From contig OZ244871.1 of NCBI GenBank assembly GCA_965221105.1, positions 767,673 to 831,672 of the forward strand: a stretch of 64,000 bases of DNA, in the 5' to 3' direction. Of the stretch, positions 1 to 64,000 are shown piece by piece (positions within the stretch are counted from its first letter, which is position 1; the number at the start of each line of letters is the position of its first letter). This DNA comes from Pseudomonadales bacterium. GTDB lineage: Bacteria; Pseudomonadota; Gammaproteobacteria; Pseudomonadales; GM7GCV1. The position numbers and the translations under genes are program-made. Below the pieces are notes generated by a model. That model worked only from the letters and a program-made list of their open reading frames with translations, made no database searches and was not told the DNA's origin.

Positions 1-1
1 C

Positions 2-1585
2 GATCCAGGACTGTTCGGCCCTTTATTCCGCTTCAATAGGGATTTCCACCAGTTGGATGAAAAAGGCCAGGCCATCGGCTACAAAAATCTGGATCAGATG
101 CATGAGCGCTTGCGGCCCATTATGCTGCGACGGCGTAAAGAGGAAGTCGAGGGAGAATTACCACCGCGCAGCGATCATCACTACTATGTTTCGATGTGTC
201 GTGAGCAGGAAGGGCTCTACGACGATCACTACAGAACAGTGGCACAACTGAGCAGCATTTCCAAAAGACGCCCCCTAACGAAAAAGGAACGCGACCTGCT
301 GATGCTGTCGCTGAGCTGTATGCGCATGACCTGCGACAGCGCCTATATCCTGGATCAGGAGCACCAGGCTTCACCCAAGCTTGATGAGCTGGAGCGTGTG
401 CTGGCAGAACTGCCAGACGCTTCCAAAAGCAAGGTTATCGTATTCTCAGAGTGGGAACGTATGCTGCGCCTGCTGGCAGATCGCTTGACCCGGGCAGGTA
501 TTGATTACGCCTGGCATACTGGCAGTCTTACTCAGAAAAAACGCCGCGAAGAGCTCAATCGCTTCAAGAATGATCAGGAATGCCGCCTGTTTCTGGCCAC
601 CGACTCCGCAGCAACCGGGCTCAACCTGCAAATCGCACGCGTGGTCGTCAACCTCGATTTGCCCTGGAATCCCGCCAAACTGGAACAGCGAATCGCCCGG
701 GCATGGCGCAAGCATCAGAAACATCCGGTCTCGGTGATCAATATGGTTTCAGAGAACACCATCGAACACCGCATGCTTGATGTACTGCGGCACAAGACTG
801 AACTCGCAGATGCAGTTGTCGACGGTGTCGGCGACATGCACGAGATGAAAATATCCGCTGGCCGTGGTGCGTTTATGGAGCGTCTCGACGGACTCCTGTC
901 CACCCCTGCACCGCCGCGTTCGGCGTTCCAGCAGATCACTGACAGTATCCTTTCCGACCATGGCGACAGGATCGAGCACCTTGAACAGCGCGGCAACACG
1001 ATACTCGCGGTGGCAGAAGACACAGAACCAACCCTCGCCAGTCAACTTCAGCAGCATGTCGACGAACACTCCCAGGATTCACCTCTGCAGTTGGAAATGC
1101 TCGACCGAGCAACATATGAAACCATGCAACGCCTTGCTGAAGCCGGGATCATAGAGTTTAAACAAGCTGCCACAGGTGATGTATATACTGCAAACAGCGA
1201 TCACCAAAAGGAATTGCGAGAACAAAAACATCGTGAAAATCTGATTCGGAAACACCTTGAAGAAGCACGAGAGAAAGATCGCATGGCCCGGCTACTGGCG
1301 AATGGCGGGTTTGTCCGCGAAGCGCTCGCGCCCCTAAACGAGGGCCTCGACAGCGCGCTCATGGCAGCGTCTGTGAAAGCTGGTGAACAGACTACCGCCC
1401 CCATCAGCATTGGCCAGGTCAGCCAACTTCAGACCACCTACCAATTGCCAGACCAGACATCGTCACTCATTGCCACTTTGCGATATGAGCAAGACAGTCT
1501 CAGCGAAACTGCAACAATGGGAATCTTGGCATCAGCGAGCACAGTGTTGGATACTCTCCAAACAGCCTTGCTGTGCTCCGATTAG
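2..1585 (+). CDS. SNF2/Rad54-family helicase, C-terminal part (5' end outside window)
   Basis: The frame is open from nt 2, with no stop before the TTG at 53. Helicase-C motifs are present (LATDSAATGLNLQ, DLPWNPAKLEQRIARAWRKHQ), followed by a long non-catalytic tail. Confidence 0.8.
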   Translation, partial: DPGLFGPLFRFNRDFHQLDEKGQAIGYKNLDQMHERLRPIMLRRRKEEVEGELPPRSDHHYYVSMCREQEGLYDDHYRTVAQLSSISKRRPLTKKERDLLMLSLSCMRMTCDSAYILDQEHQASPKLDELERVLAELPDASKSKVIVFSEWERMLRLLADRLTRAGIDYAWHTGSLTQKKRREELNRFKNDQECRLFLATDSAATGLNLQIARVVVNLDLPWNPAKLEQRIARAWRKHQKHPVSVINMVSENTIEHRMLDVLRHKTELADAVVDGVGDMHEMKISAGRGAFMERLDGLLSTPAPPRSAFQQITDSILSDHGDRIEHLEQRGNTILAVAEDTEPTLASQLQQHVDEHSQDSPLQLEMLDRATYETMQRLAEAGIIEFKQAATGDVYTANSDHQKELREQKHRENLIRKHLEEAREKDRMARLLANGGFVREALAPLNEGLDSALMAASVKAGEQTTAPISIGQVSQLQTTYQLPDQTSSLIATLRYEQDSLSETATMGILASASTVLDTLQTALLCSD

Positions 1586-1767
1586 TTCATGGATTTGCCC
1601 TTGAAACCACAGTGGCAGATACATACCTGGCGTTGGCAACGGATGACTCTGGTGGATAAGATCTGACCACCCTCACTCTTCTACCCGCACGTCGTCATGC
1701 ACCTAGGTGCCAACCCCTGGTTTGCAACACAAGGCATAGCGACTGAATGATGCCGGAGTATTGATGT

Positions 1768-2952
1768 TCACTCCCGATCATTCACGCTCTGTGGAGCAAG
1801 TCTCTCCATAAGTCTTCGCAATGAAATAACGTTCATGTCATCACCCACGGGAAATTCATCTTCACCACCATAGAGGATATATTTGTGTGACACACCAACA
1901 TCATCACAGGTTCTGCTGAAATTTTTTCTGAGTTTGGGCGCAACGCCATACTTGATCTCCAGGGCCCAAATTTCAGACGATGGCATTTTGATCACGAGAT
2001 CAATTTCCGCACCAGCTGCTGTCCGGTAAAAGTAGGTTTCTGACCGGCTGGGCAAGCTAGAATGGATATTTTCGATGACAAACCCTTCCCAGCTTTTTCC
2101 CAACACCGGATGGGACAGAAGCGCATCATGCGCATTGATCCCCAGCAACCGGTGCAGGATACCACTGTCGCGCACGTAAAAACGGGGGGATTTCACCAAA
2201 CGCTTCTTAACGTTTGCATGCCAGGGATCGAGGCGCCTGACCAACCAGAGGTCGGTTAGAACATCAATGTAATGACTGACTGTTTTGGCATCGACTTCCA
2301 GGTTTGAGGCAAGCTTGGAATAGTTGACAGTTTCACCCTGAAGATGCGCCAGCATCGTCCACAGCCGACGTAACCTCGCCGCAGGCACGCGAAAGCCCAT
2401 TTGGGGAACATCTCGTTCAAGGTATGTACGAATCAAATTTTCCAGCCAATCCATGGCCAGATCATCATCGGCAGCCAAATAACTGTCCGGAAAACCGCCC
2501 CTCAGCCACAAGGACTGCTTATTCGGTTGGCCGTCAACTTCAGTCAGGCTCAGGCCACTCATCTCAAGATAACTAATCCTGCCTGCGAGGCTTTCAGAGG
2601 ACTGCAACATCAAATCCATTGATGCTGACCCAAGCAGTAAAAACTGACCTGACCGACGCCCGCGCTCCCGGTTTTTATCGATCAGCCCCCGCAACACGGG
2701 GAACAGGTCGGGAACCCTCTGAATTTCATCCAGGATAACCAGTTTATCGGCATAAGCGCCTAAAAAACTGCCGGGATCACTGAGCTTGAGCAAATCCTCG
2801 GGGGCTTCCAAATCGAGATACATCGAATCGGTGCGCTTAGCAATGGTTTTAGCTAACGTGGTCTTGCCCACCTGACGTGCACCAAGCAGCACGACCGCAG
2901 GCACCCGTGCAATGGCTGATTGGAGTTTTTGGGTCATTTCACGCTGAATCAT
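1768..2952 (-). CDS. AAA+-type ATPase with DUF4143-like C-terminal region (COG1373-like)
   Basis: A Walker A motif (GARQVGKTTL) lies near the N-terminus and a Walker B-like LVILDEIQ follows. The overall layout is typical of the AAA_14/DUF4143 family. Confidence 0.75.
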   Translation of the reverse strand: MIQREMTQKLQSAIARVPAVVLLGARQVGKTTLAKTIAKRTDSMYLDLEAPEDLLKLSDPGSFLGAYADKLVILDEIQRVPDLFPVLRGLIDKNRERGRRSGQFLLLGSASMDLMLQSSESLAGRISYLEMSGLSLTEVDGQPNKQSLWLRGGFPDSYLAADDDLAMDWLENLIRTYLERDVPQMGFRVPAARLRRLWTMLAHLQGETVNYSKLASNLEVDAKTVSHYIDVLTDLWLVRRLDPWHANVKKRLVKSPRFYVRDSGILHRLLGINAHDALLSHPVLGKSWEGFVIENIHSSLPSRSETYFYRTAAGAEIDLVIKMPSSEIWALEIKYGVAPKLRKNFSRTCDDVGVSHKYILYGGEDEFPVGDDMNVISLRRLMERLAPQSVNDRE

Positions 2953-3099
2953 TCCTTGTATATTACGATATAGACTCCCGATTTACAAGGTAAATAGATC
3001 TTCATTTTTCTGTATCGCCATATCAGGCATTGGTCGATATCGCCCGCTACAAGCTCCCCGATAGCATGCTTGATTCCATTTTGCCCACATGGTATCGAT

Positions 3100-3275
3100 A
3101 CCTTCTGCTCTGCTACCCGTAATTCATACCATGAAAATACCCTGCTCAGAAATCTCTTCAAAATGCTCGAAAAAAACTACCGATTGAACACTGATACACA
3201 GCACGTCAGGCAACCTTCCGGACTATAACCTCCAGATGTATGCCTTCCTGCTCTATCCGATGGACTGCTGTCACC
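3100..3275. repeat. Imperfect non-coding repeat, copy A (pairs with about 5365-5533)
   Basis: ataccatgaaaataccctgctcagaaatctcttcaaaatgctcgaaaaaa...gattgaacactgatacacagcac aligns with 5387 onward. Roughly three quarters of positions match by eye, and the boundaries are approximate. Confidence 0.55.
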
Positions 3276-3292
3276 ACCTCTTCGGAAGGTTT

Positions 3293-3808
3293 TCATCTAT
3301 TTAGACCGTTTTCGCCCGCAAGTCTGGCGATTTCACTCACCAAGGCTGGTGCAATGCGGTATCCGATCTGTTCCAGATCAAGGACAACGGGCAGGACCTC
3401 ATCAATGAAACCATGCTTCTTCGCCGTGAGCAGGACACCCGCTATGCCTACAATGGGTATCCCTCTGCGTCTGGCAACAGCACGCCCCTTCCGCTCATCG
3501 ATAAACAGGAATCTGCATTTCACTTCTTCAGCCAGGGCAATCGCCTCTGCTTTACCGGGATCGAGTATGAGAATGAGTTCATTCAAGGTTGACGAGGTGC
3601 TGGCTGAAGGACTCCTGACTTGCAGCCATCCCTGTTCAAAGGCGCCGGCAAGTCGTTTCGACCCCGGACGCCCGGAACCCAGACACAACTCGGTTTGAAC
3701 AGCAGGAGGAATAATTATTTCCTCATACAACGTTCGCAGCAGTTGCAGATGCCTTCCCCTGGCCGATGCGATCAGTGGACCGGTATCTGCTACGACAATC
3801 CCTGTCAC
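3293..3808 (-). CDS. PIN-like (DUF3368-type) putative toxin
   Basis: The N-terminal VVADTGPLI...IIPPAVQTE pattern and the central FIDERKGR are typical of DUF3368/PIN-like proteins. The gene overlaps the upstream antitoxin gene by 4 nt. Confidence 0.7.
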   Translation of the reverse strand: MTGIVVADTGPLIASARGRHLQLLRTLYEEIIIPPAVQTELCLGSGRPGSKRLAGAFEQGWLQVRSPSASTSSTLNELILILDPGKAEAIALAEEVKCRFLFIDERKGRAVARRRGIPIVGIAGVLLTAKKHGFIDEVLPVVLDLEQIGYRIAPALVSEIARLAGENGLNR

Positions 3809-4149
3809 GATGCGGCTGCCAATTCATCATCAAGTTCTTCGATTGGATAATCCACCGCGTCGATACCCGCCTTGCCAAGGAGCTCTATGAATACCTCAAT
3901 ATCCAAATCCGCCACTCTTGCAGATTGCGCCAGAGTCAGCTGATGGGATCTAAAAAGGTGCACAGCCATTGACCTGTGAACACCGTAATTCAGCAGCAAT
4001 TGGTCAAACGGAATTGCCAGAATGGCGGGCTTCCCGTGTTTCGTTATTAGTGAAAGCCGTCCTGCCTCGGCATCCTTCAAGAGTTCGCCGGATCTGTTAC
4101 GAAGATCTCTGGCTGTGAATATATCGAATTGTTCCATAAGCAACTCCAT
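3805..4149 (-). CDS. Antitoxin, Phd/YefM-like N-terminus fused to a UPF0175-like C-terminus
   Basis: The N-terminus (FTARDLRNRSGELLKDAEAGRLSLITKHGKPAILAIP) is Phd/YefM-like. The C-terminus (LTLAQSARVADLDIEVFIELLGKAGI) is UPF0175-like. The 4-nt overlap with the PIN-like gene is typical TA operon geometry. Confidence 0.7.
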   Translation of the reverse strand: MELLMEQFDIFTARDLRNRSGELLKDAEAGRLSLITKHGKPAILAIPFDQLLLNYGVHRSMAVHLFRSHQLTLAQSARVADLDIEVFIELLGKAGIDAVDYPIEELDDELAAAS

Positions 4150-4346
4150 TTATTATGCCTACATATCGTAGCACAAATGTAAGGCCATCGCGCCGACTCG
4201 GGTTCGGGATAACGCATGCTTTCGGCTGTGCTCCGCAATAATTAATGCACGGCTTTCAGCGATGGAGAATACGTGACATTCGTATCATTGGTTGCTCTGT
4301 GGCATCATCGTTTCCAGTATGAACATCGTAACTACTCATTCGAGAG

Positions 4347-5117
4347 ATGGCACTGAGCAATCCACCCTGGGGTGAAAAACGCACCGCAAAAGAACTTCTC
4401 CCCATGCTCTGCATCCATGTGTCGCCCCGCATCGTACGACAATATATTCCAGACATTCCACCGTGCGTAACGCACGATCAACGCTGGTCAACCTTTGTAA
4501 GAAACCACGCCGACTCAAACATTGCCTGTGATTTCTTCACAGTAGTAACGATCACTTTCCAAATACGCTTTGTTTTTATCGTTATTGAGCATCGCACACG
4601 ACGTATTTTGCATTTTAGTGTGACGGCACACCCTACGGCTCCGCGGACATTGCACCAATTACGTGAAGCGATACCAGCCGGCCATCACTACCAATATCTT
4701 ATCCATGACCCTGATTGTATTTTTTTATCAGCACTGGATCAGTCCCTTGCCAACATGGGCGTGGAGGTATTGTTAACGCTCTATCGAGCTCCGCAAGCCA
4801 ATTGCATATGCGAGCGAGTGATAGGTGCTGTTCTGCGAGAATGCCTTGATTTCTTTATTCCACTCACCACCAGACACTTGCTGGGCACCTTGAAAACATG
4901 GGCGATCCATTACAATCGCGGCAGACCGCACGCTAGCATTGACCCTTCAATTCCTGACCCGCCAGATCATCTTCCGGCGAGTCCTCAAACTCGTCACCAC
5001 ATTATTCCGGAGCATTGGCAGACGCCAAAGCAATACCTATCTGAATGCACTCGAGAAACGCTTTGGCTGGTTGGCGGAAAATCCGAAATCAGGCACCCAC
5101 CGCACGGATGTTGCTGA
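4347..5117 (+). pseudogene. Decayed rve (integrase core, IS481/IS3-like) fragment
   Basis: The central DDE-integrase-core pattern is recognisable (DFFTV...ILHFSVTAHPTA...ERVIG...HYNRGRPHASI). There is no N-terminal HTH region, and a TAA stop lies a few codons upstream of the ATG. Family-conserved residues are altered and the 3' end runs into the ParE-like ORF. Confidence 0.6.
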
Positions 5118-5244
5118 AGGCTATTACAGTTTCCCCCGGGGAGAATATGTTGTCTTCCGCATGATGGGAGAGAAAGGCATAGATATAATCGGCATCCCGC
5201 ACAGGGAGATGAACATCATCGTCACTTATTGTCTACCTGACTGA
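4939..5244 (+). CDS. RelE/ParE-family toxin-like ORF, orphan (no antitoxin ORF upstream)
   Basis: The 101-aa ORF has a ParE-like C-terminal half (LAENPKSGTHRTDVAEGYYSFPRGEYVVFRMMGEKGIDIIGIPHREM). The position where parD would lie is occupied by the rve fragment. Confidence 0.5.
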   Translation: MTLQFLTRQIIFRRVLKLVTTLFRSIGRRQSNTYLNALEKRFGWLAENPKSGTHRTDVAEGYYSFPRGEYVVFRMMGEKGIDIIGIPHREMNIIVTYCLPD

Positions 5245-5364
5245 ACAATCGGGTGTAAGGTGATGTCCCTGCTATTGCCAACCAGTGCAAGACATTGCCT
5301 GCACCAGCGCCGGTCACTCCCACTCTATTGTAAATAAGCCTTTTTTATCTTTTATATTCAATGG

Positions 5365-5533
5365 CTTATTTTCCTGCTAAACGGTAATACCATGAAAAAT
5401 ACCATGCTCAGAAAATCCTTCAAAATGCTCGAAAAAATTGATGATTGAACACTGCCACACAGCACCCAAAGTCACCTTCCGCGCCTTAACTTCCAAGCGT
5501 ATCCCCCTAACTCTTCCCTATCTGACTGTTCAA
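5365..5533. repeat. Imperfect non-coding repeat, copy B (pairs with about 3100-3275)
   Basis: See copy A. Copy B starts about 40 nt after the end of the 1,040-bp repeat and precedes the HTH_17-like gene. Confidence 0.55.
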
Positions 5534-5744
5534 TTATGTACAATTCTGCCGTATCCTTGCCAAATTTACCATTATTAATGGTCCGCGATACCGGCACATG
5601 GTTAAGCATCCATGAAAGACGAGACTGGAGAGATATTCACCCTCGAAGAGGTGGCGTCCTACCTCAAGGTAGGCAAACGTACAGTCTATCGCTTGGCGGC
5701 AGCGAACAAAATTCCTGCATTTAAGGTCGGGGGGGCGTGGCGCT

Positions 5745-7129
5745 GAGTTATTGTCAAAAGTGGTGTTTGAGACACTGAATCAGGCGGCGACCTGGTTGTC
5801 TGCTGTCACCTCAATTCCGTCTTTGAACTTCACTCCCGTAATGACCTTCGCCAGGTAGTCGAAGCCTCGCAATCGGCGCCATCTGCCCTCAGCGCACATG
5901 CCCAGCTTGAACATCATATGCAACATGCCATCCCGGGTCAGGCAGCCCTTTGATCGCTTGGTGCGGTGGCGGATCGTGCCAAAGGTCGATTCGATCGGAT
6001 TGCTCGTCCGTATACTCTGCCAGTGCTGCGCCGGAAAATCATAGAAGGCCATGAGCTCATCCCTATCCTTCTCCAGACACAGGGCGGCCTTGGGGTACTT
6101 GGGCTCACAGGTCTCCAGGAACAGGTCGAACGCCCGCTCCGCATCCTCCCGCGTACTGGCCTGCCAGATCTCATGTAATGCCTGCTTGGCCTTCGGCTGG
6201 ACCGATGTGGGCAGGCCATTGAGCACATTCATGGTCTTGTGCATCCAGCACCGCTGTTGCCGGCTCTCTGGATAGACCTCCTCCAGCGCGGCCCAGAAGC
6301 CCATGGCACCATCGCCGATGGCCAGTTGGGGGACATTCATGCCTCGCGACTTCAGCCTCAAGAGCACCTCCCGCCAGCTCTGGGTCGATTCCCGAACCCC
6401 GTCCTCAATCGCCAGGAAGTGTTTCTCACCGCGCTCATTGACGCCAATAACCACCAGGGCGCAGAGCTTGGCTTGCTCAGCCCTGAGGCCGCTGTACACG
6501 CCATCGGCCCACACATACACCCAGCGATCCTTGTCCAGCGGCGCCTCGCGCCACGCCCGGTATTCCTGCGCCCAGCTGCGCTTTAACCGCGATACCGTGC
6601 TGGCTGACAAACCCTTGGCCTCCGGGCCAACCAGAACTTCCAGCGCAGCGCCCATCTCACCGGTCGACACACCCTTCAGATACAACCAGGGCACGGCCGC
6701 CTCCAGCGTTCTGGTTGTGCGCACATAGGGCGGCACCAGCGCCGAGTGGAAAGTGACCGGCGCACCATCCCTCGACCGCACCTTGGGAATCCGAACCCTC
6801 ACCGGTCCAAGACTGGTCTGTATCGCCCGCTCGGGTTGATACCCATTGCGCACGACCCTGAAGCGTCCGTCCGCCAGGCGCTGATCCTCATAGCCGGCAA
6901 CAAACGCCTCGGCTTCGGCAACCACAGCCTGATACAACAGCTGGTGGGCGCTGGTTCTCAACAACTCGGTCAATGGATCGGGAATCTCTGCTCGACCTGC
7001 AAGCTCAATAATATTACTCTTACTCATGGTGGCGTATCTCCTGTGTTGATTACTTTGTTTGCCAAAAACAAATCAACCAGATACGCCGCCTTTTTTCAAT
7101 GCCTCATACACCACATTCGGTTATAACTC
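5745..7129 (-). mobile_element. IS256-family insertion sequence (1,385 bp)
   Basis: A 9-bp direct repeat cgtggcgct flanks the element at 5736-5744 and 7130-7138. The imperfect terminal inverted repeats are gagttattgtcaaaagtggtgt and gagttataaccgaatgtggtgt (the latter shown as reverse complement). A single mutator-type transposase ORF lies inside. Confidence 0.85.
5780..7027 (-). CDS. IS256-family (mutator-type) transposase
   Basis: The 415-aa length, the N-terminal LLRTSAHQLLYQAVVAEAEAF and the central WADGVY...CWMHKTMNVL motifs are typical of IS256 transposases. Confidence 0.9.
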   Translation of the reverse strand: MSKSNIIELAGRAEIPDPLTELLRTSAHQLLYQAVVAEAEAFVAGYEDQRLADGRFRVVRNGYQPERAIQTSLGPVRVRIPKVRSRDGAPVTFHSALVPPYVRTTRTLEAAVPWLYLKGVSTGEMGAALEVLVGPEAKGLSASTVSRLKRSWAQEYRAWREAPLDKDRWVYVWADGVYSGLRAEQAKLCALVVIGVNERGEKHFLAIEDGVRESTQSWREVLLRLKSRGMNVPQLAIGDGAMGFWAALEEVYPESRQQRCWMHKTMNVLNGLPTSVQPKAKQALHEIWQASTREDAERAFDLFLETCEPKYPKAALCLEKDRDELMAFYDFPAQHWQSIRTSNPIESTFGTIRHRTKRSKGCLTRDGMLHMMFKLGMCAEGRWRRLRGFDYLAKVITGVKFKDGIEVTADNQVAA

Positions 7130-7294
7130 CGTGGCGCTTTTTACGTGCAGATATTGATGACTGGATCAGGCAACAGTCGAAAGTGAAAAACACAACGTAG
7201 AGAGTTGAACCGAATTGACAAAATCTCACCGCTACTACAGTAGGGTGGTGACATTACTGAGGAAATATATATTCATAAGCACGGATCCAAAGAG

Positions 7295-10200
7295 ATGCAA
7301 AATTCAGGGGCAGCACCGGAGCAAGGACAAATAGTTAAACTGCGCCATAAGATATGGGCGGTCACTGCAGTCAATAAAACCTCCGTTCAAGCAGGCAGTG
7401 CCATCCATAGGGTTGCCCTTGAATGCCTGAGTGATGATGCGCTCGGAGACGATATTCAAGTTATATGGGAACGAGAAATCACTCCCCACCTGATTGATTC
7501 AACATCCCTGCCAGACGTAACTGCTTACGACGAACCACAACTCTTCGATGCTTTTATACGGTCCCTTCAATGGGGGGCAAGTTCGCTGGCGGTGGGGGAT
7601 ATGCTGCAGGCCCCGTTTCGGGGTGGCGTACAAATGGAAGAGTATCAGCTTGCTCCCGTCATCCGGGCCACCAATATGCCCCGGGTGCGCCTCTTATTAG
7701 CTGACGATGTTGGCCTGGGTAAAACCATAGAAGCAGGCTTGGTCACCCAGGAGCTCATTCATAGCCACAGGGCCAGTCGAGCGCTGGTTATCTGCCCTGC
7801 GCATTTGAAGCTCAAATGGGTCGATGAGATGGCCGAGAAGTTTGGCCTCGAGTTCAAAATCATTGATCGGGATTCCGTCCTGAAAATGAGAAAGGAATAT
7901 GGCCCCAGTATTAACCCTTGGGCTAGTTTCCCGCGACTTATCACATCGATCGACTATCTAAAGACCGAACATCCTCGCCGTTTATTCGATGAATACACCC
8001 GCCGTCGGCGAGAGGAAAGCCCCAACAACCGCCCCTGGGATCTCCTAATTCTGGATGAAGCCCACAACGCGGCTCCGTCAGGCAAGAAACAATATATTCG
8101 TGACTCTGAGCGTACCTCACTGCTCCGGTCAATATCTGAGCAATTCGAGCACAAGATGTTTCTCACCGCGACACCGCACAATGGTTACCGCGAGAGTTTC
8201 ACAGGGTTATTGGAGATCTTGGACAACCTGCGTTTTTCACGTGGCACGGACCTCGACAAGGCTCAACTATCCGCCGTGACTGTTCGCCGATTAAAGCAGG
8301 ACATCTCAAATCCAGATGGCACTCCTCGCTTTCCTAAAAGGGTCATCCTTCCGCGTGACGAAATCAGTGACCCACAACTTTACGTCAAGCTGAATGGCGA
8401 TGAACAACAGCTGTTTGACTTGCTAAAAGCCTATACCGAAAGTCGCTTGAGTTCCGTCGATAAACGTTCCGAGCGGCCACTGCAGTTTATCCTGACCTTG
8501 CTGAAAAAACGGGCGTTGTCTTCCCCGTTAGCTCTCCGCGAGAGTCTTATAGTTCATACGCAAAATGCAGGCGTTAAAGATGAACTCGGCATTGGAGAAT
8601 CACTATTTAACAGCTTTGAGCAAAAGGAGGCCGAAGACTGGAGTGATGACGAGGAGAAAGAAGACAATCTCGAAGCAGCTACCAGCACAGCATCCAAACT
8701 CATAAGTGATCTAACCGACGAAGAAAAACGATTTCTGCAGGAAATGTATGAAATCGTCGATAAGCAGGTTTCTCACTTCTCGATTCAGGAGGACAGCAAG
8801 GCCACTGCGTTGGTCTCATGGATCGATAACAATCTACGGGTTGATGACGAGTGGAACGGCGAACGTGTCATTATATTCACCGAGTATAAACACACGCTCA
8901 ATTACCTTGAACGCGTGTTGGAAAAACACGGATACCTGGATGCCACACGCACCATTGTTGGCGGCATGAAAGACGGCGATCGCCAGCGAATTAACGATGA
9001 ATTTCAGGCTCCTAACAGCGAAACGGGTGTGCGAATTCTCCTCGCAACCGACGCCGCCTCGGAGGGTGCCGACTTTCAAAAATACTGCCGAAACCTGATT
9101 CACTACGAAATTCCATGGAATCCGATACGCCTGGAACAAAGAAACGGTCGAGTAGATCGTCATGGGCAAAAAGCGGACGAGGTCAGGATTCACCACTTCG
9201 TCTACAACAATCAAGAAGACTCTGAGTTTCTCAAACACATCGTCGACAAAGTTGAAACCATCAGAAATGACATTGGCAGCGTTGGCGCCCTAATTGCTGA
9301 AAATGTTCGGCGAAAAGCGCTTGGCCAGTCCGTCAATCTCGCGGCCATAGATGATGATGCGCGCAGAAAAATGGCGCAGGAAGAAATGACCATTGAAGCC
9401 CGAGAAAATGAAGGCGTGGCTCAAATGGTTGAGGCATTGAGCAAAGCACGATCTGCACTCGACATTTCTGATTCGAATCAGTTACAGCTATTGGATCAGG
9501 CGTTGCGATTGGAAGGCTGCTCTGATGCCATCAAACAGTTGGGTGATGACGAGTTCATTCTATTTCAGGTTCCCATCGCATGGACCGAATGCAAGACATA
9601 CCTCAGCTCAGATTACCTGCAGAAACGCCTATCGTTTAATCGCACCAAAGCCAGAGATGACGATGCAATAGGCATTGTCCATCTGGATCATCCATTGATG
9701 CGGCGAGCCATTTCCACTTTTCGTATTCAGATGTGGGGAACGCAGTCGTCCCGACAACACCTTAGCAGAGTCACCATTACAGAATCCGATACAGTCTCGT
9801 CCCCAGCCGTCATCGCCTGGGGGCGGCTTGTACTTTTGGGCCCAGAACACAATCGCCTACATGAAGGGCTGGTCAGGTGCCAACTCCTAATTCGCGATAA
9901 TGAATTGGTTGAACAGGAAATTTTGCGTCCGGAGGACGCAACCCCTTTCACTGGAGACATTGCCAATATCCAAGAGCTAATCCATCCCCAACTGGAAGCC
10001 GTTACAGAGAAACTTTCAACTACCGCCGACGCGCAAGCCAGCGTGCTGATCGATACCCTGAAAGAACGCGGCGAACTCGCTCGTAAACACGCCCAAAGCC
10101 TAGCAACAGAACGGATTACTGCCATTAGAAACGCCATCAAGGAATGGCAGAAACGCTCCGCTGATCTGCAGATGCAATTCGCGTTTGATGACGAAGAACA

Positions 10201-10363
10201 GGAGCAACGAGAACAAGACCTGCTTGCGTTGCAGCTCCGGCTTGAGCAACTCCAACAAGAGCGAGAAACAGAGCCAAAACGCCAGCGAAATCTATATAAA
10301 GTAGCCGATCAAAGAATGTACCCGGTTGCTCTGGAAGTGATACTTCCCAAGGAGGGCAACTGA
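7295..10363 (+). CDS. drmD: DISARM DrmD, SNF2-family helicase
   Basis: SNF2 motifs are present: LLADDVGLGKTIEAG, LILDEAHNA, LATDAASEGADFQ and EIPWNPIRLEQRNGRVDRHGQ. The assignment to DrmD comes from the adjacent drmMI and the drmA/B/C genes. Confidence 0.8.
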   Translation: MQNSGAAPEQGQIVKLRHKIWAVTAVNKTSVQAGSAIHRVALECLSDDALGDDIQVIWEREITPHLIDSTSLPDVTAYDEPQLFDAFIRSLQWGASSLAVGDMLQAPFRGGVQMEEYQLAPVIRATNMPRVRLLLADDVGLGKTIEAGLVTQELIHSHRASRALVICPAHLKLKWVDEMAEKFGLEFKIIDRDSVLKMRKEYGPSINPWASFPRLITSIDYLKTEHPRRLFDEYTRRRREESPNNRPWDLLILDEAHNAAPSGKKQYIRDSERTSLLRSISEQFEHKMFLTATPHNGYRESFTGLLEILDNLRFSRGTDLDKAQLSAVTVRRLKQDISNPDGTPRFPKRVILPRDEISDPQLYVKLNGDEQQLFDLLKAYTESRLSSVDKRSERPLQFILTLLKKRALSSPLALRESLIVHTQNAGVKDELGIGESLFNSFEQKEAEDWSDDEEKEDNLEAATSTASKLISDLTDEEKRFLQEMYEIVDKQVSHFSIQEDSKATALVSWIDNNLRVDDEWNGERVIIFTEYKHTLNYLERVLEKHGYLDATRTIVGGMKDGDRQRINDEFQAPNSETGVRILLATDAASEGADFQKYCRNLIHYEIPWNPIRLEQRNGRVDRHGQKADEVRIHHFVYNNQEDSEFLKHIVDKVETIRNDIGSVGALIAENVRRKALGQSVNLAAIDDDARRKMAQEEMTIEARENEGVAQMVEALSKARSALDISDSNQLQLLDQALRLEGCSDAIKQLGDDEFILFQVPIAWTECKTYLSSDYLQKRLSFNRTKARDDDAIGIVHLDHPLMRRAISTFRIQMWGTQSSRQHLSRVTITESDTVSSPAVIAWGRLVLLGPEHNRLHEGLVRCQLLIRDNELVEQEILRPEDATPFTGDIANIQELIHPQLEAVTEKLSTTADAQASVLIDTLKERGELARKHAQSLATERITAIRNAIKEWQKRSADLQMQFAFDDEEQEQREQDLLALQLRLEQLQQERETEPKRQRNLYKVADQRMYPVALEVILPKEGN

Positions 10364-13300
10364 TGGCCACCAATAAACGTGTCGCCAAGCGGCAACATCG
10401 CTGGCTATCCAGTGTAGAAATTACCGGTGTTGTTTTGAGTGAACCGGTACTGGCAGATGCGGGGAATTTCAGATCCCTAGACAAAGCTGAGCTGGCCAAC
10501 TTCCGAAAGCAACGGGAAATCTGGAACCTGCCTAAGGGCATGGTTGAGGGCGATGGGCAACCTGCGTGGATAAATTTCATCCTCGAAGATTTTCTGGGGA
10601 TCAAGGACACTGAATACTGGCAAGTTGGCGCGTCCATTCCGTCCAACATGGTGGTAGCCCTTCCTGAGCAGCAAGAAACGCTTCGCCCTAGTCGGATCCT
10701 GCTAGACGAAGGGCAGCCCATCATGTTGTTGCTTGAAGTGCCACGTGAGCAATCACTCGACAAGTCATGGTTACAGGGCAAAGGGCGCTGGAAGGCGTCG
10801 CCAACCACCAAGTTTGACCGGTTACTTCGCGAAACAGGCATAGAACTCGGTTTGCTAACCAATGGTGAGGCATGGCGTCTCGTTGTCGCTTCTCCATCTG
10901 AAACCACCTCCTGGATGACCTGGACCGCTCAAACCTGGAATGATGATCCGCTCACCCTGGCCGCCTTTAAAGACCTGTTCGGTGAATCACGATTTTTTGC
11001 CGGGCCTCGCGATCAGGTTGTACTGGAACTTATCAAGCAAAGCCGCCAGCGACAGCTGGATGTGGCCGACCAGCTCGGTAATCAGGTTCGTGAAGCGCTG
11101 CAGATTCTAGTTCACGAGCTGGACAGAGTAGATGCCGAACTGGGTGGAACCTTCCTACAAGGTTACGGTGAAGCTGAAATATTTGAATCCAGCGTAGCCT
11201 TCATCATGCGCCTGCTGTTCACGCTCTACGCTGAAGAAAATGGTCTGCTGCCCCATGGCAACGTTAACTATGACAGGGCCTACGGCGTCCTCCATCTGCT
11301 GACAGAACTGGAAGAGACAAAGCGGCTCGCCCCGGAGAAGCTCAAACATTCTTTTGCCGCCTACGCCCGGCTGCTGGCCAGTTCCCGCTTGCTGCATGAC
11401 GGCAGCATAGATCCTGATATTCGTATCGCCGCCCACGGTGGCCAGTTGTTTGACCCCAATCGCTACCCCCTGCTGGATGGCCGAACCAAAGAAGGCGCCT
11501 GGCCCACAGAGATTCCCGAGCCGCCAAAGATCCGAGACGCGGCTATACGCGATATTTTAAGAAGCCTGAAATATGCCAGGGCTGATGGAGTGCGCCAGCT
11601 GGTGAGCTATCGCACGCTTGCTGTGGAACAGATTGGCCACATGTATGAAGGGCTGCTGGATCGCCGGGTTGCCCGGGCCCCTACTAATAGAACCCTGCTG
11701 CTATTGCAGGGGGGCAGCAAGATTAAGGAACCAGAACCCGTCGACGCAACAGTGTTTGCCGGTTTGGACCAGGCGGCACTAATCAAGACCATTACCAAGC
11801 ACACCAGTAAAACCGCCGGCACCATTAAAAAAGTCCTGGAACGCGACGAAGAACGCCATACTCTGGCAAACCTAGGTACTGATGACGCCGAACTGCTGGA
11901 GCAGGCTAAACCGGCCATTCGTTTTGTGAAGGATCTGGGCATAGTTAGGCCAAGCGGGCTCTATGTTTGCCAAGGGCAGGACCGCCGCTCCAGCGGTGCA
12001 CACTACACACCGCCCACCCTGACCGAGCCGGTCGTGCGCCGCACCCTTGAGTACCAGGTGTATGTGAATGTGGAAGGCAAGCCAGGCCTGCTCCAGGAAC
12101 CCAGGTTAGTCAAAACTCCACAAGAAATACTCAGCCTCAAGGTCTGTGACCCAGCGATGGGGTCAGGTGCCTTTCTCGTCCAGGCTACGCGTTATCTGGC
12201 AGAACGACTAGTAGATGCATGGGAACGCACGGCCGCAGAGCAGCAAGATACCATTCTAACGATGCCCTTTGCGACACCGTCACAGGGTGAAGCCACCGAA
12301 AATTTGATGCCGGAATCCCGCGAGGAGCGCATCGTCTTTGCACGCCGATACGTGGCCGAGCGCTGTATCTACGGGGTGGACATAAACCGGCTGGCCGTGG
12401 AGATGGCAAAATTATCACTGTGGTTAACCACTCTCTCCACCGACCGTCCGTTCACCTTTGTGGATCACGCACTAAAACACGGCAACTCGTTGATTGGACT
12501 ATCACCGGAGCAAATCCGCAACTTCACTTGGAAACCCATCACCAATGATTTTGGGCCGCTTTTTGCAAACGCTGAAGAACACGGGGTTGAAGAGGCCGAG
12601 CAACACCGGGAAGCCATTCACGCAATTCCTGACCACGATTTTATCCGTAAAGAAAAAGAGAACCGCATTGCAGAAGAGGCATTGTCCAGCCTGCGACTAA
12701 AAGCCATCTTAGCTGTAGCCGCATTTTTTAATGGATCTAATAACAAGCAGCGCGAAACTAATCTAATTAGTTATCGCTATTGGCTGGAGCAGCTCGACAA
12801 TGACGAAAAGGCGGTTACTGAAGTCGAGAAAGTATCGAGAGGTTTAACTACGGGCGAGCCTCCGATAATGCCTTTTTGTTGGGTAATTGAGTTCCCGGAA
12901 GTATTCCATCGAGATAACGGCGGATTTGATGCGCTAATAGGTAATCCTCCTTTCTTAGGAGGCAAGAAAATCAGCACGAATTTAGGAAAAGGAGTGGCAG
13001 ATTATCTCGATAGATTCAAAGATGGTAAAAAGGGCGCCTGCGATCTTATTACCTATTTTCTATTACGATGCGCCTTCGATTTGCTTGCTGACACTAAGGT
13101 TTCAAGCATCGGCCTCATTACTACCAATACGATTTCACAAGGAGATACTCGCGAACTTGGATTGCTAAGGATATTGCGATCTGGTTTTACCATTTACCAT
13201 GCTACGCCCTCATTAGCCTGGCCTGGAAAGGCTAATGTAATAGTTTCAATCCTACATGTAAAAAGGAAACCTTGGCATGGAGAACGGACCCTGGGACACG

Positions 13301-14292
13301 AAAAATGCGAGTTAATATCGTCTTATTTGGACTCAATCCCCTGCAATGAAACCCCAGCGCCCATAAGCAAGAATGCTGGATTATGCGGAACTGGAGTATA
13401 TGTATATGGCAAGGGTTTTGTTCTATCAAATGAGATGGCTGATGAACTTCTCAATGACCCCATGAGCCGAGAAGTAGTGAAACCCTATCTGGTAGGCGAC
13501 GATATAAACAATACAAAGGGATCTTCTCCTAGCAGATATTGCATCGATTTTGGAAACAATGATATTGAGCAAGCAAGACAGTTTCAAAAAGCTTTTGACC
13601 ACGTAACAAAAACAGTCAAGCCTGAGCGTGACAAACTAACAGGTCAAATACACGAGAAACGATATTGGATACACTGGGATCGCCGCGAAGAGTTCTTTAA
13701 TGAATTAAAGGGAAAAGAGTTTTATTTCGGTAGGTCACGCGTCAGCAATCTCCATCTTATTGAAAAGATACAGCATGAGTGGCTTCCCTCAGACGCTGTG
13801 GTGATATTCGCAACTGACAAATACTCTGTGTTTGGAGTTCTGCAATCAATCTTTCACCAAGTGTGGGCTGAAAGATTTTCCACAACAATGAAGAACGACC
13901 TAAGGTATTCCATTAGTGATTCATTTGACAATTTCCCTTTCCCAAGCAGCAATTCGCTTGAATCCATTGAAGGTCCCGCCAAGGCTTTTTATTCGGAAAG
14001 AAAGCAGGTGCTAGATAGCCAAAGCTTGTCCCTTCGCGAATTACAAAAAATGGTCGACAATGAAGAGTGTTCAGATTCCTTTATTCTGGGATTCCGAAAT
14101 TCAATTGTAAGTCTCAACAAGCACATAGCAAGAGCATACGGTTTCGAAGACATAGATCTTGAATTCAGTTTCAGGAATGCCATATGGCTACCACATAATC
14201 CACACTGCTTCACTATTAGCATGCCGACGAGAGATAAAATCATAGAGAGGTTGCTAGAGCGGCATTCAAGACAAACTCAAACATCATCTTAA
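10363..14292 (+). CDS. drmMI: DISARM DrmMI, large N6-adenine DNA methyltransferase (Eco57I/PglX-like)
   Basis: Motif I is VCDPAMGSGAFLV and motif IV is LIGNPPFLGGKK. The protein is 1,309 aa, and its ATG overlaps the drmD stop codon by 1 nt. Confidence 0.8.
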   Translation: MATNKRVAKRQHRWLSSVEITGVVLSEPVLADAGNFRSLDKAELANFRKQREIWNLPKGMVEGDGQPAWINFILEDFLGIKDTEYWQVGASIPSNMVVALPEQQETLRPSRILLDEGQPIMLLLEVPREQSLDKSWLQGKGRWKASPTTKFDRLLRETGIELGLLTNGEAWRLVVASPSETTSWMTWTAQTWNDDPLTLAAFKDLFGESRFFAGPRDQVVLELIKQSRQRQLDVADQLGNQVREALQILVHELDRVDAELGGTFLQGYGEAEIFESSVAFIMRLLFTLYAEENGLLPHGNVNYDRAYGVLHLLTELEETKRLAPEKLKHSFAAYARLLASSRLLHDGSIDPDIRIAAHGGQLFDPNRYPLLDGRTKEGAWPTEIPEPPKIRDAAIRDILRSLKYARADGVRQLVSYRTLAVEQIGHMYEGLLDRRVARAPTNRTLLLLQGGSKIKEPEPVDATVFAGLDQAALIKTITKHTSKTAGTIKKVLERDEERHTLANLGTDDAELLEQAKPAIRFVKDLGIVRPSGLYVCQGQDRRSSGAHYTPPTLTEPVVRRTLEYQVYVNVEGKPGLLQEPRLVKTPQEILSLKVCDPAMGSGAFLVQATRYLAERLVDAWERTAAEQQDTILTMPFATPSQGEATENLMPESREERIVFARRYVAERCIYGVDINRLAVEMAKLSLWLTTLSTDRPFTFVDHALKHGNSLIGLSPEQIRNFTWKPITNDFGPLFANAEEHGVEEAEQHREAIHAIPDHDFIRKEKENRIAEEALSSLRLKAILAVAAFFNGSNNKQRETNLISYRYWLEQLDNDEKAVTEVEKVSRGLTTGEPPIMPFCWVIEFPEVFHRDNGGFDALIGNPPFLGGKKISTNLGKGVADYLDRFKDGKKGACDLITYFLLRCAFDLLADTKVSSIGLITTNTISQGDTRELGLLRILRSGFTIYHATPSLAWPGKANVIVSILHVKRKPWHGERTLGHEKCELISSYLDSIPCNETPAPISKNAGLCGTGVYVYGKGFVLSNEMADELLNDPMSREVVKPYLVGDDINNTKGSSPSRYCIDFGNNDIEQARQFQKAFDHVTKTVKPERDKLTGQIHEKRYWIHWDRREEFFNELKGKEFYFGRSRVSNLHLIEKIQHEWLPSDAVVIFATDKYSVFGVLQSIFHQVWAERFSTTMKNDLRYSISDSFDNFPFPSSNSLESIEGPAKAFYSERKQVLDSQSLSLRELQKMVDNEECSDSFILGFRNSIVSLNKHIARAYGFEDIDLEFSFRNAIWLPHNPHCFTISMPTRDKIIERLLERHSRQTQTSS

Positions 14293-15111
14293 TCAATACT
14301 CAACAAGAACTGCTTTATACTTCAACAGATCAAAATGCTGGGCAATCCGTTCACTGGGTTGCCCTTGCATCCTTACGCCCATTTCCATGTTGCGATCCAG
14401 CGCATACATAGTCAGGTTGGCCGAGGTCACCAATGCATCGTGACGATCGGCCACCAGCACTTTGGCGTGCAGTTTCAGGTGCTTTTCATCGGCGGGAATT
14501 TTCCAGGTTAGCAGCTGCGGCAATGGCGCAGTCTTGGGCCAAAGCGATACCAGGGTATCTCGATTGTTTTTTCCGTAACCCTTTTCGCCTTCGTCCAACA
14601 CCATCGTCACCTTAACGCCCCGCGTTACTGCATCTGCAATTAACTCGATGATGTCATTAATAATGCCCTCATGGTCTTCCTTACCCGCCAACCAGTAGCC
14701 CACCACCAAGAGTTCGGATTGGGCCGCAGCTATGATGTCCTGCACCACTTGGCGGGTGGCCCGCAAATAGGAGCCTTCGACCTTGGGCCCGCTCCAGACG
14801 ACTTCAGTTGGTGTTGCCTCGCTCGCTGTGAGTACTACAACTTCCTTTAAGGCGGCCAGTTGAAGAGCAAATAGTGTATTACTCTGTGAATCAAACTGCT
14901 CGCTCCAAATCCGAAGCAGGCGCGTTAGTGCGGCCTGCACGCCAGTTCGTCCTGCCGCCAACTTCGAAATGCTAGCCGAGCCAGATTGCGCGGTAAGTAA
15001 ACCAGACTCAATGGCAGAAATAACTTCACCAAAAGCGCCAGCATTGATCAACTGCCGAACACTCTGTGCCAACGCCATTGCGGCGCTATCAATTGAATCC
15101 GGCATGGCCAT
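14293..15111 (-). CDS. drmC: DISARM DrmC, phospholipase-D-family (HxK) nuclease-like protein
   Basis: A single HKD-type motif is present (HLKLHAKVLVADRHDALVTSANLT). The protein is about 270 aa and lies directly downstream of drmB. Confidence 0.8.
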   Translation of the reverse strand: MAMPDSIDSAAMALAQSVRQLINAGAFGEVISAIESGLLTAQSGSASISKLAAGRTGVQAALTRLLRIWSEQFDSQSNTLFALQLAALKEVVVLTASEATPTEVVWSGPKVEGSYLRATRQVVQDIIAAAQSELLVVGYWLAGKEDHEGIINDIIELIADAVTRGVKVTMVLDEGEKGYGKNNRDTLVSLWPKTAPLPQLLTWKIPADEKHLKLHAKVLVADRHDALVTSANLTMYALDRNMEMGVRMQGQPSERIAQHFDLLKYKAVLVEY

Positions 15112-15114
15112 CTC

Positions 15115-16914
15115 CTAATTGAAATAAGCCATATCGCTGTATGCCATAGTGGGTACCAGGAAGTTCCTGTCCAGGAATCGGTTAAAGGCTTCGCAGGAAG
15201 TTTCTGGCGCCAGCACACAGGCATGGCAGGCCGCACCGTTGATGGTGGCATGCACATCGGGCTGGTGATCGGCACAAAGGGGATCCGATGAGCAGCGCTT
15301 GGCGTTCTGAAGGGCGCCGTGGATTAAGTTGGGGAAACGTTCTTTTGTGCCTAGATCGACTAGACCGCCCAGACTGCCCTCCGAGTCGGCACTAGCGGTG
15401 TATAACAAGATACCTGCCATTTTGCGTTCGGGGTCAGTACTGCTGTAGATACGCTCACGCACTGAAGATTCCGAATAGCCGCAATCCAGAGCAAGCTGAC
15501 GCATCAGCACATGAGCCAGGCTATGCAGCAATACATAACGAGCACCTGGGAAATCATCGGCATCAACACCGCGCTCAGTTGCCCATTCTCTATATTTTTG
15601 CTCTATGGCTGCGGCCCATTTTTTAACTGCAGTCTCCGCCTCCCAGTTAGTCAGTGCTTCATCCTTCAACTCGATGAAAATGCCCTCACCACGTACTTCC
15701 ACCGCTGGCAGCCAGTCCTGGCGCTCTTTGTAAATTGGTGCACGTGAGGCACCCATGCCATCGTCGTCCATACCAGATGCGTAGTCGATACGGGTGAAGC
15801 TTGTAAGCGCCCTAACTTCCAACAATTTTCTGGCCAATACAATGCGCTCGATTTTGTCAGTTAAAAAATCCGGGACTTCACCAGCCTCCAGGAAGAAATC
15901 GGACTGGTCGCCCTGGTTGCTCCCCTCAATATCCCGAAAGGCATGCCATTCCGGTAGGCGCAAGTCGATTTCGTCTGTCTCAATTTCTCCCCGTTCTTTG
16001 AGCAGGGTCTGCCAGATATCTTCGGCCTTGAATTCAGCCAAGGCGGGAAACATTTCCATATCAAGCAGGGTTTGCAGCTTGGTCAGAGAATCGATTTTTT
16101 CAACCTGATGCTGTGGGCACTTCTTAAGTGCTTGACCGACAGGACTGGCCGCCTCTTTTATTGACAAGGCACTGCGAACCAGCGGAAACCATCCGTTTGT
16201 GGCTCCGCGTTGAATCGCCCGCACTTGACCAGCATGGCTACATTCGTGGGGGTCTTTATTTTTTATGCCCAGCCATGGTCTCTTGCGCGTACATTCTCCC
16301 AGCGCCAGGCTGCGGTTTTCGCCAAATGCATCGCTCACACTGCGTTTGGCATCGCAAGCACAATAGATCCAGATATCGGACACAGAACCAGTATTGCCAG
16401 AATAGACCAGGCGCATACGTTTTTTACAGCTTGTATCGGCATCCCTGTGGACGTAGGCTCGCCAAGGGAAATCATCGATATGACCACTTGGACAGGCCAC
16501 CACAAAAGGCGCAGGAACTGTGGGAGCCCGGAATCTGCCGCGCCCCTTACAATTGGGCGCTTTGCACTCCATTTCTTGTGATTTCTCGTTGTATTCAACC
16601 AGGCCTTCGCCCGGTTCAGACAGAGTGGCGCACTCTGGATGGGTGCAGACCTGATAACGTGGAAACAAAAAGGTCGGTACAGTACCGCGTTTGGTAAAAA
16701 AACTTCCACTGGCGGGCTCGGCGGAGAAGAACCGCTTTACCTTCAGTGCTCGCTGGAGACGTGGCTCGTGAATGACTTGGTCTTCATCAAGCCGCCAGCC
16801 ATCAATGCCTGCGACAATGACCGATAAAGTCTGCAGATCAACTATAGAACCTGGGCCAAAGGTTGTGATCACCTGGCTTGGACGAACGTCGCCGATTGCT
16901 CTTTTACTCGACAT
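15115..16914 (-). CDS. drmB: DISARM DrmB, DUF1998-type protein
   Basis: The N-terminus reads RPSQVITTFGPGSIVDL. There are Cys-rich clusters and a C-terminal CHACVLAPETSCEAFNRFLDR that is typical of DUF1998. I prefer the ATG at 16914 because a GAGGAG sits 7 nt upstream. The ORF could also start at the GTG at 16923. Confidence 0.8.
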   Translation of the reverse strand: MSSKRAIGDVRPSQVITTFGPGSIVDLQTLSVIVAGIDGWRLDEDQVIHEPRLQRALKVKRFFSAEPASGSFFTKRGTVPTFLFPRYQVCTHPECATLSEPGEGLVEYNEKSQEMECKAPNCKGRGRFRAPTVPAPFVVACPSGHIDDFPWRAYVHRDADTSCKKRMRLVYSGNTGSVSDIWIYCACDAKRSVSDAFGENRSLALGECTRKRPWLGIKNKDPHECSHAGQVRAIQRGATNGWFPLVRSALSIKEAASPVGQALKKCPQHQVEKIDSLTKLQTLLDMEMFPALAEFKAEDIWQTLLKERGEIETDEIDLRLPEWHAFRDIEGSNQGDQSDFFLEAGEVPDFLTDKIERIVLARKLLEVRALTSFTRIDYASGMDDDGMGASRAPIYKERQDWLPAVEVRGEGIFIELKDEALTNWEAETAVKKWAAAIEQKYREWATERGVDADDFPGARYVLLHSLAHVLMRQLALDCGYSESSVRERIYSSTDPERKMAGILLYTASADSEGSLGGLVDLGTKERFPNLIHGALQNAKRCSSDPLCADHQPDVHATINGAACHACVLAPETSCEAFNRFLDRNFLVPTMAYSDMAYFN

Positions 16915-16919
16915 CCCTG

Positions 16920-19900
16920 TCACTCCTCGTCACTCAAATAAAAAGCCGCCGTTGGCTCGACTTCGCGCAATGAGCCCGGCGTTGACCACTGGCCTTCATT
17001 GTCGGTACCCGAGGTCTTTAACAAAACACGCGCGTTGTTTGGGGGACGCTCCCCACTCTTTAGCCAGGAATATCGTAATAAATCGTCAGCATAATGTGCC
17101 CAGTCGTCACGGCTCGACATGAGTCGTTCTTTAACCAATTGAGCGTTTTTCTTACCCACCAGATCCGCTGCACGCAAGGTGATATCTGTGATCATTAAAT
17201 CCGTGCCGGGAGATGCCGGGTCGAAATTCTGGGCCTGAACTTCACGAGCCATGTTTTGCGCGCCCAGCCGCTGTAATGCCGCAAAGGCACCTCGCAAGCC
17301 CCTGTCCAAAGCCCGCGAAGAGAAAGGTGTCACACTGATAGCTTCAACATAACGGTAAAGCGCCGCATGGTAAGCCCGAAAATGTTCGTAATGGGAAAGG
17401 TCCCTTGCACCCAGCCAGTTGTACATGGTGATGACCAGGCCGGGATGTTTACGGCCAACTCGACTGGTTGCCTGAATATACTCGGCAGTGCTTTTCGGTT
17501 GACCTGTGACAACCATCAACCCGAGCCTGTCGATATCTACACCTACCGAAATCATGTTGGTTGCCAACAGGACATCGACAGGGTACTGCTTGTCCTTTTC
17601 TCGAGGAAACTTATTATCCAACCGTTTCAATAGACCAGGAATCCGCCAGGAATCGAGGCGACTGGTGAGTTCATCTGGATCATTGATATAGCGCTGCGGG
17701 AATCCTCGCTGTTGCGCCAGATAGCGTAGGCGCTTTTTAATGTCGTCCTCGACCAGCCTGCGTGCGCCACCGAGCGCACGTAGACTGTTGAAGTAACCCA
17801 CCACCGTTGCATACGGATCCGCGGCTTCAGGATCTCGGCTGATTTCTGCCTCCCCCGCCGCAAGTAGTGCCGCATAGACACGAACCAGCAGGGTTTTTGT
17901 ACTAGAGCCCGGTGCATTTAAGCCCACATACAGACGCCCAGCCATTTTATCGTCGTCCAACTTGATCTCTTGCTCTTTGGCAAAGAAAGAATCTTTGGAG
18001 GAAAGGCCGCTGGGCGGGAAGATGGCCAGGTCGCGGTTGTAAAGCTGCCGAATTTGTTCGTGAGCTCGCCGTATGGTCGCAGTAGACGCAATAATCTTGG
18101 CCGGTATTGTGACTCCGGTTTCGTCTTCAACCCGACTAAGGAAATCGACGGCCGTCTCATATAACCCGACCATGGTGCCTAAGGGGCCGGAGATTAGATG
18201 GAGTTCATCCTGAATAATCAGTTCTGGGGGAACTAGACGGCGCGCTGGTTGATCATCTCTTACAACCCGCTGATTCGGTTTCTCACCATGGCCAGGAGTT
18301 AGATGGCCGTAGGTGGGGCTGTAGCGATTCCGCAAGCCAAAGAGCGCTTGGGTTTCACCCTTGAAAGGCATGCGGGCGAATTTGTCGACCGTGGCTATGA
18401 CCAAAGAGGGGCATTCGCGATAGATTTCATCATCCACGACCACGACGGGTAAGCCTTGGTCGTTAGACTTGCGGGCGCAAAACTCACATTTTGGATTTGG
18501 ACAGCGAACGAGTGTCCTCAGTCTTGCATTGTCGAAGTCATAAGTTTGATTTTCTGGTTTGCCTTGTGGGGTCACTAGGGATGTACCGCAACGCGGGCAT
18601 GATACCAATTGAACAGGGCTGCCCTCCCTGGGTTTCTTACCTTCGTCGAGATCTTCAAGCGCTTTTTGCGATGACTTCGCATCATTTGGTGTGGTCGCCT
18701 TACCCACCCACAAACCAATCTTGAAGGGTTCATCACCCCACTTTTCGGTATTGGATTGGCGTACCAATTCGCATGCACAAATGAGGGCGGTGGCACGCTG
18801 GAACTGCTGAACCGTCAGCAGTCGCAATGTATAGCGCATGATAATGGCAACACCTGCGCTGGAATCGAGACCATTTACATCGCCCCGCAGTCGGCGATAT
18901 GCCAGAGTGAATGCAGCCAAACCAAGGTAGGCTTCTGTTTTTCCGCCACCCGTGGGAAACCAGAGCAAGTCGACTAACTTGCGATCCGCAGCTACTTTCT
19001 CACCTGGCTCCGGCTTTTTGACCATACTGGCAATGTTTAGCAGGATGAAACCCATCTGAAATGGTCGCCAAGTGCGATTGTGTTGCTCATCAAAATCCGC
19101 CGGATTACCAACAATTTCTCCGCTATCCCGATTGCGACCAGCCCATATGACGTGTATGCGTTGATCCCACATCACATGATTGGCAAACAGGAAAGCCTCG
19201 AATGCTTTAGGCTCATTTCTGATGAGTTCCAAACCAGCGCGCATTCTGCGTGCAGCATCAGCACATGACTCGATTAAAACTCTTGCCGTGTCTTGGTTTT
19301 CTGGAGTGGAGACAAATGGTTCACCTTTTGCTTCTTGCTTCCTGTCTTCAACCCATTGCTCGTAGGACAAAATCAATGGTTCGATAGCACTGAATAAGTC
19401 GCTTGGTGTTGAGAACTTGCTCAGCTCGCGCATGTCCAGGTTCAAGCCTGGTATGTCACCACTTTGTGCAATTAAGCTTGGCACCTCAAAGTTAGGGATA
19501 AAGTCAGTAAATAAGATGCTGGCTCTATCACGTTCTGCATTGAGTCCATCCCAGCCGGCAGCCACACCGTGGCCCGTCGCAAATTCTTTAGCATCCCGAT
19601 AGAGGATGTTCGCTGTAGCGATCTCAGGGTCTTTGGAAAGGTCCTTATCAAAATCCTTGGCGATAAATATTGGAGCCGTATCAGACGAGAACACCTCCAA
19701 TCTTGGCTGCAAGAGCCATTGCTGATCTTTTGCTCTGTCGGAATCTTCACCTTTGGGACGCCTATTGACCAAGAACAGACTGATCGCTTTTGCTCCATCG
19801 ATGTGATGAACAACACCCTCCAAGAACACCTGGGCATCACCATCGCCATCTTCTCCGGGTCTGCGAAAGCCATCAGGAGTTATTGCGATACTTGCTGGCG

Positions 19901-20351
19901 CATTTGATTTTGACAGGGGAATCGCGCTGATCTTTCCTACCGCATTAACCGGTATACCCTCGACCAGAACAGATCGCTGATACCTCTGCCAATAAGTACC
20001 GCCTTCGGATTCATTTTTTTCACGACGATAATCTCCCCAAGTAGCCTTGGCATTTATCGTTTCAGTATCGGTAGAGACCAGGAAAGATAAACCCATAGAC
20101 GAAGGGCTAAAGCCCACAATCAGCGGAGGTTGTGGCTCGTACTCACCACCTTCATCATCATCACTCCCGGCCGCAAACTGGTCATTTTCAATTTCCGGTA
20201 TCTCGGTATCCAATGGAGCTAGGCGCCCAACGATATAACGGGTGGTGGGAAACTCTGTTATCGTTTCGTCTAGAGAAGTAGGCCCCATTAACTCGCGTGT
20301 AAGGGCCTCGAGAATTCTGGAGCGCGACTCTCGCTTACTGCTATCAGGCAT
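16920..20351 (-). CDS. drmA: DISARM DrmA, DExH-box helicase
   Basis: Helicase motifs are present: FPTGGGKTEAYLGLAAF (motif I), QDELHLISGPLGT (motif II) and QATSRVGRKHPG (motif VI). The ATG at 20351 lies in ATGCCTGA, overlapping the stop of the upstream methyltransferase. The ORF track extends to 20426. Confidence 0.8.
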   Translation of the reverse strand: MPDSSKRESRSRILEALTRELMGPTSLDETITEFPTTRYIVGRLAPLDTEIPEIENDQFAAGSDDDEGGEYEPQPPLIVGFSPSSMGLSFLVSTDTETINAKATWGDYRREKNESEGGTYWQRYQRSVLVEGIPVNAVGKISAIPLSKSNAPASIAITPDGFRRPGEDGDGDAQVFLEGVVHHIDGAKAISLFLVNRRPKGEDSDRAKDQQWLLQPRLEVFSSDTAPIFIAKDFDKDLSKDPEIATANILYRDAKEFATGHGVAAGWDGLNAERDRASILFTDFIPNFEVPSLIAQSGDIPGLNLDMRELSKFSTPSDLFSAIEPLILSYEQWVEDRKQEAKGEPFVSTPENQDTARVLIESCADAARRMRAGLELIRNEPKAFEAFLFANHVMWDQRIHVIWAGRNRDSGEIVGNPADFDEQHNRTWRPFQMGFILLNIASMVKKPEPGEKVAADRKLVDLLWFPTGGGKTEAYLGLAAFTLAYRRLRGDVNGLDSSAGVAIIMRYTLRLLTVQQFQRATALICACELVRQSNTEKWGDEPFKIGLWVGKATTPNDAKSSQKALEDLDEGKKPREGSPVQLVSCPRCGTSLVTPQGKPENQTYDFDNARLRTLVRCPNPKCEFCARKSNDQGLPVVVVDDEIYRECPSLVIATVDKFARMPFKGETQALFGLRNRYSPTYGHLTPGHGEKPNQRVVRDDQPARRLVPPELIIQDELHLISGPLGTMVGLYETAVDFLSRVEDETGVTIPAKIIASTATIRRAHEQIRQLYNRDLAIFPPSGLSSKDSFFAKEQEIKLDDDKMAGRLYVGLNAPGSSTKTLLVRVYAALLAAGEAEISRDPEAADPYATVVGYFNSLRALGGARRLVEDDIKKRLRYLAQQRGFPQRYINDPDELTSRLDSWRIPGLLKRLDNKFPREKDKQYPVDVLLATNMISVGVDIDRLGLMVVTGQPKSTAEYIQATSRVGRKHPGLVITMYNWLGARDLSHYEHFRAYHAALYRYVEAISVTPFSSRALDRGLRGAFAALQRLGAQNMAREVQAQNFDPASPGTDLMITDITLRAADLVGKKNAQLVKERLMSSRDDWAHYADDLLRYSWLKSGERPPNNARVLLKTSGTDNEGQWSTPGSLREVEPTAAFYLSDEE

Positions 20352-21591
20352 AGACGTTTTCCTTTTGCTCGCGTTTCTTTGCACCTGGACCTTTCCCTGT
20401 CCCGGGATGTGCATCGTGAGCACCAACCAACGTCAGATACTTTTTAGGCACAGCCTTAGGCTTTTCAGGCGGAGGACAGTCATTTCTCTTTTCAGGAATG
20501 AGCTTAAGCTGCTTGCGTACACGTTCACCAAAAAACTGTCGGCGTATTTCCAACCCAAAAAGTTCGCCAATAGCCGGAGGTACCGCATTGCCGATTTGCT
20601 TATGAGCTTCCCGTCGATCACCAGCAAACTGATAATCATCCGGGAAAGTTTGAAGACGGGCGAGTTCTCTAACCGATAGCAATCTTCCCTTCCAGTGAAA
20701 AGGGCCAGTTGCCGGACCTGGTTGTGCTTGAATTGTCCAGCTAGGCTTGTCTTTAGCCAGCTTTAGGAGAAACGACCAAAAACGTGTTCGCCAACCAAAC
20801 AGGGGTAATCCACCCGATTGTTCTGTGTGCCACTGGTAGTTTTGCCCTTCAGGTATGGTTGGCAATAAATCGCCCCATTTCCCAGATGGCTTAACGTCAT
20901 CAGGCCAAATATCGACATCCAAATCACCAATAGCATCCCAAACAGTTCTGTAGGGGCTTTTTGTTTCTTTTGTTATGGATGGATCGAAGTGTGTAGGAGC
21001 AGGAAGGCCGAACCGGGTGCCATCTCTACTTGCAATGATAAATACCCGCTCCCGCGACTGCGGCACGCCGTAATCAGCGGCATTAACTGCTATCACGTGA
21101 GGTTTGTAGCTCGTTTTCTTATCCCCGTTAATCCTGTTCAATTCATTTTCTAAAAGTTTTAAGCCTTCGTCTTTATCCGAATAGGCTATCCCCTTAACAT
21201 TTTCGAGCAGAATAACTTGTGGCAGAGCTTCGCGAACAAATTCAAGATAGGCTTTCAATGTCTTGGCGCGAGGATCTGACAACCGCTCAGTATCGCCTGT
21301 CACCCAGTAGCCCGATTTTGAGAAGGGTTGGCAAGGTGGTCCGCCAGCGAGTAGCGTAAGCTCCCTCGGCTTTAGACCGGATTGTTTCAATAATTGACCT
21401 GGTGTTAACGCGTGAATATCTCCGGGACAAGCTAGTTTCCACTTTGGATGGTTCAGGGTGAGCGTTTGCTGCGCGATATGATCGATCTCAACGCATAGTT
21501 TGTTGGTAAAGCCTGCCGTACCCAGCCCAATATCTAGCCCTCCGGCACCGCTGAATAGCGAAATCATTGTTTTGATAGGCTTCTTACTCAC
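20344..21591 (-). CDS. drmMII: DNA (cytosine-5)-methyltransferase, DrmMII-like by context
   Basis: C5-MTase motifs are present: ISLFSGAGGLDIGL (I), GGPPCQPFS (IV), ENVKG (VI) and QIGNAVPP (X). The GTG start overlaps the stop of the HTH gene (GTGA). Confidence 0.75.
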   Translation of the reverse strand: MSKKPIKTMISLFSGAGGLDIGLGTAGFTNKLCVEIDHIAQQTLTLNHPKWKLACPGDIHALTPGQLLKQSGLKPRELTLLAGGPPCQPFSKSGYWVTGDTERLSDPRAKTLKAYLEFVREALPQVILLENVKGIAYSDKDEGLKLLENELNRINGDKKTSYKPHVIAVNAADYGVPQSRERVFIIASRDGTRFGLPAPTHFDPSITKETKSPYRTVWDAIGDLDVDIWPDDVKPSGKWGDLLPTIPEGQNYQWHTEQSGGLPLFGWRTRFWSFLLKLAKDKPSWTIQAQPGPATGPFHWKGRLLSVRELARLQTFPDDYQFAGDRREAHKQIGNAVPPAIGELFGLEIRRQFFGERVRKQLKLIPEKRNDCPPPEKPKAVPKKYLTLVGAHDAHPGTGKGPGAKKREQKENVYA

Positions 21592-21818
21592 AAATGATTC
21601 TCGTTTTTTTGGTATTCCAGTAGTTCACCAACGGAAATTGAAAGATATTCACAAAGTGTGTTGATCGTTTCTAAGTCGACACGCACCAGCGTTTCATGGT
21701 ACATCCTGGTTAGTGTCCCCCGGTTGATTCCAGTGTCTCTGGCGACATCTGAAATTTTGAGCTTTCGCTCACCCAACACCCTAGAGAGGTGACACTTTAT
21801 CATCGGGATATCGCCCAA
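21588..21818 (-). CDS. Small XRE/Cro-type HTH protein (controller-like) heading the minus-strand DISARM unit
   Basis: The HTH_3-like segment is KLKISDVARDTGINRGTLTRMYH, in an ORF of 76 aa or less. The ORF is translationally coupled to the C5-MTase. Confidence 0.7.
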   Translation of the reverse strand: MGDIPMIKCHLSRVLGERKLKISDVARDTGINRGTLTRMYHETLVRVDLETINTLCEYLSISVGELLEYQKNENHL

Positions 21819-22028
21819 ATTGCTCTACAGAAGATCATTTTTTGCTTTATACGCTACATATTACACCATTATGCCGTCTGGGCAAGAAGTTCATCGCCGT
21901 GGGTCGCTAGATATAACAATTCCTCATGTTTTCTTCTTTTCTGCAGTCCTTTGAGCTTCCGACACCAGCCCATAACCAACGCACCAGCATGATTGGGGCC
22001 TCACCGCATTCACCATGATTCACTTTCC

Positions 22029-24317
22029 TTAACTACCACGCATGGTAATAATCTTCCCACCAGCATTTTCGATCGCGTCAAAAACCAAGTCCCGAACATT
22101 ACTCAAGAACTCCGAAGACTGAGGCGTCAACTCGATACCGGGTATTGGTGCAGCGGTTTGGTAGATGTTTCGAACATCGCGTGCGCGATCATACGAAGAC
22201 CCTCTGCCAGCATGCTCGAAGGCACGCGACCAATCGATTAAGTGCTCCTGGATCAATCGTTCCATCGCCAACGAATGCAGGGACTGGAACACCTCACTGC
22301 GAACAACATCGATCGCCTCGGACTCCTCCTCTTCGTTATTACCATGGGGATCCCACTGCACGGGTTTATCGAGAAAGCGGGAAATCCCCTCACTGAGGCG
22401 GGCGATCAATTCTGCGACCGGTCTCAGGTAGTCGTACTCCACACCCCCCATCCTTGCGACACGCCTCGTCAACGCCTTGATACGGGTCCAGTGTTCCTTC
22501 GAGACGCTCTCTTGATACTGGTAACCAAGTCTGGCGTTCCATAACGACTGGAATTCCTGTGTCGCCGCTTGCACCGCAAACGACAGACTCGCGGGATCGT
22601 AAACCGGTGCAGCTGCCGGCGGCTCGAAGGGTTCGATAGCACTGCGGAAAAAATTCACCAGAGCGCCGAGTTGTGAGAAAACCCCTTTTGGGATCTTTGA
22701 AGCAGGCTTGTCCAGCGCGCCTAGCATGAAGCACCGGCTGTACAGGTGCCCTTCCATGCTATTGATCACGGAATCGCCCACCGTCGTACGCATGTTGCTA
22801 AGCGCGTTCTTCACCGAAGCCAAAACATGATCGCGTCGATCTGCAAAGCCGGAGAAATTGACGCCTTTAACCTGATCGAAATGGGTAAACGCTACGGCCA
22901 ATTTGTCCTGGTGGCCACTGGTTGCAACTGAACGTACTACAGAAAGAGACCAAGGCTGCATGGGTTGCTCGGCGTTATCAACGAGGAGAATAACATCAGC
23001 CATCTGGTATCGACTGGTGAAGTGCGTGGACACATCCGCCACCGTTTCGGACACATGTCCCAAGCCTTCTCCATCCATGAGCACCAGCCCCCTTGTCTCG
23101 CCAATTGCCTCGGCAAAGAACGGACCGCGAACCCGCACACCTTGCACGAAGGGTGTCAGTAATCGCCCGAATGCTGGCGCATAGTTGCTCGAAAACCAAC
23201 GAACTTGATTGATGAAATCTTCCCTATCGGCAGATTCGAACGTCCATCTCTCGGGCCATTTTCCCTTTCGCTTGAGTTCGCCGGCCGTCAGGTAGTCAAA
23301 CCGTTTCAAGACCTGATCGATGATGTCTTCGATGAGAGCATCGTAGCCTGGCATTTTTTCGAGGATTTCCTCAAAGTAATCCAATACCAAGTCGAGATCC
23401 TCTCCCTTGAGGCGCAATACATCTTCACCCCACTCTTCCGAGACCTTGGCTATGGCGACTTCTGCTATCTCTCTGATGCGCTTGGCATACTCCGAGAGTT
23501 TCTCCTGCATCTCTCGGCGCTCATCAGCTGATGGGTAGGCACCCTCTTCTGAGACTTGTTCAGATTCTGTTTCAGATTGCTCCTCTACGTCATCGAAACC
23601 CCAGTCGTCATCGTCTGCCTGAATCTCCTGCTCGGACCAAGACCCCAAGATATAGCCCAACCGAAAGCGCTGATCCCTATGGTTGAGCAACTCCTTGACG
23701 ACCTTCTCATCTGATTCACCCCGCCAGACAGCCTTGCAGGCCTCGTCGATTGATTCCTGGGTATAGGTCCGCACGGTTCCTTCGGGGAAGAAGGTCACGA
23801 CAGACTGAAAATCACCATAATCCGTAATGACCTCGATATCCGATACGGTGGTTTTGCCAGTGGAGGTCGATGGGAAACGATCTTTTTCCGGATGGGAGCC
23901 GATCATGAGTCTTAATAACGATGTCTTGCCTGCTCCGGTGGTCCCAAGGAATAGCACCTTGGTGAAGCCTTCTTCTGCAGACGGAATCGGGATTACTTCA
24001 TCTCTGGCCTTCCAGGGATCAAGGTGTGCATCAGCCACCATGGGATCATAAAAACCATCGACTATTACCTTGGCAAACTGACGTTCTGCCCGTCCTTTCT
24101 GGCTAAGACTCCAATACGATTCATCGCCGAGAAGCACGTTCATTTCGCTGACGAGCTTGTCTGCTTCCGCTTCGTCCGTGGTTCCCAGACCTCTTCTCAC
24201 CTTGATTCCGCTGCTGCTGCGCGGATCTTTCTTTACAACAGGATGACGGAAGGTAACCGCCCAGGCACTTCTACCCTGCGAACGAGTTTTTGAAGCCGAA
24301 TATCGTTGTTTCACCAT
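22029..24317 (-). CDS. Uncharacterised GTPase-like P-loop NTPase with an integrase-arm-like N-terminal domain
   Basis: Walker A GTTGAGKTS is encoded at 23919-23945. A DxxG-type motif (LVLMDGEGLGH) sits at aa 412-422 and a [NT]KxD-like AFTHFDQV at about aa 477. The N-terminal 65 aa (GRSAWAVTFRHP...GIKVRRGLGTTDEAEADKL) resemble arm-type DNA-binding domains of tyrosine integrases. The ATG at 24317 is preceded by GAGGAG. Confidence 0.6.
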   Translation of the reverse strand: MVKQRYSASKTRSQGRSAWAVTFRHPVVKKDPRSSSGIKVRRGLGTTDEAEADKLVSEMNVLLGDESYWSLSQKGRAERQFAKVIVDGFYDPMVADAHLDPWKARDEVIPIPSAEEGFTKVLFLGTTGAGKTSLLRLMIGSHPEKDRFPSTSTGKTTVSDIEVITDYGDFQSVVTFFPEGTVRTYTQESIDEACKAVWRGESDEKVVKELLNHRDQRFRLGYILGSWSEQEIQADDDDWGFDDVEEQSETESEQVSEEGAYPSADERREMQEKLSEYAKRIREIAEVAIAKVSEEWGEDVLRLKGEDLDLVLDYFEEILEKMPGYDALIEDIIDQVLKRFDYLTAGELKRKGKWPERWTFESADREDFINQVRWFSSNYAPAFGRLLTPFVQGVRVRGPFFAEAIGETRGLVLMDGEGLGHVSETVADVSTHFTSRYQMADVILLVDNAEQPMQPWSLSVVRSVATSGHQDKLAVAFTHFDQVKGVNFSGFADRRDHVLASVKNALSNMRTTVGDSVINSMEGHLYSRCFMLGALDKPASKIPKGVFSQLGALVNFFRSAIEPFEPPAAAPVYDPASLSFAVQAATQEFQSLWNARLGYQYQESVSKEHWTRIKALTRRVARMGGVEYDYLRPVAELIARLSEGISRFLDKPVQWDPHGNNEEEESEAIDVVRSEVFQSLHSLAMERLIQEHLIDWSRAFEHAGRGSSYDRARDVRNIYQTAAPIPGIELTPQSSEFLSNVRDLVFDAIENAGGKIITMRGS

Positions 24318-24429
24318 CACCGTCTCCTCTGGGGCCAGCCGCCTATCGTTGTTCCACGTTGCCGCGGCTTCATCGAACCCTGAGCCACTAAAATTCTCTG
24401 AAATTGTGGGTCTTGATTCTAAATAATTC

Positions 24430-24447
24430 GTGTACTATATAGTACAC
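24430..24447. promoter_or_regulatory. Perfect 18-bp palindrome (putative operator with embedded -10-like TATATA)
   Basis: gtgtactatatagtacac is its own reverse complement and ends directly at the ATG (24448) of the XRE gene. It lies in the divergent intergenic region shared with the NTPase gene. Confidence 0.6.
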
Positions 24448-24798
24448 ATGACATTCGGAGAATACATCCGTGAACATCGCGAGGCCCTGAAGTCAGAGGA
24501 TCGGCGGTTTTCGGTACGGCAGGTCGCTCAGCGAATCGGTGTGGAGCCCGCCTATCTCAGCAAGATAGAACGCGGGGATGTGGCGCCACCGTCGGAGGCG
24601 AAGATCCGGGCATTGGCCGAGGAGCTTGGCGAAGACCCGGATGTGCTGCTGGCAATGGCCGGGAAGGTATCGACGGATTTACAGGAGATCATTCGCAAGC
24701 GGCCGCAACTGTTCGCTGACCTGATCCGCCAGCTCAAATCCGCACCGGATCACGCCCTGTTGCGTATTGCCCGGGATGTCCGTGATGGCGACTGGTAA
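24448..24798 (+). CDS. XRE-family HTH transcriptional regulator
   Basis: The motif FSVRQVAQRIGVEPAYLSKIERGDVAPPS is a canonical HTH_3. I prefer the ATG at 24448 because the upstream in-frame codons are the palindrome itself. Confidence 0.8.
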   Translation: MTFGEYIREHREALKSEDRRFSVRQVAQRIGVEPAYLSKIERGDVAPPSEAKIRALAEELGEDPDVLLAMAGKVSTDLQEIIRKRPQLFADLIRQLKSAPDHALLRIARDVRDGDW

Positions 24799-24831
24799 CA
24801 CCTGAATTATTGACTCAGGGGAGAAAAGACA

Positions 24832-25158
24832 ATGATCGAACTAATGAACAACCAACTGACCTTCCGGTTTCCGGATGTCCACAAGAAAGCGGTGTGTAGC
24901 ATCGACTTCCAGCGCACCCTGCGGATCCCGGATGATAACCGGGAATACCCCCTCCCCCCGGGTTTGGGTCGTTTCCCGGTGGAGCACGTGGATGACTTCG
25001 CAGACAACTTGCCTGATACCTGGCAGACACATGGTGGCGTCTTCATACCCATGTATCAGTCAGAGGCGCTGTGGATCAATTTCTCTGGTGACTACCCCTG
25101 CGCCGTCAAGATTGACCTTGAGACGGTCGTGGACTTCAGCGTCGAAGTTTTCCAATAG
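24832..25158 (+). pseudogene. 5' fragment of an unknown conserved-looking gene, co-oriented with the XRE gene
   Basis: The ATG is preceded by a good RBS (ggggagaaaag). The well-formed sequence (RTLRIPDDNREYPLPPGLGRFPVEHVDD...GGVFIPMYQSEALWINF...YPCAVKI) runs to about 25113. After that the ORF only reads the antisense of the SNF2 gene before stopping. Confidence 0.45.
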
Positions 25159-27084
25159 CTTCTTGCGAGTATCCTTTAACGTCTCGTCGATGCGTTCCGC
25201 CATTTCACTTTGCAGAAACTTAAAGGCCGTTTCAATTTCTTCCGGTGTACGACAAGTCTGATAAATACCAACTATGCGCTTTTCAAACTCAACACCCGAT
25301 TCAACTGCGCCCAAAACCTCATCGCTTGCTCCAAAGACACCGGAAAACAGTTGGAACTTCTCCGACAATAGCTCGTAGACGCGCTGGTCTGCGGCATTGT
25401 TCTTGTTCAGGAAATTAATGACGACAACGTCGTGCTTTTGACCATATCTATGGCAGCGACCGATACGCTGTTCAATTCGCTGAGGGTTCCACGGTAGATC
25501 ATAATTTACAACGATTGAGCAAAATTGAAGGTTAATTCCCTCTGCTGCCGCTTCCGTGGCGATCATGATCTCGGCGTGATGCCGGAATTGGTCAACCAAT
25601 GCCGCTCGCATATCCGCCGTTCTTGATCCCGTTACTTTGTCTGAACCGGCGTTTTCTGTAATCCAGTGCTCGTAAATTGATTTCGATTGGCGGTCGGTAT
25701 TTGATCCGTTAAAAAGAACAAGTTTACCTTCAAAGCCGTTTTTAAATAGCAGCTCTTGTAAATACTCCTGGGTACGGCGGGATTCGGTAAAGATTATAGC
25801 TTTACGAGGACCGTCCAACTCTGCCGCCTTTTTAAATCCAGCTTCCAAAGCACTCAATAGTGCTTGTCCTTTAGCATTCTCCGTAATGGATACAGCGAGA
25901 TCTCTGAATTCTTTGAGTTCATCGATCTCGTGCTTGATTGCCTCTATATCATCATCACTTAGTAACTCAGGTTCCTCGTCTTCACTCCATTCTTCAGCTT
26001 CCTCAGCAAACCCGTCAAAGTCACTCGTGACTTCTTGAATGCTTTCTTCTTCGTTTAGGCTTTGACGAAGGGCTTCATTCTCTTTCAGACTTTTTTCCAG
26101 CTTTCGAGCCAGACTGTCTAATGCACCAGCGATAGCGAATGTAGAGGACGCTAACAGCTTGCGCATGATTAATGTCATTAGTGTGCGTTGGGCTCTTGGT
26201 AGCGCGTTCAGTGACGGTCGGCGCAAGTATTCGGAAACGAGGTCATAGAGAATCTGCTCGTCTTCGGTTGGGACGAATTCTTGTGTAATCGGAATGCGAT
26301 TTGTATAGCGAATATATTCCAGAACTTGTCGGCGAAGTGTGCGGTGACAAATTGGCTTCAATCGTTCTTTCAATTCGCCAAACTGACTATCTCCGGTTAA
26401 TCGCGCATACTGGGAGCGGAAACTTTTTACATCTCCAAAGGCATAATCATCGATCAAACTTACCAAGCCATACAGTTCCATCAGCGAGTTCTGAAGAGGT
26501 GTCGCCGTTAAAAGCACTTTCGGCGCATTTTCTAAAGCGGCTTTTAAAGTCTTTCCGATCTTATTGTCCGTCCTATAGACGTTTCTAAGTCTGTGTGCTT
26601 CGTCAATGACAGCTAAATCCCAGGAAGTGATCGTTAGTTCATCAGCGTGTCGCGCTGCAAACTGGAATGAACAAATGACAATCGCTGTCTGTTCAAAAGG
26701 GTTGCGCACGCCATCCTTGACCATGCGATTAAAATTCTTAGCTTCTAAGATCAGGGTGGGGAGATAAAATTTCTCTTCTATCTCCTGTGACCACTGTTTA
26801 CGTAAGTTGGCGGGCGCCACAATGAGAATACGTCTTTTTCCTTCTGACCATTTTTGGGAGAGCAGCAGACCAGCTTCAATAGTTTTGCCTAATCCTACTT
26901 CATCGGCCAGAATTGCCCCCTTAGAGAACGGAGACTTGAATGCGAATAAAGCCGCTTCGACCTGGTGTGGGTTCAGATCGACTTGAGCATCTAACAATGT
27001 ACTGGCCAACTTCTCCGAATCACTAGCCGAATGACGTCGAGACAGCTGGTGGGCGAAAAGCTTCGCGTGATATTCAGTGGTCAT
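25060..27084 (-). CDS. SNF2-family helicase, probably 3'-truncated
   Basis: SNF2 motifs are present: ILADEVGLGKTIEAG, VIDEAHRLRN, ATEAAAEGINLQ and DLPWNPQRIEQRIGRCHRYGQ. The last roughly 17 codons overlap the convergent fragment. As I recall, family members with this N-terminus are considerably longer. Confidence 0.7.
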   Translation of the reverse strand: MTTEYHAKLFAHQLSRRHSASDSEKLASTLLDAQVDLNPHQVEAALFAFKSPFSKGAILADEVGLGKTIEAGLLLSQKWSEGKRRILIVAPANLRKQWSQEIEEKFYLPTLILEAKNFNRMVKDGVRNPFEQTAIVICSFQFAARHADELTITSWDLAVIDEAHRLRNVYRTDNKIGKTLKAALENAPKVLLTATPLQNSLMELYGLVSLIDDYAFGDVKSFRSQYARLTGDSQFGELKERLKPICHRTLRRQVLEYIRYTNRIPITQEFVPTEDEQILYDLVSEYLRRPSLNALPRAQRTLMTLIMRKLLASSTFAIAGALDSLARKLEKSLKENEALRQSLNEEESIQEVTSDFDGFAEEAEEWSEDEEPELLSDDDIEAIKHEIDELKEFRDLAVSITENAKGQALLSALEAGFKKAAELDGPRKAIIFTESRRTQEYLQELLFKNGFEGKLVLFNGSNTDRQSKSIYEHWITENAGSDKVTGSRTADMRAALVDQFRHHAEIMIATEAAAEGINLQFCSIVVNYDLPWNPQRIEQRIGRCHRYGQKHDVVVINFLNKNNAADQRVYELLSEKFQLFSGVFGASDEVLGAVESGVEFEKRIVGIYQTCRTPEEIETAFKFLQSEMAERIDETLKDTRKKLLENFDAEVHDRLKVNLDGAGVVTREIDPQRL

Positions 27085-27227
27085 CCTTTACCTTTCTTGC
27101 CATTTCTTGGGCTTGTTTGTTGATCCAGTGTCCGATGACTGACTGATAGAGGAGGTGAAGATTTCAGGATTAAACGAACCTTGGGTGATGTCCTTACATG
27201 GTTCACATGTATTAATTACTGACTGCA

Positions 27228-27644
27228 TCATTCTGAGAATCCCTGACATCCTGGTGCAATAACCAGGTTTTCCACACCATAAAGCGCCTGCCAGTTCTTT
27301 AGCCATAAATGGTATTCAACCCCTTCCAGACTATGATCTTTTGTACAGTCCACATTCCACCGTCTAAGAACATAGCCTGCAGCAGCAGCGCGCACATTTA
27401 CCTTTAGAACACCATCCTGCATGGCATAATCCATTTCGATGGTCTCAGGGTGAGGTAGATTTGGGTGGGCTACCAAATTCATTTCAACGATGCGATTCCA
27501 CTGAATATCGGCCTCACTAGATTCATGATCTTGTGGGCTATCATCAACAACGACTGGATTCGCTATTCGGGTAACCACAAAGTCAATAAATGCCTGGCGG
27601 TTGCGGTCGAACGCCCGAACATGCCAACGCAAGCCATTGTCCAC
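27228..27644 (-). pseudogene. 3' fragment of a BrxR/CapW-like WYL-domain regulator (wHTH and part of WYL missing)
   Basis: GLRWHVRAFDRNRQAFIDFVVTRI is WYL-like and is followed by a WCX-like C-terminal domain. The homology ends exactly at the left boundary (27644) of repeat copy 2. Confidence 0.65.
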
Positions 27645-27704
27645 ATTGGTTGCTCTGTGGCATCATCGTTTCCAGTATGAACATCGTAACTACTCATTCG
27701 AGAG

Positions 27705-28475
27705 ATGGCACTGAGCAATCCACCCTGGGGTGAAAAACGCACCGCAAAAGAACTTCTCCCCATGCTCTGCATCCATGTGTCGCCCCGCATCGTACGACAA
27801 TATATTCCAGACATTCCACCGTGCGTAACGCACGATCAACGCTGGTCAACCTTTGTAAGAAACCACGCCGACTCAAACATTGCCTGTGATTTCTTCACAG
27901 TAGTAACGATCACTTTCCAAATACGCTTTGTTTTTATCGTTATTGAGCATCGCACACGACGTATTTTGCATTTTAGTGTGACGGCACACCCTACGGCTCC
28001 GCGGACATTGCACCAATTACGTGAAGCGATACCAGCCGGCCATCACTACCAATATCTTATCCATGACCCTGATTGTATTTTTTTATCAGCACTGGATCAG
28101 TCCCTTGCCAACATGGGCGTGGAGGTATTGTTAACGCTCTATCGAGCTCCGCAAGCCAATTGCATATGCGAGCGAGTGATAGGTGCTGTTCTGCGAGAAT
28201 GCCTTGATTTCTTTATTCCACTCACCACCAGACACTTGCTGGGCACCTTGAAAACATGGGCGATCCATTACAATCGCGGCAGACCGCACGCTAGCATTGA
28301 CCCTTCAATTCCTGACCCGCCAGATCATCTTCCGGCGAGTCCTCAAACTCGTCACCACATTATTCCGGAGCATTGGCAGACGCCAAAGCAATACCTATCT
28401 GAATGCACTCGAGAAACGCTTTGGCTGGTTGGCGGAAAATCCGAAATCAGGCACCCACCGCACGGATGTTGCTGA
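27705..28475 (+). pseudogene. Decayed rve (integrase core) fragment, copy 2
   Basis: The translation is identical to that of 4347-5117. Confidence 0.6.
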
Positions 28476-28602
28476 AGGCTATTACAGTTTCCCCCGGGGA
28501 GAATATGTTGTCTTCCGCATGATGGGAGAGAAAGGCATAGATATAATCGGCATCCCGCACAGGGAGATGAACATCATCGTCACTTATTGTCTACCTGACT
28601 GA
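28297..28602 (+). CDS. RelE/ParE-family toxin-like ORF, orphan, copy 2
   Basis: The translation is identical to that of 4939-5244. Confidence 0.5.
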   Translation: MTLQFLTRQIIFRRVLKLVTTLFRSIGRRQSNTYLNALEKRFGWLAENPKSGTHRTDVAEGYYSFPRGEYVVFRMMGEKGIDIIGIPHREMNIIVTYCLPD

Positions 28603-28671
28603 ACAATCGGGTGTAAGGTGATGTCCCTGCTATTGCCAACCAGTGCAAGACATTGCCTGCACCAGCGCCGG

Positions 28672-30243
28672 TCACTCCCACTCAATGGTTGCGGGAGGTT
28701 TGCTGGAAATTTCGTACACAACTCGGGACACGCCGGATATTTCGTTGATAATGCGACTGGATACCCGCTCCAGAAAATCGTACGGCAGATGAGCCCAGCG
28801 CGCCGTCATAAAATCGGTGGTCTCAACCGCTCGCAGTGCTATGACGTACTCGTACCGTCGGATGTCACCGACAACACCGACCGACTTGACCGGGAGAAAC
28901 ACGGCGAACGCCTGACTTACCTGGCGATACAGGTCTGCGGCATGGAGCTCGTCGATGAAGATAGCATCCGCCTCCCGCAACAGATCGGCGTATTCCTTGC
29001 GTACCTCACCCAGGATGCGCACTCCCAGGCCAGGACCCGGAAAGGGATGGCGATAGACCATGTCGTGGGGCAGCCCAAGCTCCAGGCCGATCTTGCGAAC
29101 CTCGTCCTTGAACAGTTCGCGCAGGGGCTCCACGAGCTGCAGATTCATATCCTCGGGCAATCCACCCACATTGTGGTGCGACTTGATCACCCTGGCCTTG
29201 CCGGACTTGGCACCGGCAGACTCAATCACATCCGGATAGATGGTCCCCTGAGCCAGCCATTTGACAGCCCTGAGTTTGGCAGATTCCCGGTCAAATACCT
29301 CGATGAAGGTAGTGCCAATAATCTTGCGTTTTGCCTCAGGGTCCTCCACTCCTCTGAGCTTGTCCAGAAACTCCCCTTCTGCATCAACCCTGACAATTCG
29401 CAGACCACGGCTTTCAGCAAACATTGACATGACCTGATCGCCTTCGTTCTTCCGCAGCAGACCGTTGTCAACAAAAACACAGGTGAGCTGGTCACCGATG
29501 GCACGCTGCAGGAGGGCAGCAGTCACCGATGAGTCAACACCGCCGGACAGACCCAGAAGTACCTGGTCTTTCCCAACCCTGTTGCGAATTGAATCCACCG
29601 CCTCCTGGACAATGTTCGCGGGAGTCCAGCATGGCTCGCAGGCGCAGATATCCAGAACAAAGTGCCCAAGCATCCGGCCTCCTTGCAGTGTGTGGGTCAC
29701 CTCGGGGTGGAACTGGATACCATACAACCGTCGCGATGGATCGCTCATCCCCGCAACAGGACAGGAGGGCGTCGATAGCATCAGTTCAAAACCACTGGGC
29801 AGTTCCACGACCTTGTCACCGTGACTCATCCAGACATCCAGATAGCGCAGCCCTGACTCGATGTGGTCAGAGATGTCCATAAGCAACTCGGACTCCGCTT
29901 CCACCTGCACCCTGGCGTAACCGAACTCACGCAGATCAGAGCTTTCTACGCGGCCGCCGAACCGCTCTGCCATCGCCTGCATGCCATAGCAGATACCCAG
30001 CACAGGCACCTCGGCCTGAAACACTGTGTCCGGTATGTGTGGTGCATTGCCCTCGGTTACAGACTCCGGCCCACCGGAGAGAATGATTCCCGAATACTTG
30101 TGCGGCAGTTGCCCTTCGATCAGGTCGCAGGAATGAATCTCCGAGTAAACCCCAATCTCGCGAACCCGTCGGGCAATGAGCTGCGTGTACTGGGAACCGA
30201 AATCCACAATCAATATGGAGTGTCGATGAATATCCAGCCCCAT
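28672..30243 (-). CDS. guaA: GMP synthase (glutamine-hydrolysing)
   Basis: The product is full length at 523 aa. It has a GATase domain (ILGICYGMQ), an ATP-PPase motif (LSGGVDSSV) and the canonical C-terminus PPATIEWE. Confidence 0.97.
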
Positions 30244-30286
30244 CAGGGTTTCCCGCTTTCCACGCTATCCACTGATACAGAAGCCC

Positions 30287-30317
30287 AAAAACAGGGGGCG
30301 ACACTGTATGTCGCCCC
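30287..30317 (-). terminator. Hairpin plus U-tract between guaB and guaA (possible attenuator or partial terminator)
   Basis: On the minus strand the sequence reads GGGGCGACA-UACAG-UGUCGCCCC followed by CUGUUUUUGGG. It lies 27 nt after the guaB stop. Confidence 0.45.
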
Positions 30318-30343
30318 TCGCCCATAATCGCTCCTGATCAGCT

Positions 30344-31846
<1,503 letters not shown>

Positions 31847-31895
31847 TTATAATCGCGCCTCCCAGCAGGGTAAACAGAATCCAGAACCCCAGAAG

Positions 31896-33239
31896 ATGAA
31901 TCCAGAGCAGACACCCACCCGCCGAATTTACAGCGTATCCGAGTTTTCCGCATCCTTGAGCAAGGAGATTTCAGCCCGTTTTCCGAGTATCTGTGTCCGC
32001 GGGGAAGTGACCAACCTGAGCAAACCCAGATCTGGGCACTGGTACTTTTCATTGAAGGATGAATCGGCCCAGATTCGGGCGGTGATGTTTCGCTCAGCGA
32101 ACCTGAAAGCCCACCAGGTTGCCGACGGCGAGGAAATTATTGCCTGCGGTCGACCATCCATATACAGGAACAGGGGCGACCTGCAACTCCAGGTGTCGAA
32201 TCTTCAGCTGGCGGGTGCTGGCGAACTTCAAAGGCAGTTTGAGGTCCTCAAGAACGAGCTTCAGGCTGCAGGGTACTTCGACCGGGCAACCAAAGTTCCC
32301 GTGCCCCGGTACCCCAAGCAGGTCGCTGTCGTAACCTCCACGAGCGGCGCAGTGCTCCATGATATTCGAACCGTGTGCCAACGGCGTGCGCCCGGGCTCC
32401 CGCTGCTGGTCATTCCGTCGAGCGTTCAGGGACCAGACGCGCAGGAATCCCTGGTTGCGGCGGTTGAACGGGCCGACCGAAGACCCGATGTTGATCTGAT
32501 CATACTGGCGCGTGGAGGGGGTTCCCTGGAAGACATGGCCGCCTTCAACTCCCGTGAGCTTGCCGACGCCCTGATACGTTGCCAGACGCCAGTGGTGTCC
32601 TCCGTGGGCCATGAGTCCGATATCAGTATCGCCGATCTGGTCGCCGATGTCCGCGCCGCCACACCCTCGGAGGCTGCCGAACTGGTGACCGAAAGCTTTC
32701 AGGAACTGCCGGGGCGGCTGCAAAACCTCGCTATGAATATGTCCCGGCTGATTGCCCGGGTGCTGCAGTCAGCTGACGGGCGGCTCGCCCTGACAACCAG
32801 CCGCATGCGCAATCCGGCAGAAAGTCTCACCCAGGCCAGTCAGCGCCTGGATTCCCTGGAACCCTTGTTGGACCTGCGTGTCAGGCAGGTACTGCAGGTG
32901 CACCAGAGTCGACTTGCCGAGCACACAAGCCGGTTGAACACCGACAGCCTGAGGCACAGCTTTCTGCGGGCCAGCGAGCAACTCGCCAGCAGGAAAACGC
33001 GGCTGGTGCGAGCACAAACCCAGGCGCTGGAAAACCGACTCAATGCCCTGAAAGCCCAGACAAAGTTCCTCCACGCTTTGAGCCCACTCGCCGTCATGAG
33101 CAGGGGCTACGGGATATCAGAGCGCGAGGATGGCACTATTCTGAGATCAGCACAGCAGGCTCGCCCGGGAGACATCATTCACACGCGGCTGGGGAATGGC
33201 AGTCTGAATTCGGAAGTGATCTCGACCCGGGACTCATAG
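31896..33239 (+). CDS. xseA: Exodeoxyribonuclease VII large subunit
   Basis: The N-terminal OB-fold region reads YSVSEFSASLSKEISARFPSICVRGEVTNLSKPRSGHWYFSLKDE. The 447-aa gene is divergent from guaB, as in many proteobacteria. Confidence 0.9.
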   Translation: MNPEQTPTRRIYSVSEFSASLSKEISARFPSICVRGEVTNLSKPRSGHWYFSLKDESAQIRAVMFRSANLKAHQVADGEEIIACGRPSIYRNRGDLQLQVSNLQLAGAGELQRQFEVLKNELQAAGYFDRATKVPVPRYPKQVAVVTSTSGAVLHDIRTVCQRRAPGLPLLVIPSSVQGPDAQESLVAAVERADRRPDVDLIILARGGGSLEDMAAFNSRELADALIRCQTPVVSSVGHESDISIADLVADVRAATPSEAAELVTESFQELPGRLQNLAMNMSRLIARVLQSADGRLALTTSRMRNPAESLTQASQRLDSLEPLLDLRVRQVLQVHQSRLAEHTSRLNTDSLRHSFLRASEQLASRKTRLVRAQTQALENRLNALKAQTKFLHALSPLAVMSRGYGISEREDGTILRSAQQARPGDIIHTRLGNGSLNSEVISTRDS

Positions 33240-33293
33240 CACAGGGGCAGGAATCTACAGAAAACCTGGCTCTCAAAAAAAGAATCCAGACAC

Positions 33294-35078
33294 CTAGAAG
33301 GGCCAGATCCAGGGAACCAGCACCACGGTCAGAACCCCGATCACCAGCGTCAGGGGAGCCCCCATCCGGAAAAAGTCGACGTATCTGTAATTCCCCGGTC
33401 CATAGACCATCAGATTGGTCTGATAGCCAATGGGTGATGCCAAACTGACCGATGCCGCCACCATCAGTGTGACGACGAAAGGAATCGCACTGACCCCCAG
33501 TTGCTGGGCCACGGATTCCACAATAGGAAACAGCAGGACTGCTGCCGCCATATTACTGACCAGAGCCGTGAGGATCGCAGCGACGGCAAAAAGTATCGCC
33601 AGGGAGGCGTGCGCTGAGCCTCCAGATAGTCCAATCGCAAAGGACGCAAGCGCATCGGCAATACCAACGTTATGAATAGCAACGCCAAGGGAAATGGACG
33701 CTCCAATGACCACCAGAACCTGCCAGTCGATACTTTCCCGTGCCTCGGACACCGAAATACACCGCGTTGCCATCAGCAACATGGCGGCAAGTGCCGCCGC
33801 CTCGAATAACGAGAGCACATGAGTGGTGACCAGAACTATCTGTAGGGCGAGGATCGCCAGCGCCAGATATCTTCGTCCATGCAGCACCGGGCGCGAATTC
33901 ACCCTTCCCGAGATCAACAGAAAATCCCTCTCGAATTTGCGCGATCTCAGAAAGTGAGCGGGCGCCTCGAGCAACAGGATATCGCCCCTGCTGAGCACCA
34001 CGTCGCCAATGCGCTCTTTCAATGGCTCACCCTCACGACAGATCGCGATGATCGCCGCTCCGTAGCGTTTGCGAAACTGACTGTCCTTCACCGTCATGTT
34101 CACATATGGAAAGCTGGCACCCAGCACCACTTCCACAAATTGCCGTTGCGAACGGTCTCCGTCCAGCTTAAACACATGATCTTCAGCGTGTTCCAGTCCG
34201 CGTATCTTTTGCAGATCAACGATGGAATCAACATTCCCTGCAAAGATCAGCCGGTCGTTGGCCAACAGTATGCTTCGTGGTGAAACTGCAGCTATAACCT
34301 GCTCATTGCGCACAATCTCAACCAGATACACACCAGCCAGGTTCCTCAGTCCAGCGGCGGCGATGGTCCGTTGATCGAGAGGACTATTCGGGCTCACAAC
34401 CATCTCTATGGTGTATTGCTTGGGATCCCCGAACACATCAACCAGGTCGTTTTGGGGTAAGAGCCAACGACTGAACAGGACGACAAACAGGATGGTAGCC
34501 AGCACCAGGGGCACTCCGACCCAGGCAAGCTCAAAGAGCTTGAGCCCCTCACCGGTCGAGAGCGCCAACATGTCGTTCAAGACCAGATTGGTGCTGGTGC
34601 CAATCACTGTGCATACGCCGCCAACGATCGCTGCGTAGCTCAGAGGGATCATCAGCTGGGATACAGAGATACCGCTGCGCTTTGCCCAGTCCGACAGCAA
34701 CGGAATAGCCATAGCCACGACAGGCGTGTTGTTCACTACGCTGCTGATAAACGCAACTGGTATCATCAGACGAATCTGCACAATTTCCAACAGATGAGTC
34801 CGCCCCAAGGCATGATTGAACCCCTCAGCGAGAGCGCCTGTCCTGGTAATCGCACTGGCGACAACAAAAAGAATGGCAACCGTCGCCAGCCCCAGGTTGG
34901 AAAAACCACCGAGCACCTCTTCCGGACTGAGCACCCCCAATAGCATGAGCGCGATCGCTGCAGTCATCAAAACAGCGTCAGCTGCAGCGCTGGTCAAGAA
35001 CAGCACCCCGAAACTGCCTACAAGAATCGCGACTGTCAGCCACGCATCCAGACCCAAACTCACCAGCATGATCCCCAA
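33294..35078 (-). CDS. SLC13/DASS-family permease with central TrkA-C-like domains
   Basis: The protein is polytopic and hydrophobic at both ends, with two soluble RCK_C/TrkA-C-like segments in the middle. It is 594 aa. Confidence 0.75.
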   Translation of the reverse strand: MGIMLVSLGLDAWLTVAILVGSFGVLFLTSAAADAVLMTAAIALMLLGVLSPEEVLGGFSNLGLATVAILFVVASAITRTGALAEGFNHALGRTHLLEIVQIRLMIPVAFISSVVNNTPVVAMAIPLLSDWAKRSGISVSQLMIPLSYAAIVGGVCTVIGTSTNLVLNDMLALSTGEGLKLFELAWVGVPLVLATILFVVLFSRWLLPQNDLVDVFGDPKQYTIEMVVSPNSPLDQRTIAAAGLRNLAGVYLVEIVRNEQVIAAVSPRSILLANDRLIFAGNVDSIVDLQKIRGLEHAEDHVFKLDGDRSQRQFVEVVLGASFPYVNMTVKDSQFRKRYGAAIIAICREGEPLKERIGDVVLSRGDILLLEAPAHFLRSRKFERDFLLISGRVNSRPVLHGRRYLALAILALQIVLVTTHVLSLFEAAALAAMLLMATRCISVSEARESIDWQVLVVIGASISLGVAIHNVGIADALASFAIGLSGGSAHASLAILFAVAAILTALVSNMAAAVLLFPIVESVAQQLGVSAIPFVVTLMVAASVSLASPIGYQTNLMVYGPGNYRYVDFFRMGAPLTLVIGVLTVVLVPWIWPF

Positions 35079-35187
35079 GTTACTCTATTGACTCTGCGCG
35101 AGAGCCTGCCCGCAGGCTGAGCAGGTGTGGCAGTCTACCAGACAGCTGCTGCCATATTCCGTATGCGCTGAATCGCTTATCAAAGTG

Positions 35188-37167
35188 TCACGAATCTGCT
35201 GCAAGAAGGTTATCGGCATCACCCAAGGCAGACACAACCCTGGTCAGGAATTTACCAGCATCGGCACCATTGACCAGGCGGTGGTCATATGACAGGGACA
35301 ACGGCATGAGCTTGCGGGGGACAAAGCTGTTGCCATCCCAGACTGGCCTGATCAGGGTGCCTGAAACACCGAGAATCCCCGCCTGTGGAGCAACCACTAT
35401 GGGAGTAAACCCCGTTCCACCGATAGCTCCCAAACTGGACACCGTGAAACCCGCCCCCTGCATATCTGCGGGCTTCAGGATGCCCTCTCGGGCCTTCGTG
35501 GCAAGTTCTGTGATCTCGGCAGCCAGCTGCCAGGTATCCTTGCGATCAACGTTCCGGACGACAGGCACCAGTAATCCTGCCGGGGTATCCACTGCAATGC
35601 CAATGTGAACGTATTGACGTGTTATCAGCTCGAGCCCATTATTGTGCAGTGCTGTATTCAGTCGCGGATTCTCCAGCAGTGCCCGGCCGCAGGCACGCAG
35701 TACAAACGCCAGGGGAGTTATCTTGATCCCTCGGGTCTCGCCCTCCGGCTTGAGCTGGCTGCGAAGATTCTCTGCGGCAGTCACATCGGCGTCATCGAAC
35801 TGGGTGACATGGGGCACATTGAGCCAGGCTGTCGAAACATTGGCGGCCGTAGCCCGCTGAATCCTGGAGGCTTGGCTGGACTCCACCTCACCAAAGCGGC
35901 CCCAGTCAACCCCGGGTACTTCGGGAATACTGCCTCCACCCTCCCGGGACGGAGAACCTCCATGAAGCCGTTTCTTCACGTAGACATGAACATCCTCCTT
36001 GAGAATGCGTTCGCGTGGCCCACTGGGCCGAACTTCAGCCAGATCCACACCCAGCTGTCGCGCCAGCTTGCGCACGGCAGGACCGGCGTGAACTTTTTTG
36101 AATGTACCAGAATCAGATGGTGTGCCAAGGCCTGCGGGCCGGGAGCTCCCGGTATCATGCTGGGCCACGGCGGCATCACCCGTCGGGGACGGCCTATCAT
36201 CGGGTACCGGTTCAGGAGCAGTCTCAGGAGTGCCCTTCGCAGGCAGTACAGTGGATTCCGCAGCGGAGGTGGCGATGGTGACCAGATCCTGGCCGGGTCG
36301 AATGTGTTGCCCTTCGCGGACATGAAGCACCAGGACAGTTCCCGAGGCCTCCGCCGGAATCTCCAGAGACGCCTTTTCTGATTCAGCCACAAGGATTGTA
36401 TCTCCCGATTCAACCCGGTCTCCAACAGCAACCGAAAGCTCGATGACATCGGCTTCGTCCGAACCGATGTCCGGCACCTGGTAGCAGCGTTGTGCAGGCT
36501 CGGCAACGGCGGCATCACCCGTCGGGGACGGCCTATCATCGGGTACCGGTTCAGGAGCAGTCTCAGGAGTGCCCTTCACAGGCAATACAGTGGATTCAGC
36601 AGCGGAGGTGGCGATGGTGACCAGATCCTGGCCGGGTCGAATGTGTTGCCCTTCGCGAACATGAAGCACCAGGACAGTTCCCGAGGCCTCCGCCGGAATC
36701 TCCAGAGACGCCTTTTCTGATTCAGCCACAAGGATTGTATCTCCCGATTCAACCCGGTCTCCAACAGCAACCGAAAGCTCGATGACATCGGCTTCGTCCG
36801 AACCGATGTCCGGCACCTGGTAGCAGCGTTGTGCAGGCTCGGTACAGGAAGTATCAGACGATTTGGCCGACTCGCCGGCCAAGTCGACGGAGATGGGTAC
36901 CTCTGGCCCCTTAGTGATGGCTTCATCAACCTCGGCACACTGAACCTTCACGAGGGCATCCCCCTCCGAAACCTCATCGCCCTCTGCCACCAGTACCGAT
37001 GAAATCTGCCCTTCCCAGGGACAGGGCACTTCAACGGATGCCTTGTCAGATTCAAGCACAACCAGGGACTGATCCCGCTCCAGATTGTCACCAACTGCAA
37101 CCAGCAGCTCGATAACTTCCGCTTTCTCTGCGCCTATATCCGGAACTGTGACGACCTCTTCAGCCAA
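35188..37167 (-). CDS. aceF: Pyruvate dehydrogenase E2, dihydrolipoyllysine-residue acetyltransferase (three lipoyl domains)
   Basis: There are three lipoyl-attachment motifs (ESDKAS, ESEKAS x2), an E3-binding domain (AGPAVRKLARQLGVDL) and the catalytic motif SYDHRLVNGADAGKF. Confidence 0.95.
   Translation of the reverse strand: MAEEVVTVPDIGAEKAEVIELLVAVGDNLERDQSLVVLESDKASVEVPCPWEGQISSVLVAEGDEVSEGDALVKVQCAEVDEAITKGPEVPISVDLAGESAKSSDTSCTEPAQRCYQVPDIGSDEADVIELSVAVGDRVESGDTILVAESEKASLEIPAEASGTVLVLHVREGQHIRPGQDLVTIATSAAESTVLPVKGTPETAPEPVPDDRPSPTGDAAVAEPAQRCYQVPDIGSDEADVIELSVAVGDRVESGDTILVAESEKASLEIPAEASGTVLVLHVREGQHIRPGQDLVTIATSAAESTVLPAKGTPETAPEPVPDDRPSPTGDAAVAQHDTGSSRPAGLGTPSDSGTFKKVHAGPAVRKLARQLGVDLAEVRPSGPRERILKEDVHVYVKKRLHGGSPSREGGGSIPEVPGVDWGRFGEVESSQASRIQRATAANVSTAWLNVPHVTQFDDADVTAAENLRSQLKPEGETRGIKITPLAFVLRACGRALLENPRLNTALHNNGLELITRQYVHIGIAVDTPAGLLVPVVRNVDRKDTWQLAAEITELATKAREGILKPADMQGAGFTVSSLGAIGGTGFTPIVVAPQAGILGVSGTLIRPVWDGNSFVPRKLMPLSLSYDHRLVNGADAGKFLTRVVSALGDADNLLAADS
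36163..36840. repeat. Intragenic tandem duplication in aceF (2 x 339 bp, lipoyl domain plus linker)
   Basis: aa 110-222 and aa 223-335 differ at a single residue (V/A). I saw a handful of nucleotide differences between the two units. Confidence 0.85.
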
Positions 37168-37199
37168 TATCTATCTCCAGCAACTTCTATCTCCAGCAA

Positions 37200-39869
37200 C
37201 TATAGTCTCATAGGGTCTGCTTTTTCAGGATCAATACCGTACCTGACCAGAGCCTCTGCAGGTAAGCTGCGGTCGATGGTGCCCTCAGCAGCCAGCAGGT
37301 CAAGCGCGGCCAGGCAGACATACTTGCGATCAACCTCGAAATGGTTCCGCAATTTTTCCCGAGTATCGGATCTGCCAAAGCCATCAGTACCCAGGACACG
37401 AAACGCGCCCGGAACAAAGGCACGAAGACTCTCGCTGTGCGCCTGGATGTAGTCCGTGGCGAGTACTGTCGGCGCACCCCGACTCGCCAGCCTCTCGGTC
37501 ACCCAGGGAACCCGTTTGTCCTTGAGTGGGTGCAGGAGGTTCCAGCGATCAGCCGATTTGGCCTCCCGGTACAGCTCACTGACCGATGTCAGGCTCCAGA
37601 CATCAGCCTGGATGCCCCAGTCTTCAAGCAGCATGTCCGCAGCGGCTTCAACCTCAAGCAGAATGGCACCCGAACCCATCAACTGAACCCTCTCCCGGTC
37701 GTCGGCCCGGCCTTCAGGTACGCCGCTGCGGTCTGCGTCTCTGAGCAGGTACATCCCGCGAACAATGTCTTCCTCAACGCCCTCCGGCAGTGCGGGATGT
37801 CGATAGTTTTCATTCATTGCGGTAATGTAGTAAAAACAGTTCTCGCCCTCGGTATACATGCGGCGAATGCCGTCCTGAATAATAACAGCAAGCTCGCAGG
37901 CATAGGTCGGATCATAGCTTCGGCAATTTGGAATCGCGGCCGAGATGAGATGGCTATGACCGTCCTGATGCTGAAGCCCCTCGCCGTTCAGTGTTGTTCG
38001 TCCGGCGGTTGCACCAATCAGAAAGCCGCGCGCCTGCAGGTCACCTGCTGCCCAAGCCAGATCCCCGACCCGTTGAAACCCGAACATTGAATAGAAGATG
38101 TAGAACGGAATCATAGGGTAGTCCGAGTGGCTGTAGGAGGTTGCTGCCGCAAGCCATGAAGACATGGCCCCTGCCTCGTTGATGCCCTCCTCCAGAATCT
38201 GGCCCGTCTCTGACTCTTTGTAAAACATCACCTGGTCGGAATCCTCAGGCTGATATTCCTGGCCGACCGACGAGTAGATACCCAGCTGGCGGAACATGCC
38301 CTCCATGCCAAATGTCCTGGCCTCATCCGCAATGATGGGAACAACCCGCTGACCAATATTTTTGTCCTTGGCCAGAATCGAAATTATCCGCACGAAAGCC
38401 ATGGTGGAAGAGATTTCCCGCTCTCCTGTAGACTCCAGCTGTCGCGCAAAATCACTCAACGGAACCGCTTCCAGCCTGGCGCAACCGGACTGCCGCATTG
38501 GAATATACCCGCCAAGCGCCCGACGGCGCTCCCGCAGGTATTTCATTTCGGGGCTGTCTTCATCAGGCCGGTAGTAGGGAATCCCTGGCAGATCCTCATC
38601 TGATATGGGAATGCCGAATCTGTCCCGGAATTGCTTGAGGCTTTCAAGATCGAGCTTCTTCAACGAATGAGTGGTATTTGCCGCTTGCCCGTGTTCACCC
38701 ATGGCATAACCCTTCACCGTTTTCGCCAGGATTACGGTGGGCTTGCCCGAATTGTTATTCACTGCTTCATGATATGCAGCGTAGACCTTGAATGGGTCAT
38801 GGCCACCACGATTCAGGCTCTCCAGATCACGGTCGCTCATATGTGCCACCCGGTCACCGAGCCCTTTGTCTACGAATGCCTGGCGCAAGTAGTCGCCGTT
38901 CTTTGCCTTGAATGACTGGTACTCCCCATCGACCCATTCATCCAGCGTCTGCTGAAGACGACCATCTTCGTCAGCTGCAAACAGAGGTTCCCATTTTCGG
39001 CCCCATACGACCTTGATCACGTTCCAGCCGGCTCCCCGAAACACACCTTCCAGCTCTTGGATGATTTTGCCGTTGCCACGAACCGGGCCATCCAGACGCT
39101 GCAGATTGCAGTTCACCACAAAAATCAGATTGTCGAGACCCTCACGTCCTGCCAGGGCAGTCGAGCCAAGGGATTCAGGCTCATCCATCTCGCCATCCCC
39201 GAGGAATGCCCAGACTTTCCGATCCGAGTTATCTACCAGGCCGCGCTTATGCTGGTATCTCATCACATGCGCCAGGCAAATGGCCTGAATGGATCCCAGT
39301 CCCATGGACACCGTGGGAAACTGCCAGTACTCGGGCATCAACCAGGGATGGGGGTACGATGCCAACCCGTTACCATCAACCTCGCGGCGAAACCGCTCCA
39401 GTTGCTGCTCGTCAATGCGCCCCTCCAGGAAGGAACGTGCGTAGATTCCGGGAGAACTATGGCCCTGAAAAAAAATCAGATCTCCCTGCCTGCCATTGTC
39501 CCATCCACGCCAAAAGTGGTTAAACCCGATCTCGTAGAGTGTTGCCGATGATGCAAAGGAGGAAATGTGTCCGCCCAGGCTACTGTCCCTTTGATTGCAG
39601 CGCATTACCATCGCAAGGGCATTCCAGCGAACAATGGAACGTATCCTTCGCTCCATGAAGAGATCTCCGGGTAATGGCTGTTCATCCTCGACCCGGATGG
39701 TATTTCTATAGGGTGTGACGACCGCTGAATGCAGGTCGACGCCACGTTCACTGGCCCGACTTGCCAGCCTGGCCAGTATTTCCGCGGCTCGTTTCTTCCC
39801 TGATGCCTGAATCAGCGAGTCGAGGGAATCAAGCCATTCACGAGTTTCTGACCGATCTGTTTCGTCCAA
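37200..39869 (-). CDS. aceE: Pyruvate dehydrogenase E1 component (homodimeric type)
   Basis: The 889-aa protein has typical AceE sequence throughout and lies immediately upstream of aceF. Confidence 0.95.
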   Translation of the reverse strand: MDETDRSETREWLDSLDSLIQASGKKRAAEILARLASRASERGVDLHSAVVTPYRNTIRVEDEQPLPGDLFMERRIRSIVRWNALAMVMRCNQRDSSLGGHISSFASSATLYEIGFNHFWRGWDNGRQGDLIFFQGHSSPGIYARSFLEGRIDEQQLERFRREVDGNGLASYPHPWLMPEYWQFPTVSMGLGSIQAICLAHVMRYQHKRGLVDNSDRKVWAFLGDGEMDEPESLGSTALAGREGLDNLIFVVNCNLQRLDGPVRGNGKIIQELEGVFRGAGWNVIKVVWGRKWEPLFAADEDGRLQQTLDEWVDGEYQSFKAKNGDYLRQAFVDKGLGDRVAHMSDRDLESLNRGGHDPFKVYAAYHEAVNNNSGKPTVILAKTVKGYAMGEHGQAANTTHSLKKLDLESLKQFRDRFGIPISDEDLPGIPYYRPDEDSPEMKYLRERRRALGGYIPMRQSGCARLEAVPLSDFARQLESTGEREISSTMAFVRIISILAKDKNIGQRVVPIIADEARTFGMEGMFRQLGIYSSVGQEYQPEDSDQVMFYKESETGQILEEGINEAGAMSSWLAAATSYSHSDYPMIPFYIFYSMFGFQRVGDLAWAAGDLQARGFLIGATAGRTTLNGEGLQHQDGHSHLISAAIPNCRSYDPTYACELAVIIQDGIRRMYTEGENCFYYITAMNENYRHPALPEGVEEDIVRGMYLLRDADRSGVPEGRADDRERVQLMGSGAILLEVEAAADMLLEDWGIQADVWSLTSVSELYREAKSADRWNLLHPLKDKRVPWVTERLASRGAPTVLATDYIQAHSESLRAFVPGAFRVLGTDGFGRSDTREKLRNHFEVDRKYVCLAALDLLAAEGTIDRSLPAEALVRYGIDPEKADPMRL

Positions 39870-39927
39870 CTGCTCGCTCCTGCAGGTTCAAGTGATGTCA
39901 GGCATCGGGTCCTGGCCAGACGATATC

Positions 39928-41034
39928 TCAGGATTCAGTATCATCGACAGGTTCCTGTTGCTCAGTGATCGAGACCGGCCAGGCCAAAATCAGCGCTTTT
40001 ATGAGAGTGGCCAGCGGAATTGCAAAAAATATGCCCCAGATGCCCCAGATTCCGCCGAACACCAGAATCGCAAGAATGATCATCACGGGATGCAGGTTGA
40101 CCGCTTCCGAAAACAACACGGGAACCAGCACATTTCCGTCGAGAATCTGCAGCACCACGTATGCCAGCACCAGGTACAGCGTGATAGGTTGTAATCCCCA
40201 TTGAAAAAGTGCTACCAGGGACACCGGAATAGTCACGGCAAATGCCCCGACAAACGGAACCAGTACCGACAATCCGACGAGAAGTGCCAGCAAAAGCGCG
40301 TAGCGTAAACCGAAGAGGGCGAAAACCACATAGCTGACAACTCCGACAATGATGATTTCAACAACCTTGCCACGCAGATAACTTGACAACTGCTGATCCA
40401 TCTCGACCCAGATCTGGCGCATTGCGCCACGGTGCGTGGGCAGGAAATTCTTGACCCCCAGGCCCAACCCCTTCCAGTCCTTGAGAATAAAAAAGACCAG
40501 TATGAGAACCAGTGCACCATATACGGTCAGTGTAAGCAGGCCTGGTATCTGGCCCAGGGAATAGGCGAGCAGTTTCTCACCATTCACGAGAGCAATCTGG
40601 TTCAACTGACCGAACAGCGAGTTTAGCATATCTTCACTCGCATAGTTGGAGCCGCTTTCCATGAGCTGGCGGAACAACTGCTCGCCACCACTGATAATCG
40701 CCGGGAAATCAACGGCGATCAGCCGCACTTCACTCACTACCACAGGAACCAGAAACAGCACAGAACCGACGAGAATACCCAGAAAGCCCAGGTAGGTAAT
40801 GGCCACCGCAAAATTGTGGGGGATGCCGCGGCGAACCAGGCTGCGCATGGGGCCCTGCAAAATATAGGCCACGATAAGACTGACGAGAAAGGGAGCCAGA
40901 ATTTCTCCCAGAAACCAGATAACCACCAGACTCAATGCGATGATCGCGGTGAGCAGCACAGCTTCTTCATCACCGAGATAGCGGTTGATCCAAATTCGCA
41001 GAGTCTGGCGCATATACAAAATTCCCGGACACAC
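39928..41034 (-). CDS. AI-2E family transporter (PerM/YdiK-like)
   Basis: The protein is a multi-pass membrane protein with the characteristic C-terminal GGIWGIWGIFFAIPLA-type segment. The start may be the ATG at 41013. Confidence 0.75.
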   Translation of the reverse strand: MCPGILYMRQTLRIWINRYLGDEEAVLLTAIIALSLVVIWFLGEILAPFLVSLIVAYILQGPMRSLVRRGIPHNFAVAITYLGFLGILVGSVLFLVPVVVSEVRLIAVDFPAIISGGEQLFRQLMESGSNYASEDMLNSLFGQLNQIALVNGEKLLAYSLGQIPGLLTLTVYGALVLILVFFILKDWKGLGLGVKNFLPTHRGAMRQIWVEMDQQLSSYLRGKVVEIIIVGVVSYVVFALFGLRYALLLALLVGLSVLVPFVGAFAVTIPVSLVALFQWGLQPITLYLVLAYVVLQILDGNVLVPVLFSEAVNLHPVMIILAILVFGGIWGIWGIFFAIPLATLIKALILAWPVSITEQQEPVDDTES

Positions 41035-41264
41035 CCCGCTGGAATCAGTTGTTCATTCCTGTCAGACAGTGTTGCCTCGGCGACAAACAACACAGACAAT
41101 GCGGTGTCCAACTCATGTCTTGAAGAATTCCAGCAAAAAAACGGTTGCAGTTTATCAGGGAACCTTTGGAAAGCGTGGGGTACCCAAGGGATTCGGGCGC
41201 ATTGAGCAGCCCCGATCCGCCCAGCCGGTTTTCCAGAAATCCCAGCGAATTCGGAGTATAACCT

Positions 41265-42698
41265 ATGCCCACCGGGCTCAAACGATTTCTCACAATCTTC
41301 CTGCTGAGCGCTTCAATTCCTGGCACTGCAGCCTCAATTGAATTGCCGAGTATGGGCGAAGCCAGCTCCGCTGTTCTCTCACTGGAGCAGGAGCGAGAGT
41401 TGGGGCAGGCCTGGCTCAGGTCATTCCGCGCCAGAACAGGGCTGAACTCCGACTACCTGCTTCAGGAGTATGTGGAAGATCTGCTGGCAGAAATGGCCAT
41501 ACACTCCGCAATCGAGGACAAGCGGCTTGATGTGCTGGTTGTGGACAACCCCTCTCTCAACGCCTTTGCCGTTCCGGGCGGTATTATCGGGGTCAACACA
41601 GGACTTTTTCTGCATGCGACGAGCGAGGCCCAGTTCGCATCGGTGCTGGCACACGAGCTGTCCCACCTGTCGCAACGACATTTTGCCAGGTCGGTTGCCG
41701 AAAGCCGCTCCAGCGCAGTGACCACCATGGCGGGCCTGCTTGCGGGGATCATTCTCGCGGCCACGACTGGAAGCGATGCTGGTCTGGCTGCCATTAGCGC
41801 CACCCAGGCTGCAGCTCTGGAATCAAGTCTGAGATACAGCCGCCTGCACGAACAGGAGGCAGATCGGATTGGCATTGAAGTACTCGCCCGAGCCGGATAC
41901 GACCCAAATGCCATGGCTGAAATGTTTGAAAATATGCTCAGATCAACACGCTATACAGGCTACCAGGCACCTGAGTACCTGCGTTCCCACCCTTTGACCG
42001 AGAGCCGGGTCAGCGATGCAGTATCAAGGGCACGCCAGTTTCCAGACAAATACTTTCCAGAATCCCAAACCTACAGCCTGATGCGCGCCAGGGTGGATGC
42101 CCGCGAATCTGGCAGCCCGATACAGGCAGTCCAGAAGTTTGAATCACTGGTTGAGGAATCGCCCCTCCCGGCACACAGGTACGCGCTCGCACTGGCCTAC
42201 CAGAATGCGTTGCGATTCAGCGAGGCGCTCTCCATCGCACAACAGCTTTTCGAACAAAACGCCGACATCCAGCCATTCGGACTGCTCTACGCAGACCTGC
42301 TCAATAGCCAGGGCCGCTCAGCCAAAGCTGTGCAGATAGTCGCCGACTATCTGCAGTCCCATCCACACAGTTATGCGTTAAACATGTCAATGGCCAACTT
42401 TCTGACCCACGATGGACAATATGCCGCGGCTGCGAAAATCCTGTTGGATCAGGTTCGGCTGCGTCCCAACGATGCAGTTGCCTGGTATGAATACAGTGAA
42501 GTTCTCGGACTGGCAGGAGATATTCTGAAGTTGCACAAATCCAGAGCCAGGTATTTTATGCTGACCGGAGCTTTCAGCCGCGCGATTCGGCAGCTTCAAC
42601 TGGCCAAAAAGGAAGCTGCAGACAACCAGACAGAACTGGCGATCATTGGTGAAATGATCAGTGAAGCGGCGCGCTTAAGAAGCAGCTCGCAGTTCTAG
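41265..42698 (+). CDS. M48-family metalloprotease with C-terminal TPR region (BepA/YfgC-like)
   Basis: The protein has a signal peptide, the zinc motif HELSHLSQRH with a downstream E, and a TPR-like C-terminal half. Confidence 0.8.
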   Translation: MPTGLKRFLTIFLLSASIPGTAASIELPSMGEASSAVLSLEQERELGQAWLRSFRARTGLNSDYLLQEYVEDLLAEMAIHSAIEDKRLDVLVVDNPSLNAFAVPGGIIGVNTGLFLHATSEAQFASVLAHELSHLSQRHFARSVAESRSSAVTTMAGLLAGIILAATTGSDAGLAAISATQAAALESSLRYSRLHEQEADRIGIEVLARAGYDPNAMAEMFENMLRSTRYTGYQAPEYLRSHPLTESRVSDAVSRARQFPDKYFPESQTYSLMRARVDARESGSPIQAVQKFESLVEESPLPAHRYALALAYQNALRFSEALSIAQQLFEQNADIQPFGLLYADLLNSQGRSAKAVQIVADYLQSHPHSYALNMSMANFLTHDGQYAAAAKILLDQVRLRPNDAVAWYEYSEVLGLAGDILKLHKSRARYFMLTGAFSRAIRQLQLAKKEAADNQTELAIIGEMISEAARLRSSSQF

Positions 42699-42851
42699 GA
42701 ACTCCTGAAAACTGCCTGGCACCGAGAATGGCCGCTTTGGGCCATGCCCACACATTCTTCCATCCCGCCGACAGATTCCGTTTTCTGCGCCTCGTCGGTG
42801 CTGTACTTCACGGCCGCTGCCGTTGTTCAGGGGTGTTCTCAATGAAGGGCA

Positions 42852-43877
42852 TCAGGCGGCGGCTTGCTGAGCCCGAAAATCCAGCATTCGAGTGAGCGCC
42901 ACCACAGCCTTTTCTGCGACCGCCGCATCTACCCTGATCTCATTGCCGGGGTTGTCCAGAACCTGTGCCAGGTTCTCCAGGCCGTTCATGGCCATCCAGG
43001 GACAGTTGGCACAACTCCTGCACTCTGCGCCCTCCCCTGCGGTCGGTGCGACAATCAATTCTTTATGGGGTACAGCCTGCTGCATTTTAAAGAAAATTCC
43101 CTGATCTGTTGCAACAATCAATTGCCTGTTGGGCAGGTCTTTAGCCGCCTCAATCAGCTGAGAGGTTGAACCCACCACTGTTGCAAGATCAACGACAGAC
43201 TCAGGTGATTCCGGGTGGACCAGTACTGCGGCATCGGGATAGACATGCATCATCTCTGCCAGGCGCTGGCTCTTGAATTCTTCATGAACGATACAGGAAC
43301 CATCCCACATCAGCATGTCTGCATCGGTGCGTTTCTCAATGTAACGTCCCAGGTACCGGTCCGGTGCCCAGAGAATTTTCTCGCCGAGAGAATCCAGATG
43401 CTCGACAACATCAACGGCGATACTTGAAGTGACCACCCAGTCCGCCCGCGCCTTGACCTCGGCAGAAGTGTTCGCATAGACCACAACGGTATGGTCGGGG
43501 TGCTTGTCACAGAAGGCAGCGAACTCATCGGCGGGACACCCCAAATCCAGTGAACAGGTGGCATCCAGGGTTGGCATGAGCACCCGCTTGTCAGGCGAAA
43601 GGATTTTGGCCGTCTCGCCCATGAATTTGACACCGCAGACAATGAGCGTATCTGCCGGGTGAGCGGTACCAAAACGCGCCATTTCCAGCGAGTCTGAAAC
43701 ACAGCCACCGGTTTCCTCGGCCAGCTTCTGGATCTTGGGGTTGGTGTAATAGTGGGCGATCAGTACCGCGTTGTTGCGCGCCAGAGTCGCCCGGATCTTC
43801 GCCAGATAGCCAGCTTCAACACCTAATTCCAGCTGTTCGGGCTCGGGGGTACGCAGTTTGTCAACGAGAGTGTTCAT
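42852..43877 (-). CDS. nadA: Quinolinate synthase A
   Basis: The 341-aa protein shows conserved NadA sequence, including the C-terminal CxxCxxM cluster-ligand region ([10 protein letters not shown]). Confidence 0.9.
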
Positions 43878-43973
43878 CGGATGCCGTGTTGCACATCACT
43901 CGCAAGGGGTAGCAGGAGGAAGATTGTAGCAAACGGTACCACAAATAATTCCGAAAAGGACAGCCTGTGAACT

Positions 43974-45470
43974 GTGTCAGGAAACCGGTCTACCCCCGCG
44001 TCCCAACTGCACCAGACGGGTGAACCGGCTCTGCTTGTGGACTATCATGCGCCCCATCGATACTCCCTTGATCAATCCAGGCAGAGGAAACCACGTGCCG
44101 TGAACACCGAAACCATCCGGGCTCTTGAGCGCGCATTCGGCGACCGGATGACGACCAACACAGATATTCTCGTACAGCATGGCCGCGATGAATCCTTCCA
44201 CGCGGCTGCAGCGCCAGAGGTAGTTGTCTATCCGCTTAACAACGAGGAGGTACAGTATATTGTCCGTGTATGCTCCGATAACCAGACACCCCTGATTCCT
44301 TATGGCGCGGGCACCTCGCTGGAGGGGCATGTAAACGCACTGCACGGTGGTGTCTGTCTGGACATGTCGCGCATGAACCGGATTATTGAAATTCACGAAC
44401 AGGACCTCGATGTCCGCGTGCAGGCCGGTGTCGTCCGAAAGCAGCTTGAGCGGGAACTGCGTCCCCTGGGCCTGTTCTTTCCAGTGGATCCCGGGGCGGA
44501 CGCAACCCTGGGTGGTATGGTCGCAACGGGTGCCTCGGGAACCAATGCGGTCCGCTACGGAACCATGCGTGAGAACCTCCTGGGACTGACCCTGGTCACC
44601 GCTGATGGGCAGATTCAGACAACCGGCAGTCGGGCACGCAAATCAGCATCAGGGTACGACTTGACGCGACTGTTCTGCGGCTCGGAAGGCACCCTCGGTG
44701 TGATTACCGAGATCAGCCTGAAATGCCATGGCCTGCCGGAAGCATATTCAGCTGCAGTCTGCCCCTTCGAGACACTCGAGGGTGCGGTACAGTCGGTTAC
44801 TGAGGTCATCCAGTCGGGTATCCCAGTCGCCAGAATCGAGTTGCTGGACGCACTCCATATGACAGCAGTAAATGCCTATTCCGGGCTCGACTACGCAGAG
44901 AAACCAACCCTCTTCTTTGAATTTCAGGGCACCTGGGCTTCAGTGGCGGAACAGAGCCGACATGCTGCAGAAATCGTAAGTGAACAGGGTGGCGGAGATT
45001 TTCGATGGTCAACCAGACAGGAGGAGCAATCCCGACTCTGGAAGGCCAGGCACGATGCCTATTACGCTGCCAAGGCCATGCGTCCCGGCTGCCAGGTCTG
45101 GCCAACAGACGTATGTGTGCCTTTATCGCGCCTGGCCGAATGCATCCTGGCCACCCGGGCTGATGTTGAGGAGTCTGATTTCTATGCGCCGATTGTGGGT
45201 CACGTGGGTGACGGCAACTTTCACCTCCAGTTGCTGGTCAAGACCGGGGACCCGGATGAAATGCGGATTGCCTCGGAAATCAATGAGCGTTTAATCAAGC
45301 GGGCACTCTCGATGGGTGGCACCATGACCGGGGAGCACGGCGTCGGCAGCGGCAAGCTGGCATACATGGAGCTCGAACACGGCCAGAGTCTGAACCTGAT
45401 GAGAACAATTAAACAGGCTCTGGATCCACACAATATCATGAACCCGGGCAAAGTCATTCCCGGTCTTTAG
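43974..45470 (+). CDS. FAD-linked oxidase (GlcD / D-lactate dehydrogenase-like)
   Basis: An FAD_binding_4 region (PYGAGTSLEGH) is followed by an FAD-oxidase_C region. The start is uncertain, and the in-frame GTG at 44100 is a plausible alternative. Confidence 0.8.
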   Translation: MSGNRSTPASQLHQTGEPALLVDYHAPHRYSLDQSRQRKPRAVNTETIRALERAFGDRMTTNTDILVQHGRDESFHAAAAPEVVVYPLNNEEVQYIVRVCSDNQTPLIPYGAGTSLEGHVNALHGGVCLDMSRMNRIIEIHEQDLDVRVQAGVVRKQLERELRPLGLFFPVDPGADATLGGMVATGASGTNAVRYGTMRENLLGLTLVTADGQIQTTGSRARKSASGYDLTRLFCGSEGTLGVITEISLKCHGLPEAYSAAVCPFETLEGAVQSVTEVIQSGIPVARIELLDALHMTAVNAYSGLDYAEKPTLFFEFQGTWASVAEQSRHAAEIVSEQGGGDFRWSTRQEEQSRLWKARHDAYYAAKAMRPGCQVWPTDVCVPLSRLAECILATRADVEESDFYAPIVGHVGDGNFHLQLLVKTGDPDEMRIASEINERLIKRALSMGGTMTGEHGVGSGKLAYMELEHGQSLNLMRTIKQALDPHNIMNPGKVIPGL

Positions 45471-48400
45471 CCGACATCACCTGCGGGAGAAGCCCAGGTT
45501 TCGCGTGAAGCCCGGAACCCTGTCATTGCCAGCCGAAACACGAGGGGGACGACAAACAGCGTCAGCAGTGTGGAACTCACCAGGCCACTGACAATAGTCG
45601 TTGCCACCGGCCCCCACACCACAGATTCCCCTGCAAAACCTGCAGCCAGTGAAAACAGCCCCGCGATGGTGGTAAATGAGGTAATCAGAATTGGCACTAT
45701 CCTGCGTCGAGCCGCGTAGAGGGTTGCATGGTTCACCGACATTCCCCGGGCAAGGCGGTCGTTTGCAGCAGAAATCAACACGATGGCTGCGTTGACCGAT
45801 ATTCCGGCCAGTGCAACGACGCCGTAGAGGGTATACAAATTCATGTCATTCCCGGTCAGCATCAGACCGATCACCACACCGGTAAAGGCAAGCGGCACCG
45901 ATACAAGAACCATCAGCGGTTGCCAGTAGCTGCGAAACTGCGTGCCCAAAATCAGATAGATCAGGCCCAGCCCCATCACGAACAGCATGATACCAGCATC
46001 CAGACTCTCACGAATATCATCCAGTTCACCCGAAAAATCCAGTTCGACCCCCGGGTAGCGCGCTGCAATGGTCTCCCAGTAGTCAAGGATCAACTGGTTG
46101 GCCGCAACCGTATTTGTCCGGCTATCATCAATATCGGCTTCCAAAGTAATGGCACGGAGAAAGTTATAGTGGCGTATATTCTGCTGCCCGTGTCCATAGC
46201 TGACCTGAACCAGGTCTCCCAACATCGTCACCTGCCCATCGGGCCTGGACAGTGTGTGCTGCAACAGATCATTGATCGTTCCGGTTTCGGAACGCGCAAG
46301 AAGACGCACGCTGACCTCTTCACCGGCATCCTGGAACTGATTGATAATTTCACCATCCACATATGCCTGAATGACGCGGGTTACGTGCTCCGGACGCAGC
46401 CCGGCACGCTTGATCGCATCGCCGTCAAGCGCCAGCACAAGCTCTGGACTTCCCTGGCGGTAATCCGTAGTGACATCGCGAAACAGGCCATCCTGCTGTT
46501 CCATGAAGCCGGTAATCTGCCCGGTGACGACCTGCAGGTCAGCAAAGCTGTCGCCTCTCACTTTCACACTGATTGGCCTGCCGATCGGCGGACCATCATC
46601 TATCATGAAGATGGTCACTTTGGCTTCAGGAGAGATGGGCATCTCGTTCATACGCGCACGAACCGCATCCGCGACATCAAGCACATGGCGCCCCCGCCGC
46701 GTCTGCGGATTCAGGCTGATCAGAACCTGACCGATGTTATCGCCAAAAAGCGGCTCGGTGATGGTCTGCATCTGCCCTGAATAACTGACCGAGGATCTCA
46801 ATTCAACGGGCTCTATCACCTGCAGGGAGCGCTCCTCGGCCAACTGCACCTGCCGCAGTGTTTCTTCCAGCGAGGTGCCCGAGGGCAGCTCAACATTCAC
46901 ATAAAGAATGCGATAGGCTTCAGTGGCGAAAAAATTCATCTTGATGGCACCCGATGCAAGCAGCACGGCCGCCAGCAACATGATTGCAGCTACAATGGCC
47001 ATGGCCCGGCCGGGGTATCGCAGTGCGCTGATCAACGCCCTGCTATACCTGACACGCAGTTTGTGCGTCCAGCGCTCCCTCAGCGCCTGCAAACGTCCGT
47101 CGCCAGAGAAGCCGTTATGCAGCAGCAAAACATGTGTCGGCAACATCCAGAATGCCTCGATCAGGCTCACCAGCAGCGCCACCGCCACTATCATCGGGAT
47201 GATCATCATAAAATCGCCGAGAATACCCGGTAACAGGGTCAGCGGAAGGAACGCAGCAATCGTTGTCATAACCGAAGTCGTCACCGGCGCTGCCACTTCG
47301 CGCAGGGCATGTACGCCGGCCCGAAATTTCTCCATGCCACGCTGCAAACGGTAGTAAATGGATTCCACGACAACCACGGCATCGTCTACGATCATTCCAA
47401 GCACAATAACAACACCCAGCAATACATTGCTGTTGAGTGTCATGCCCATGACCTGCAGTATCAGGAAAGTCCCTGACAGGGTAAAAGGAATCCCGATACC
47501 CGTAAGGAGCGCGATACGCGTTCCAAGAAAAATCCAGGTCGCGAGGACGACAAGAATCAGCCCGATCAGGGCATTTTTCTGCATCAGCCCAAGAGCCTTG
47601 CGAATACTGGCCGTCTGATCATCCGCCAGCACCAATTCCAGGCCACGTGCCGCATCCACAGCGTTACGCTGCTCAATGAAAGCCTGGAGGCTATCGAGCA
47701 ATTCCAGCGTGTTGGCGCCCTCCTGTTTGGTGATGCTGAAGAGCACCGCGGGATTTCCCTGATAACTCACCAACTTGCTGGGCTCCTTGGCCGCACGATA
47801 GATGTCCGCGAGACTGCCCAGGGACACGACCCCGTTCGCACCGAGCACGGGGTAGGATTCCAGGTCTTCCAGACTACCACCGGTGCCCTGCAGGCGGACT
47901 ACCCATTTGCCCTGTGACGTATCCAGGTCACCTACCGACACGTCACGGAAGTAACTGCCTACCGTGTCAGCGAGATCTGCAGTGGTAATACCAAGCCCCT
48001 CGAGTCGCTCGGGGTAGAACCGAATATGCAGTTCAGGTTCATCAGATCCGTCGACCCGGGCCTGGTCTACACCGGGCAGGCGCTCAAGTGCCTTTTTTAT
48101 CTGTACCGAGTGGCGTCGCAGATTCTCGTCATTGGCTGGCGAGGACAACACTATTGTTGCTGCGGGAAATCCGCTGGATGTCGTTATCTCATAGATTTGA
48201 GGGTCATCAGCTTCAGGTGGTAACTGATCGGTATACACATTCTGAACTTCGCGACGCAGGTCTGCGATGCGAATATCAAACTCCCGGTCTTCCAGCTCCT
48301 GAAAACGAACCAGAATGCTGGAAATGCTCTCGCGGCTGGTACTGGATACAAAACGGATATTCCTGACAGACCTGCTAATGGCATCTTCAATGGGATCGGT

Positions 48401-48589
48401 CAGGCGTTTTTCAACTTCCTCGGCGGATGCACCTGGCAGCACTGTGATGATATTGATCCAGTTGAAATTGATATCGGGATCCTTGGATCTGGGCATGTTC
48501 TGATAGGCAAGGGCGCCCAGGACCAGTACCAGCACAAAAAGCAGGTTCGCTGGCACATGATTGCGCATCAAAAAAGCAAAAAAGCCCAC
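45467..48589 (-). CDS. RND-family efflux transporter, inner-membrane permease (AcrB/HAE-type)
   Basis: The protein is 1,040 aa with 12-TM architecture and two large periplasmic loops. It lies directly downstream of an adaptor gene. Confidence 0.9.
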   Translation of the reverse strand: MGFFAFLMRNHVPANLLFVLVLVLGALAYQNMPRSKDPDINFNWINIITVLPGASAEEVEKRLTDPIEDAISRSVRNIRFVSSTSRESISSILVRFQELEDREFDIRIADLRREVQNVYTDQLPPEADDPQIYEITTSSGFPAATIVLSSPANDENLRRHSVQIKKALERLPGVDQARVDGSDEPELHIRFYPERLEGLGITTADLADTVGSYFRDVSVGDLDTSQGKWVVRLQGTGGSLEDLESYPVLGANGVVSLGSLADIYRAAKEPSKLVSYQGNPAVLFSITKQEGANTLELLDSLQAFIEQRNAVDAARGLELVLADDQTASIRKALGLMQKNALIGLILVVLATWIFLGTRIALLTGIGIPFTLSGTFLILQVMGMTLNSNVLLGVVIVLGMIVDDAVVVVESIYYRLQRGMEKFRAGVHALREVAAPVTTSVMTTIAAFLPLTLLPGILGDFMMIIPMIVAVALLVSLIEAFWMLPTHVLLLHNGFSGDGRLQALRERWTHKLRVRYSRALISALRYPGRAMAIVAAIMLLAAVLLASGAIKMNFFATEAYRILYVNVELPSGTSLEETLRQVQLAEERSLQVIEPVELRSSVSYSGQMQTITEPLFGDNIGQVLISLNPQTRRGRHVLDVADAVRARMNEMPISPEAKVTIFMIDDGPPIGRPISVKVRGDSFADLQVVTGQITGFMEQQDGLFRDVTTDYRQGSPELVLALDGDAIKRAGLRPEHVTRVIQAYVDGEIINQFQDAGEEVSVRLLARSETGTINDLLQHTLSRPDGQVTMLGDLVQVSYGHGQQNIRHYNFLRAITLEADIDDSRTNTVAANQLILDYWETIAARYPGVELDFSGELDDIRESLDAGIMLFVMGLGLIYLILGTQFRSYWQPLMVLVSVPLAFTGVVIGLMLTGNDMNLYTLYGVVALAGISVNAAIVLISAANDRLARGMSVNHATLYAARRRIVPILITSFTTIAGLFSLAAGFAGESVVWGPVATTIVSGLVSSTLLTLFVVPLVFRLAMTGFRASRETWASPAGDVG

Positions 48590-48592
48590 TGG

Positions 48593-49675
48593 CTATCGTG
48601 CCTCAGCGGGCATGTCGTCAATCTCTATCGCCTCACCGTGCTGGAGTGCATTCAGGCCAGCCACCACAATCCGGGAATCCATGTCCATAGTGGCCGGTAT
48701 CTGCGAATCGCGACCTGGCTGCACATTCTCCAGAGGCCAGAATTCGGCCTGCCCCCCGACAGCCAGAAACAACCCCAGGCGGCCTTCACGACTGGTCACA
48801 TAGCGGGCAGGGACAAACCTGCGGGCATCAAGCCAGACCAGTTTGCCTGCGGCACCTGGCAGCGGATGTCCGCCCTCGAATGTCAGCCGAACTTCTTGAC
48901 TGCGCGTAACCGGGTTGATGACATCCAGTCGGCTGCGCAACACTGCCGGCCAGTGATCACCTGCGCGAAATACAAATGATGTCGACCTATCCAGATAACC
49001 CGCATCACCGACATTGATCTGGGCCGAAAGCTCAATATTGTTTCGGTCGACCAGGCCAATCAGCTCGGTCCCTGGGCTCACCAATTGCCCTTCTGCGACA
49101 AGCCGCTCTGAAACCAACCCGGGAAACGGGGCTCGCACATCACAACGCTCCACTGCCAACTGGGCCCGGTCGAGCCCTGCATGTGCCGCATCGCTGTCGG
49201 CCGCGAGTGCATCGCGATCCGCGGCGCGGGCATCCCGATCTTCTCTGGATGCCAGATTTTGTTCCAGCAGGCGGGAAAATCGTTCCAGCTGGGTTTCAGC
49301 CAGCTGCAGGCGTGCCTGGGCCGATTTCAGATGTGCCTGGGCAGCTCTCAGATCAAGGTGGTAGTCCGCACAATCCAGCTGTACCAGAACCTGCCCCTGT
49401 GCCACATGATCACCAACCAATACAGGAATTGAAAGTACCTGGGCATCCAGCCTGGAGCTGATGGTGCTTTGATTGAGACTGACAACCGTCGCCGGTGCGC
49501 TGCGTTCCGGGTGGTACGTCAGTTCTTTGAGGGGGCGAACTGAAACGAGCGAAGTTTGTTCAGCCTGTACCGGGCCAGCATTCACCCAAATCCAGAGCAC
49601 CAGCAATATGCGACTCCACATAACGACAGCTATACCTGTAATTGAGCGTAAAGATGGTTGAGGCGGGATATGCAA
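48593..49675 (-). CDS. RND efflux periplasmic adaptor (membrane-fusion protein)
   Basis: The protein has an N-terminal anchor, a coiled-coil hairpin (LRAAQAHLKSAQARLQLAETQLER) and barrel-sandwich motifs. Confidence 0.85.
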   Translation of the reverse strand: MHIPPQPSLRSITGIAVVMWSRILLVLWIWVNAGPVQAEQTSLVSVRPLKELTYHPERSAPATVVSLNQSTISSRLDAQVLSIPVLVGDHVAQGQVLVQLDCADYHLDLRAAQAHLKSAQARLQLAETQLERFSRLLEQNLASREDRDARAADRDALAADSDAAHAGLDRAQLAVERCDVRAPFPGLVSERLVAEGQLVSPGTELIGLVDRNNIELSAQINVGDAGYLDRSTSFVFRAGDHWPAVLRSRLDVINPVTRSQEVRLTFEGGHPLPGAAGKLVWLDARRFVPARYVTSREGRLGLFLAVGGQAEFWPLENVQPGRDSQIPATMDMDSRIVVAGLNALQHGEAIEIDDMPAEAR

Positions 49676-49786
49676 ATCCGGCAGCTTTATACCACATCAG
49701 TTCCCTGTTGACACGCAGCCAAGGTTACCAGTCGCTCATATAGTGGCGATCTGGCGCGGCGCACGGGAAGATGTCCAGGAGCGAAC

Positions 49787-51190
49787 TCACAGATAGGGCG
49801 AAAAAAGCCAGGCCAAAGCATCGCGTATTTTCATCCAATACGGACGCGATTCAAGCTGCTGGATATCCGCCTGTATCGACCGCTCAAGCCGCCGCGAGAC
49901 ATACACTGATAACTCTTCATTGAAGTCTTCGCCAAAAACCTCGACGCCAAGCTCAAAATTCAGCCTGAGGCTGCGCGGATCCAGGTTGGCCGACCCCACA
50001 AGGGAATAGTTATCATCAATCAACAGCAACTTGGTATGGTTGAACGGGGGCTGCTGGAGATAGACCTTGATATTGCGGCCCAGAATGAACTTGAGATTGT
50101 GTTGCGCTGCCCAGTGCGCCAGGTGAACATTGGTTCGAGACGGCAGAACGACTTTCACGTCCACACCACGCAGCCTGGCACCAACAAGTGCACCGACCAG
50201 ATCGAGACCTGGCAGGAAGTAGGGTGTCATGATCCAGATTCGTCTTCTTGCCAGCGCCAACGCACCGACAAGCACCTCATTGAGCTTGTCCAGATTTTCG
50301 TTGGGCCCGCTCAGGACCAGCCGCGCCCAGGCACCCGCCTCCTGAGGTTCTGCCCGCGCCGGCGCGGCTGAATTCGCCGGCCCGGCGTGCCTGTCCTCGC
50401 CCCAGTCCCTGAGAAAAGACAGCGCCAGATCCTCGACGATTCTGCCCCGCATGCGAAAGTGCAAATCCTGGGTGGGCTGCTTGTTGCTGGCCATTCTCAG
50501 CATGTGCCGGGCACTGATGTTCTGACCGCCGGTATATGCGACATCTCCATCCAGAACTATTATCTTGCGGTGGTTCCGCATATTGATGTGCAGTGATGGA
50601 GGCACGAGTGTAACCGGGTTGAAATAGCGGAAATTCAGGCCATGCTTCTTCAACAGCCGTCCGATGCCAGGGGGATATATCAGGCCACTCACCCCATCCA
50701 CGATGATACGCACATCCAGACCTCTGTCTCTCGCCTTCGCCAGGGCTTCTACCACTGCCTTGCCCGTTGCGTCGTTTTGAAATATGTACGTGGAGCAGTA
50801 GACATACCGAAGTGCCCTGCCGATATCCTCCTGCAGGCGCGGATAGAAACCCTCCCCGTTTTCAAGCACGGAGATCTGGTCGCAGTTCCTAAGCCCGGCT
50901 CCGGTAACGCTTTTACCGACGAGAGCCAGGGGCAGCAACGCCGGGTCTGCCGCCTCTTCCTGCAGCTTCCCGGCATCAGGGTCCGGTCCCGGCAGATACG
51001 CCCTCTGCGCACGCGCTCTGACACGATTGATACCAAAGACGAGATACGCCAGCGGACCAGCCACAGGGATCGCCAGACAGACGGTGATCCAGGCAAGCGC
51101 CGAAGTCGAATCACGCTTGGTCAAAAGGGCGTGCAATGCCGCAACGATGGCGACCAGGCCAACCCCGGCACTGAGCAGAACCAGCAGCAT
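49787..51190 (-). CDS. cls: Cardiolipin synthase (PLD superfamily, two HKD motifs)
   Basis: Two N-terminal TM helices are followed by the HKD motifs HRKIIVLDGDVAYTGGQN and HTKLLLIDDNYSLVGSANLD. Confidence 0.85.
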   Translation of the reverse strand: MLLVLLSAGVGLVAIVAALHALLTKRDSTSALAWITVCLAIPVAGPLAYLVFGINRVRARAQRAYLPGPDPDAGKLQEEAADPALLPLALVGKSVTGAGLRNCDQISVLENGEGFYPRLQEDIGRALRYVYCSTYIFQNDATGKAVVEALAKARDRGLDVRIIVDGVSGLIYPPGIGRLLKKHGLNFRYFNPVTLVPPSLHINMRNHRKIIVLDGDVAYTGGQNISARHMLRMASNKQPTQDLHFRMRGRIVEDLALSFLRDWGEDRHAGPANSAAPARAEPQEAGAWARLVLSGPNENLDKLNEVLVGALALARRRIWIMTPYFLPGLDLVGALVGARLRGVDVKVVLPSRTNVHLAHWAAQHNLKFILGRNIKVYLQQPPFNHTKLLLIDDNYSLVGSANLDPRSLRLNFELGVEVFGEDFNEELSVYVSRRLERSIQADIQQLESRPYWMKIRDALAWLFSPYL

Positions 51191-51195
51191 GGCCC

Positions 51196-52005
51196 CTACT
51201 CCGATGCAGCCGCCCGGCTGTTATCAGTATCAAGCCGAATATCGGCCATCAGTGCACAGTGATCCGATATCTCGCGCCAGGGGAGCCCATCCAGAACCTC
51301 GGCATCCCGCACCTGGAAGCCACGCACATAAATCCGGTCCATGTGCAGAATCGGCAACCGGGACGGAAAGGTTCTGGCCAGCCTGGAGTACCTTTGCTGA
51401 AAGGCTTCATAAAGCCCCAGTTCCTGGCTTAACCCGGGGTGCACAGCAGTGCGCCAGTCGTTGAAGTCTCCAGCCAGTATCAAGGGTGCCCCAGCCGGGA
51501 TCGAAGACGAGATGTAATCGGCCAACATGGCTGCCTGTTTGCCGCGCTCGCGTCTCAGGAGTCCCAGGTGGACACAGAGCAGGTGAACACCATTCTCCAG
51601 TTGACCATGGAGAATCCCGCGTCGCGAGAAACTGGTCGTGGAAACATCCACATTTTTCAGGCTGTCAAATGGCAGCTCGCTGAGAATGGCGTTGCCGTGA
51701 TGACCATGCTGGTAGATCGCATTCTTGCCGTAGGCATAGTGATCCCAGACGGAATCAGCCAGATATTCAAACTGGTTCGTATCCGGCCAGTCTGCTACGG
51801 CATCACGATGGATATCATGTTCACCGACAACTTCCTGCAGAAAAACAATGTTGCTGCCCGATTCACGCAGACATTTACGAATGTCCTCAAGGGTAAACCG
51901 CCTGTTTGCGGCCGAGAACCCCTTGTGTATATTCAGCGTCAACACCCTGAAGTCGCGTATGTGCCGGATTGATCCGAACGGTTCGACCTGCGTCAAATGC
52001 TTCAA
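51196..52005 (-). CDS. Endonuclease/exonuclease/phosphatase (EEP) family protein
   Basis: EEP motifs are present (LTLNIHKG, FLQEV, GDFND, SDHCAL). The gene is paired with cls, as ybhP is with clsB in E. coli. Confidence 0.8.
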   Translation of the reverse strand: MKHLTQVEPFGSIRHIRDFRVLTLNIHKGFSAANRRFTLEDIRKCLRESGSNIVFLQEVVGEHDIHRDAVADWPDTNQFEYLADSVWDHYAYGKNAIYQHGHHGNAILSELPFDSLKNVDVSTTSFSRRGILHGQLENGVHLLCVHLGLLRRERGKQAAMLADYISSSIPAGAPLILAGDFNDWRTAVHPGLSQELGLYEAFQQRYSRLARTFPSRLPILHMDRIYVRGFQVRDAEVLDGLPWREISDHCALMADIRLDTDNSRAAASE

Positions 52006-52082
52006 TCTCCTGTGTCATTACCCGTATAATCGGGTCGCAGCGGTTATTTTCATTCATTTTGTCAGATTATTGGAGGTCCATA

Positions 52083-52406
52083 GTGGATCTGAACGAAGTC
52101 CGCGAGACATTGCTTGACCTGCAAAAGGAACTTGAGTTGCGGGTGGAGCGCACCCACCGCCACACCTACGGGCGAGACGAGCCGGTCAGCGCAAACTTCA
52201 GCGAACAGGCGAAACAAACCGAAAACGATGAACTGGTGATGAATCTGGAGGCCGACGGGCTCCGTGAGATTGCACAAATCAGGGCTGCACTGAGGCGCAT
52301 AGACGAGAAGAGATACGGCATCTGCGCGTATTGCGGTAAACCAATCAACGAGCAGCGGCTCCAGGCAATTCCCTACACCAACAGCTGCATAGACTGCGCA
52401 GACTGA
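52083..52406 (+). CDS. DksA/TraR-family C4 zinc-finger protein
   Basis: The zinc-finger motif is CAYCGKPINEQRLQAIPYTNSCIDCA. I prefer the GTG at 52083 because a GGAGG lies just upstream. The ORF track extends to 51969. Confidence 0.75.
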   Translation: MDLNEVRETLLDLQKELELRVERTHRHTYGRDEPVSANFSEQAKQTENDELVMNLEADGLREIAQIRAALRRIDEKRYGICAYCGKPINEQRLQAIPYTNSCIDCAD

Positions 52407-52571
52407 GCAACCGACTCTCGACCTCTCAGCACTCCAGTTTGAGCCGCATATTCAGTCTGGCAGGCAGCGGTCCCCCTGTAGAAAGCGTAATCAAAAAATA
52501 TCCCAATCGAATGGAAAATCGCCCCGGAATATTTAAACTGCCGCACCACACCAGCAGCTCAGCCGCCCCTG

Positions 52572-53687
52572 ATGACGGCTCATACCCTTATGAACTTGGT
52601 CACTCTTGCCTTATTTTCTATCCTGTTTTTCGTTCTCTTCGCTCTGGCGCTGTATGTGTCTCTCAAGGCAGTTGAGAAACTTATATGGCTGCGCCCCCTG
52701 CCCTGTCTGCGCATCGCAATCCTGATCAGTCTCATCTATCAGCCCGCAGTTTTTGGGATTCCCTTCATTCACGACGGCCTGTACCGACTTCTCCTGAACT
52801 TTTTGGGCCTGGTGTCCTTTGGGTTTTTTTTCGGTCTGGCTGCCTTGGCTTTCTACGCCGCGACACGGCTGCTGTTCGCCCCCGACTCCCGCTGGGGAAT
52901 CAGGCTGCGTCGGCTTCAAGGAGCGGCTTTCGCACTGTTGTGGGGGGGCTCGGTTGTTCTCGGCATCTACAACTTCCACAAACCTGAGACCGTTGTGCGT
53001 TTCACCCTCTCAAGCGACAAACTGACCGAGGAGGTGCGCTTTGTGCAGTTCACCGATCTGCACTATGGAACAACGTCACGACAGGAAATGCAGGAAAAAA
53101 TGCGTCTGGTGTATGCCCAGGATCCGGACTTCATCGTTTTTGTGGGTGACCTCGTTGATTTTGAAGGCTATACGACCGATGACTTCTCTATCCTGGCAGA
53201 GAGTCCGGTGCCCATCTTTTTTGAGCGCGGCAATCACGAGTTCTACCACGACTCAAGCCGTCTCCTGCAGGACCTGGAGTCAATCGGCCCTGTCAGGCTG
53301 TTGATGAACCAGCGCGCCCGGTGGGGTGAAATTGATATCGTTGGTATCGATTTCGGCGATGAACCGGGGCATCTGGCAACCCGCCTGGCGGAACTTCCGC
53401 TGGATGCAGGACGTTTCTCGATCTTGCTGTATCACGAGCCTCGAGATGTCGAAGTCGGTGTCGAACACGGCTTTGATCTGTTGCTCTTTGGCCACATTCA
53501 TGGAGGACAAATCTGGCCCTACACCCTCGTTGTTGACTGGATGTATACCTACGCCGATGGTCTGTTCACATTGGGCGACAGTACCATCTATACCAGCGAC
53601 GGAGTCTCCCTCTGGGGGCCGCGAATGCGCCTGGGCTCACAGAACGAGATAGTCGTCTTCACTCTGTCGCCACAATCGCCAAATTAA
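52572..53687 (+). CDS. Membrane-anchored metallophosphoesterase (YaeI-like)
   Basis: The N-terminal TM helices are followed by calcineurin-like motifs (DLHYG, GDLVD, GNHE, GHIHGG). Confidence 0.8.
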   Translation: MTAHTLMNLVTLALFSILFFVLFALALYVSLKAVEKLIWLRPLPCLRIAILISLIYQPAVFGIPFIHDGLYRLLLNFLGLVSFGFFFGLAALAFYAATRLLFAPDSRWGIRLRRLQGAAFALLWGGSVVLGIYNFHKPETVVRFTLSSDKLTEEVRFVQFTDLHYGTTSRQEMQEKMRLVYAQDPDFIVFVGDLVDFEGYTTDDFSILAESPVPIFFERGNHEFYHDSSRLLQDLESIGPVRLLMNQRARWGEIDIVGIDFGDEPGHLATRLAELPLDAGRFSILLYHEPRDVEVGVEHGFDLLLFGHIHGGQIWPYTLVVDWMYTYADGLFTLGDSTIYTSDGVSLWGPRMRLGSQNEIVVFTLSPQSPN

Positions 53688-55093
53688 CTGACAGTAACCT
53701 CTGCGTCTTTTGAGAAACTGTGAGCTGCCGAAGCAAACAAAAACGCTGCTCCGATAAAGAAAAGCACCGTAATGGTAATCGAGATACGCAATCCTCCTGC
53801 GCTGGCAGCCGCGCAGATATCAAGTTGTGCGGGGTCCAGTCCGGTTGAAGTGCCCTTGCAGATCGCAAGACTCAGGTCCGGAATTGCCTTCAGATTGGCT
53901 GAAGCCACCTGATCACTCACCCAGCCGACAAAGAGTGGGCCCAGTCCGTAGCCAATCAAATTGACGACGAACAGCATCACCGCAACCGCGGTTGCTCGCG
54001 CACGCGCCGAGGCCACAGCGCCAAGTGCTGCGTACATGGGGCCCAAAAACCAGTACTGGAAAAAATTGGCCAGCAACAGCAAGGGGAAGATATAGGCCAC
54101 GACACCACTATTGAAGGCAGCCACAAACGCCAGGGAGGAGACAATCAGGGACGCTGAGCTGAACCAGAGGCCAGCCTCCGGTCGGCCTCCGGCAATCTTG
54201 CCGACCAGGACGCCACAGAGCGAAGTCCCGACAGCGCCGGCAAGTGCGAGTGGTGCCATGTAGAGGAGTGCCGCTTCGGGCACAGAAATGCCATGGTTGC
54301 GCACCAGGAAGGAAATGACAAAGTTCCCCATTCCATAGCTGACAAAAGAAGCCAGCGTCGAGCCCAGAGTGATACCCCAAAATGTCCATTTGCGGCCAAC
54401 CTCCGTGAGGGTTGACTTGAGACCAGCTGCTTTGGGAGCAACATAGCCAACGGGGTCCGAATATCCTCGAGGAACCTCTTTTATGGTACACAGGATCACC
54501 AGACCAACGGGTATCCCGGCCGCACCGATGATAATGAATGTCTGCTGCCAACTCACCTGACTTCCGGTCAGCCCAACGAAGAGGTTCGCCAGGCACATAC
54601 CCACCGTAATGCCGGTCGCATAGATGGCTAAAGCCCGAGTCCGTGATGCGGGCTTGAAATAGTCCGAGAGCAGTGAGTTTGCCGGGGGAGTCAATCCGGC
54701 CTCGCCAACACCGACTCCGAGCCGAAAGGCGAACAGCATCCAGAAACTGGTCGCCAATCCGCAGAGAATGGTCATTGCGCTCCAGAGAATGATGGCACCG
54801 CCGATGATCCATACTCGATTCGCATGCTCGGAGAGTCGCGCTATGGGGATACCCAACGAAGTGTAGAAGAGCGCAAAAGCCACACCGCTCAGCAAACCGA
54901 ACTGCGTATCGGTCAGACTGAAGTGAATGATGATCGGTTCGGCGAGAACGCCGATCATGATTCGGTCAATAAAATTGAGCACGTAGGCCAGCAGCAGGGC
55001 TCCAAGAACGTAGGCCCTGTAACCCGGTGTGCCAAAACCCTCCCTGGACCCGTCCGATATGGACGTCAATGGTAGTTCGCTGCTTTGAGTCAA
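53684..55093 (-). CDS. MFS transporter
   Basis: The protein is a 12-TM-type hydrophobic protein with an MFS signature-like segment (DRIMIG and neighbouring residues) near TM2-3. Confidence 0.8.
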   Translation of the reverse strand: MTQSSELPLTSISDGSREGFGTPGYRAYVLGALLLAYVLNFIDRIMIGVLAEPIIIHFSLTDTQFGLLSGVAFALFYTSLGIPIARLSEHANRVWIIGGAIILWSAMTILCGLATSFWMLFAFRLGVGVGEAGLTPPANSLLSDYFKPASRTRALAIYATGITVGMCLANLFVGLTGSQVSWQQTFIIIGAAGIPVGLVILCTIKEVPRGYSDPVGYVAPKAAGLKSTLTEVGRKWTFWGITLGSTLASFVSYGMGNFVISFLVRNHGISVPEAALLYMAPLALAGAVGTSLCGVLVGKIAGGRPEAGLWFSSASLIVSSLAFVAAFNSGVVAYIFPLLLLANFFQYWFLGPMYAALGAVASARARATAVAVMLFVVNLIGYGLGPLFVGWVSDQVASANLKAIPDLSLAICKGTSTGLDPAQLDICAAASAGGLRISITITVLFFIGAAFLFASAAHSFSKDAEVTVS

Positions 55094-55330
55094 AACGATC
55101 TGCCCTTATGTGTGCCGCGCAGCTGAACGGGTTTGAACACGGAAACCATCAACCGAAAGCCCGCTTCTATGAGCAGGTACTCTGTGACCAAGCCCGAATT
55201 CGATGCGCTTCCTGTCTCCAGCCCGACAGACGACCCTCCGATGAGTCAGGAGGCCGGGGTACGGCTGACCAATCGCCGACCTGATGAAACCGGTGGTTAC
55301 TCGCTCGCAGGCGCTTCTCACTGACCGGGC

Positions 55331-56644
55331 CTACCGGTTGAGGCTCCCTCTGCCAAAGCGTTCAACAAAGTCAGTCAATTCAATCTGAAAATCATCGGCA
55401 CTATGAAACTCTGCATCCGTCATCCCGGGCTGCTCCTGCTCCCTGTACCAGCCGGCATACTCGGGTGTATCAAAGCTGGTTTTTCGGTAATGAGTTGAAT
55501 AGGTTGTCACCCCTATAACCGGAAGATCTGCGTTCATGTCAAACCGCATGAAACGCATCCATCCGTCGCCTATACCCCGCCATAGATTGGATTCGACCCC
55601 AGCGGAAATCGCCGCCTGTGCCCGGCCCTGATAATCCGCGAGCACCTGCCAGACCAAATACCCTGAACTGTTTTCGTCGACCCGCATACCCTGACCGTAC
55701 TGATGGCCACAGAGCACCAAAAAAATCTGATCATGCTGGCGAATAAACTTGTCCCACAGCATCTGCGGTGAATTATTCATTGGATCCACCCTGTTCCCGT
55801 CAATCAGGGGATTGGACTCGCGGCGGCCCTTGCTGTTTATGTAGTCGTGCGTGGAGACAATGGTCGGCAGTCCCGGGAAGCGCTGTATCACCTGTGCAGC
55901 CCAGTCCAGTGAACTGTCGGGCGGGGCAAACTGCAACCCGATATGCAAAAACCTGTAGCCGCCCGCAGTAAATATCTGCGCGCTGTCAGCGCCCCCATCA
56001 TTGGAAGCGACATACCATTCCCTGTCCCTGAAAAATCCTGTCCTGGCACCAAACACTGCTCTGAAATTACTTAATCCACCCGGGTGGGCCACCCCAAGAG
56101 TCGATATGTCATGGACATCAATCTCCTCGGCATGGGGGTGGCTGGCATCGGTCCACACCGCATCGTAGTCGTGGTTGCCGGGCACCACCGAAAAGGGCAC
56201 CTTGCCAGCGATCAGGGAAAACCCCGCATGGGCTTTGTGCATCTCCACGGTCAGCGCCTTTGAAGTTGGAGGACTGAATTTTTCGATCAGCGAGTCAGGT
56301 GCAGCCCTGAAACCACGCATATAGTGCTCGGGGTCCATTGCCAGAGTCTGGTGTTGCCAAACATCTCCAACCGATGTCACGAAGGAGATTTCTCCGCCCG
56401 CACTCTCCACATTGTCAGCGATAAACTGCATCTGCTCGATAAACAGCTCACTGGCATCGAACGGAAATCCCTCTGCCCTTTGATGGGTGTAATCGAGGTA
56501 GTTCTGCGTGTCCGGGATCACGGCAACAGTAAAAGTGTGTTCAAGGCCGTCATCTGCAAACAGTCCGGCCGCATGAACGGGCGTTGCACAGGCAACAGCC
56601 AGAAACACAATCACAGCGGACACCCGGCTGGCAACAGTGTTCAT
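55331..56644 (-). CDS. Secreted calcineurin-like metallophosphoesterase
   Basis: The signal peptide is MNTVASRVSAVIVFLAVACATPVHA. Phosphoesterase motifs are present (IPDTQNY, GDVWQH, PGNHDYD). I chose the ATG at 56644 because the native SD GAGGAG is found across the IS insertion (see findings). Confidence 0.8.
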   Translation of the reverse strand: MNTVASRVSAVIVFLAVACATPVHAAGLFADDGLEHTFTVAVIPDTQNYLDYTHQRAEGFPFDASELFIEQMQFIADNVESAGGEISFVTSVGDVWQHQTLAMDPEHYMRGFRAAPDSLIEKFSPPTSKALTVEMHKAHAGFSLIAGKVPFSVVPGNHDYDAVWTDASHPHAEEIDVHDISTLGVAHPGGLSNFRAVFGARTGFFRDREWYVASNDGGADSAQIFTAGGYRFLHIGLQFAPPDSSLDWAAQVIQRFPGLPTIVSTHDYINSKGRRESNPLIDGNRVDPMNNSPQMLWDKFIRQHDQIFLVLCGHQYGQGMRVDENSSGYLVWQVLADYQGRAQAAISAGVESNLWRGIGDGWMRFMRFDMNADLPVIGVTTYSTHYRKTSFDTPEYAGWYREQEQPGMTDAEFHSADDFQIELTDFVERFGRGSLNR

Positions 56645-56650
56645 ACGAAA

Positions 56651-57965
56651 GGGAATTATATACGTGACAGCCACGCTACTGTTCTATGCGGCACGGCGGG
56701 TACTCCCGCCGATCAATTCACCATCAGGCCGCATACCGGGGGCTTTCCCGCCCGACGAGCTAAGCTCCCTGATGTTGAGTGCGGCATTCAGGTCCCTGTC
56801 GAGACTCATGCCGCACTGTTCACACTCAAAGACCCTGTCCTTCAGGGTCAGTGATTCATGGACTGAACCACAGCCTGAACAGGTCTTCGATGTGTTCCTG
56901 GGATTCACCTTCACAACCGACCCACCGGCACTTTCAGCCGTGTAGGTCAATTGATAGACGAAGGTTCCCCACTGTTGCTCACGGAGTGATCGGTTCAATC
57001 CCTTCTTGTGACTGCCGCCATGGGCAGTCATGTTCTTGATCTTCAGGTCTTCAACCGCGAAGTGTCTGTGTCGCCTCACCAGGTCGGTTGTGGTTCTGTG
57101 CAGGGCAGTGCGCTGTCTCTCTGCGACCCTGTACGCCTCTCTGGCCAGAGATTGGCGTTTCTTATATCGGTTGTGACTGCCTCTCTTGGCTTTACTCAGT
57201 TTTCGCTGCAGACGCTTCTGTCGGGTGGTATCAATCACCACCTTCGGCACTGACTCGCCAGTCGAGAGGGTGGCCTGTGCCTTCACGCCAACATCAATAC
57301 CGACGACGGGAGACTGATCAACCGATACCTCCCGCTCCTGCTCACAGACACACTGAACCATGACGCGGACAGGCGTTGTCACAATGCGAACCAGCGTGAT
57401 CTCACCCTCTGGCACCGCCTTCACAATGAACCTGCCAAAGCCCTTGATCTGTACGGCATGCCTCGTGCCAGACGCGAAGAGACGAAAACTGGATGTTTCA
57501 AATGACCGGATGCCCCGGTGCCTGCCCTTGAATCTCGGAAAGCCACCCTGCCTGAAGAATCGCTTGAATGATCTATCCAGTCTGTACAGGACAGATCGGA
57601 ACGGCTGTACACCATAGCTGCTCATTTCAGCATCATCTCTGCGTATCTGAGTGAATGACTTATAGTGATCGTACAGGCCGATTGACTCACCAGCCTTCCG
57701 ATACGCATTGATGCGCTCATCAAGGGCGGCGTTGTACAGTTGTCGGGAGAGATACAGGAACCTGTCCAACCGCTGATGCGTTGCGCGAGATAGCTGTGCA
57801 GTCTGACTGTGAGTGCGTATCATCCGCATCGGTGTGGTCGCTCTATCAGGCGTTTGAGGGAGCTGTTTCGAGCAGCTATTCACGCACCTTAATATCATCT
57901 GGGCACTGGTGCAACTCAGGTATAGAATGGGAATTATAGCTGTGGCTGTCACGTATATAATTCCC
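56651..57965 (-). mobile_element. TnpB-only insertion element (1,315 bp) with 24-bp terminal inverted repeats
   Basis: gggaattatatacgtgacagccac at 56651-56674 is the exact reverse complement of 57942-57965. An 8-bp direct repeat atacgaaa flanks the element at 56643-56650 and 57966-57973. Confidence 0.8.
56684..57829 (-). CDS. tnpB: TnpB (IS200/IS605-family OrfB, RNA-guided nuclease family)
   Basis: RuvC-I is VGIDVGVK and RuvC-II is AVEDLKIKNM. A zinc finger (CSGCG...CEQCG) and RuvC-III (DRDLNAALNI) are also present. I prefer the start at MRMIRTH (57829), because the ORF-track N-terminal extension reads through the terminal repeat. Confidence 0.85.
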   Translation of the reverse strand: MRMIRTHSQTAQLSRATHQRLDRFLYLSRQLYNAALDERINAYRKAGESIGLYDHYKSFTQIRRDDAEMSSYGVQPFRSVLYRLDRSFKRFFRQGGFPRFKGRHRGIRSFETSSFRLFASGTRHAVQIKGFGRFIVKAVPEGEITLVRIVTTPVRVMVQCVCEQEREVSVDQSPVVGIDVGVKAQATLSTGESVPKVVIDTTRQKRLQRKLSKAKRGSHNRYKKRQSLAREAYRVAERQRTALHRTTTDLVRRHRHFAVEDLKIKNMTAHGGSHKKGLNRSLREQQWGTFVYQLTYTAESAGGSVVKVNPRNTSKTCSGCGSVHESLTLKDRVFECEQCGMSLDRDLNAALNIRELSSSGGKAPGMRPDGELIGGSTRRAA

Positions 57966-58175
57966 ATACGAAACTCCTCTTCAATGAATCCGCACATCAA
58001 CCAAACGGTTCGCCGCGCACAACCCACCGGGCTCGAGATACAATCCCGGTGCCGGGATCATCGTCCGCAGTGTATGTGCCAATCTGAGTTGGGATTGCCT
58101 GCGTCATACACCACCAACGGCAAGGCGGTCTCTCAGTCCTTCGTTTTCGGGGCTGAAAGGCGATTCAGAGGCTGT

Positions 58176-58583
58176 CTAATCATCCGCTGCTGCGAGAGCT
58201 TCCAGACGCGCTTTTGCGGCATCGCTGGGCACGTGATTGAACGCAGCAAGAATGGCCGCGAGCTCGCGCACAGTATCGGGTTCCTCAGAGTCCGCGGCGA
58301 TCATTTCCAGCTTCTCCTTGTCTGCTGCAGATACCGCATGTTCAATGCCTGCAATGGCCGTGGCTATGGTCTTTTCCGCTGCCGTCGCAGCGTCGTCCTG
58401 AGCGATGATGCCCAGTGTCTCCTTGGCTGCATCATCAGGAAAATGTTGCAGGCCAGCCACAATGCCTGCCATGGTGCGAACCGCGTTCGGCTCATCCCCC
58501 TGTGCAGGCGCCGCGACCATGAGTGTCGTGAGCAGGCTCAGCCAAAAACTGCGTCGCAGAACACCATCGAATACATTCGCCAT
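58176..58583 (-). CDS. Small secreted protein with three internal repeats of about 37 aa, function unknown
   Basis: The signal peptide is MANVFDGVLRRSFWLSLLTTLMVAAPAQG. It is followed by three repeats: AGIVAGLQHFPDDAAKETL, ATAIAGIEHAVSAADKEKL and LAAILAAFNHVPSDAAKARL. Confidence 0.5.
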   Translation of the reverse strand: MANVFDGVLRRSFWLSLLTTLMVAAPAQGDEPNAVRTMAGIVAGLQHFPDDAAKETLGIIAQDDAATAAEKTIATAIAGIEHAVSAADKEKLEMIAADSEEPDTVRELAAILAAFNHVPSDAAKARLEALAAADD

Positions 58584-58764
58584 CTTGGACCTCCGGTCAG
58601 GTTTGAGCCTGGCAAGTATACAACACAGGTGCACCGGCAGAGCCCAACTTTTTCCTTGCCCACCCGAATCTCGTATTTTCCTTCCGCAGACAGGATTTAG
58701 GTTATCCGGTTCTGGTAGTATTCCGGGTTCGCTTGGAAAAGAGGTTGCCACAACCCCCTGCTCA

Positions 58765-59508
58765 ATGACCTATTGCCTTGCTTTCAAACTGGACGAAGGT
58801 CTGGTTTTCTGCTCTGACTCGCGCACCAACGCTGGTGCGGACCGTGTGAGTTCCTACTCAAAAATGCACAGGTTCTCGGTTCAGGGCGAACGTCATATGG
58901 TCATTCTCTCCGCAGGCAATCTGGCAACGAGCCAGGCCGTTCTCAGCCAGATTGAACGCGACATACAGACCGACGCGGAATTTCATTTCGGCAGGGCAGA
59001 CTACGTGTCGGATGTAGCCGACTATCTTGGGCGTATAAGCCTTGAGCAACAAAAAAAATACATCGATGCAGACAGCCCCGAAGCCGGCTACGAATCTGGT
59101 GCAAGTTTTATTGTTGGGGGACAAATCAAAGGCAACTCTATCGAACTGTACCTGATCTACGCGGAGGGGAACCATATTCGTGCGTCTGACCAGCATCCCT
59201 TCCTGCAAATTGGCGAGACCAAATACGGAAAACCCATTCTTGATCGAATTATTCGCAAGAACACACCTCACGAAGTTGCCATGCGATGCGCACTGGTATC
59301 TATGGATTCAACAATGAGCAGCAACGCTACTGTTGGCCCGCCTATCGAGCTGCTTTTTTACCCCGCAGACAGCTTTCACAACTCGAAGTACTATGTGTAC
59401 GAGGAGAATGATCCCTACTGGATGATGTTGCGGAAAAGCTGGGACGAGAAGATTCAGGATTCCTTTAACGAACTTCCACCTCTGGGTGCACTTGACTCAG
59501 ACGATTGA
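58765..59508 (+). CDS. Anbu-type proteasome beta-subunit homologue
   Basis: The N-terminus MTYCLAFKLDEGLVFCSDSRTNAG, with Thr at position 2, is characteristic of Anbu/peptidase T1-like proteins. I prefer the ATG at 58765 over the ORF-track start at 58405. Confidence 0.75.
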   Translation: MTYCLAFKLDEGLVFCSDSRTNAGADRVSSYSKMHRFSVQGERHMVILSAGNLATSQAVLSQIERDIQTDAEFHFGRADYVSDVADYLGRISLEQQKKYIDADSPEAGYESGASFIVGGQIKGNSIELYLIYAEGNHIRASDQHPFLQIGETKYGKPILDRIIRKNTPHEVAMRCALVSMDSTMSSNATVGPPIELLFYPADSFHNSKYYVYEENDPYWMMLRKSWDEKIQDSFNELPPLGALDSDD

Positions 59509-60508
59509 CCACCTCGTCTATAAAAGCAAGTTTGTTTTCAATCCGTTCTGTAATGACAAAGGGATAGGCGTCGCCCAGCCCCATACTCCGGTTTAATTCG
59601 TTCAGGGCTACTGCCAGACCTCTCCACACATGTGCCATGGATCGAAAATCCTGGGCTTGCGGCTCTCCCTTGAGCATTCCATATGCACTGGCAGTCTCCA
59701 ACGTATCAGTGATGTGCTGGTAATGGCTCCAGCATTCAGCCCAGTCTTCAAGGGGATGGCTTGGCGCATAACTGCTGATATAGGATTTTGACCAATCAGC
59801 CACTGGGCCATTGGCATAGTGTCGGTCCAGAGCTTCCTGATAGTCCATGTTCGGGTCACCAAAGAGACGGACAAATTCAGCCTTCAGGTCAGCAAACCCG
59901 GACAGATAGGCGTAGTAGTAATGACCACTTTCATGGCGCATATGTCCGAGCAGCGTACGATAGGACTCGTTCATTTCCGTCCTGACCGTTTCGCGCTCAA
60001 TATCGTCGGCTTCAAGGACGTTAATGGTGATCACACCGCCCAGATATCCCGTGCTGACAAAACTTTCCGGAAGTACGGGATTGGTGCGTTTGTCCTCGAT
60101 GAAATCGAATAGCAGTCCGTTTTTCTCATCCTGCCAGCCGTTGACAAGGGGCAAATTGAGATTGTGCAGCGAGTAGAACAGCCTTTTTTTTGCCTGCTCA
60201 AAGTGGTGCCAGCGCTCCAGGTTCTTACTGCGGGATACATCCGGGATGGTGCGGTTAAACTGACAGCCAAAGCACAGGTCGCCAGCCGCATCTGCCGGAA
60301 TTAACCAGTTGCACACCCCGTGTTCCGTGCCATTCTGACAATATCGGAAGTCCCCCTCTGCACCAAACAGGGATCCGATCCTGTTGGCTCCCCTGAGGGT
60401 ATGCATATCACCACTTACGGGATCATAACCAACAGCCTCGCCACAGTTGTTGCATGTATTGCTGTCGAAGAAAAGCGGGTGGCCGCAATCACAAAAAAAG
60501 CGACGCAT
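59465..60508 (-). CDS. Zinc-ribbon plus putative zinc metallopeptidase (HExxH) protein
   Basis: The N-terminal zinc ribbon reads CDCGHPLFFDSNTCNNCG. The HExxH motif lies in LGHMRHESGHYYY. The gene is downstream of and coupled to the alpha-E gene through a 1-nt overlap at 60508. Confidence 0.65.
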   Translation of the reverse strand: MRRFFCDCGHPLFFDSNTCNNCGEAVGYDPVSGDMHTLRGANRIGSLFGAEGDFRYCQNGTEHGVCNWLIPADAAGDLCFGCQFNRTIPDVSRSKNLERWHHFEQAKKRLFYSLHNLNLPLVNGWQDEKNGLLFDFIEDKRTNPVLPESFVSTGYLGGVITINVLEADDIERETVRTEMNESYRTLLGHMRHESGHYYYAYLSGFADLKAEFVRLFGDPNMDYQEALDRHYANGPVADWSKSYISSYAPSHPLEDWAECWSHYQHITDTLETASAYGMLKGEPQAQDFRSMAHVWRGLAVALNELNRSMGLGDAYPFVITERIENKLAFIDEVVNRLSQVHPEVEVR

Positions 60509-61434
60509 TACCTACCAGCCGGGAAAAACCAGGTATCGGAGATGGCTTCGTTGAGTTCGTACAGGTTGAGTTGCAGCTGGTCTATAACGCCGTGGATTTT
60601 ACTGGCGTACATTCTGGAGGCGTTGAACCTGTCAAGTTTGGCATGCATCTGCGCCAATATTGTCAGAGACCTCTTGTTGTTGCCCAGTCGCTTTATGCCG
60701 CGCCCAATTCGATCCAGGCAATATCGGACAGATCTCGGGAAAGCCTGGCCATTAAAGACGAAATTTACGACCTCCGGCGCTCCGACTATTGGCCCAATCT
60801 TTCTTCTGTAAGCACTCGTGGCAGACAGTGCACTGAGAATATTTGACCAGAGTGATATTTCCAGATCGGGCAGATCATGTCCATCGAGCGTTGCGATGCC
60901 GACATCTGCAGCCCGCGTAGCCATATCGCAGCGCTCCATGTATCGCCCCAGGCGGATAAACTCAAGGGATCGATCGCGATTCATTGAGCCATCGAAGAGG
61001 CCACCAATCTGCAGATTTTGCAACATTACGTGCTCCAGAAAGGCATAGCGGTTGCGCCGTTTCACCGCATCTTCCACCTGGTTGTCTACACACAGCTTGA
61101 GTTCATTCACCATTTCCCAGGCTTCCTGGGGCATCACATCTCTGGTCGTGCGCATGTTCTCGCGAGCACAATCTACCGAAGCCTTGATGGAGCCCAGGTT
61201 TTCTTCGTCCGAGAGCAAAAACTTGATGACATTCTGTTCAGTGACTTTTGAATACCTGGAATAGTAGGCTGACTCACCATCGATGATCTTGACAAGCACA
61301 TCCCAATCAACGCCCGGGTTTCTTGGCGTGTCAAGCATAAACCGGGTGTAGGCACTGACAACCCGCGACAGGCCCTCGGATCGTTCCAGGTACCTGGCGG
61401 CCCAGTAGAGCCTGTTCGCAACGCGTGCGAGCAC
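60508..61434 (-). CDS. Alpha-E domain protein
   Basis: The N-terminus MLARVANRLYWAARYLERSEGLSR is the hallmark of the alpha-E family. The gene abuts the ATP-grasp gene. Confidence 0.8.
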   Translation of the reverse strand: MLARVANRLYWAARYLERSEGLSRVVSAYTRFMLDTPRNPGVDWDVLVKIIDGESAYYSRYSKVTEQNVIKFLLSDEENLGSIKASVDCARENMRTTRDVMPQEAWEMVNELKLCVDNQVEDAVKRRNRYAFLEHVMLQNLQIGGLFDGSMNRDRSLEFIRLGRYMERCDMATRAADVGIATLDGHDLPDLEISLWSNILSALSATSAYRRKIGPIVGAPEVVNFVFNGQAFPRSVRYCLDRIGRGIKRLGNNKRSLTILAQMHAKLDRFNASRMYASKIHGVIDQLQLNLYELNEAISDTWFFPAGR

Positions 61435-62880
61435 CTACCTGTCCTCCACTATCCAGGTGTCCTTACTGCCGCCACCCTGTGAGGAATTCACCACCAGCGA
61501 GCCTTTTTTCATGGCAACGCGGGTCAACCCGCCGGCGGTCACATAACCTTTGCTTCCCTGCAGAATAAACGGACGCAAATCCAGATGTCTTGGCTCTATA
61601 TCACTGCCTATGATGCTGGGTGCCGTAGAGAGAGAAATAGTCGGCTGCGCAATGTAGTTACGTGGGTCTCTCTCTATCAGGTCTGCAAACTTTTTGTGTT
61701 CGGCAACGCTCGCATGTGGACCCACCATCAGGCCGTAGCCACCCGATTCATTTGCCGGTTTTACGACCATTTTTTCAATATTCCGGAGTACATATTCACG
61801 GTCTTTCTCGTGCATGCACAGATAGGTCTTTACGCTCCCGATTTTCGGCTCTTCCCCGAGATAGTAGCGAATCATGTCCGGCACAAAGGCGTAGATGACC
61901 TTGTCGTCAGCAACACCCGAACCTGGCGCATTGGCGATCGCCACATTGCCAGCCTTCCAGGCACCTATGAGGCCCGGCACTCCAAGAACTGAATCCGGGC
62001 GAAATGCCTGGGGATCCAGAAAGGTATCGTTTATGCGGCGGTAGATCACATCAACAGGCTGCGGTCCATCCACGGTGCGCATCATCACCAGGTTGTCTTC
62101 GTCAACAAAGAGGTCGCTGCCCTCGACCAGTTCCGCTCCCATGCTCCGGGCCAGATATGCGTGCTCAAAATAGGCGGAGTTATAGATACCTGGAGTCAAA
62201 ACTACAATGTTTGGCCGCTTCACCTGTCGTGGGGATAACGAGGCCAGTGTCTTGAACAGCTGTGAGGTGTAATCGTCTATGGGCAGTATGCTGTAGTTCT
62301 CAAACAGCTCGGGAAAGACGCGTTTTGTAATCTCACGGTTCTCAAGCATATAGGAAACCCCGGAGGGCACTCTGAGATTGTCTTCCAGCACGTAAAACCT
62401 GCCGCTCTTGCCACGAATCAGATCCGAGCCGCAGACATGAGCCCAGATACTGAAGACAGGGCTGATTCCCCTGCAGGCTTCGAGAAAATTGGGTGAGTCA
62501 AGAACAGTCTCAGCAGGCACAATCCCGTCGGCCAGAATTTTCTGTTTGTTGTAGACATCATTGATAAAGCAGTTGAGTGCGCGGGAGCGCTGGGTGAGAC
62601 CGGCAGTTACATTGTTCCATTCACTCGCACGAATGATGCGCGGAATAAGATCAAAAGGCCAGGAGCGATCAATATTGCCCTCATCCGAATACACGGTGAA
62701 GGAAATGCCCATCTCACGGATACAACGTTCGGCGGCGGAGCGCCGTTCGCCCAGTTCCTGGCGGTCCATTGCAGCAAGCACATTCAACAGGCGGCGGGCC
62801 GGCACCCGGGGGAAACCCCTGGAGCTGATCAGTTCGTCGTATGTGTCGACAGCGGGGTACTGCCTCCAGTCCTTAGGCAT
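61435..62880 (-). CDS. Circularly permuted type-2 ATP-grasp protein
   Basis: The protein is about 480 aa and has the characteristic segments RFYVLEDNLRVPSGVSYMLENR and VVKPANESGGYGLMVGP. I prefer the start at MPKDWRQY (62880). Confidence 0.8.
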   Translation of the reverse strand: MPKDWRQYPAVDTYDELISSRGFPRVPARRLLNVLAAMDRQELGERRSAAERCIREMGISFTVYSDEGNIDRSWPFDLIPRIIRASEWNNVTAGLTQRSRALNCFINDVYNKQKILADGIVPAETVLDSPNFLEACRGISPVFSIWAHVCGSDLIRGKSGRFYVLEDNLRVPSGVSYMLENREITKRVFPELFENYSILPIDDYTSQLFKTLASLSPRQVKRPNIVVLTPGIYNSAYFEHAYLARSMGAELVEGSDLFVDEDNLVMMRTVDGPQPVDVIYRRINDTFLDPQAFRPDSVLGVPGLIGAWKAGNVAIANAPGSGVADDKVIYAFVPDMIRYYLGEEPKIGSVKTYLCMHEKDREYVLRNIEKMVVKPANESGGYGLMVGPHASVAEHKKFADLIERDPRNYIAQPTISLSTAPSIIGSDIEPRHLDLRPFILQGSKGYVTAGGLTRVAMKKGSLVVNSSQGGGSKDTWIVEDR

Positions 62881-63202
62881 TCTGATCCTGTCCTGTGTCG
62901 AGCCTGACCCGCACTGGGAATAGCAGGGTACGCAACTGAGCAAGTGGGGAGAATAAACAGATCAGTGTCATTAGGCAATCTCGACGCCTCCCTGCGCATT
63001 GCTCTTCATGGTGTCTGCCAGGAGGCAGGGAACCGCACGCAAGAACATCGCGTACACCGCCGGGGCTGCGGATCATCTCAGACAAGACAGCCTGGGCCTC
63101 CCACGGGGAGCGGGGTGAAAAGGATGTGATCGGACTCCGGAGCCACATCGAAGAGCGCCTGGCCAGGCACCCAAGTCTGGCCAAAACTCTTGCCTGGTTC
63201 TC

Positions 63203-64000
63203 CTACGCCAAGTCGGTGATCTTTGGTGTTATATTCGCTTCTCCATCGACAACTGCGGCATATCCCTCAATAAGGCCCTGAGGATACCCCAGATGTATTT
63301 TGCTGACCTTGTTGAGCGCGTTCATGTGTTCATCGTCCAGGGAAAAGTCCAAAGCACCGAGATTGTCCTTGAGCTGCTCAGTGGTTCTCGCTCCGAGTAT
63401 GGGGCTGGTAATACCTGGTTGAGCTGATACCCAGTTCAATGCGACCTGCGCGGAAGAGCGTCCAATTTCCCCGGCAATGCGGTTGACCTCGTCCGCTATC
63501 CTCAAGTTCTTTTCGGTCCACAGACCCATGCCTTTCATGGACTTCAGGCGAAAATTCTCGGGATCATCAGTATCCAGATCTTTGGACGAATACTTCCCGG
63601 ACAACAGGCCAAACGCCAGCGGCGACCAGGGGGTTGTACCAATGCCCAGTTCGCGGCACATGGGCAGCAATTCCCTGTCAGATGTATGTTCAACCAGGCT
63701 GTATTGCAGTTGCAGCGCCACGAATTGACTCCAGCCCCGGAGTTCCGCCATCACGTTGCATTGAGCGATTTTCCACGCCGTTGCGTTGCTCACTCCAATA
63801 TAGAGCACTTTGCCCATGCGCACCGCGTCGTCCAAAGCGCGCATTACCTCTTCCGGGCCTGTGCGAAACTCCCACGCGTGAACATAGTACAGATCAATAT
63901 AATCGGTGTTGAGGCGTTTGAGCGAATCTTCCAGCGACGTCATCAGGTTTTTGCGATGATTCCCACCAGCATTCGGGTTTTTTGGCGACAACATACTGTT
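63203..64000 (-). CDS. Aldo/keto reductase (5' end outside window)
   Basis: The motif LKRLNTDYIDLYYVHAW and the C-terminal AKR pattern are present. The frame stays open to the last base of the window. Confidence 0.85.
   Translation of the reverse strand, partial: NSMLSPKNPNAGGNHRKNLMTSLEDSLKRLNTDYIDLYYVHAWEFRTGPEEVMRALDDAVRMGKVLYIGVSNATAWKIAQCNVMAELRGWSQFVALQLQYSLVEHTSDRELLPMCRELGIGTTPWSPLAFGLLSGKYSSKDLDTDDPENFRLKSMKGMGLWTEKNLRIADEVNRIAGEIGRSSAQVALNWVSAQPGITSPILGARTTEQLKDNLGALDFSLDDEHMNALNKVSKIHLGYPQGLIEGYAAVVDGEANITPKITDLA

Follow-up and report, generated by a model that had tools for sequence, protein, structure and literature searches.

Positions 7295-21818 of the window, the 64,000-nucleotide stretch of Pseudomonadales DNA analysed here (GCA_965221105.1 OZ244871.1:767673-831672), very probably encode an intact class 1 (type I) DISARM system accompanied by a C5 cytosine methyltransferase, which we assign as DrmMII by its context, and by a small HTH regulator (Table 1). 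The locus is a real but ordinary copy of a known anti-phage and anti-plasmid defence. As defined in PADLOC, DISARM type I requires five core genes and prohibits DrmE (PMC9252829). In this regard, all five core genes were recovered with very high scores in profile searches, whereas models of DrmE gave no match among the 10 proteins scanned with PADLOC, and every ORF of the locus fits another family. Because DrmE is absent, the locus does not belong to class 2 despite its C5 methylase, and the combination of DrmE with DrmMII that marks the PADLOC type II system does not occur in it. All seven ORFs are full length at the coordinates of Table 1, with lengths that match those of relatives in other genera, and every catalytic motif that was checked is intact.

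An initial sequence-only reading of this DNA had proposed a complete DISARM with DrmD, DrmMI and a C5 methyltransferase, built as two convergent and tightly packed units, and the PADLOC and Pfam assignments, the coordinates and the junction sequences are in full agreement with it. Its 602-aa protein, taken as a DUF1998 protein, matches the DUF1998/MZB and DrmB models, and its 1,143-aa protein matches the models of DrmA as well as the DrmA structure of Serratia (PDB 7s9v_A); the methyltransferase motifs and the gene junctions it had listed were found again in the sequence. The novelty claimed for the dual-methylase layout, on the other hand, fails, because the same convergent arrangement recurs in other bacteria and class 1 systems with drmMII, such as the genetically and structurally characterised one of Serratia sp. 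SCBI, were already in the literature: class 1 DISARM has been described as sometimes accompanied by drmMII (Aparicio-Maldonado et al. 2021, bioRxiv 10.1101/2021.12.28.474362). Moreover, these genes already carry DISARM names in the NCBI annotation. As a discovery, the locus carries little weight, being one more intact copy of a DISARM subtype already recognised by public annotation.

Table 1. Features of the DISARM locus, with positions counted from the first nucleotide of the window
Feature	Position	Strand	Description
drmD	7295..10363	+	1022 aa, SNF2/RapA-like helicase; PADLOC DrmD PDLC02621, 1086 bits; Pfam SNF2-rel_dom, Helicase_C
drmMI	10363..14292	+	1309 aa, N6-adenine methyltransferase; PADLOC DrmMI PDLC02643, 1315 bits; Pfam MmeI_Mtase, Eco57I, MmeI_TRD
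DrmMI variable C-terminal module	12913..14292	+	aa ~851-1309: second half of methyltransferase domain, target-recognition domain and tail
Tail-to-tail junction of the two units	14287..14298		TAA|TCA, zero intergenic bases
drmC	14293..15111	-	272 aa, PLD-family (HKD) putative nuclease; PADLOC DrmC PDLC02595, 412 bits; PLDc_2 (PF13091), E = 3.9e-14
drmB	15115..16914	-	599 aa from ATG, DUF1998/MZB protein; PADLOC DrmB, 693 bits; PF09369, E = 2.5e-11
drmA	16920..20351	-	1143 aa, DExH helicase; PADLOC DrmA PDLC02575, 951 bits; motifs GGGKT, DELH
C5 cytosine methyltransferase (DrmMII by context)	20344..21591	-	415 aa; Pfam PF00145, 177 bits
Small Cro/C1-type HTH protein	21588..21803	-	71 aa; Pfam HTH_26, 76.6 bits; putative transcriptional regulator of the minus-strand unit
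Conserved block upstream of HTH gene	21804..21875	-	Candidate promoter/operator; six-region upstream alignment

Gene content and organisation

The plus-strand unit is formed by drmD and drmMI, which overlap in TGATG so that the start of drmMI and the stop of drmD share one base. DrmD keeps the motifs GLGKT and DEAH, and its best solved relatives are RapA structures. DrmMI carries DPAMGSGAF at residue 596 and NPPF at residue 861, and its C-terminal half resembles MmeI (PDB 5hr4). Next to drmD on its upstream side, an IS256-like (Mutator/IS256-family) transposase gene starts 268 nt away, so that the drmD promoter may be disturbed; the sequence upstream of drmD showed no conservation among the relatives.

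On the minus strand, the core genes are also tightly packed. DrmA aligns with the Serratia protein (PDB 7s9v_A) with an E-value of 2e-215, residues 81-1134 of the query pairing with 233-1299 of the chain, and DrmB with the partner chain 7s9v_B at E = 6e-121. Residue V1131 of DrmA falls on V1296 of Serratia, within a stretch, R1129-E-V-E-P1133, that is invariant in an alignment of 15 homologues, and an acidic segment (residues ~47-80) sits at the place of the Serratia trigger loop; the roles of this loop and of V1296, a functionally critical residue, were described for the Serratia protein (PMC9142583). DrmC shows the HKD motif HAKVLVAD. The TGA of drmA is followed after 5 nt by the ATG of drmB, which is preceded by GAGGAG, and the TAG of drmB is separated from the ATG of drmC by the three nucleotides GAG. 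The starts given by the longest ORFs are over-extended for both drmA (TTG, 1168 aa) and drmB (GTG, 602 aa).

The unit is headed by the HTH gene, which overlaps the methyltransferase gene in GTGA. Its start is most likely the ATG at 21803, which gives the 71-aa length called in five related loci, and not the TTG at 21818. The protein is 87-93% identical and unchanged in position in five loci (L001, L005, L006, L085 and L087), an HTH_26 gene of equal length occupies the matching position in L091, and in L010 a protein with 49% identity to it accompanies the C5 methyltransferase. When the upstream regions were aligned (n = 6), conservation was confined to the block of Table 1, which contains, after a -10-like TAATAT (21863-21858), a dyad that is short and imperfect, TGATCT-N5-AGAGCA (21837-21821), and that reads TGACCT-N5-AGGTCA in Vibrio cholerae. 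A scan for consensus promoters detected none for either transcription unit, and this block was missed by the promoter scan and by the inverted-repeat tool, for which the 6-bp arms of the dyad are too short; we therefore regard it as a candidate promoter/operator. The HTH protein, acting on this conserved upstream site, would probably autoregulate the minus-strand unit.

Both units meet tail to tail, the stop TAA of drmMI (14290-14292) abutting the stop TGA of drmC (TCA on the plus strand, from 14293), with no terminator-like site near 14.3 kb. The spacing varies among the relatives: drmMI and drmC share 4 nt in V. cholerae and Enterobacter huaxiensis and ~11 nt in Burkholderia diffusa, and they lie 5 nt apart in T. 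turnerae.

Conservation of the cassette and history of its modules

The complete layout, with HTH-C5 methyltransferase-drmABC converging on drmD-drmMI, was found in Aquirhabdus and Photobacterium, in 22 contigs of V. cholerae, in E. huaxiensis and in B. diffusa, and the partial loci of T. turnerae (Teredinibacter) and of a Chromatiales MAG agree with it as far as their sequence reaches. In no fewer than seven genera, the arrangement is kept at 80-95% protein identity (DrmA 88-95%, DrmB 83-94%, DrmD 80-84% and the C5 methyltransferase 81-93% within the clade) and at ~70-80% identity of the DNA. We read the 14.5-kb cassette as old and mobile, maintained by purifying selection and present in several gammaproteobacterial and betaproteobacterial genera. 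Its carriers vary and include Tn7-like elements, a serine-recombinase element and, at the present locus, an IS-bracketed island.

A single part of the cassette departs from this uniformity. DNA identity with the relatives falls to 39-51% solely between positions 12819 and 14318, and clade-wide identity of DrmMI is mostly 64-98% over residues 1-850 but only 10-54% over residues 851-1309, except in the comparison with Aquirhabdus (L006), where most bins lie at 50-88%. Judging from this profile, the C-terminal specificity module of DrmMI is exchanged between hosts and diversifies within the clade, in contrast to the C5 methylase, whose recognition region is kept.

These data bear on whether the locus is one system or two. 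It could be argued that two separable systems lie tail to tail, a class-2-like HTH-C5 methylase-DrmABC and an independent DrmD-DrmMI pair, each with its own mark, where the pair would be an SNF2 helicase plus a type IIL-like adenine methylase in the manner of ArmA-ArmB or BREX-type modules. The independent swapping of the DrmMI specificity module with respect to the remaining cassette fits such a division, as do the nearest outgroups (L008 and L009, DrmA 56-61% identical), where the orthologous C5 methyltransferase is followed by DrmA and DrmB, with DrmC detected only in L008, and where no DrmD or DrmMI was found in flanks of 10 kb per side, or of 7.8 kb on the downstream side of L009. In L004, the orthologous methylase occurs together with UvrD and DrmABC, and other relatives carry DrmD-DrmMI or HTH-C5 methyltransferase in different positions or orientations. 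Moreover, L010 and L002 have a closer DrmA and C5 methylase, yet their DrmD and DrmMI are 31-33% identical to those of the present locus, no more than in distant class 1 loci (33-37%), so the histories of the modules are partly separate. A comparable SNF2 protein and methylase are joined to another effector in ARMADA (PMC13463889). Against this division, DrmD and DrmMI are nearly always found with DrmABC (of the 38 sampled DrmA loci flanked on either side by 9 kb or more, 28 carry DrmMI), and the 14.5-kb cassette is inherited whole across genera with uniform DNA identity. Furthermore, all the genes of the Serratia system feed one phenotype, and each of its methylases boosts methylation by the other (bioRxiv 10.1101/2021.12.28.474362). 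We consequently think it unlikely that the locus comprises two systems. The related suggestion of the sequence-only reading, that a drmD-drmMI pair was fused onto a class-2-like core, gains modest comparative support from the outgroups lacking DrmD and DrmMI and from the modules repositioned elsewhere.

A two-tier self-marking system can also be envisaged, in which an autoregulated HTH-C5 methylase-DrmABC unit would carry, docked tail to tail, a DrmD-DrmMI unit with repeatedly swapped m6A specificity. Such a proposal, which we put forward tentatively and with rather low confidence, draws on a similar unit, free of DrmD and DrmMI, that stands alone in sister lineages and on the 5mC recognition region conserved across many genera. 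Since the junction has neither a terminator nor an intergenic base, convergent transcription could let the units dampen each other, coupling the levels of methylase and effector. We found no description of this arrangement for DISARM in the searchable literature.

The preferred reading, one intact class 1 DISARM with an added C5 methylase, also has to be weighed against the state of the region. It is bracketed by identical 1040-bp IS copies, and a neighbouring SNF2 gene is truncated. Together with the transposase gene upstream of drmD and the failure of the scan to find consensus promoters, these features would be expected of silent or decaying cargo in an IS-rich island, not working as a defence in its host. 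Seven full-length ORFs with intact catalytic motifs, coupled junctions that are kept and lengths as in other genera speak for a preserved system, making decay improbable.

The C5 methyltransferase

The methylase shows the motifs FSGAGG, PCQ, ENV, QSRER and GNAV of C5 methyltransferases, and its homologues number roughly 8,000. In PADLOC, its matches to MTase_II (256 bits) and DruM (244 bits) exceed the one to DrmMII (PDLC02650, 181 bits, E = 1e-53), and the name DrmMII is given by context, as a PF00145 methyltransferase within a DISARM operon whose adjacency is kept in at least 10 related loci. Its stop overlaps the start of drmA in ATGCCTGA, and the same overlap is found in the genes called for T. 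turnerae, V. cholerae, E. huaxiensis and B. diffusa. Orthologues that are 61-93% identical adjoin DrmA or DrmD-DrmMI-DrmA in at least 10 loci and four arrangements, and the family tracks the lineage of DrmA, across gene arrangements, down to 36-61% DrmA identity. The overlap with drmA and the adjacency of the orthologues in four arrangements argue that the methylase belongs to the DISARM system. That the HTH and methylase genes are instead an orphan or remnant type II modification module beside a normal class 1 DISARM, its restriction enzyme lost, is very improbable: the generic MTase_II and DruM matches, the controller-like look of a small HTH gene overlapping the next one and the HTH-methylase pair of L010, placed at the opposite end of its locus in reverse orientation, would suit it, but the shared overlap with drmA and the fidelity to the DrmA lineage oppose it, and no restriction-enzyme gene or remnant was found in the locus.

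With the methylase of L088, a close relative of the Serratia system, identity is 33% over 91 aa, L088 being represented by its C-terminal 111 aa only. As far as this fragment can tell, the two are not orthologous, and the present enzyme appears to fall outside the family of the Serratia-type DrmMII, whose target is MTCGAK. With only 33% C-terminal identity, neither the target motif nor the role of the Serratia methylase can be transferred to it. Class 1 systems have apparently drawn their C5 methylases from two or more families, and the division of DISARM into classes 1 and 2 looks leaky.

A working model

DISARM function has been tested experimentally in the Serratia and Bacillus systems (bioRxiv 10.1101/2021.12.28.474362; PMC9142583). 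In Serratia sp. SCBI, m6A is placed at ACACAG and 5mC at MTCGAK (Aparicio-Maldonado et al. 2021), protection is mainly achieved by DrmAB, whose structure was solved by Bravo et al. 2022 (PMC9142583; PDB 7s9v, 7s9w), and methylation acts as an off switch (bioRxiv 10.1101/2021.12.28.474362; PMC9142583). From this system, whose proteins are ~32-44% identical to those of the present locus (measured against L088), we infer how the locus may work. Judging by the order of the genes, drmD-drmMI would form one transcription unit and HTH-C5 methyltransferase-drmA-drmB-drmC a second, each coupled in translation through overlapping or nearly abutting codons. DrmMI would deposit m6A on a non-palindromic host motif and the C5 methylase 5mC on a motif of its own. 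The DrmA-DrmB helicase complex, autoinhibited by the N-terminal loop of DrmA, would load onto incoming DNA exposing single-stranded 5' ends and be activated more strongly when this DNA is unmethylated, blocking replication of the invader. DrmD, as a RapA-like SNF2 ATPase, and DrmC, as a PLD nuclease, would be enhancers, probably non-essential. The suggestion that self-protection may depend on two marks loses weight in view of the Serratia system, where deletion of both methylases caused no autoimmunity (bioRxiv 10.1101/2021.12.28.474362). The V. cholerae or E. huaxiensis copy could be a tractable second dual-methylase DISARM in which to learn how two marks are read.

Comparison with known systems

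Controller (C) proteins of restriction-modification systems are typically encoded by a small HTH gene that overlaps the gene after it. The present HTH gene shares this overlap with the C circuits of type II systems and, just upstream, has a short conserved dyad placed between its start codon and a -10-like element, but it is of the HTH_26 (Cro/C1) type, it heads a methylase and a helicase effector with no restriction enzyme, and its putative operator dyad is imperfect, with 6-bp arms.

The C5 methyltransferase adjoining the DrmABC core recalls class 2 DISARM, known from Bacillus paralicheniformis (drmE, drmA, drmB, drmC and drmMII), and the likeness extends to the outgroups L008 and L009, with the methyltransferase immediately before DrmA and neither DrmD nor DrmMI. 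In the class 2 order the methylase lies downstream of drmA, whereas here it is upstream, DrmE is missing and the DrmMII models are a second-tier match only. With canonical class 1 DISARM (Ofir et al. 2018), the locus shares the five required genes and the absence of DrmE, although most sampled class 1 loci are colinear (drmD-drmMI, a gap and drmA-drmB-drmC) and lack a C5 methylase. Of the 28 DrmMI loci flanked on either side by 9 kb or more, four carry a C5 methylase, and two of the 28, both from the clade of the present locus, are convergent.

ARMADA II (armABCD) pairs an SNF2 protein and a methylase similar to DrmD and DrmMI with another effector, and its most variable component is armB, as the DrmMI module is here (PMC13463889). 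It differs in that ArmC fuses the helicase and DUF1998 parts and carries Vsr and EEP domains, in the presence of a UvrD-like ArmD and in the absence of DrmC and DrmMII (PMC13463889), while DrmA, DrmB and DrmC are separate proteins at the present locus.

Compared with the Serratia type, the distance between the proteins is large, as noted above, and L088 is colinear on one strand (C5 methyltransferase-drmD-drmMI-drmA-drmB-drmC), whereas here drmD-drmMI is inverted to meet drmC tail to tail. The minus-strand operon of the present locus is headed by an HTH gene. DrmA is 182 residues shorter at its N-terminus than the Serratia protein, and its acidic segment is shorter than the 57-residue trigger loop whose place it takes. 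The Serratia SCBI system shares with the present one the whole set of DrmD, DrmMI, DrmA, DrmB, DrmC and a C5 methyltransferase, and DrmA and DrmB are clear homologues, DrmA keeping as V1131 the critical valine V1296 of Serratia.

Gene content and organisation of the locus

The window holds a real and complete class 1 DISARM locus with an accessory cytosine methylase, in which five minus-strand genes, running from 21803 down to 14293 in the order HTH-C5MT-drmA-drmB-drmC (C5MT, C5 methyltransferase), face a plus-strand drmD-drmMI pair. Very strong family scores were obtained for every DISARM protein in PADLOC and Pfam scans, the solved Serratia DrmAB complex (7s9v) was matched by DrmA and DrmB, and all the catalytic motifs checked are intact. 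Under the PADLOC rule for DISARM type I, DrmA, B, C, D and MI are all required and DrmE is excluded (PMC9252829); the window has these five proteins, lacks DrmE and is typed as such.

The genes are closely coupled. ORF calls and family scans bore out the ORF map of the sequence-only reading, and each of its junction details is present: GTGA between the HTH and methyltransferase genes, ATGCCTGA between the methyltransferase gene and drmA, a 5-nt gap before the drmB start with GAGGAG upstream, and 3 nt between drmB and drmC. Its HTH gene also stands, although the TTG proposed as start at 21818 is possible but less likely than a start at 21803. Moreover, drmD and drmMI overlap by one shared base (TGATG), and the drmMI stop codon directly adjoins that of drmC, with zero intervening bases; at this junction a consensus scan found no terminator-like structure.

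Features of the DISARM locus and its surroundings in the window
Feature	Position	Strand	Length (aa)	Remarks
C-terminal half of SNF2-type helicase	53-1585	+		left of island; may be a fragment
AAA_14/DUF4143 ATPase	1768-2952	-		left of island
Small protein with Phd/YefM antitoxin and UPF0175 domains	3805-4149	-		left of island
1040-bp direct repeat, first copy	4286-5325
drmD	7295-10363	+	1022	PADLOC, Pfam
drmMI	10363-14292	+	1309	PADLOC, Pfam
drmC	14293-15111	-	272	PADLOC, Pfam
drmB	15115-16914	-	599	PADLOC, Pfam, 7s9v match
drmA	16920-20351	-	1143	PADLOC, Pfam, 7s9v match
C5 methyltransferase	20344-21591	-	415	PADLOC, Pfam
HTH_26 protein	21588-21803	-	71	Pfam
P-loop protein (GTTGAGKTS)	22029-24320	-	763	no Pfam or NCBIfam match
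XRE-type HTH gene	24430-24798	+		divergent, beside the P-loop protein gene
SNF2 helicase	25060-27084	-	674	'DrmD_b' 701 bits, curated cut-off 950
1040-bp direct repeat, second copy	27644-28683
ORF with tandem duplication	35188-37167	-	659
348-bp tandem duplication	36156-36842

A convergent cassette shared by distant hosts

The convergent dual-methylase layout, put forward as new from the sequence, turned out to recur complete in other genomes. The full HTH-C5MT-DrmA-DrmB-DrmC unit facing DrmMI-DrmD was found in Aquirhabdus (locus L006), Vibrio cholerae (L085, L086), E. huaxiensis (L087, where the cassette is chromosomal) and B. diffusa (L091), and the same convergent order, with no HTH gene detected, in Photobacterium (L007). 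Two other loci agree with the window over the part present, T. turnerae (L001) ending inside DrmMI and a Chromatiales MAG (L005) inside DrmA. DrmA homologues with 84-96% identity occur in Candidatus Thiodiazotropha, Teredinibacter, Burkholderia, Aquirhabdus, V. cholerae (22 contigs), Enterobacter, Aeromonas, Pseudomonas, Microbulbifer, Acinetobacter and, by DrmA match alone, Desulforhopalus. Many of them carry the NCBI label 'DISARM system helicase DrmA', and in Candidatus Thiodiazotropha, the nearest cluster mates of the window proteins, the genes already have DISARM names; the locus belongs to a subclade already annotated as DISARM.

Across the clade loci read, the cassette proteins are 76-95% identical, with a DNA identity of ~70-80% along the whole length of the cassette. 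The cassette is therefore old, is kept under purifying selection and has travelled between Gamma- and Betaproteobacteria. At the nucleotide level the 14.5-kb locus had no match in complete E. coli genomes or in PLSDB plasmids, and a plasmid protein search retrieved only distant DrmA (≤42% identity), so the cassette is not an E. coli element and PLSDB holds no close relative. Genes related to mobility are found next to several copies: TnsA-like, TniB and TniQ genes (Tn7-like) in T. turnerae (L001 4920-9674), TnsE in V. cholerae (L085 23347-23432); in B. diffusa (L091 4677-8019) the neighbours are a serine recombinase and ParB/RepB-like genes.

The frequency of this layout was estimated from 80 loci around DrmA homologues of species-representative genomes, annotated with the seven window proteins, arrangements being counted in the 38 whose flanks both reached 9 kb or more. 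DrmMI was present in 28/38 of these and a C5 methylase in 11/38, but both together in just four; DrmMI lay on the strand opposite DrmA in two of the 38, both from the window's clade. Class 1 loci with two methylases show at least three arrangements: the convergent form of the window, DrmD-DrmMI-DrmA-B-C facing C5MT-HTH (L010, Pontibacterium), and C5MT-DrmD-DrmMI-DrmA on one strand (L002 of Shewanella, L056 and the Serratia-type L088). The convergent layout is therefore characteristic of one clade, appearing repeatedly in genomes without being the majority form.

Signs of partly separate histories for two modules

The sequence-only reading also proposed that a drmD-drmMI pair had been fused onto a class-2-like core, an idea for which the comparisons give modest support, short of phylogenetic proof. 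In the closest outgroup loci (L008 and L009, DrmA 56-61% identical) an orthologous methylase accompanies DrmA and DrmB, with DrmC in L008 only, and neither DrmD nor DrmMI was found in their flanks, which cover 10 kb to either side (for L009, 7.8 kb on the downstream side). DrmA and the methylase of L010 and L002 are closer to those of the window than are their counterparts in canonical class 1 loci, while their DrmD and DrmMI (31-33%) are no closer than the canonical ones (33-37%), which suggests partly separate histories for the DrmD-DrmMI and DrmA-methylase modules.

Downstream of the core, both outgroups encode a conserved protein of ~1,060 aa (L008 16089-19256, directly after DrmC; L009 15413-18607). 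The two proteins, of 1,055 and 1,064 aa, are 40% identical to each other, match nothing in PADLOC and nothing in Pfam above threshold, and could be an unrecognised DISARM accessory occupying the place of DrmMI-DrmD in the window. In three further loci (L014, L026 and L047) DrmABC is preceded by a weakly DrmD-like SNF2 helicase (25-27% identity) and followed, at no more than 2 kb, by a long C5 methylase ORF (2.0-2.7 kb; in L014 it is on the opposite strand); DrmMI is absent. Such a combination of 'class 1' with 'class 2' markers shows that the two-class scheme is leaky.

The two methylases

By context, the C5 methylase, which has roughly 8,000 homologues, does belong to the DISARM system. Its stop overlaps the drmA start, an overlap also present in the gene calls for T. 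turnerae, V. cholerae, E. huaxiensis and B. diffusa, and its orthologues (61-93% identity) go with the window's DrmA lineage in all the arrangements read, including loci without DrmD and DrmMI: C5MT-DrmA-DrmB in L008 and L009 (DrmC being detected in L008) and C5MT-UvrD-DrmABC in Polyangium (L004). Its sequence does not appear to be that of a typical catalogued DrmMII, as generic type II and Druantia methylase models outscore the best DrmMII model in PADLOC. Serratia-type loci were reached with a 403-aa Serratia DrmA stretch rebuilt from the PDB alignment, the matches being fragmentary proteins; L088, a close relative of the Serratia locus, yields the gene order and, of its C5 methylase, the final 111 aa; the C-terminus of this methylase is only 33% identical to the window's. 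L089 is badly fragmented. Class 1 DISARM therefore appears to have taken up cytosine methylases on more than one occasion. The Serratia DrmMII motif cannot be transferred to the window locus. The region between motifs VIII and IX (bins 226-300) is 76-100% identical across the clade and L002, and 56-96% in the more distant L010, L008 and L004, so that the specificity of the C5 methylase is probably common to the clade.

DrmMI is mosaic. Up to residue 850, identity across the clade is mostly 64-98%; for residues 851-1309, comprising the second half of the methyltransferase domain, an MmeI-type recognition domain and the tail, it is only 10-54%, Aquirhabdus excepted. The drop in DNA identity of the cassette is confined to window positions 12819-14318. 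Such a pattern is the usual signature of specificity swapping.

Candidate control regions

Aligned over six genera, the region upstream of the HTH gene is conserved only in its last ~70 nt, a block with a -10-like TAATAT and a short dyad (TGATCT-N5-AGAGCA in the window versus TGACCT-N5-AGGTCA in V. cholerae) that was missed by an inverted-repeat tool. This dyad is a candidate, unproven operator for the HTH protein. No conserved promoter was seen upstream of drmD in the alignment of relatives, and a consensus scan gave fewer promoter-like sites than in shuffled sequence.

Surroundings in the window

Two 1040-bp direct repeats, 100% identical and each encoding a 256-aa rve_3 (IS481/IS3-like) transposase, bracket a 22.3-kb segment that contains, besides the DISARM locus, an IS256-like transposase and three other genes. 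The segment looks like a composite transposon and lies beside guaA, whose last 12 nt (codons EWE and stop) are contained in the right end of both copies, indicating that a piece of the guaA 3′ end was duplicated at 5314-5325. The IS256-like element showed no terminal repeats in the inverted-repeat tool.

The 674-aa SNF2 helicase of this segment was considered as a second DrmD and rejected. It matches the N-terminal 661 residues of 952-aa proteins at 97% identity and then diverges, and so is a truncated copy of a helicase that belongs to another type of operon; an intact relative (L090) sits in an operon of BrxR (WYL), SNF2, a 1159-aa N6_N4 methylase and a ResIII helicase. The window copy is therefore what is left of a second methylase-associated defence system and not a DISARM part. 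Between this gene and DISARM, the 763-aa P-loop protein, with a weak PADLOC match to mad8 (E = 7.6e-5) and its exact sequence absent from a collection of 15 billion proteins, is possibly an uncharacterised defence gene. With the three genes left of the island, the region keeps its defence and mobile-element nature up to the window start. Farther right, a 659-aa ORF contains a tandem duplication with copies 98% identical.

Comparison with the Serratia system

The class 1/class 2 hybrid, the headline of the sequence-only reading, is not novel. A passage of Aparicio-Maldonado et al. (bioRxiv 10.1101/2021.12.28.474362) already states the combination of class 1 DISARM with drmMII, crediting Ofir et al. 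2018, and reviews refer to 'DrmMI and/or DrmMII'. The same work characterised the dual-methylase DISARM of Serratia sp. SCBI, where DrmMI gives m6A at ACACAG and DrmMII 5mC at MTCGAK, the host genome is only partially methylated, DrmA and DrmB are the main determinants of protection, unmethylated motifs enhance targeting, and loss of both methylases is not toxic (bioRxiv 10.1101/2021.12.28.474362). The suggestion that both marks are required for self-protection runs against this tolerance. Bravo et al. solved the DrmAB structure and proposed that a trigger loop in DrmA is autoinhibitory, that loading takes place on single-stranded DNA bearing a 5′ overhang, and that V1296 has a part in base sensing (PMC9142583).

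For the window locus, the gene content, the intact motifs, the gene coupling and the conservation are shown directly, and all activities, the transcription units and the regulation are inferred; the mechanism favoured is a Serratia-type model transferred by homology. Two methylases would mark the host DNA; DrmAB, assisted by DrmD and DrmC, would load on invader DNA where 5′ single-stranded ends are exposed and be activated preferentially by unmethylated DNA; and the HTH-C5MT-drmABC unit would probably be autoregulated by its HTH protein.

The residual value of the locus lies in its comparative details. Compared with the Serratia protein, the window DrmA lacks about 150 N-terminal residues but keeps the RY(I/L)VG(R/K)LAP motif. 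An acidic stretch comes after this motif, at the position of the trigger loop, which makes a shorter, analogous autoinhibitory loop plausible.

Follow-up and report, generated by a model that had tools for sequence, protein, structure and literature searches.

In animals, the dynamin-like GTPases Mx and GBP are established antiviral effectors, and to our knowledge the two-gene Eleos system and DynA have so far been the only representatives of this class in bacterial defence. Eleos (LeoA/LeoBC) is a dynamin-like anti-phage system in which two (or three) consecutive dynamin-like genes form an operon and the P-loop is needed for defence (Millman et al. 2022, bioRxiv 10.1101/2022.05.11.491447). 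We analysed a GTPase gene lying beside a DISARM operon in a 64,000-nucleotide stretch of a Pseudomonadales genome (contig OZ244871.1; the window). It belongs to a family of predicted dynamin-like GTPases that, like Eleos, occur in defence islands, but that are encoded by single genes with no conserved partner (81 loci). None of the Eleos models in PADLOC matches the window protein, and PADLOC 2.0 holds no model for the family. The only PADLOC matches at E ≤ 0.01 are weak ones to mad8 (7.6e-5) and mad3 (3.7e-3), and these cover the P-loop region only (residues 122–310 against model positions 30–101 of 314); MADS is an eight-gene mad operon, and no mad operon is present at the window locus. On balance, we think it probable that the window protein represents a mobile, autoregulated, integrase-headed dynamin-like GTPase that acts as a stand-alone conflict module and is not part of DISARM here.

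Family and predicted fold

The gene occupies positions 22,029–24,320 on the minus strand, stop codon included, and encodes 763 residues when counted from a GTG at 24,320, although the ATG at 24,317, the start codon used by homologues, is the likelier start and gives 762. An earlier note on this DNA had assigned the interval 22,029–24,447 to it; the reading frame is real and fills 22,029–24,320, and the remainder (24,321–24,447) is intergenic, extending up to the divergent XRE gene that the note had correctly placed upstream. The description of the protein as an orphan did not survive, as a homologue search returned more than 3300 matches, which form 1632, 1208 and 620 clusters at 50% identity for E ≤ 1e-3, 1e-10 and 1e-30 respectively. 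A full architecture of N-terminal domain, split dynamin-like GTPase domain and C-terminal helical bundle is common to at least 620 clusters (50% identity) from about 15 phyla, and a typical member is about 755 residues long. The distribution is patchy and without synteny, and there is no Pfam or NCBIfam family covering these proteins. The family is large, uncharacterised and horizontally mobile.

All of the motifs quoted in the earlier note are present. The first half of the GTPase domain (residues 118–230; 23,631–23,969, minus strand) contains the P-loop GTTGAGKTS (residues 126–134; 23,919–23,945) and a switch-I-like sequence RFPSTSTGKTT (23,847–23,879), and the second half (residues 345–540; 22,701–23,288, minus strand) contains the G3 motif LVLMDGEGLGH (residues 412–422; 23,055–23,087), the G4-like AFTHFDQV (residues 477–484; 22,869–22,892) and an invariant block, FGRLLTPxVxGxRxxGP. 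The dynamin-type G1, G2 Thr, G3 and G4-type motifs (GTTGAGKTS, RFPSTSTGKTT, DGEG and THFD) can thus all be recognised, G4 being atypical in having H where K is expected. In an alignment of 314 members, K132 is conserved in 312 of 312, D416 and G419 each in 314 of 314 and H422 in 311; at position 482, 299 members have D and 14 have E. This near-invariance indicates strong selection on the motifs. The halves are separated by a disordered acidic loop (DDDDWGFDD...; residues 232–258; 23,547–23,627, minus strand; pLDDT <50), at which the acidic stretch EIQADDDDWGFDDVEEQSETESEQVSE was found, and by a helical insertion (residues 259–343; 23,292–23,546, minus strand). The insert had been described as acidic and coiled-coil-like, and the acidic part stands, while in place of a long coiled coil the model predicts the disordered loop followed by three to four helices. 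The C-terminal domain (residues 545–752; 22,065–22,688, minus strand) is all-helical and stalk-like; it has no recognised effector motif, and inspection of the family alignment revealed no conserved Rx4-6H motif in it.

The full-length AlphaFold (AF2) model (pLDDT 80.7, pTM 0.77) was compared with the PDB using Foldseek, and its best matches are dynamin-like proteins: SynDLP (E 8.5e-6), IniA (2.3e-5), mitofusin-1 (2.1e-4), Campylobacter DLP (DLP1/2; 2.1e-4) and BDLP (6.4e-4), all with low TM-scores (0.20–0.25). The GTPase core also matches EF-Tu and Toc34, and the model is consistent with the earlier proposal of a GTPase-type fold with a large insertion. Like dynamin-like proteins, the family would combine a large GTPase domain with helical bundles and conserves G1, G3 and G4-type motifs, but it differs in having an insertion, acidic and helical and some 110 residues long, inside the G domain, THFD for [NT]KxD, an extra N-terminal domain predicted to bind DNA and its own operator, and in having no hydrophobic or membrane paddle segment evident in the protein sequence. 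Nor does the window protein match Pfam Dynamin_N at E ≤ 1; two divergent members do so below threshold (E 0.008–0.01), among many other P-loop families. Sub-threshold matches of the window protein in Pfam, NCBIfam and PHROGs scans are limited to the P-loop, and sequence and profile searches of the PDB gave nothing significant, so that by sequence it has no solved relative. Judging from the fold and the conservation of the motifs, the core would bind and hydrolyse GTP and switch its assembly state in the manner of dynamin-like proteins.

A second group with a comparable layout is that of the anticodon nucleases PrrC and RloC, in which a P-loop NTPase, interrupted in RloC by a coiled-coil insertion, is combined with a HEPN-type nuclease, and which are linked to type I restriction-modification (R-M). 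The family resembles these in its succession of Walker A, long insertion and Walker B, in occurring either stand-alone or beside type I R-M systems, and, in one member, in a HEPN fusion. It differs in that there is no AAA_13 or ABC-signature match, the sole ABC_tran match being limited to the P-loop and below cut-off, and the fold search points to TRAFAC/dynamin-type GTPases rather than to Rad50/ABC. Furthermore, the common architecture includes no HEPN domain, and in the one member with such a fusion the RNase domain (HEPN_Swt1) is N-terminal, replacing the N-terminal domain.

The N-terminal domain and its predicted operator

The N-terminal domain (residues 5–66; 24,123–24,308, minus strand) is basic, is predicted to consist of three beta-strands and a helix, and is joined to the GTPase domain by a helical linker (residues 72–109; 23,994–24,107, minus strand). 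When its profile was searched against 16,755 ORF fragments, the best match outside the family was the N-terminus of a tyrosine integrase (hmmsearch E 0.013), and hhalign aligned residues 13–56 of the domain with residues 4–38 of the integrase at 90% probability (E 1.6e-6, score 42.5); the highest score among 30 column-shuffled controls was 22.8. Both partners share sub-threshold similarity to DUF6538, which matches 3 of 26 family members (E 0.04) and the matched integrases (E 0.002–0.07, with Arm-DNA-bind_4 at E 0.29); we found neither the GTPase family nor DUF6538 described in the literature. Foldseek searches of the PDB and BFVD with the isolated domain model gave no significant match (best E 0.2–0.4), and tblastn of the domain against plasmids recovered family members only. 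The window protein has no match to the Phage_integrase catalytic domain, the remainder of the chain being GTPase and helical domains. Taken with the tandem DNA sites described below, these comparisons bear out the earlier suggestion of an integrase-arm-like N-terminus lacking a recombinase domain, and they support homology of the N-domain to the N-terminal segment, in the arm-type position, of tyrosine integrases.

Upstream of most members that have the N-domain there are four 8-bp sites of sequence GTTGT[AT]CC, arranged around a near-consensus sigma-70 promoter: a tandem pair immediately 5' of the -35 box, and an inverted pair that lies downstream of the -10 box and ahead of the ribosome-binding site. 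The intact operator of one close relative, L085, reads GTTGTACCACGTTGTACC-N9-TTGACA...GGTACAACTTGGAACAAC. The site occurs at 16.7 per kb upstream of the gene and at 1.13 per kb elsewhere in the same loci, and exactly four copies are present in 40 of 64 loci with the N-domain, compared with zero or one copy in eight loci without it. In a scan of 1.6 Mb, 126 of the 128 tandem pairs were immediately followed by a family gene, and TTGACA, exact or with a single mismatch, is enclosed in 150 of 160 operators. The approach also works in reverse, since 105 of 120 matches found in metagenomes by searching with the operator pattern first abut a family gene, and the operator can therefore serve as a signature of the family in raw metagenomes with a specificity of about 88%. 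Its presence with most N-domain members, its absence where the domain is absent and the metagenome matches point to autoregulation through the N-domain.

The geometry of the operator is equally regular. Intervals between sites are about 10.4 × n bp for all four, placing them on one face of the helix, and the spacing of the distal and proximal pairs is concordant, at 10 and 10 bp in 82 loci and 11 and 11 bp in 73, and never mixed. Spacing class tracks a one-residue difference in a loop of the N-domain, although the classes correspond largely to two deep clades, with about three changes on a 124-tip tree, and the concordance therefore rests on few independent events. Co-occurrence of the N-domain with the four-site operator is supported by these sequence comparisons, and from it we infer that the domain binds the GTTGT[AT]CC sites and that the protein represses its own promoter; activation may draw the protein off the operator, which would release the strong promoter.

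Arm sites of integrases offer a parallel, as those of lambda attP are short direct repeats, arrayed in tandem at intervals of one helical turn, and the targets predicted for the N-domain have the same form. Like the arm-type domains of lambda Int and Tn916 Int (Arm-DNA-bind_x, DUF6538), the N-domain is N-terminal, has a predicted three-strand-plus-helix structure and shows profile similarity, but the family lacks the core-binding and catalytic recombinase domains, and its sites flank a promoter and not an att site. We also considered whether the acidic loop might be a DNA mimic that autoinhibits the N-domain; this was not supported, because the loop, which is kept family-wide, is just as acidic where the N-domain is missing (mean net charge about -9, compared with about -11 in members that have the domain).

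Repeats of this kind recall the autoregulated centromeres of ParR/parC and TubR/tubC, in which short tandem repeats flank the promoter of the gene for the binding protein, as they do in the family at the gene for the predicted binder. It is accordingly conceivable, though we regard it as quite unlikely, that the protein is a one-protein partition, segregation or addiction factor maintaining a mobile element, with the repeats as a parC-like centromere and the GTPase as motor or cohesion factor, for which parC of ParR, TubZ/TubR and the clamp-binding dynamin-like CrfC would be the analogues. Iteron-like tandem repeats around the element's own promoter, the integrase origin proposed for the N-domain and the position of the gene at prophage edges and on some plasmids would all fit. 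However, most copies are chromosomal, many of them among metabolic genes with no element nearby, and the gene is present on just 11 of 72,556 plasmids and in none of the sequenced phage genomes (it was found in 19 of 2.9 million IMG/VR contigs). The predicted DNA binder and the NTPase are also one polypeptide, unlike ParR or TubR, and some members lack both the N-domain and the repeats yet retain the GTPase core, which suggests that DNA anchoring is dispensable for core function; a split N-domain ORF was sought upstream of these members and not found. The HEPN fusion and the nuclease partners described below fit a role in conflict better than one in maintenance.

The window copy and its DISARM neighbours

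In the window, the operator is largely gone. Only one intact site is left, at 24,348–24,355 (GGAACAAC on the gene strand, which is the minus strand) with a degenerate neighbouring site just upstream, and at a junction at 24,362–24,371 about 53–60 bp are missing relative to the three relatives L085, L084 and L081. Both distal sites fall within the missing segment, as do the -35 box (TTGACA), the -10 box and a portion of the first proximal site, and no promoter-like site was found on the gene strand. Judged against these relatives, the window copy has lost its promoter and three of its four operator sites, and its present expression is therefore uncertain.

The divergent XRE-type HTH gene (24,448–24,798, plus strand; 116 aa from a start corrected to the ATG at 24,448) encodes a protein 90% and 84% identical to those of the HTH genes beside the closest homologues. 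A perfect 18-bp palindrome, GTGTACTATATAGTACAC (24,430–24,447), abuts its start codon and is presumed to be the XRE operator; it is exact in the window and in L085 and has one mismatch in L084 (GTGTACTATATACTACAC). The four-site operator accompanies the GTPase gene in L081 although XRE is absent there. Beyond the XRE gene lies a remnant of about 110 codons (24,814–25,155, plus strand), truncated from a 333-aa gene whose position in L085, L086 and L084 is likewise after XRE. From 22,028 to 25,112 the DNA is homologous to a prophage-edge module of Marinobacter-type contigs, with identities to the window of 82% and 78% (L085/L086) and 69% (L084). On this comparison, the 3.1-kb segment comprising the truncated 333-aa gene, XRE and the GTPase gene is a fragment of prophage-edge cargo that landed in the island. 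The earlier notion of a remnant of mobility functions is partly right, in that the XRE–GTPase segment appears to come from such a module.

Whatever the family does elsewhere, the window copy could be a silent or decaying relic, a possibility to which we give serious weight, a little short of even. It would explain the deletion of the distal operator pair, the -35 and -10 boxes and one proximal site seen against three relatives, the gene strand without a promoter-like site and the truncation of the adjoining 333-aa gene. On the other hand, the 763-codon frame is intact, transcription may come from read-through or from a non-consensus promoter, and the protein is 92% identical to its relatives where the DNA is only 82% identical, which argues for purifying selection at least until recently.

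The other side of the gene is as the earlier note described it: a gene for an HTH_26 protein (76 aa) begins 210 bp 3' of the GTPase stop codon and is followed by genes for a C5-MTase and DrmA/B/C. From its position on the same strand, 210 bp upstream of this HTH_26/C5-MTase/DrmABC unit and inside an IS-bracketed DISARM island, the GTPase had been proposed as a DISARM accessory working with DrmA/B/C in the place taken by DrmE in class-2 systems. We consider this highly improbable. The protein gives no PADLOC match to DrmE or any other Drm model, although its neighbours match Drm models strongly, and PADLOC already finds a complete class-1 DISARM set here. No DISARM gene recurs beside family members (80 genome loci and 13 others); when ORFs were clustered across loci the window DrmA gene was a singleton (c1088), and the only clusters of window neighbours shared elsewhere were the C5-MTase (c9, three loci) and an SNF2 helicase (c34, two loci). 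Moreover, the DNA homology to the prophage module ends exactly at the GTPase stop codon on one side and within the remnant of the 333-aa gene on the other, which indicates that the GTPase gene arrived as a separate fragment. We conclude that it is a lodger beside DISARM and not a DISARM component, and in annotation it should not be counted within DISARM.

Another option raised in the earlier note, a stand-alone NTPase, fits better. BLAST clustering of the ORFs in 81 loci identified no conserved partner gene, and the lack of a conserved neighbour argues that the protein acts on its own and not as a DrmE-like accessory. Two candidate partners were rejected: XRE adjoins the GTPase gene in just a few loci and is conserved in none but the nearest relatives, and the 333-aa gene is likewise found in the nearest relatives only and is truncated in the window.

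Genomic contexts and possible roles

Family members occupy mixed contexts, including prophage edges, where they adjoin an integrase or a serine recombinase, defence islands, one of which holds a second paralogue side by side, plasmid loci with CBASS-like, Abi and DEAD/DUF3883 genes, and plain metabolic loci. By rough aggregate counts (Pfam/PADLOC), genes recurring in the flanks include type I and II R-M, SNF2, Mrr, BrxC, SduA and HEC-01; integrases and transposases recur in them as well, and so does a small number of housekeeping families. Of 60 long loci, 12 have a recombinase within 10 kb. In some lineages the gene is translationally coupled to a PD-(D/E)XK nuclease, a RecD-like helicase or a SEC-C protein (the last with no detectable similarity to the DUF3883 protein of L091), and together with the HEPN RNase fusion these may be effectors attached in particular lineages; in the common architecture itself no effector activity can be recognised. 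From context only, we infer that the family works as a stand-alone conflict module directed against phages or mobile elements; given such mixed contexts, a defence role is plausible but unproven.

The same mixture leaves some room for an accessory cellular GTPase outside conflict, either a membrane-remodelling dynamin-like protein or a GTP-sensing transcription factor with no clear target other than its own gene. We think this unlikely, even though the predicted dynamin-like fold would suit the former, negative autoregulation is common among ordinary regulators, and several loci are purely metabolic, with housekeeping neighbours only. The patchy spread over about 15 phyla without synteny argues against it, as do the paralogues side by side in a defence island, the R-M, defence and recombinase genes recurring in the flanks and the existence of a HEPN fusion, and the sequence offers no evident hydrophobic or paddle segment for work at a membrane.

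Within the conflict-module interpretation, we can tentatively outline one specific version, possible but well short of an even chance, in which the family is a hitherto unrecognised class of single-gene immune GTPases of prokaryotes, dynamin/Mx-like machines with built-in transcriptional feedback. At rest, the integrase-derived N-domain would keep the protein at the four sites that surround the strong promoter of its gene. On infection, or when triggered by an invader, the protein would assemble in a GTP-dependent manner on a target such as foreign nucleoprotein or DNA, and assembly would titrate it off the operator and so amplify its own synthesis. Lineage-specific effectors (HEPN, PD-(D/E)XK nuclease, RecD-like helicase) would be added on, and the 10-bp and 11-bp operator classes would insulate co-resident paralogues from one another.

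Beside the dynamin-like GTPases represented by Eleos and DynA there is thus a much larger unannotated family that joins a GTPase to a predicted integrase-type DNA-binding head and a conserved four-site operator, and the operator provides a precise and cheap experimental handle on it. If the conflict role is true, the family would bring to bacterial immunity a single-gene system and a regulatory logic that are both new to it; if it is false, the family would still represent a new type of GTPase-coupled autoregulator.

A widespread GTPase-like family with an integrase-like N-terminus

The target ORF occupies 22029–24320 (-) and has 763 codons counted from GTG; homologues start one codon later, at the ATG at 24317, giving the 762 residues described in an earlier note made from the sequence alone. 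The interval given there, 22029–24447, does contain the 762-aa ORF, and its last part, 24321–24447, is intergenic DNA up to a divergent XRE gene. Every motif quoted in that note is found in the target, with GTTGAGKTS at residues 126–134, LVLMDGEGLGH at 412–422, AFTHFDQV at 477–484, and an acidic run at 232–258. The quoted motifs are not chance occurrences: across 314 aligned family members K132, D416, and G419 never vary, H422 is kept in 311, and residue 482 is D in 299 and E in 14.

The neighbourhood is also as previously described, with DISARM genes on one side of the target and the divergent XRE gene (24448–24798, +) on the other. The DISARM side consists of DrmD (7295–10363, +), DrmMI (10363–14292, +), DrmC, DrmB, and DrmA (14293–20426, -), a C5-MTase gene (20344–21591, -), and a 76-aa HTH_26 gene (21588–21818, -); beyond the XRE gene are a second SNF2 helicase gene (25060–27084, -), an IS fragment (rve_3; 27705–28475, +), and guaA (28672–30243, -). 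The DISARM locus (7295–21818) encodes both the DrmMI N6-methylase and a C5-cytosine methylase, whose ORF overlaps that of DrmA by 83 nt and is preceded by the HTH_26 gene, which looks like a controller protein. SNF2-type helicase genes beyond DrmD are present at 25060–27084 and, as a C-terminal fragment, at the start of the window (53–1585, +); the former encodes a 674-aa protein that matches the PADLOC DrmD model PDLC02619 (2.7e-209), and an AAA_14/DUF4143 ATPase is encoded at 1768–2952. The entire DISARM/GTPase island is flanked by an identical pair of 1040-bp direct repeats (4286–5325 and 27644–28683), each holding one 256-aa rve_3 ORF and the right one adjoining the guaA 3' end, a layout that resembles a composite transposon.

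The description of the target as an orphan does not hold, as a word-indexed search returns more than 3300 matches, nearly all of about 755 aa and alignable over their full length. A profile search of 1.84 billion representatives gives 1632, 1208, and 620 clusters at E<=1e-3, 1e-10, and 1e-30 respectively. Species genomes with a family gene are found in Alpha-, Beta-, and Gammaproteobacteria, Cyanobacteria, Bacillota, Actinomycetota, Chloroflexota, Planctomycetota, Acidobacteriota, Verrucomicrobiota, Gemmatimonadota, Nitrospirota, and Spirochaetota, and a Methanoperedens MAG also carries one. None of the Pfam, NCBIfam, or PHROG models matches the target at threshold, NCBI names some family records 'GTPase domain-containing protein', and no account of the family turned up in the literature we searched.

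An AlphaFold2 model from a 32-sequence alignment (pLDDT 80.7, pTM 0.77) has three strands and a helix at residues 5–66, linker helices at 72–109, a GTPase domain split by a disordered acidic loop (232–258) and three or four helices (to 343), and an all-helical C-terminal domain at 545–752. All ten Foldseek matches in the PDB at E<=0.001 are dynamin-like proteins (E 8.5e-6 to 6.4e-4), namely SynDLP, IniA, mitofusin-1, Campylobacter DLP1/2, and BDLP, and the G-domain core also matches EF-Tu and Toc34. Sequence and profile searches of the PDB give sub-threshold P-loop matches only (Der, LRRK2 Roc domain). Since TM-scores in the Foldseek comparison are low (0.20–0.25) and Dynamin_N is not matched, we go no further than calling the predicted fold dynamin-superfamily-like. 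The acidic loop (23547–23627) is kept family-wide, its net charge averaging about -11 in proteins with the N-terminal integrase-like domain (N-domain) and about -9 in those without it; an acidic-Trp-x-Phe motif (DDDW.F) is frequent within it, and the loop may be a short linear interaction motif.

The isolated N-domain model (pLDDT 79.8) gives nothing significant by Foldseek in the PDB or BFVD, and Pfam matches only DUF6538 (E 0.04, 3 of 26 members). When a profile of residues 1–70 was searched against 16,755 six-frame ORF fragments from all collected loci, the top non-family match fell at the very start of a tyrosine integrase (E 0.013), with SGKRVRRTTGTTDRKEAEAL in the integrase matching SGIKVRRGLGTTDEAEADKL in the target. 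Using a profile of 120 homologues of this integrase, hhalign aligns N-domain residues 13–56 with integrase residues 4–38 (90% probability, E 1.6e-6, score 42.5), compared with a maximum of 22.8 for 30 column shuffles and 19.0 for a reversed alignment, and the proposed resemblance to integrase arm-type domains is therefore supported at the profile level. The matched integrases have sub-threshold DUF6538 and Arm-DNA-bind_4 matches at the same N-terminal position, before the SAM-like domain. The N-domain behaves as a module. It is missing from members of about 650 aa, among them the Rhodococcus plasmid copies, Dehalococcoidia copies, and many clusters, and in a 934-aa member (P0270, at 295–3099 of locus L233) a HEPN_Swt1 RNase domain replaces it, with no operator of the kind described below found in the 294 nt upstream.

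A putative four-site operator at the family promoter

Comparison of upstream regions from the closest relatives reveals two tandem GTTGTACC sites, a TTGACA box, and two inverted sites, and the same four-site arrangement is present at a locus without the XRE gene (L081). The same motif is recovered across phyla when repeated 8-mers are sought without bias upstream of every locus, and the density of GTTGT[AT]CC (<=1 mismatch) reaches 16.7/kb within 210 nt upstream versus 1.13/kb elsewhere in the same loci. Exactly four copies are present at 40 of 64 N-domain loci and at least three at 53; at eight loci encoding proteins without the N-domain there are none or one. In 1.6 Mb of collected loci, 126 of 128 tandem pairs are directly upstream of a family gene, including two (L087, 15753–15834) upstream of a second paralogue; one of the other two is a degenerate match (L080). 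When metagenome contigs were scanned for the pattern first, a family gene abuts the match at 105 of 120 loci, none is present at 14, and one lacks room at a contig end.

In 155 canonical operators the tandem spacing within the distal pair always equals that within the proximal pair (10/10 in 82 and 11/11 in 73), and which class an operator belongs to follows a one-residue difference in the N-domain beta2-beta3 loop. The classes largely correspond to two deep clades with about three changes on a 124-tip tree, so there are few independent spacing events. TTGACA (<=1 mismatch) is enclosed by 150 of 160 distinct operators (exact in 86) and starts 6–10 nt after the distal pair; 93 also have TAnnnT at 16–18 nt. 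The most economical reading is that the family protein would bind its own promoter and repress it, since no further gene is consistently associated with the family and the sites come and go with the N-domain. The family-wide operator and the autoregulation that we infer from it are new and specific.

Several operators have distinct settings. At L087 a single defence island contains two family paralogues (8001–10295 and 13463–15730) separated by about 3–5 kb, the second sharing 38% identity with the window protein; their operators differ in spacing, 10 bp for one and 11 bp for the other, which could keep the two autoregulatory circuits from cross-talk. On an Azospirillum plasmid (L091, 7578–10346) a small DUF4258 gene lies between the four-site operator and the GTPase gene, so that the operator seems to govern both genes as one operon. 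Operator-like patterns without a family gene are found at L148, L212, L173, L185, and ten other metagenome loci; three of these have in common an AT-rich spacer and three copies of GGAACAAC in tandem, and downstream of the canonical operator at L185 nothing recognisable is present.

The window copy and its XRE gene

DNA homology to a prophage module extends from 22028, the base after the target stop codon, to 25112, which falls within a gene encoding 333 aa in relatives and truncated in the window. Relative to L085, a related locus, the window lacks both distal sites, the -35 and -10 boxes, and part of the first proximal site, leaving GGAACAAC at 24348–24355 as the sole intact operator site; no promoter-like site was found on the target's gene strand. 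The ORF is intact, and its 92% protein identity versus 82% DNA identity indicates purifying selection at least until recently.

An 18-bp perfect palindrome (24430–24447) abuts the XRE ATG and is exact in L085 and has one mismatch in L084. It contains a TATA-like sequence and leaves no room for a Shine-Dalgarno before the XRE gene (24448–24798), whose transcript may be leaderless, as with lambda cI; its half-site GTGTAC resembles the family operator GTTGTAC. The 333-aa gene (L085, 6439–7440) follows XRE in the closest relatives, has no Pfam match, and retains about 110 codons in the window (24814–25155, +), where the end of the SNF2 gene region cuts it off.

Genomic contexts and comparison with known systems

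BLAST clustering of ORFs from 81 loci identifies no conserved neighbour, which supports the earlier option of a stand-alone NTPase, and few of the loci have an XRE gene next to the family gene. Relatives 92% and 74% identical to the target lie beside a large serine recombinase gene with a divergent XRE gene (84–90% identical to the window XRE), and another 92%-identical relative is within a prophage ending in a tyrosine integrase; the closest relatives are located at prophage edges. The alternative that the target is a DISARM accessory is very unlikely, as it has no match to the DrmE model and DISARM linkage is not recurrent. Eleos is a two-gene operon, unlike the target, which has no PADLOC match to it; for MADS there are P-loop matches only and the operon is absent; and the AAA_13 and ABC signatures of PrrC/RloC are lacking. 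In how it probably works, the target comes closest to a dynamin-superfamily GTPase bearing an integrase-type DNA-binding head. The operator architecture resembles autoregulated centromeres of the parC/ParR type, but most family copies are chromosomal, and members without the N-domain also lack the repeats.

Contexts include a defence island with DUF499, GmrSD_C, HicA, DUF3800, and a second paralogue, plasmids with a patatin-plus-nucleotidyltransferase pair (CBASS-like), an Abi gene, DEAD/DUF3883 genes, and a GIY-YIG gene, and some purely metabolic neighbourhoods. Among 261 flanking ORFs surveyed with Pfam and PADLOC, most of the recurrent Pfam families are HTH_3, N6_Mtase/HsdM_N/HSDR_N, ResIII, SWI2_SNF2, Mrr_cat, AAA_21, Phage_integrase, NOV_C, SEC-C, and transposases, and a few housekeeping families also recur twice (FAD oxidoreductases, FtsX/MacB); PADLOC identifies BrxC, SduA, HEC-01B, HmaA, PDC-S68, and type I, II, and IV R-M components. 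A downstream gene is closely spaced or overlapping at about 18 of 80 loci, varying in kind, and overlaps the family stop codon by 1–4 nt at L058, L059, L063, L069, L078, L026, and L014, with the overlapping genes differing by lineage; genes directly downstream encode a 490-aa SEC-C metal-binding protein (three loci), a 377-aa PD-(D/E)XK nuclease family protein, and a 1257-aa RecD/Pif1-like helicase. Tyrosine or serine recombinase genes are within 10 kb at 12 of 60 long loci. The family gene is present on eleven plasmids and in 19 IMG/VR contigs, where it mostly sits at the end, and is in none of the sequenced phage genomes. Together these contexts, with enrichment estimated roughly, bear the marks of a mobile accessory gene that stands alone and has a conflict flavour, for which a role in defence is plausible but unproven.
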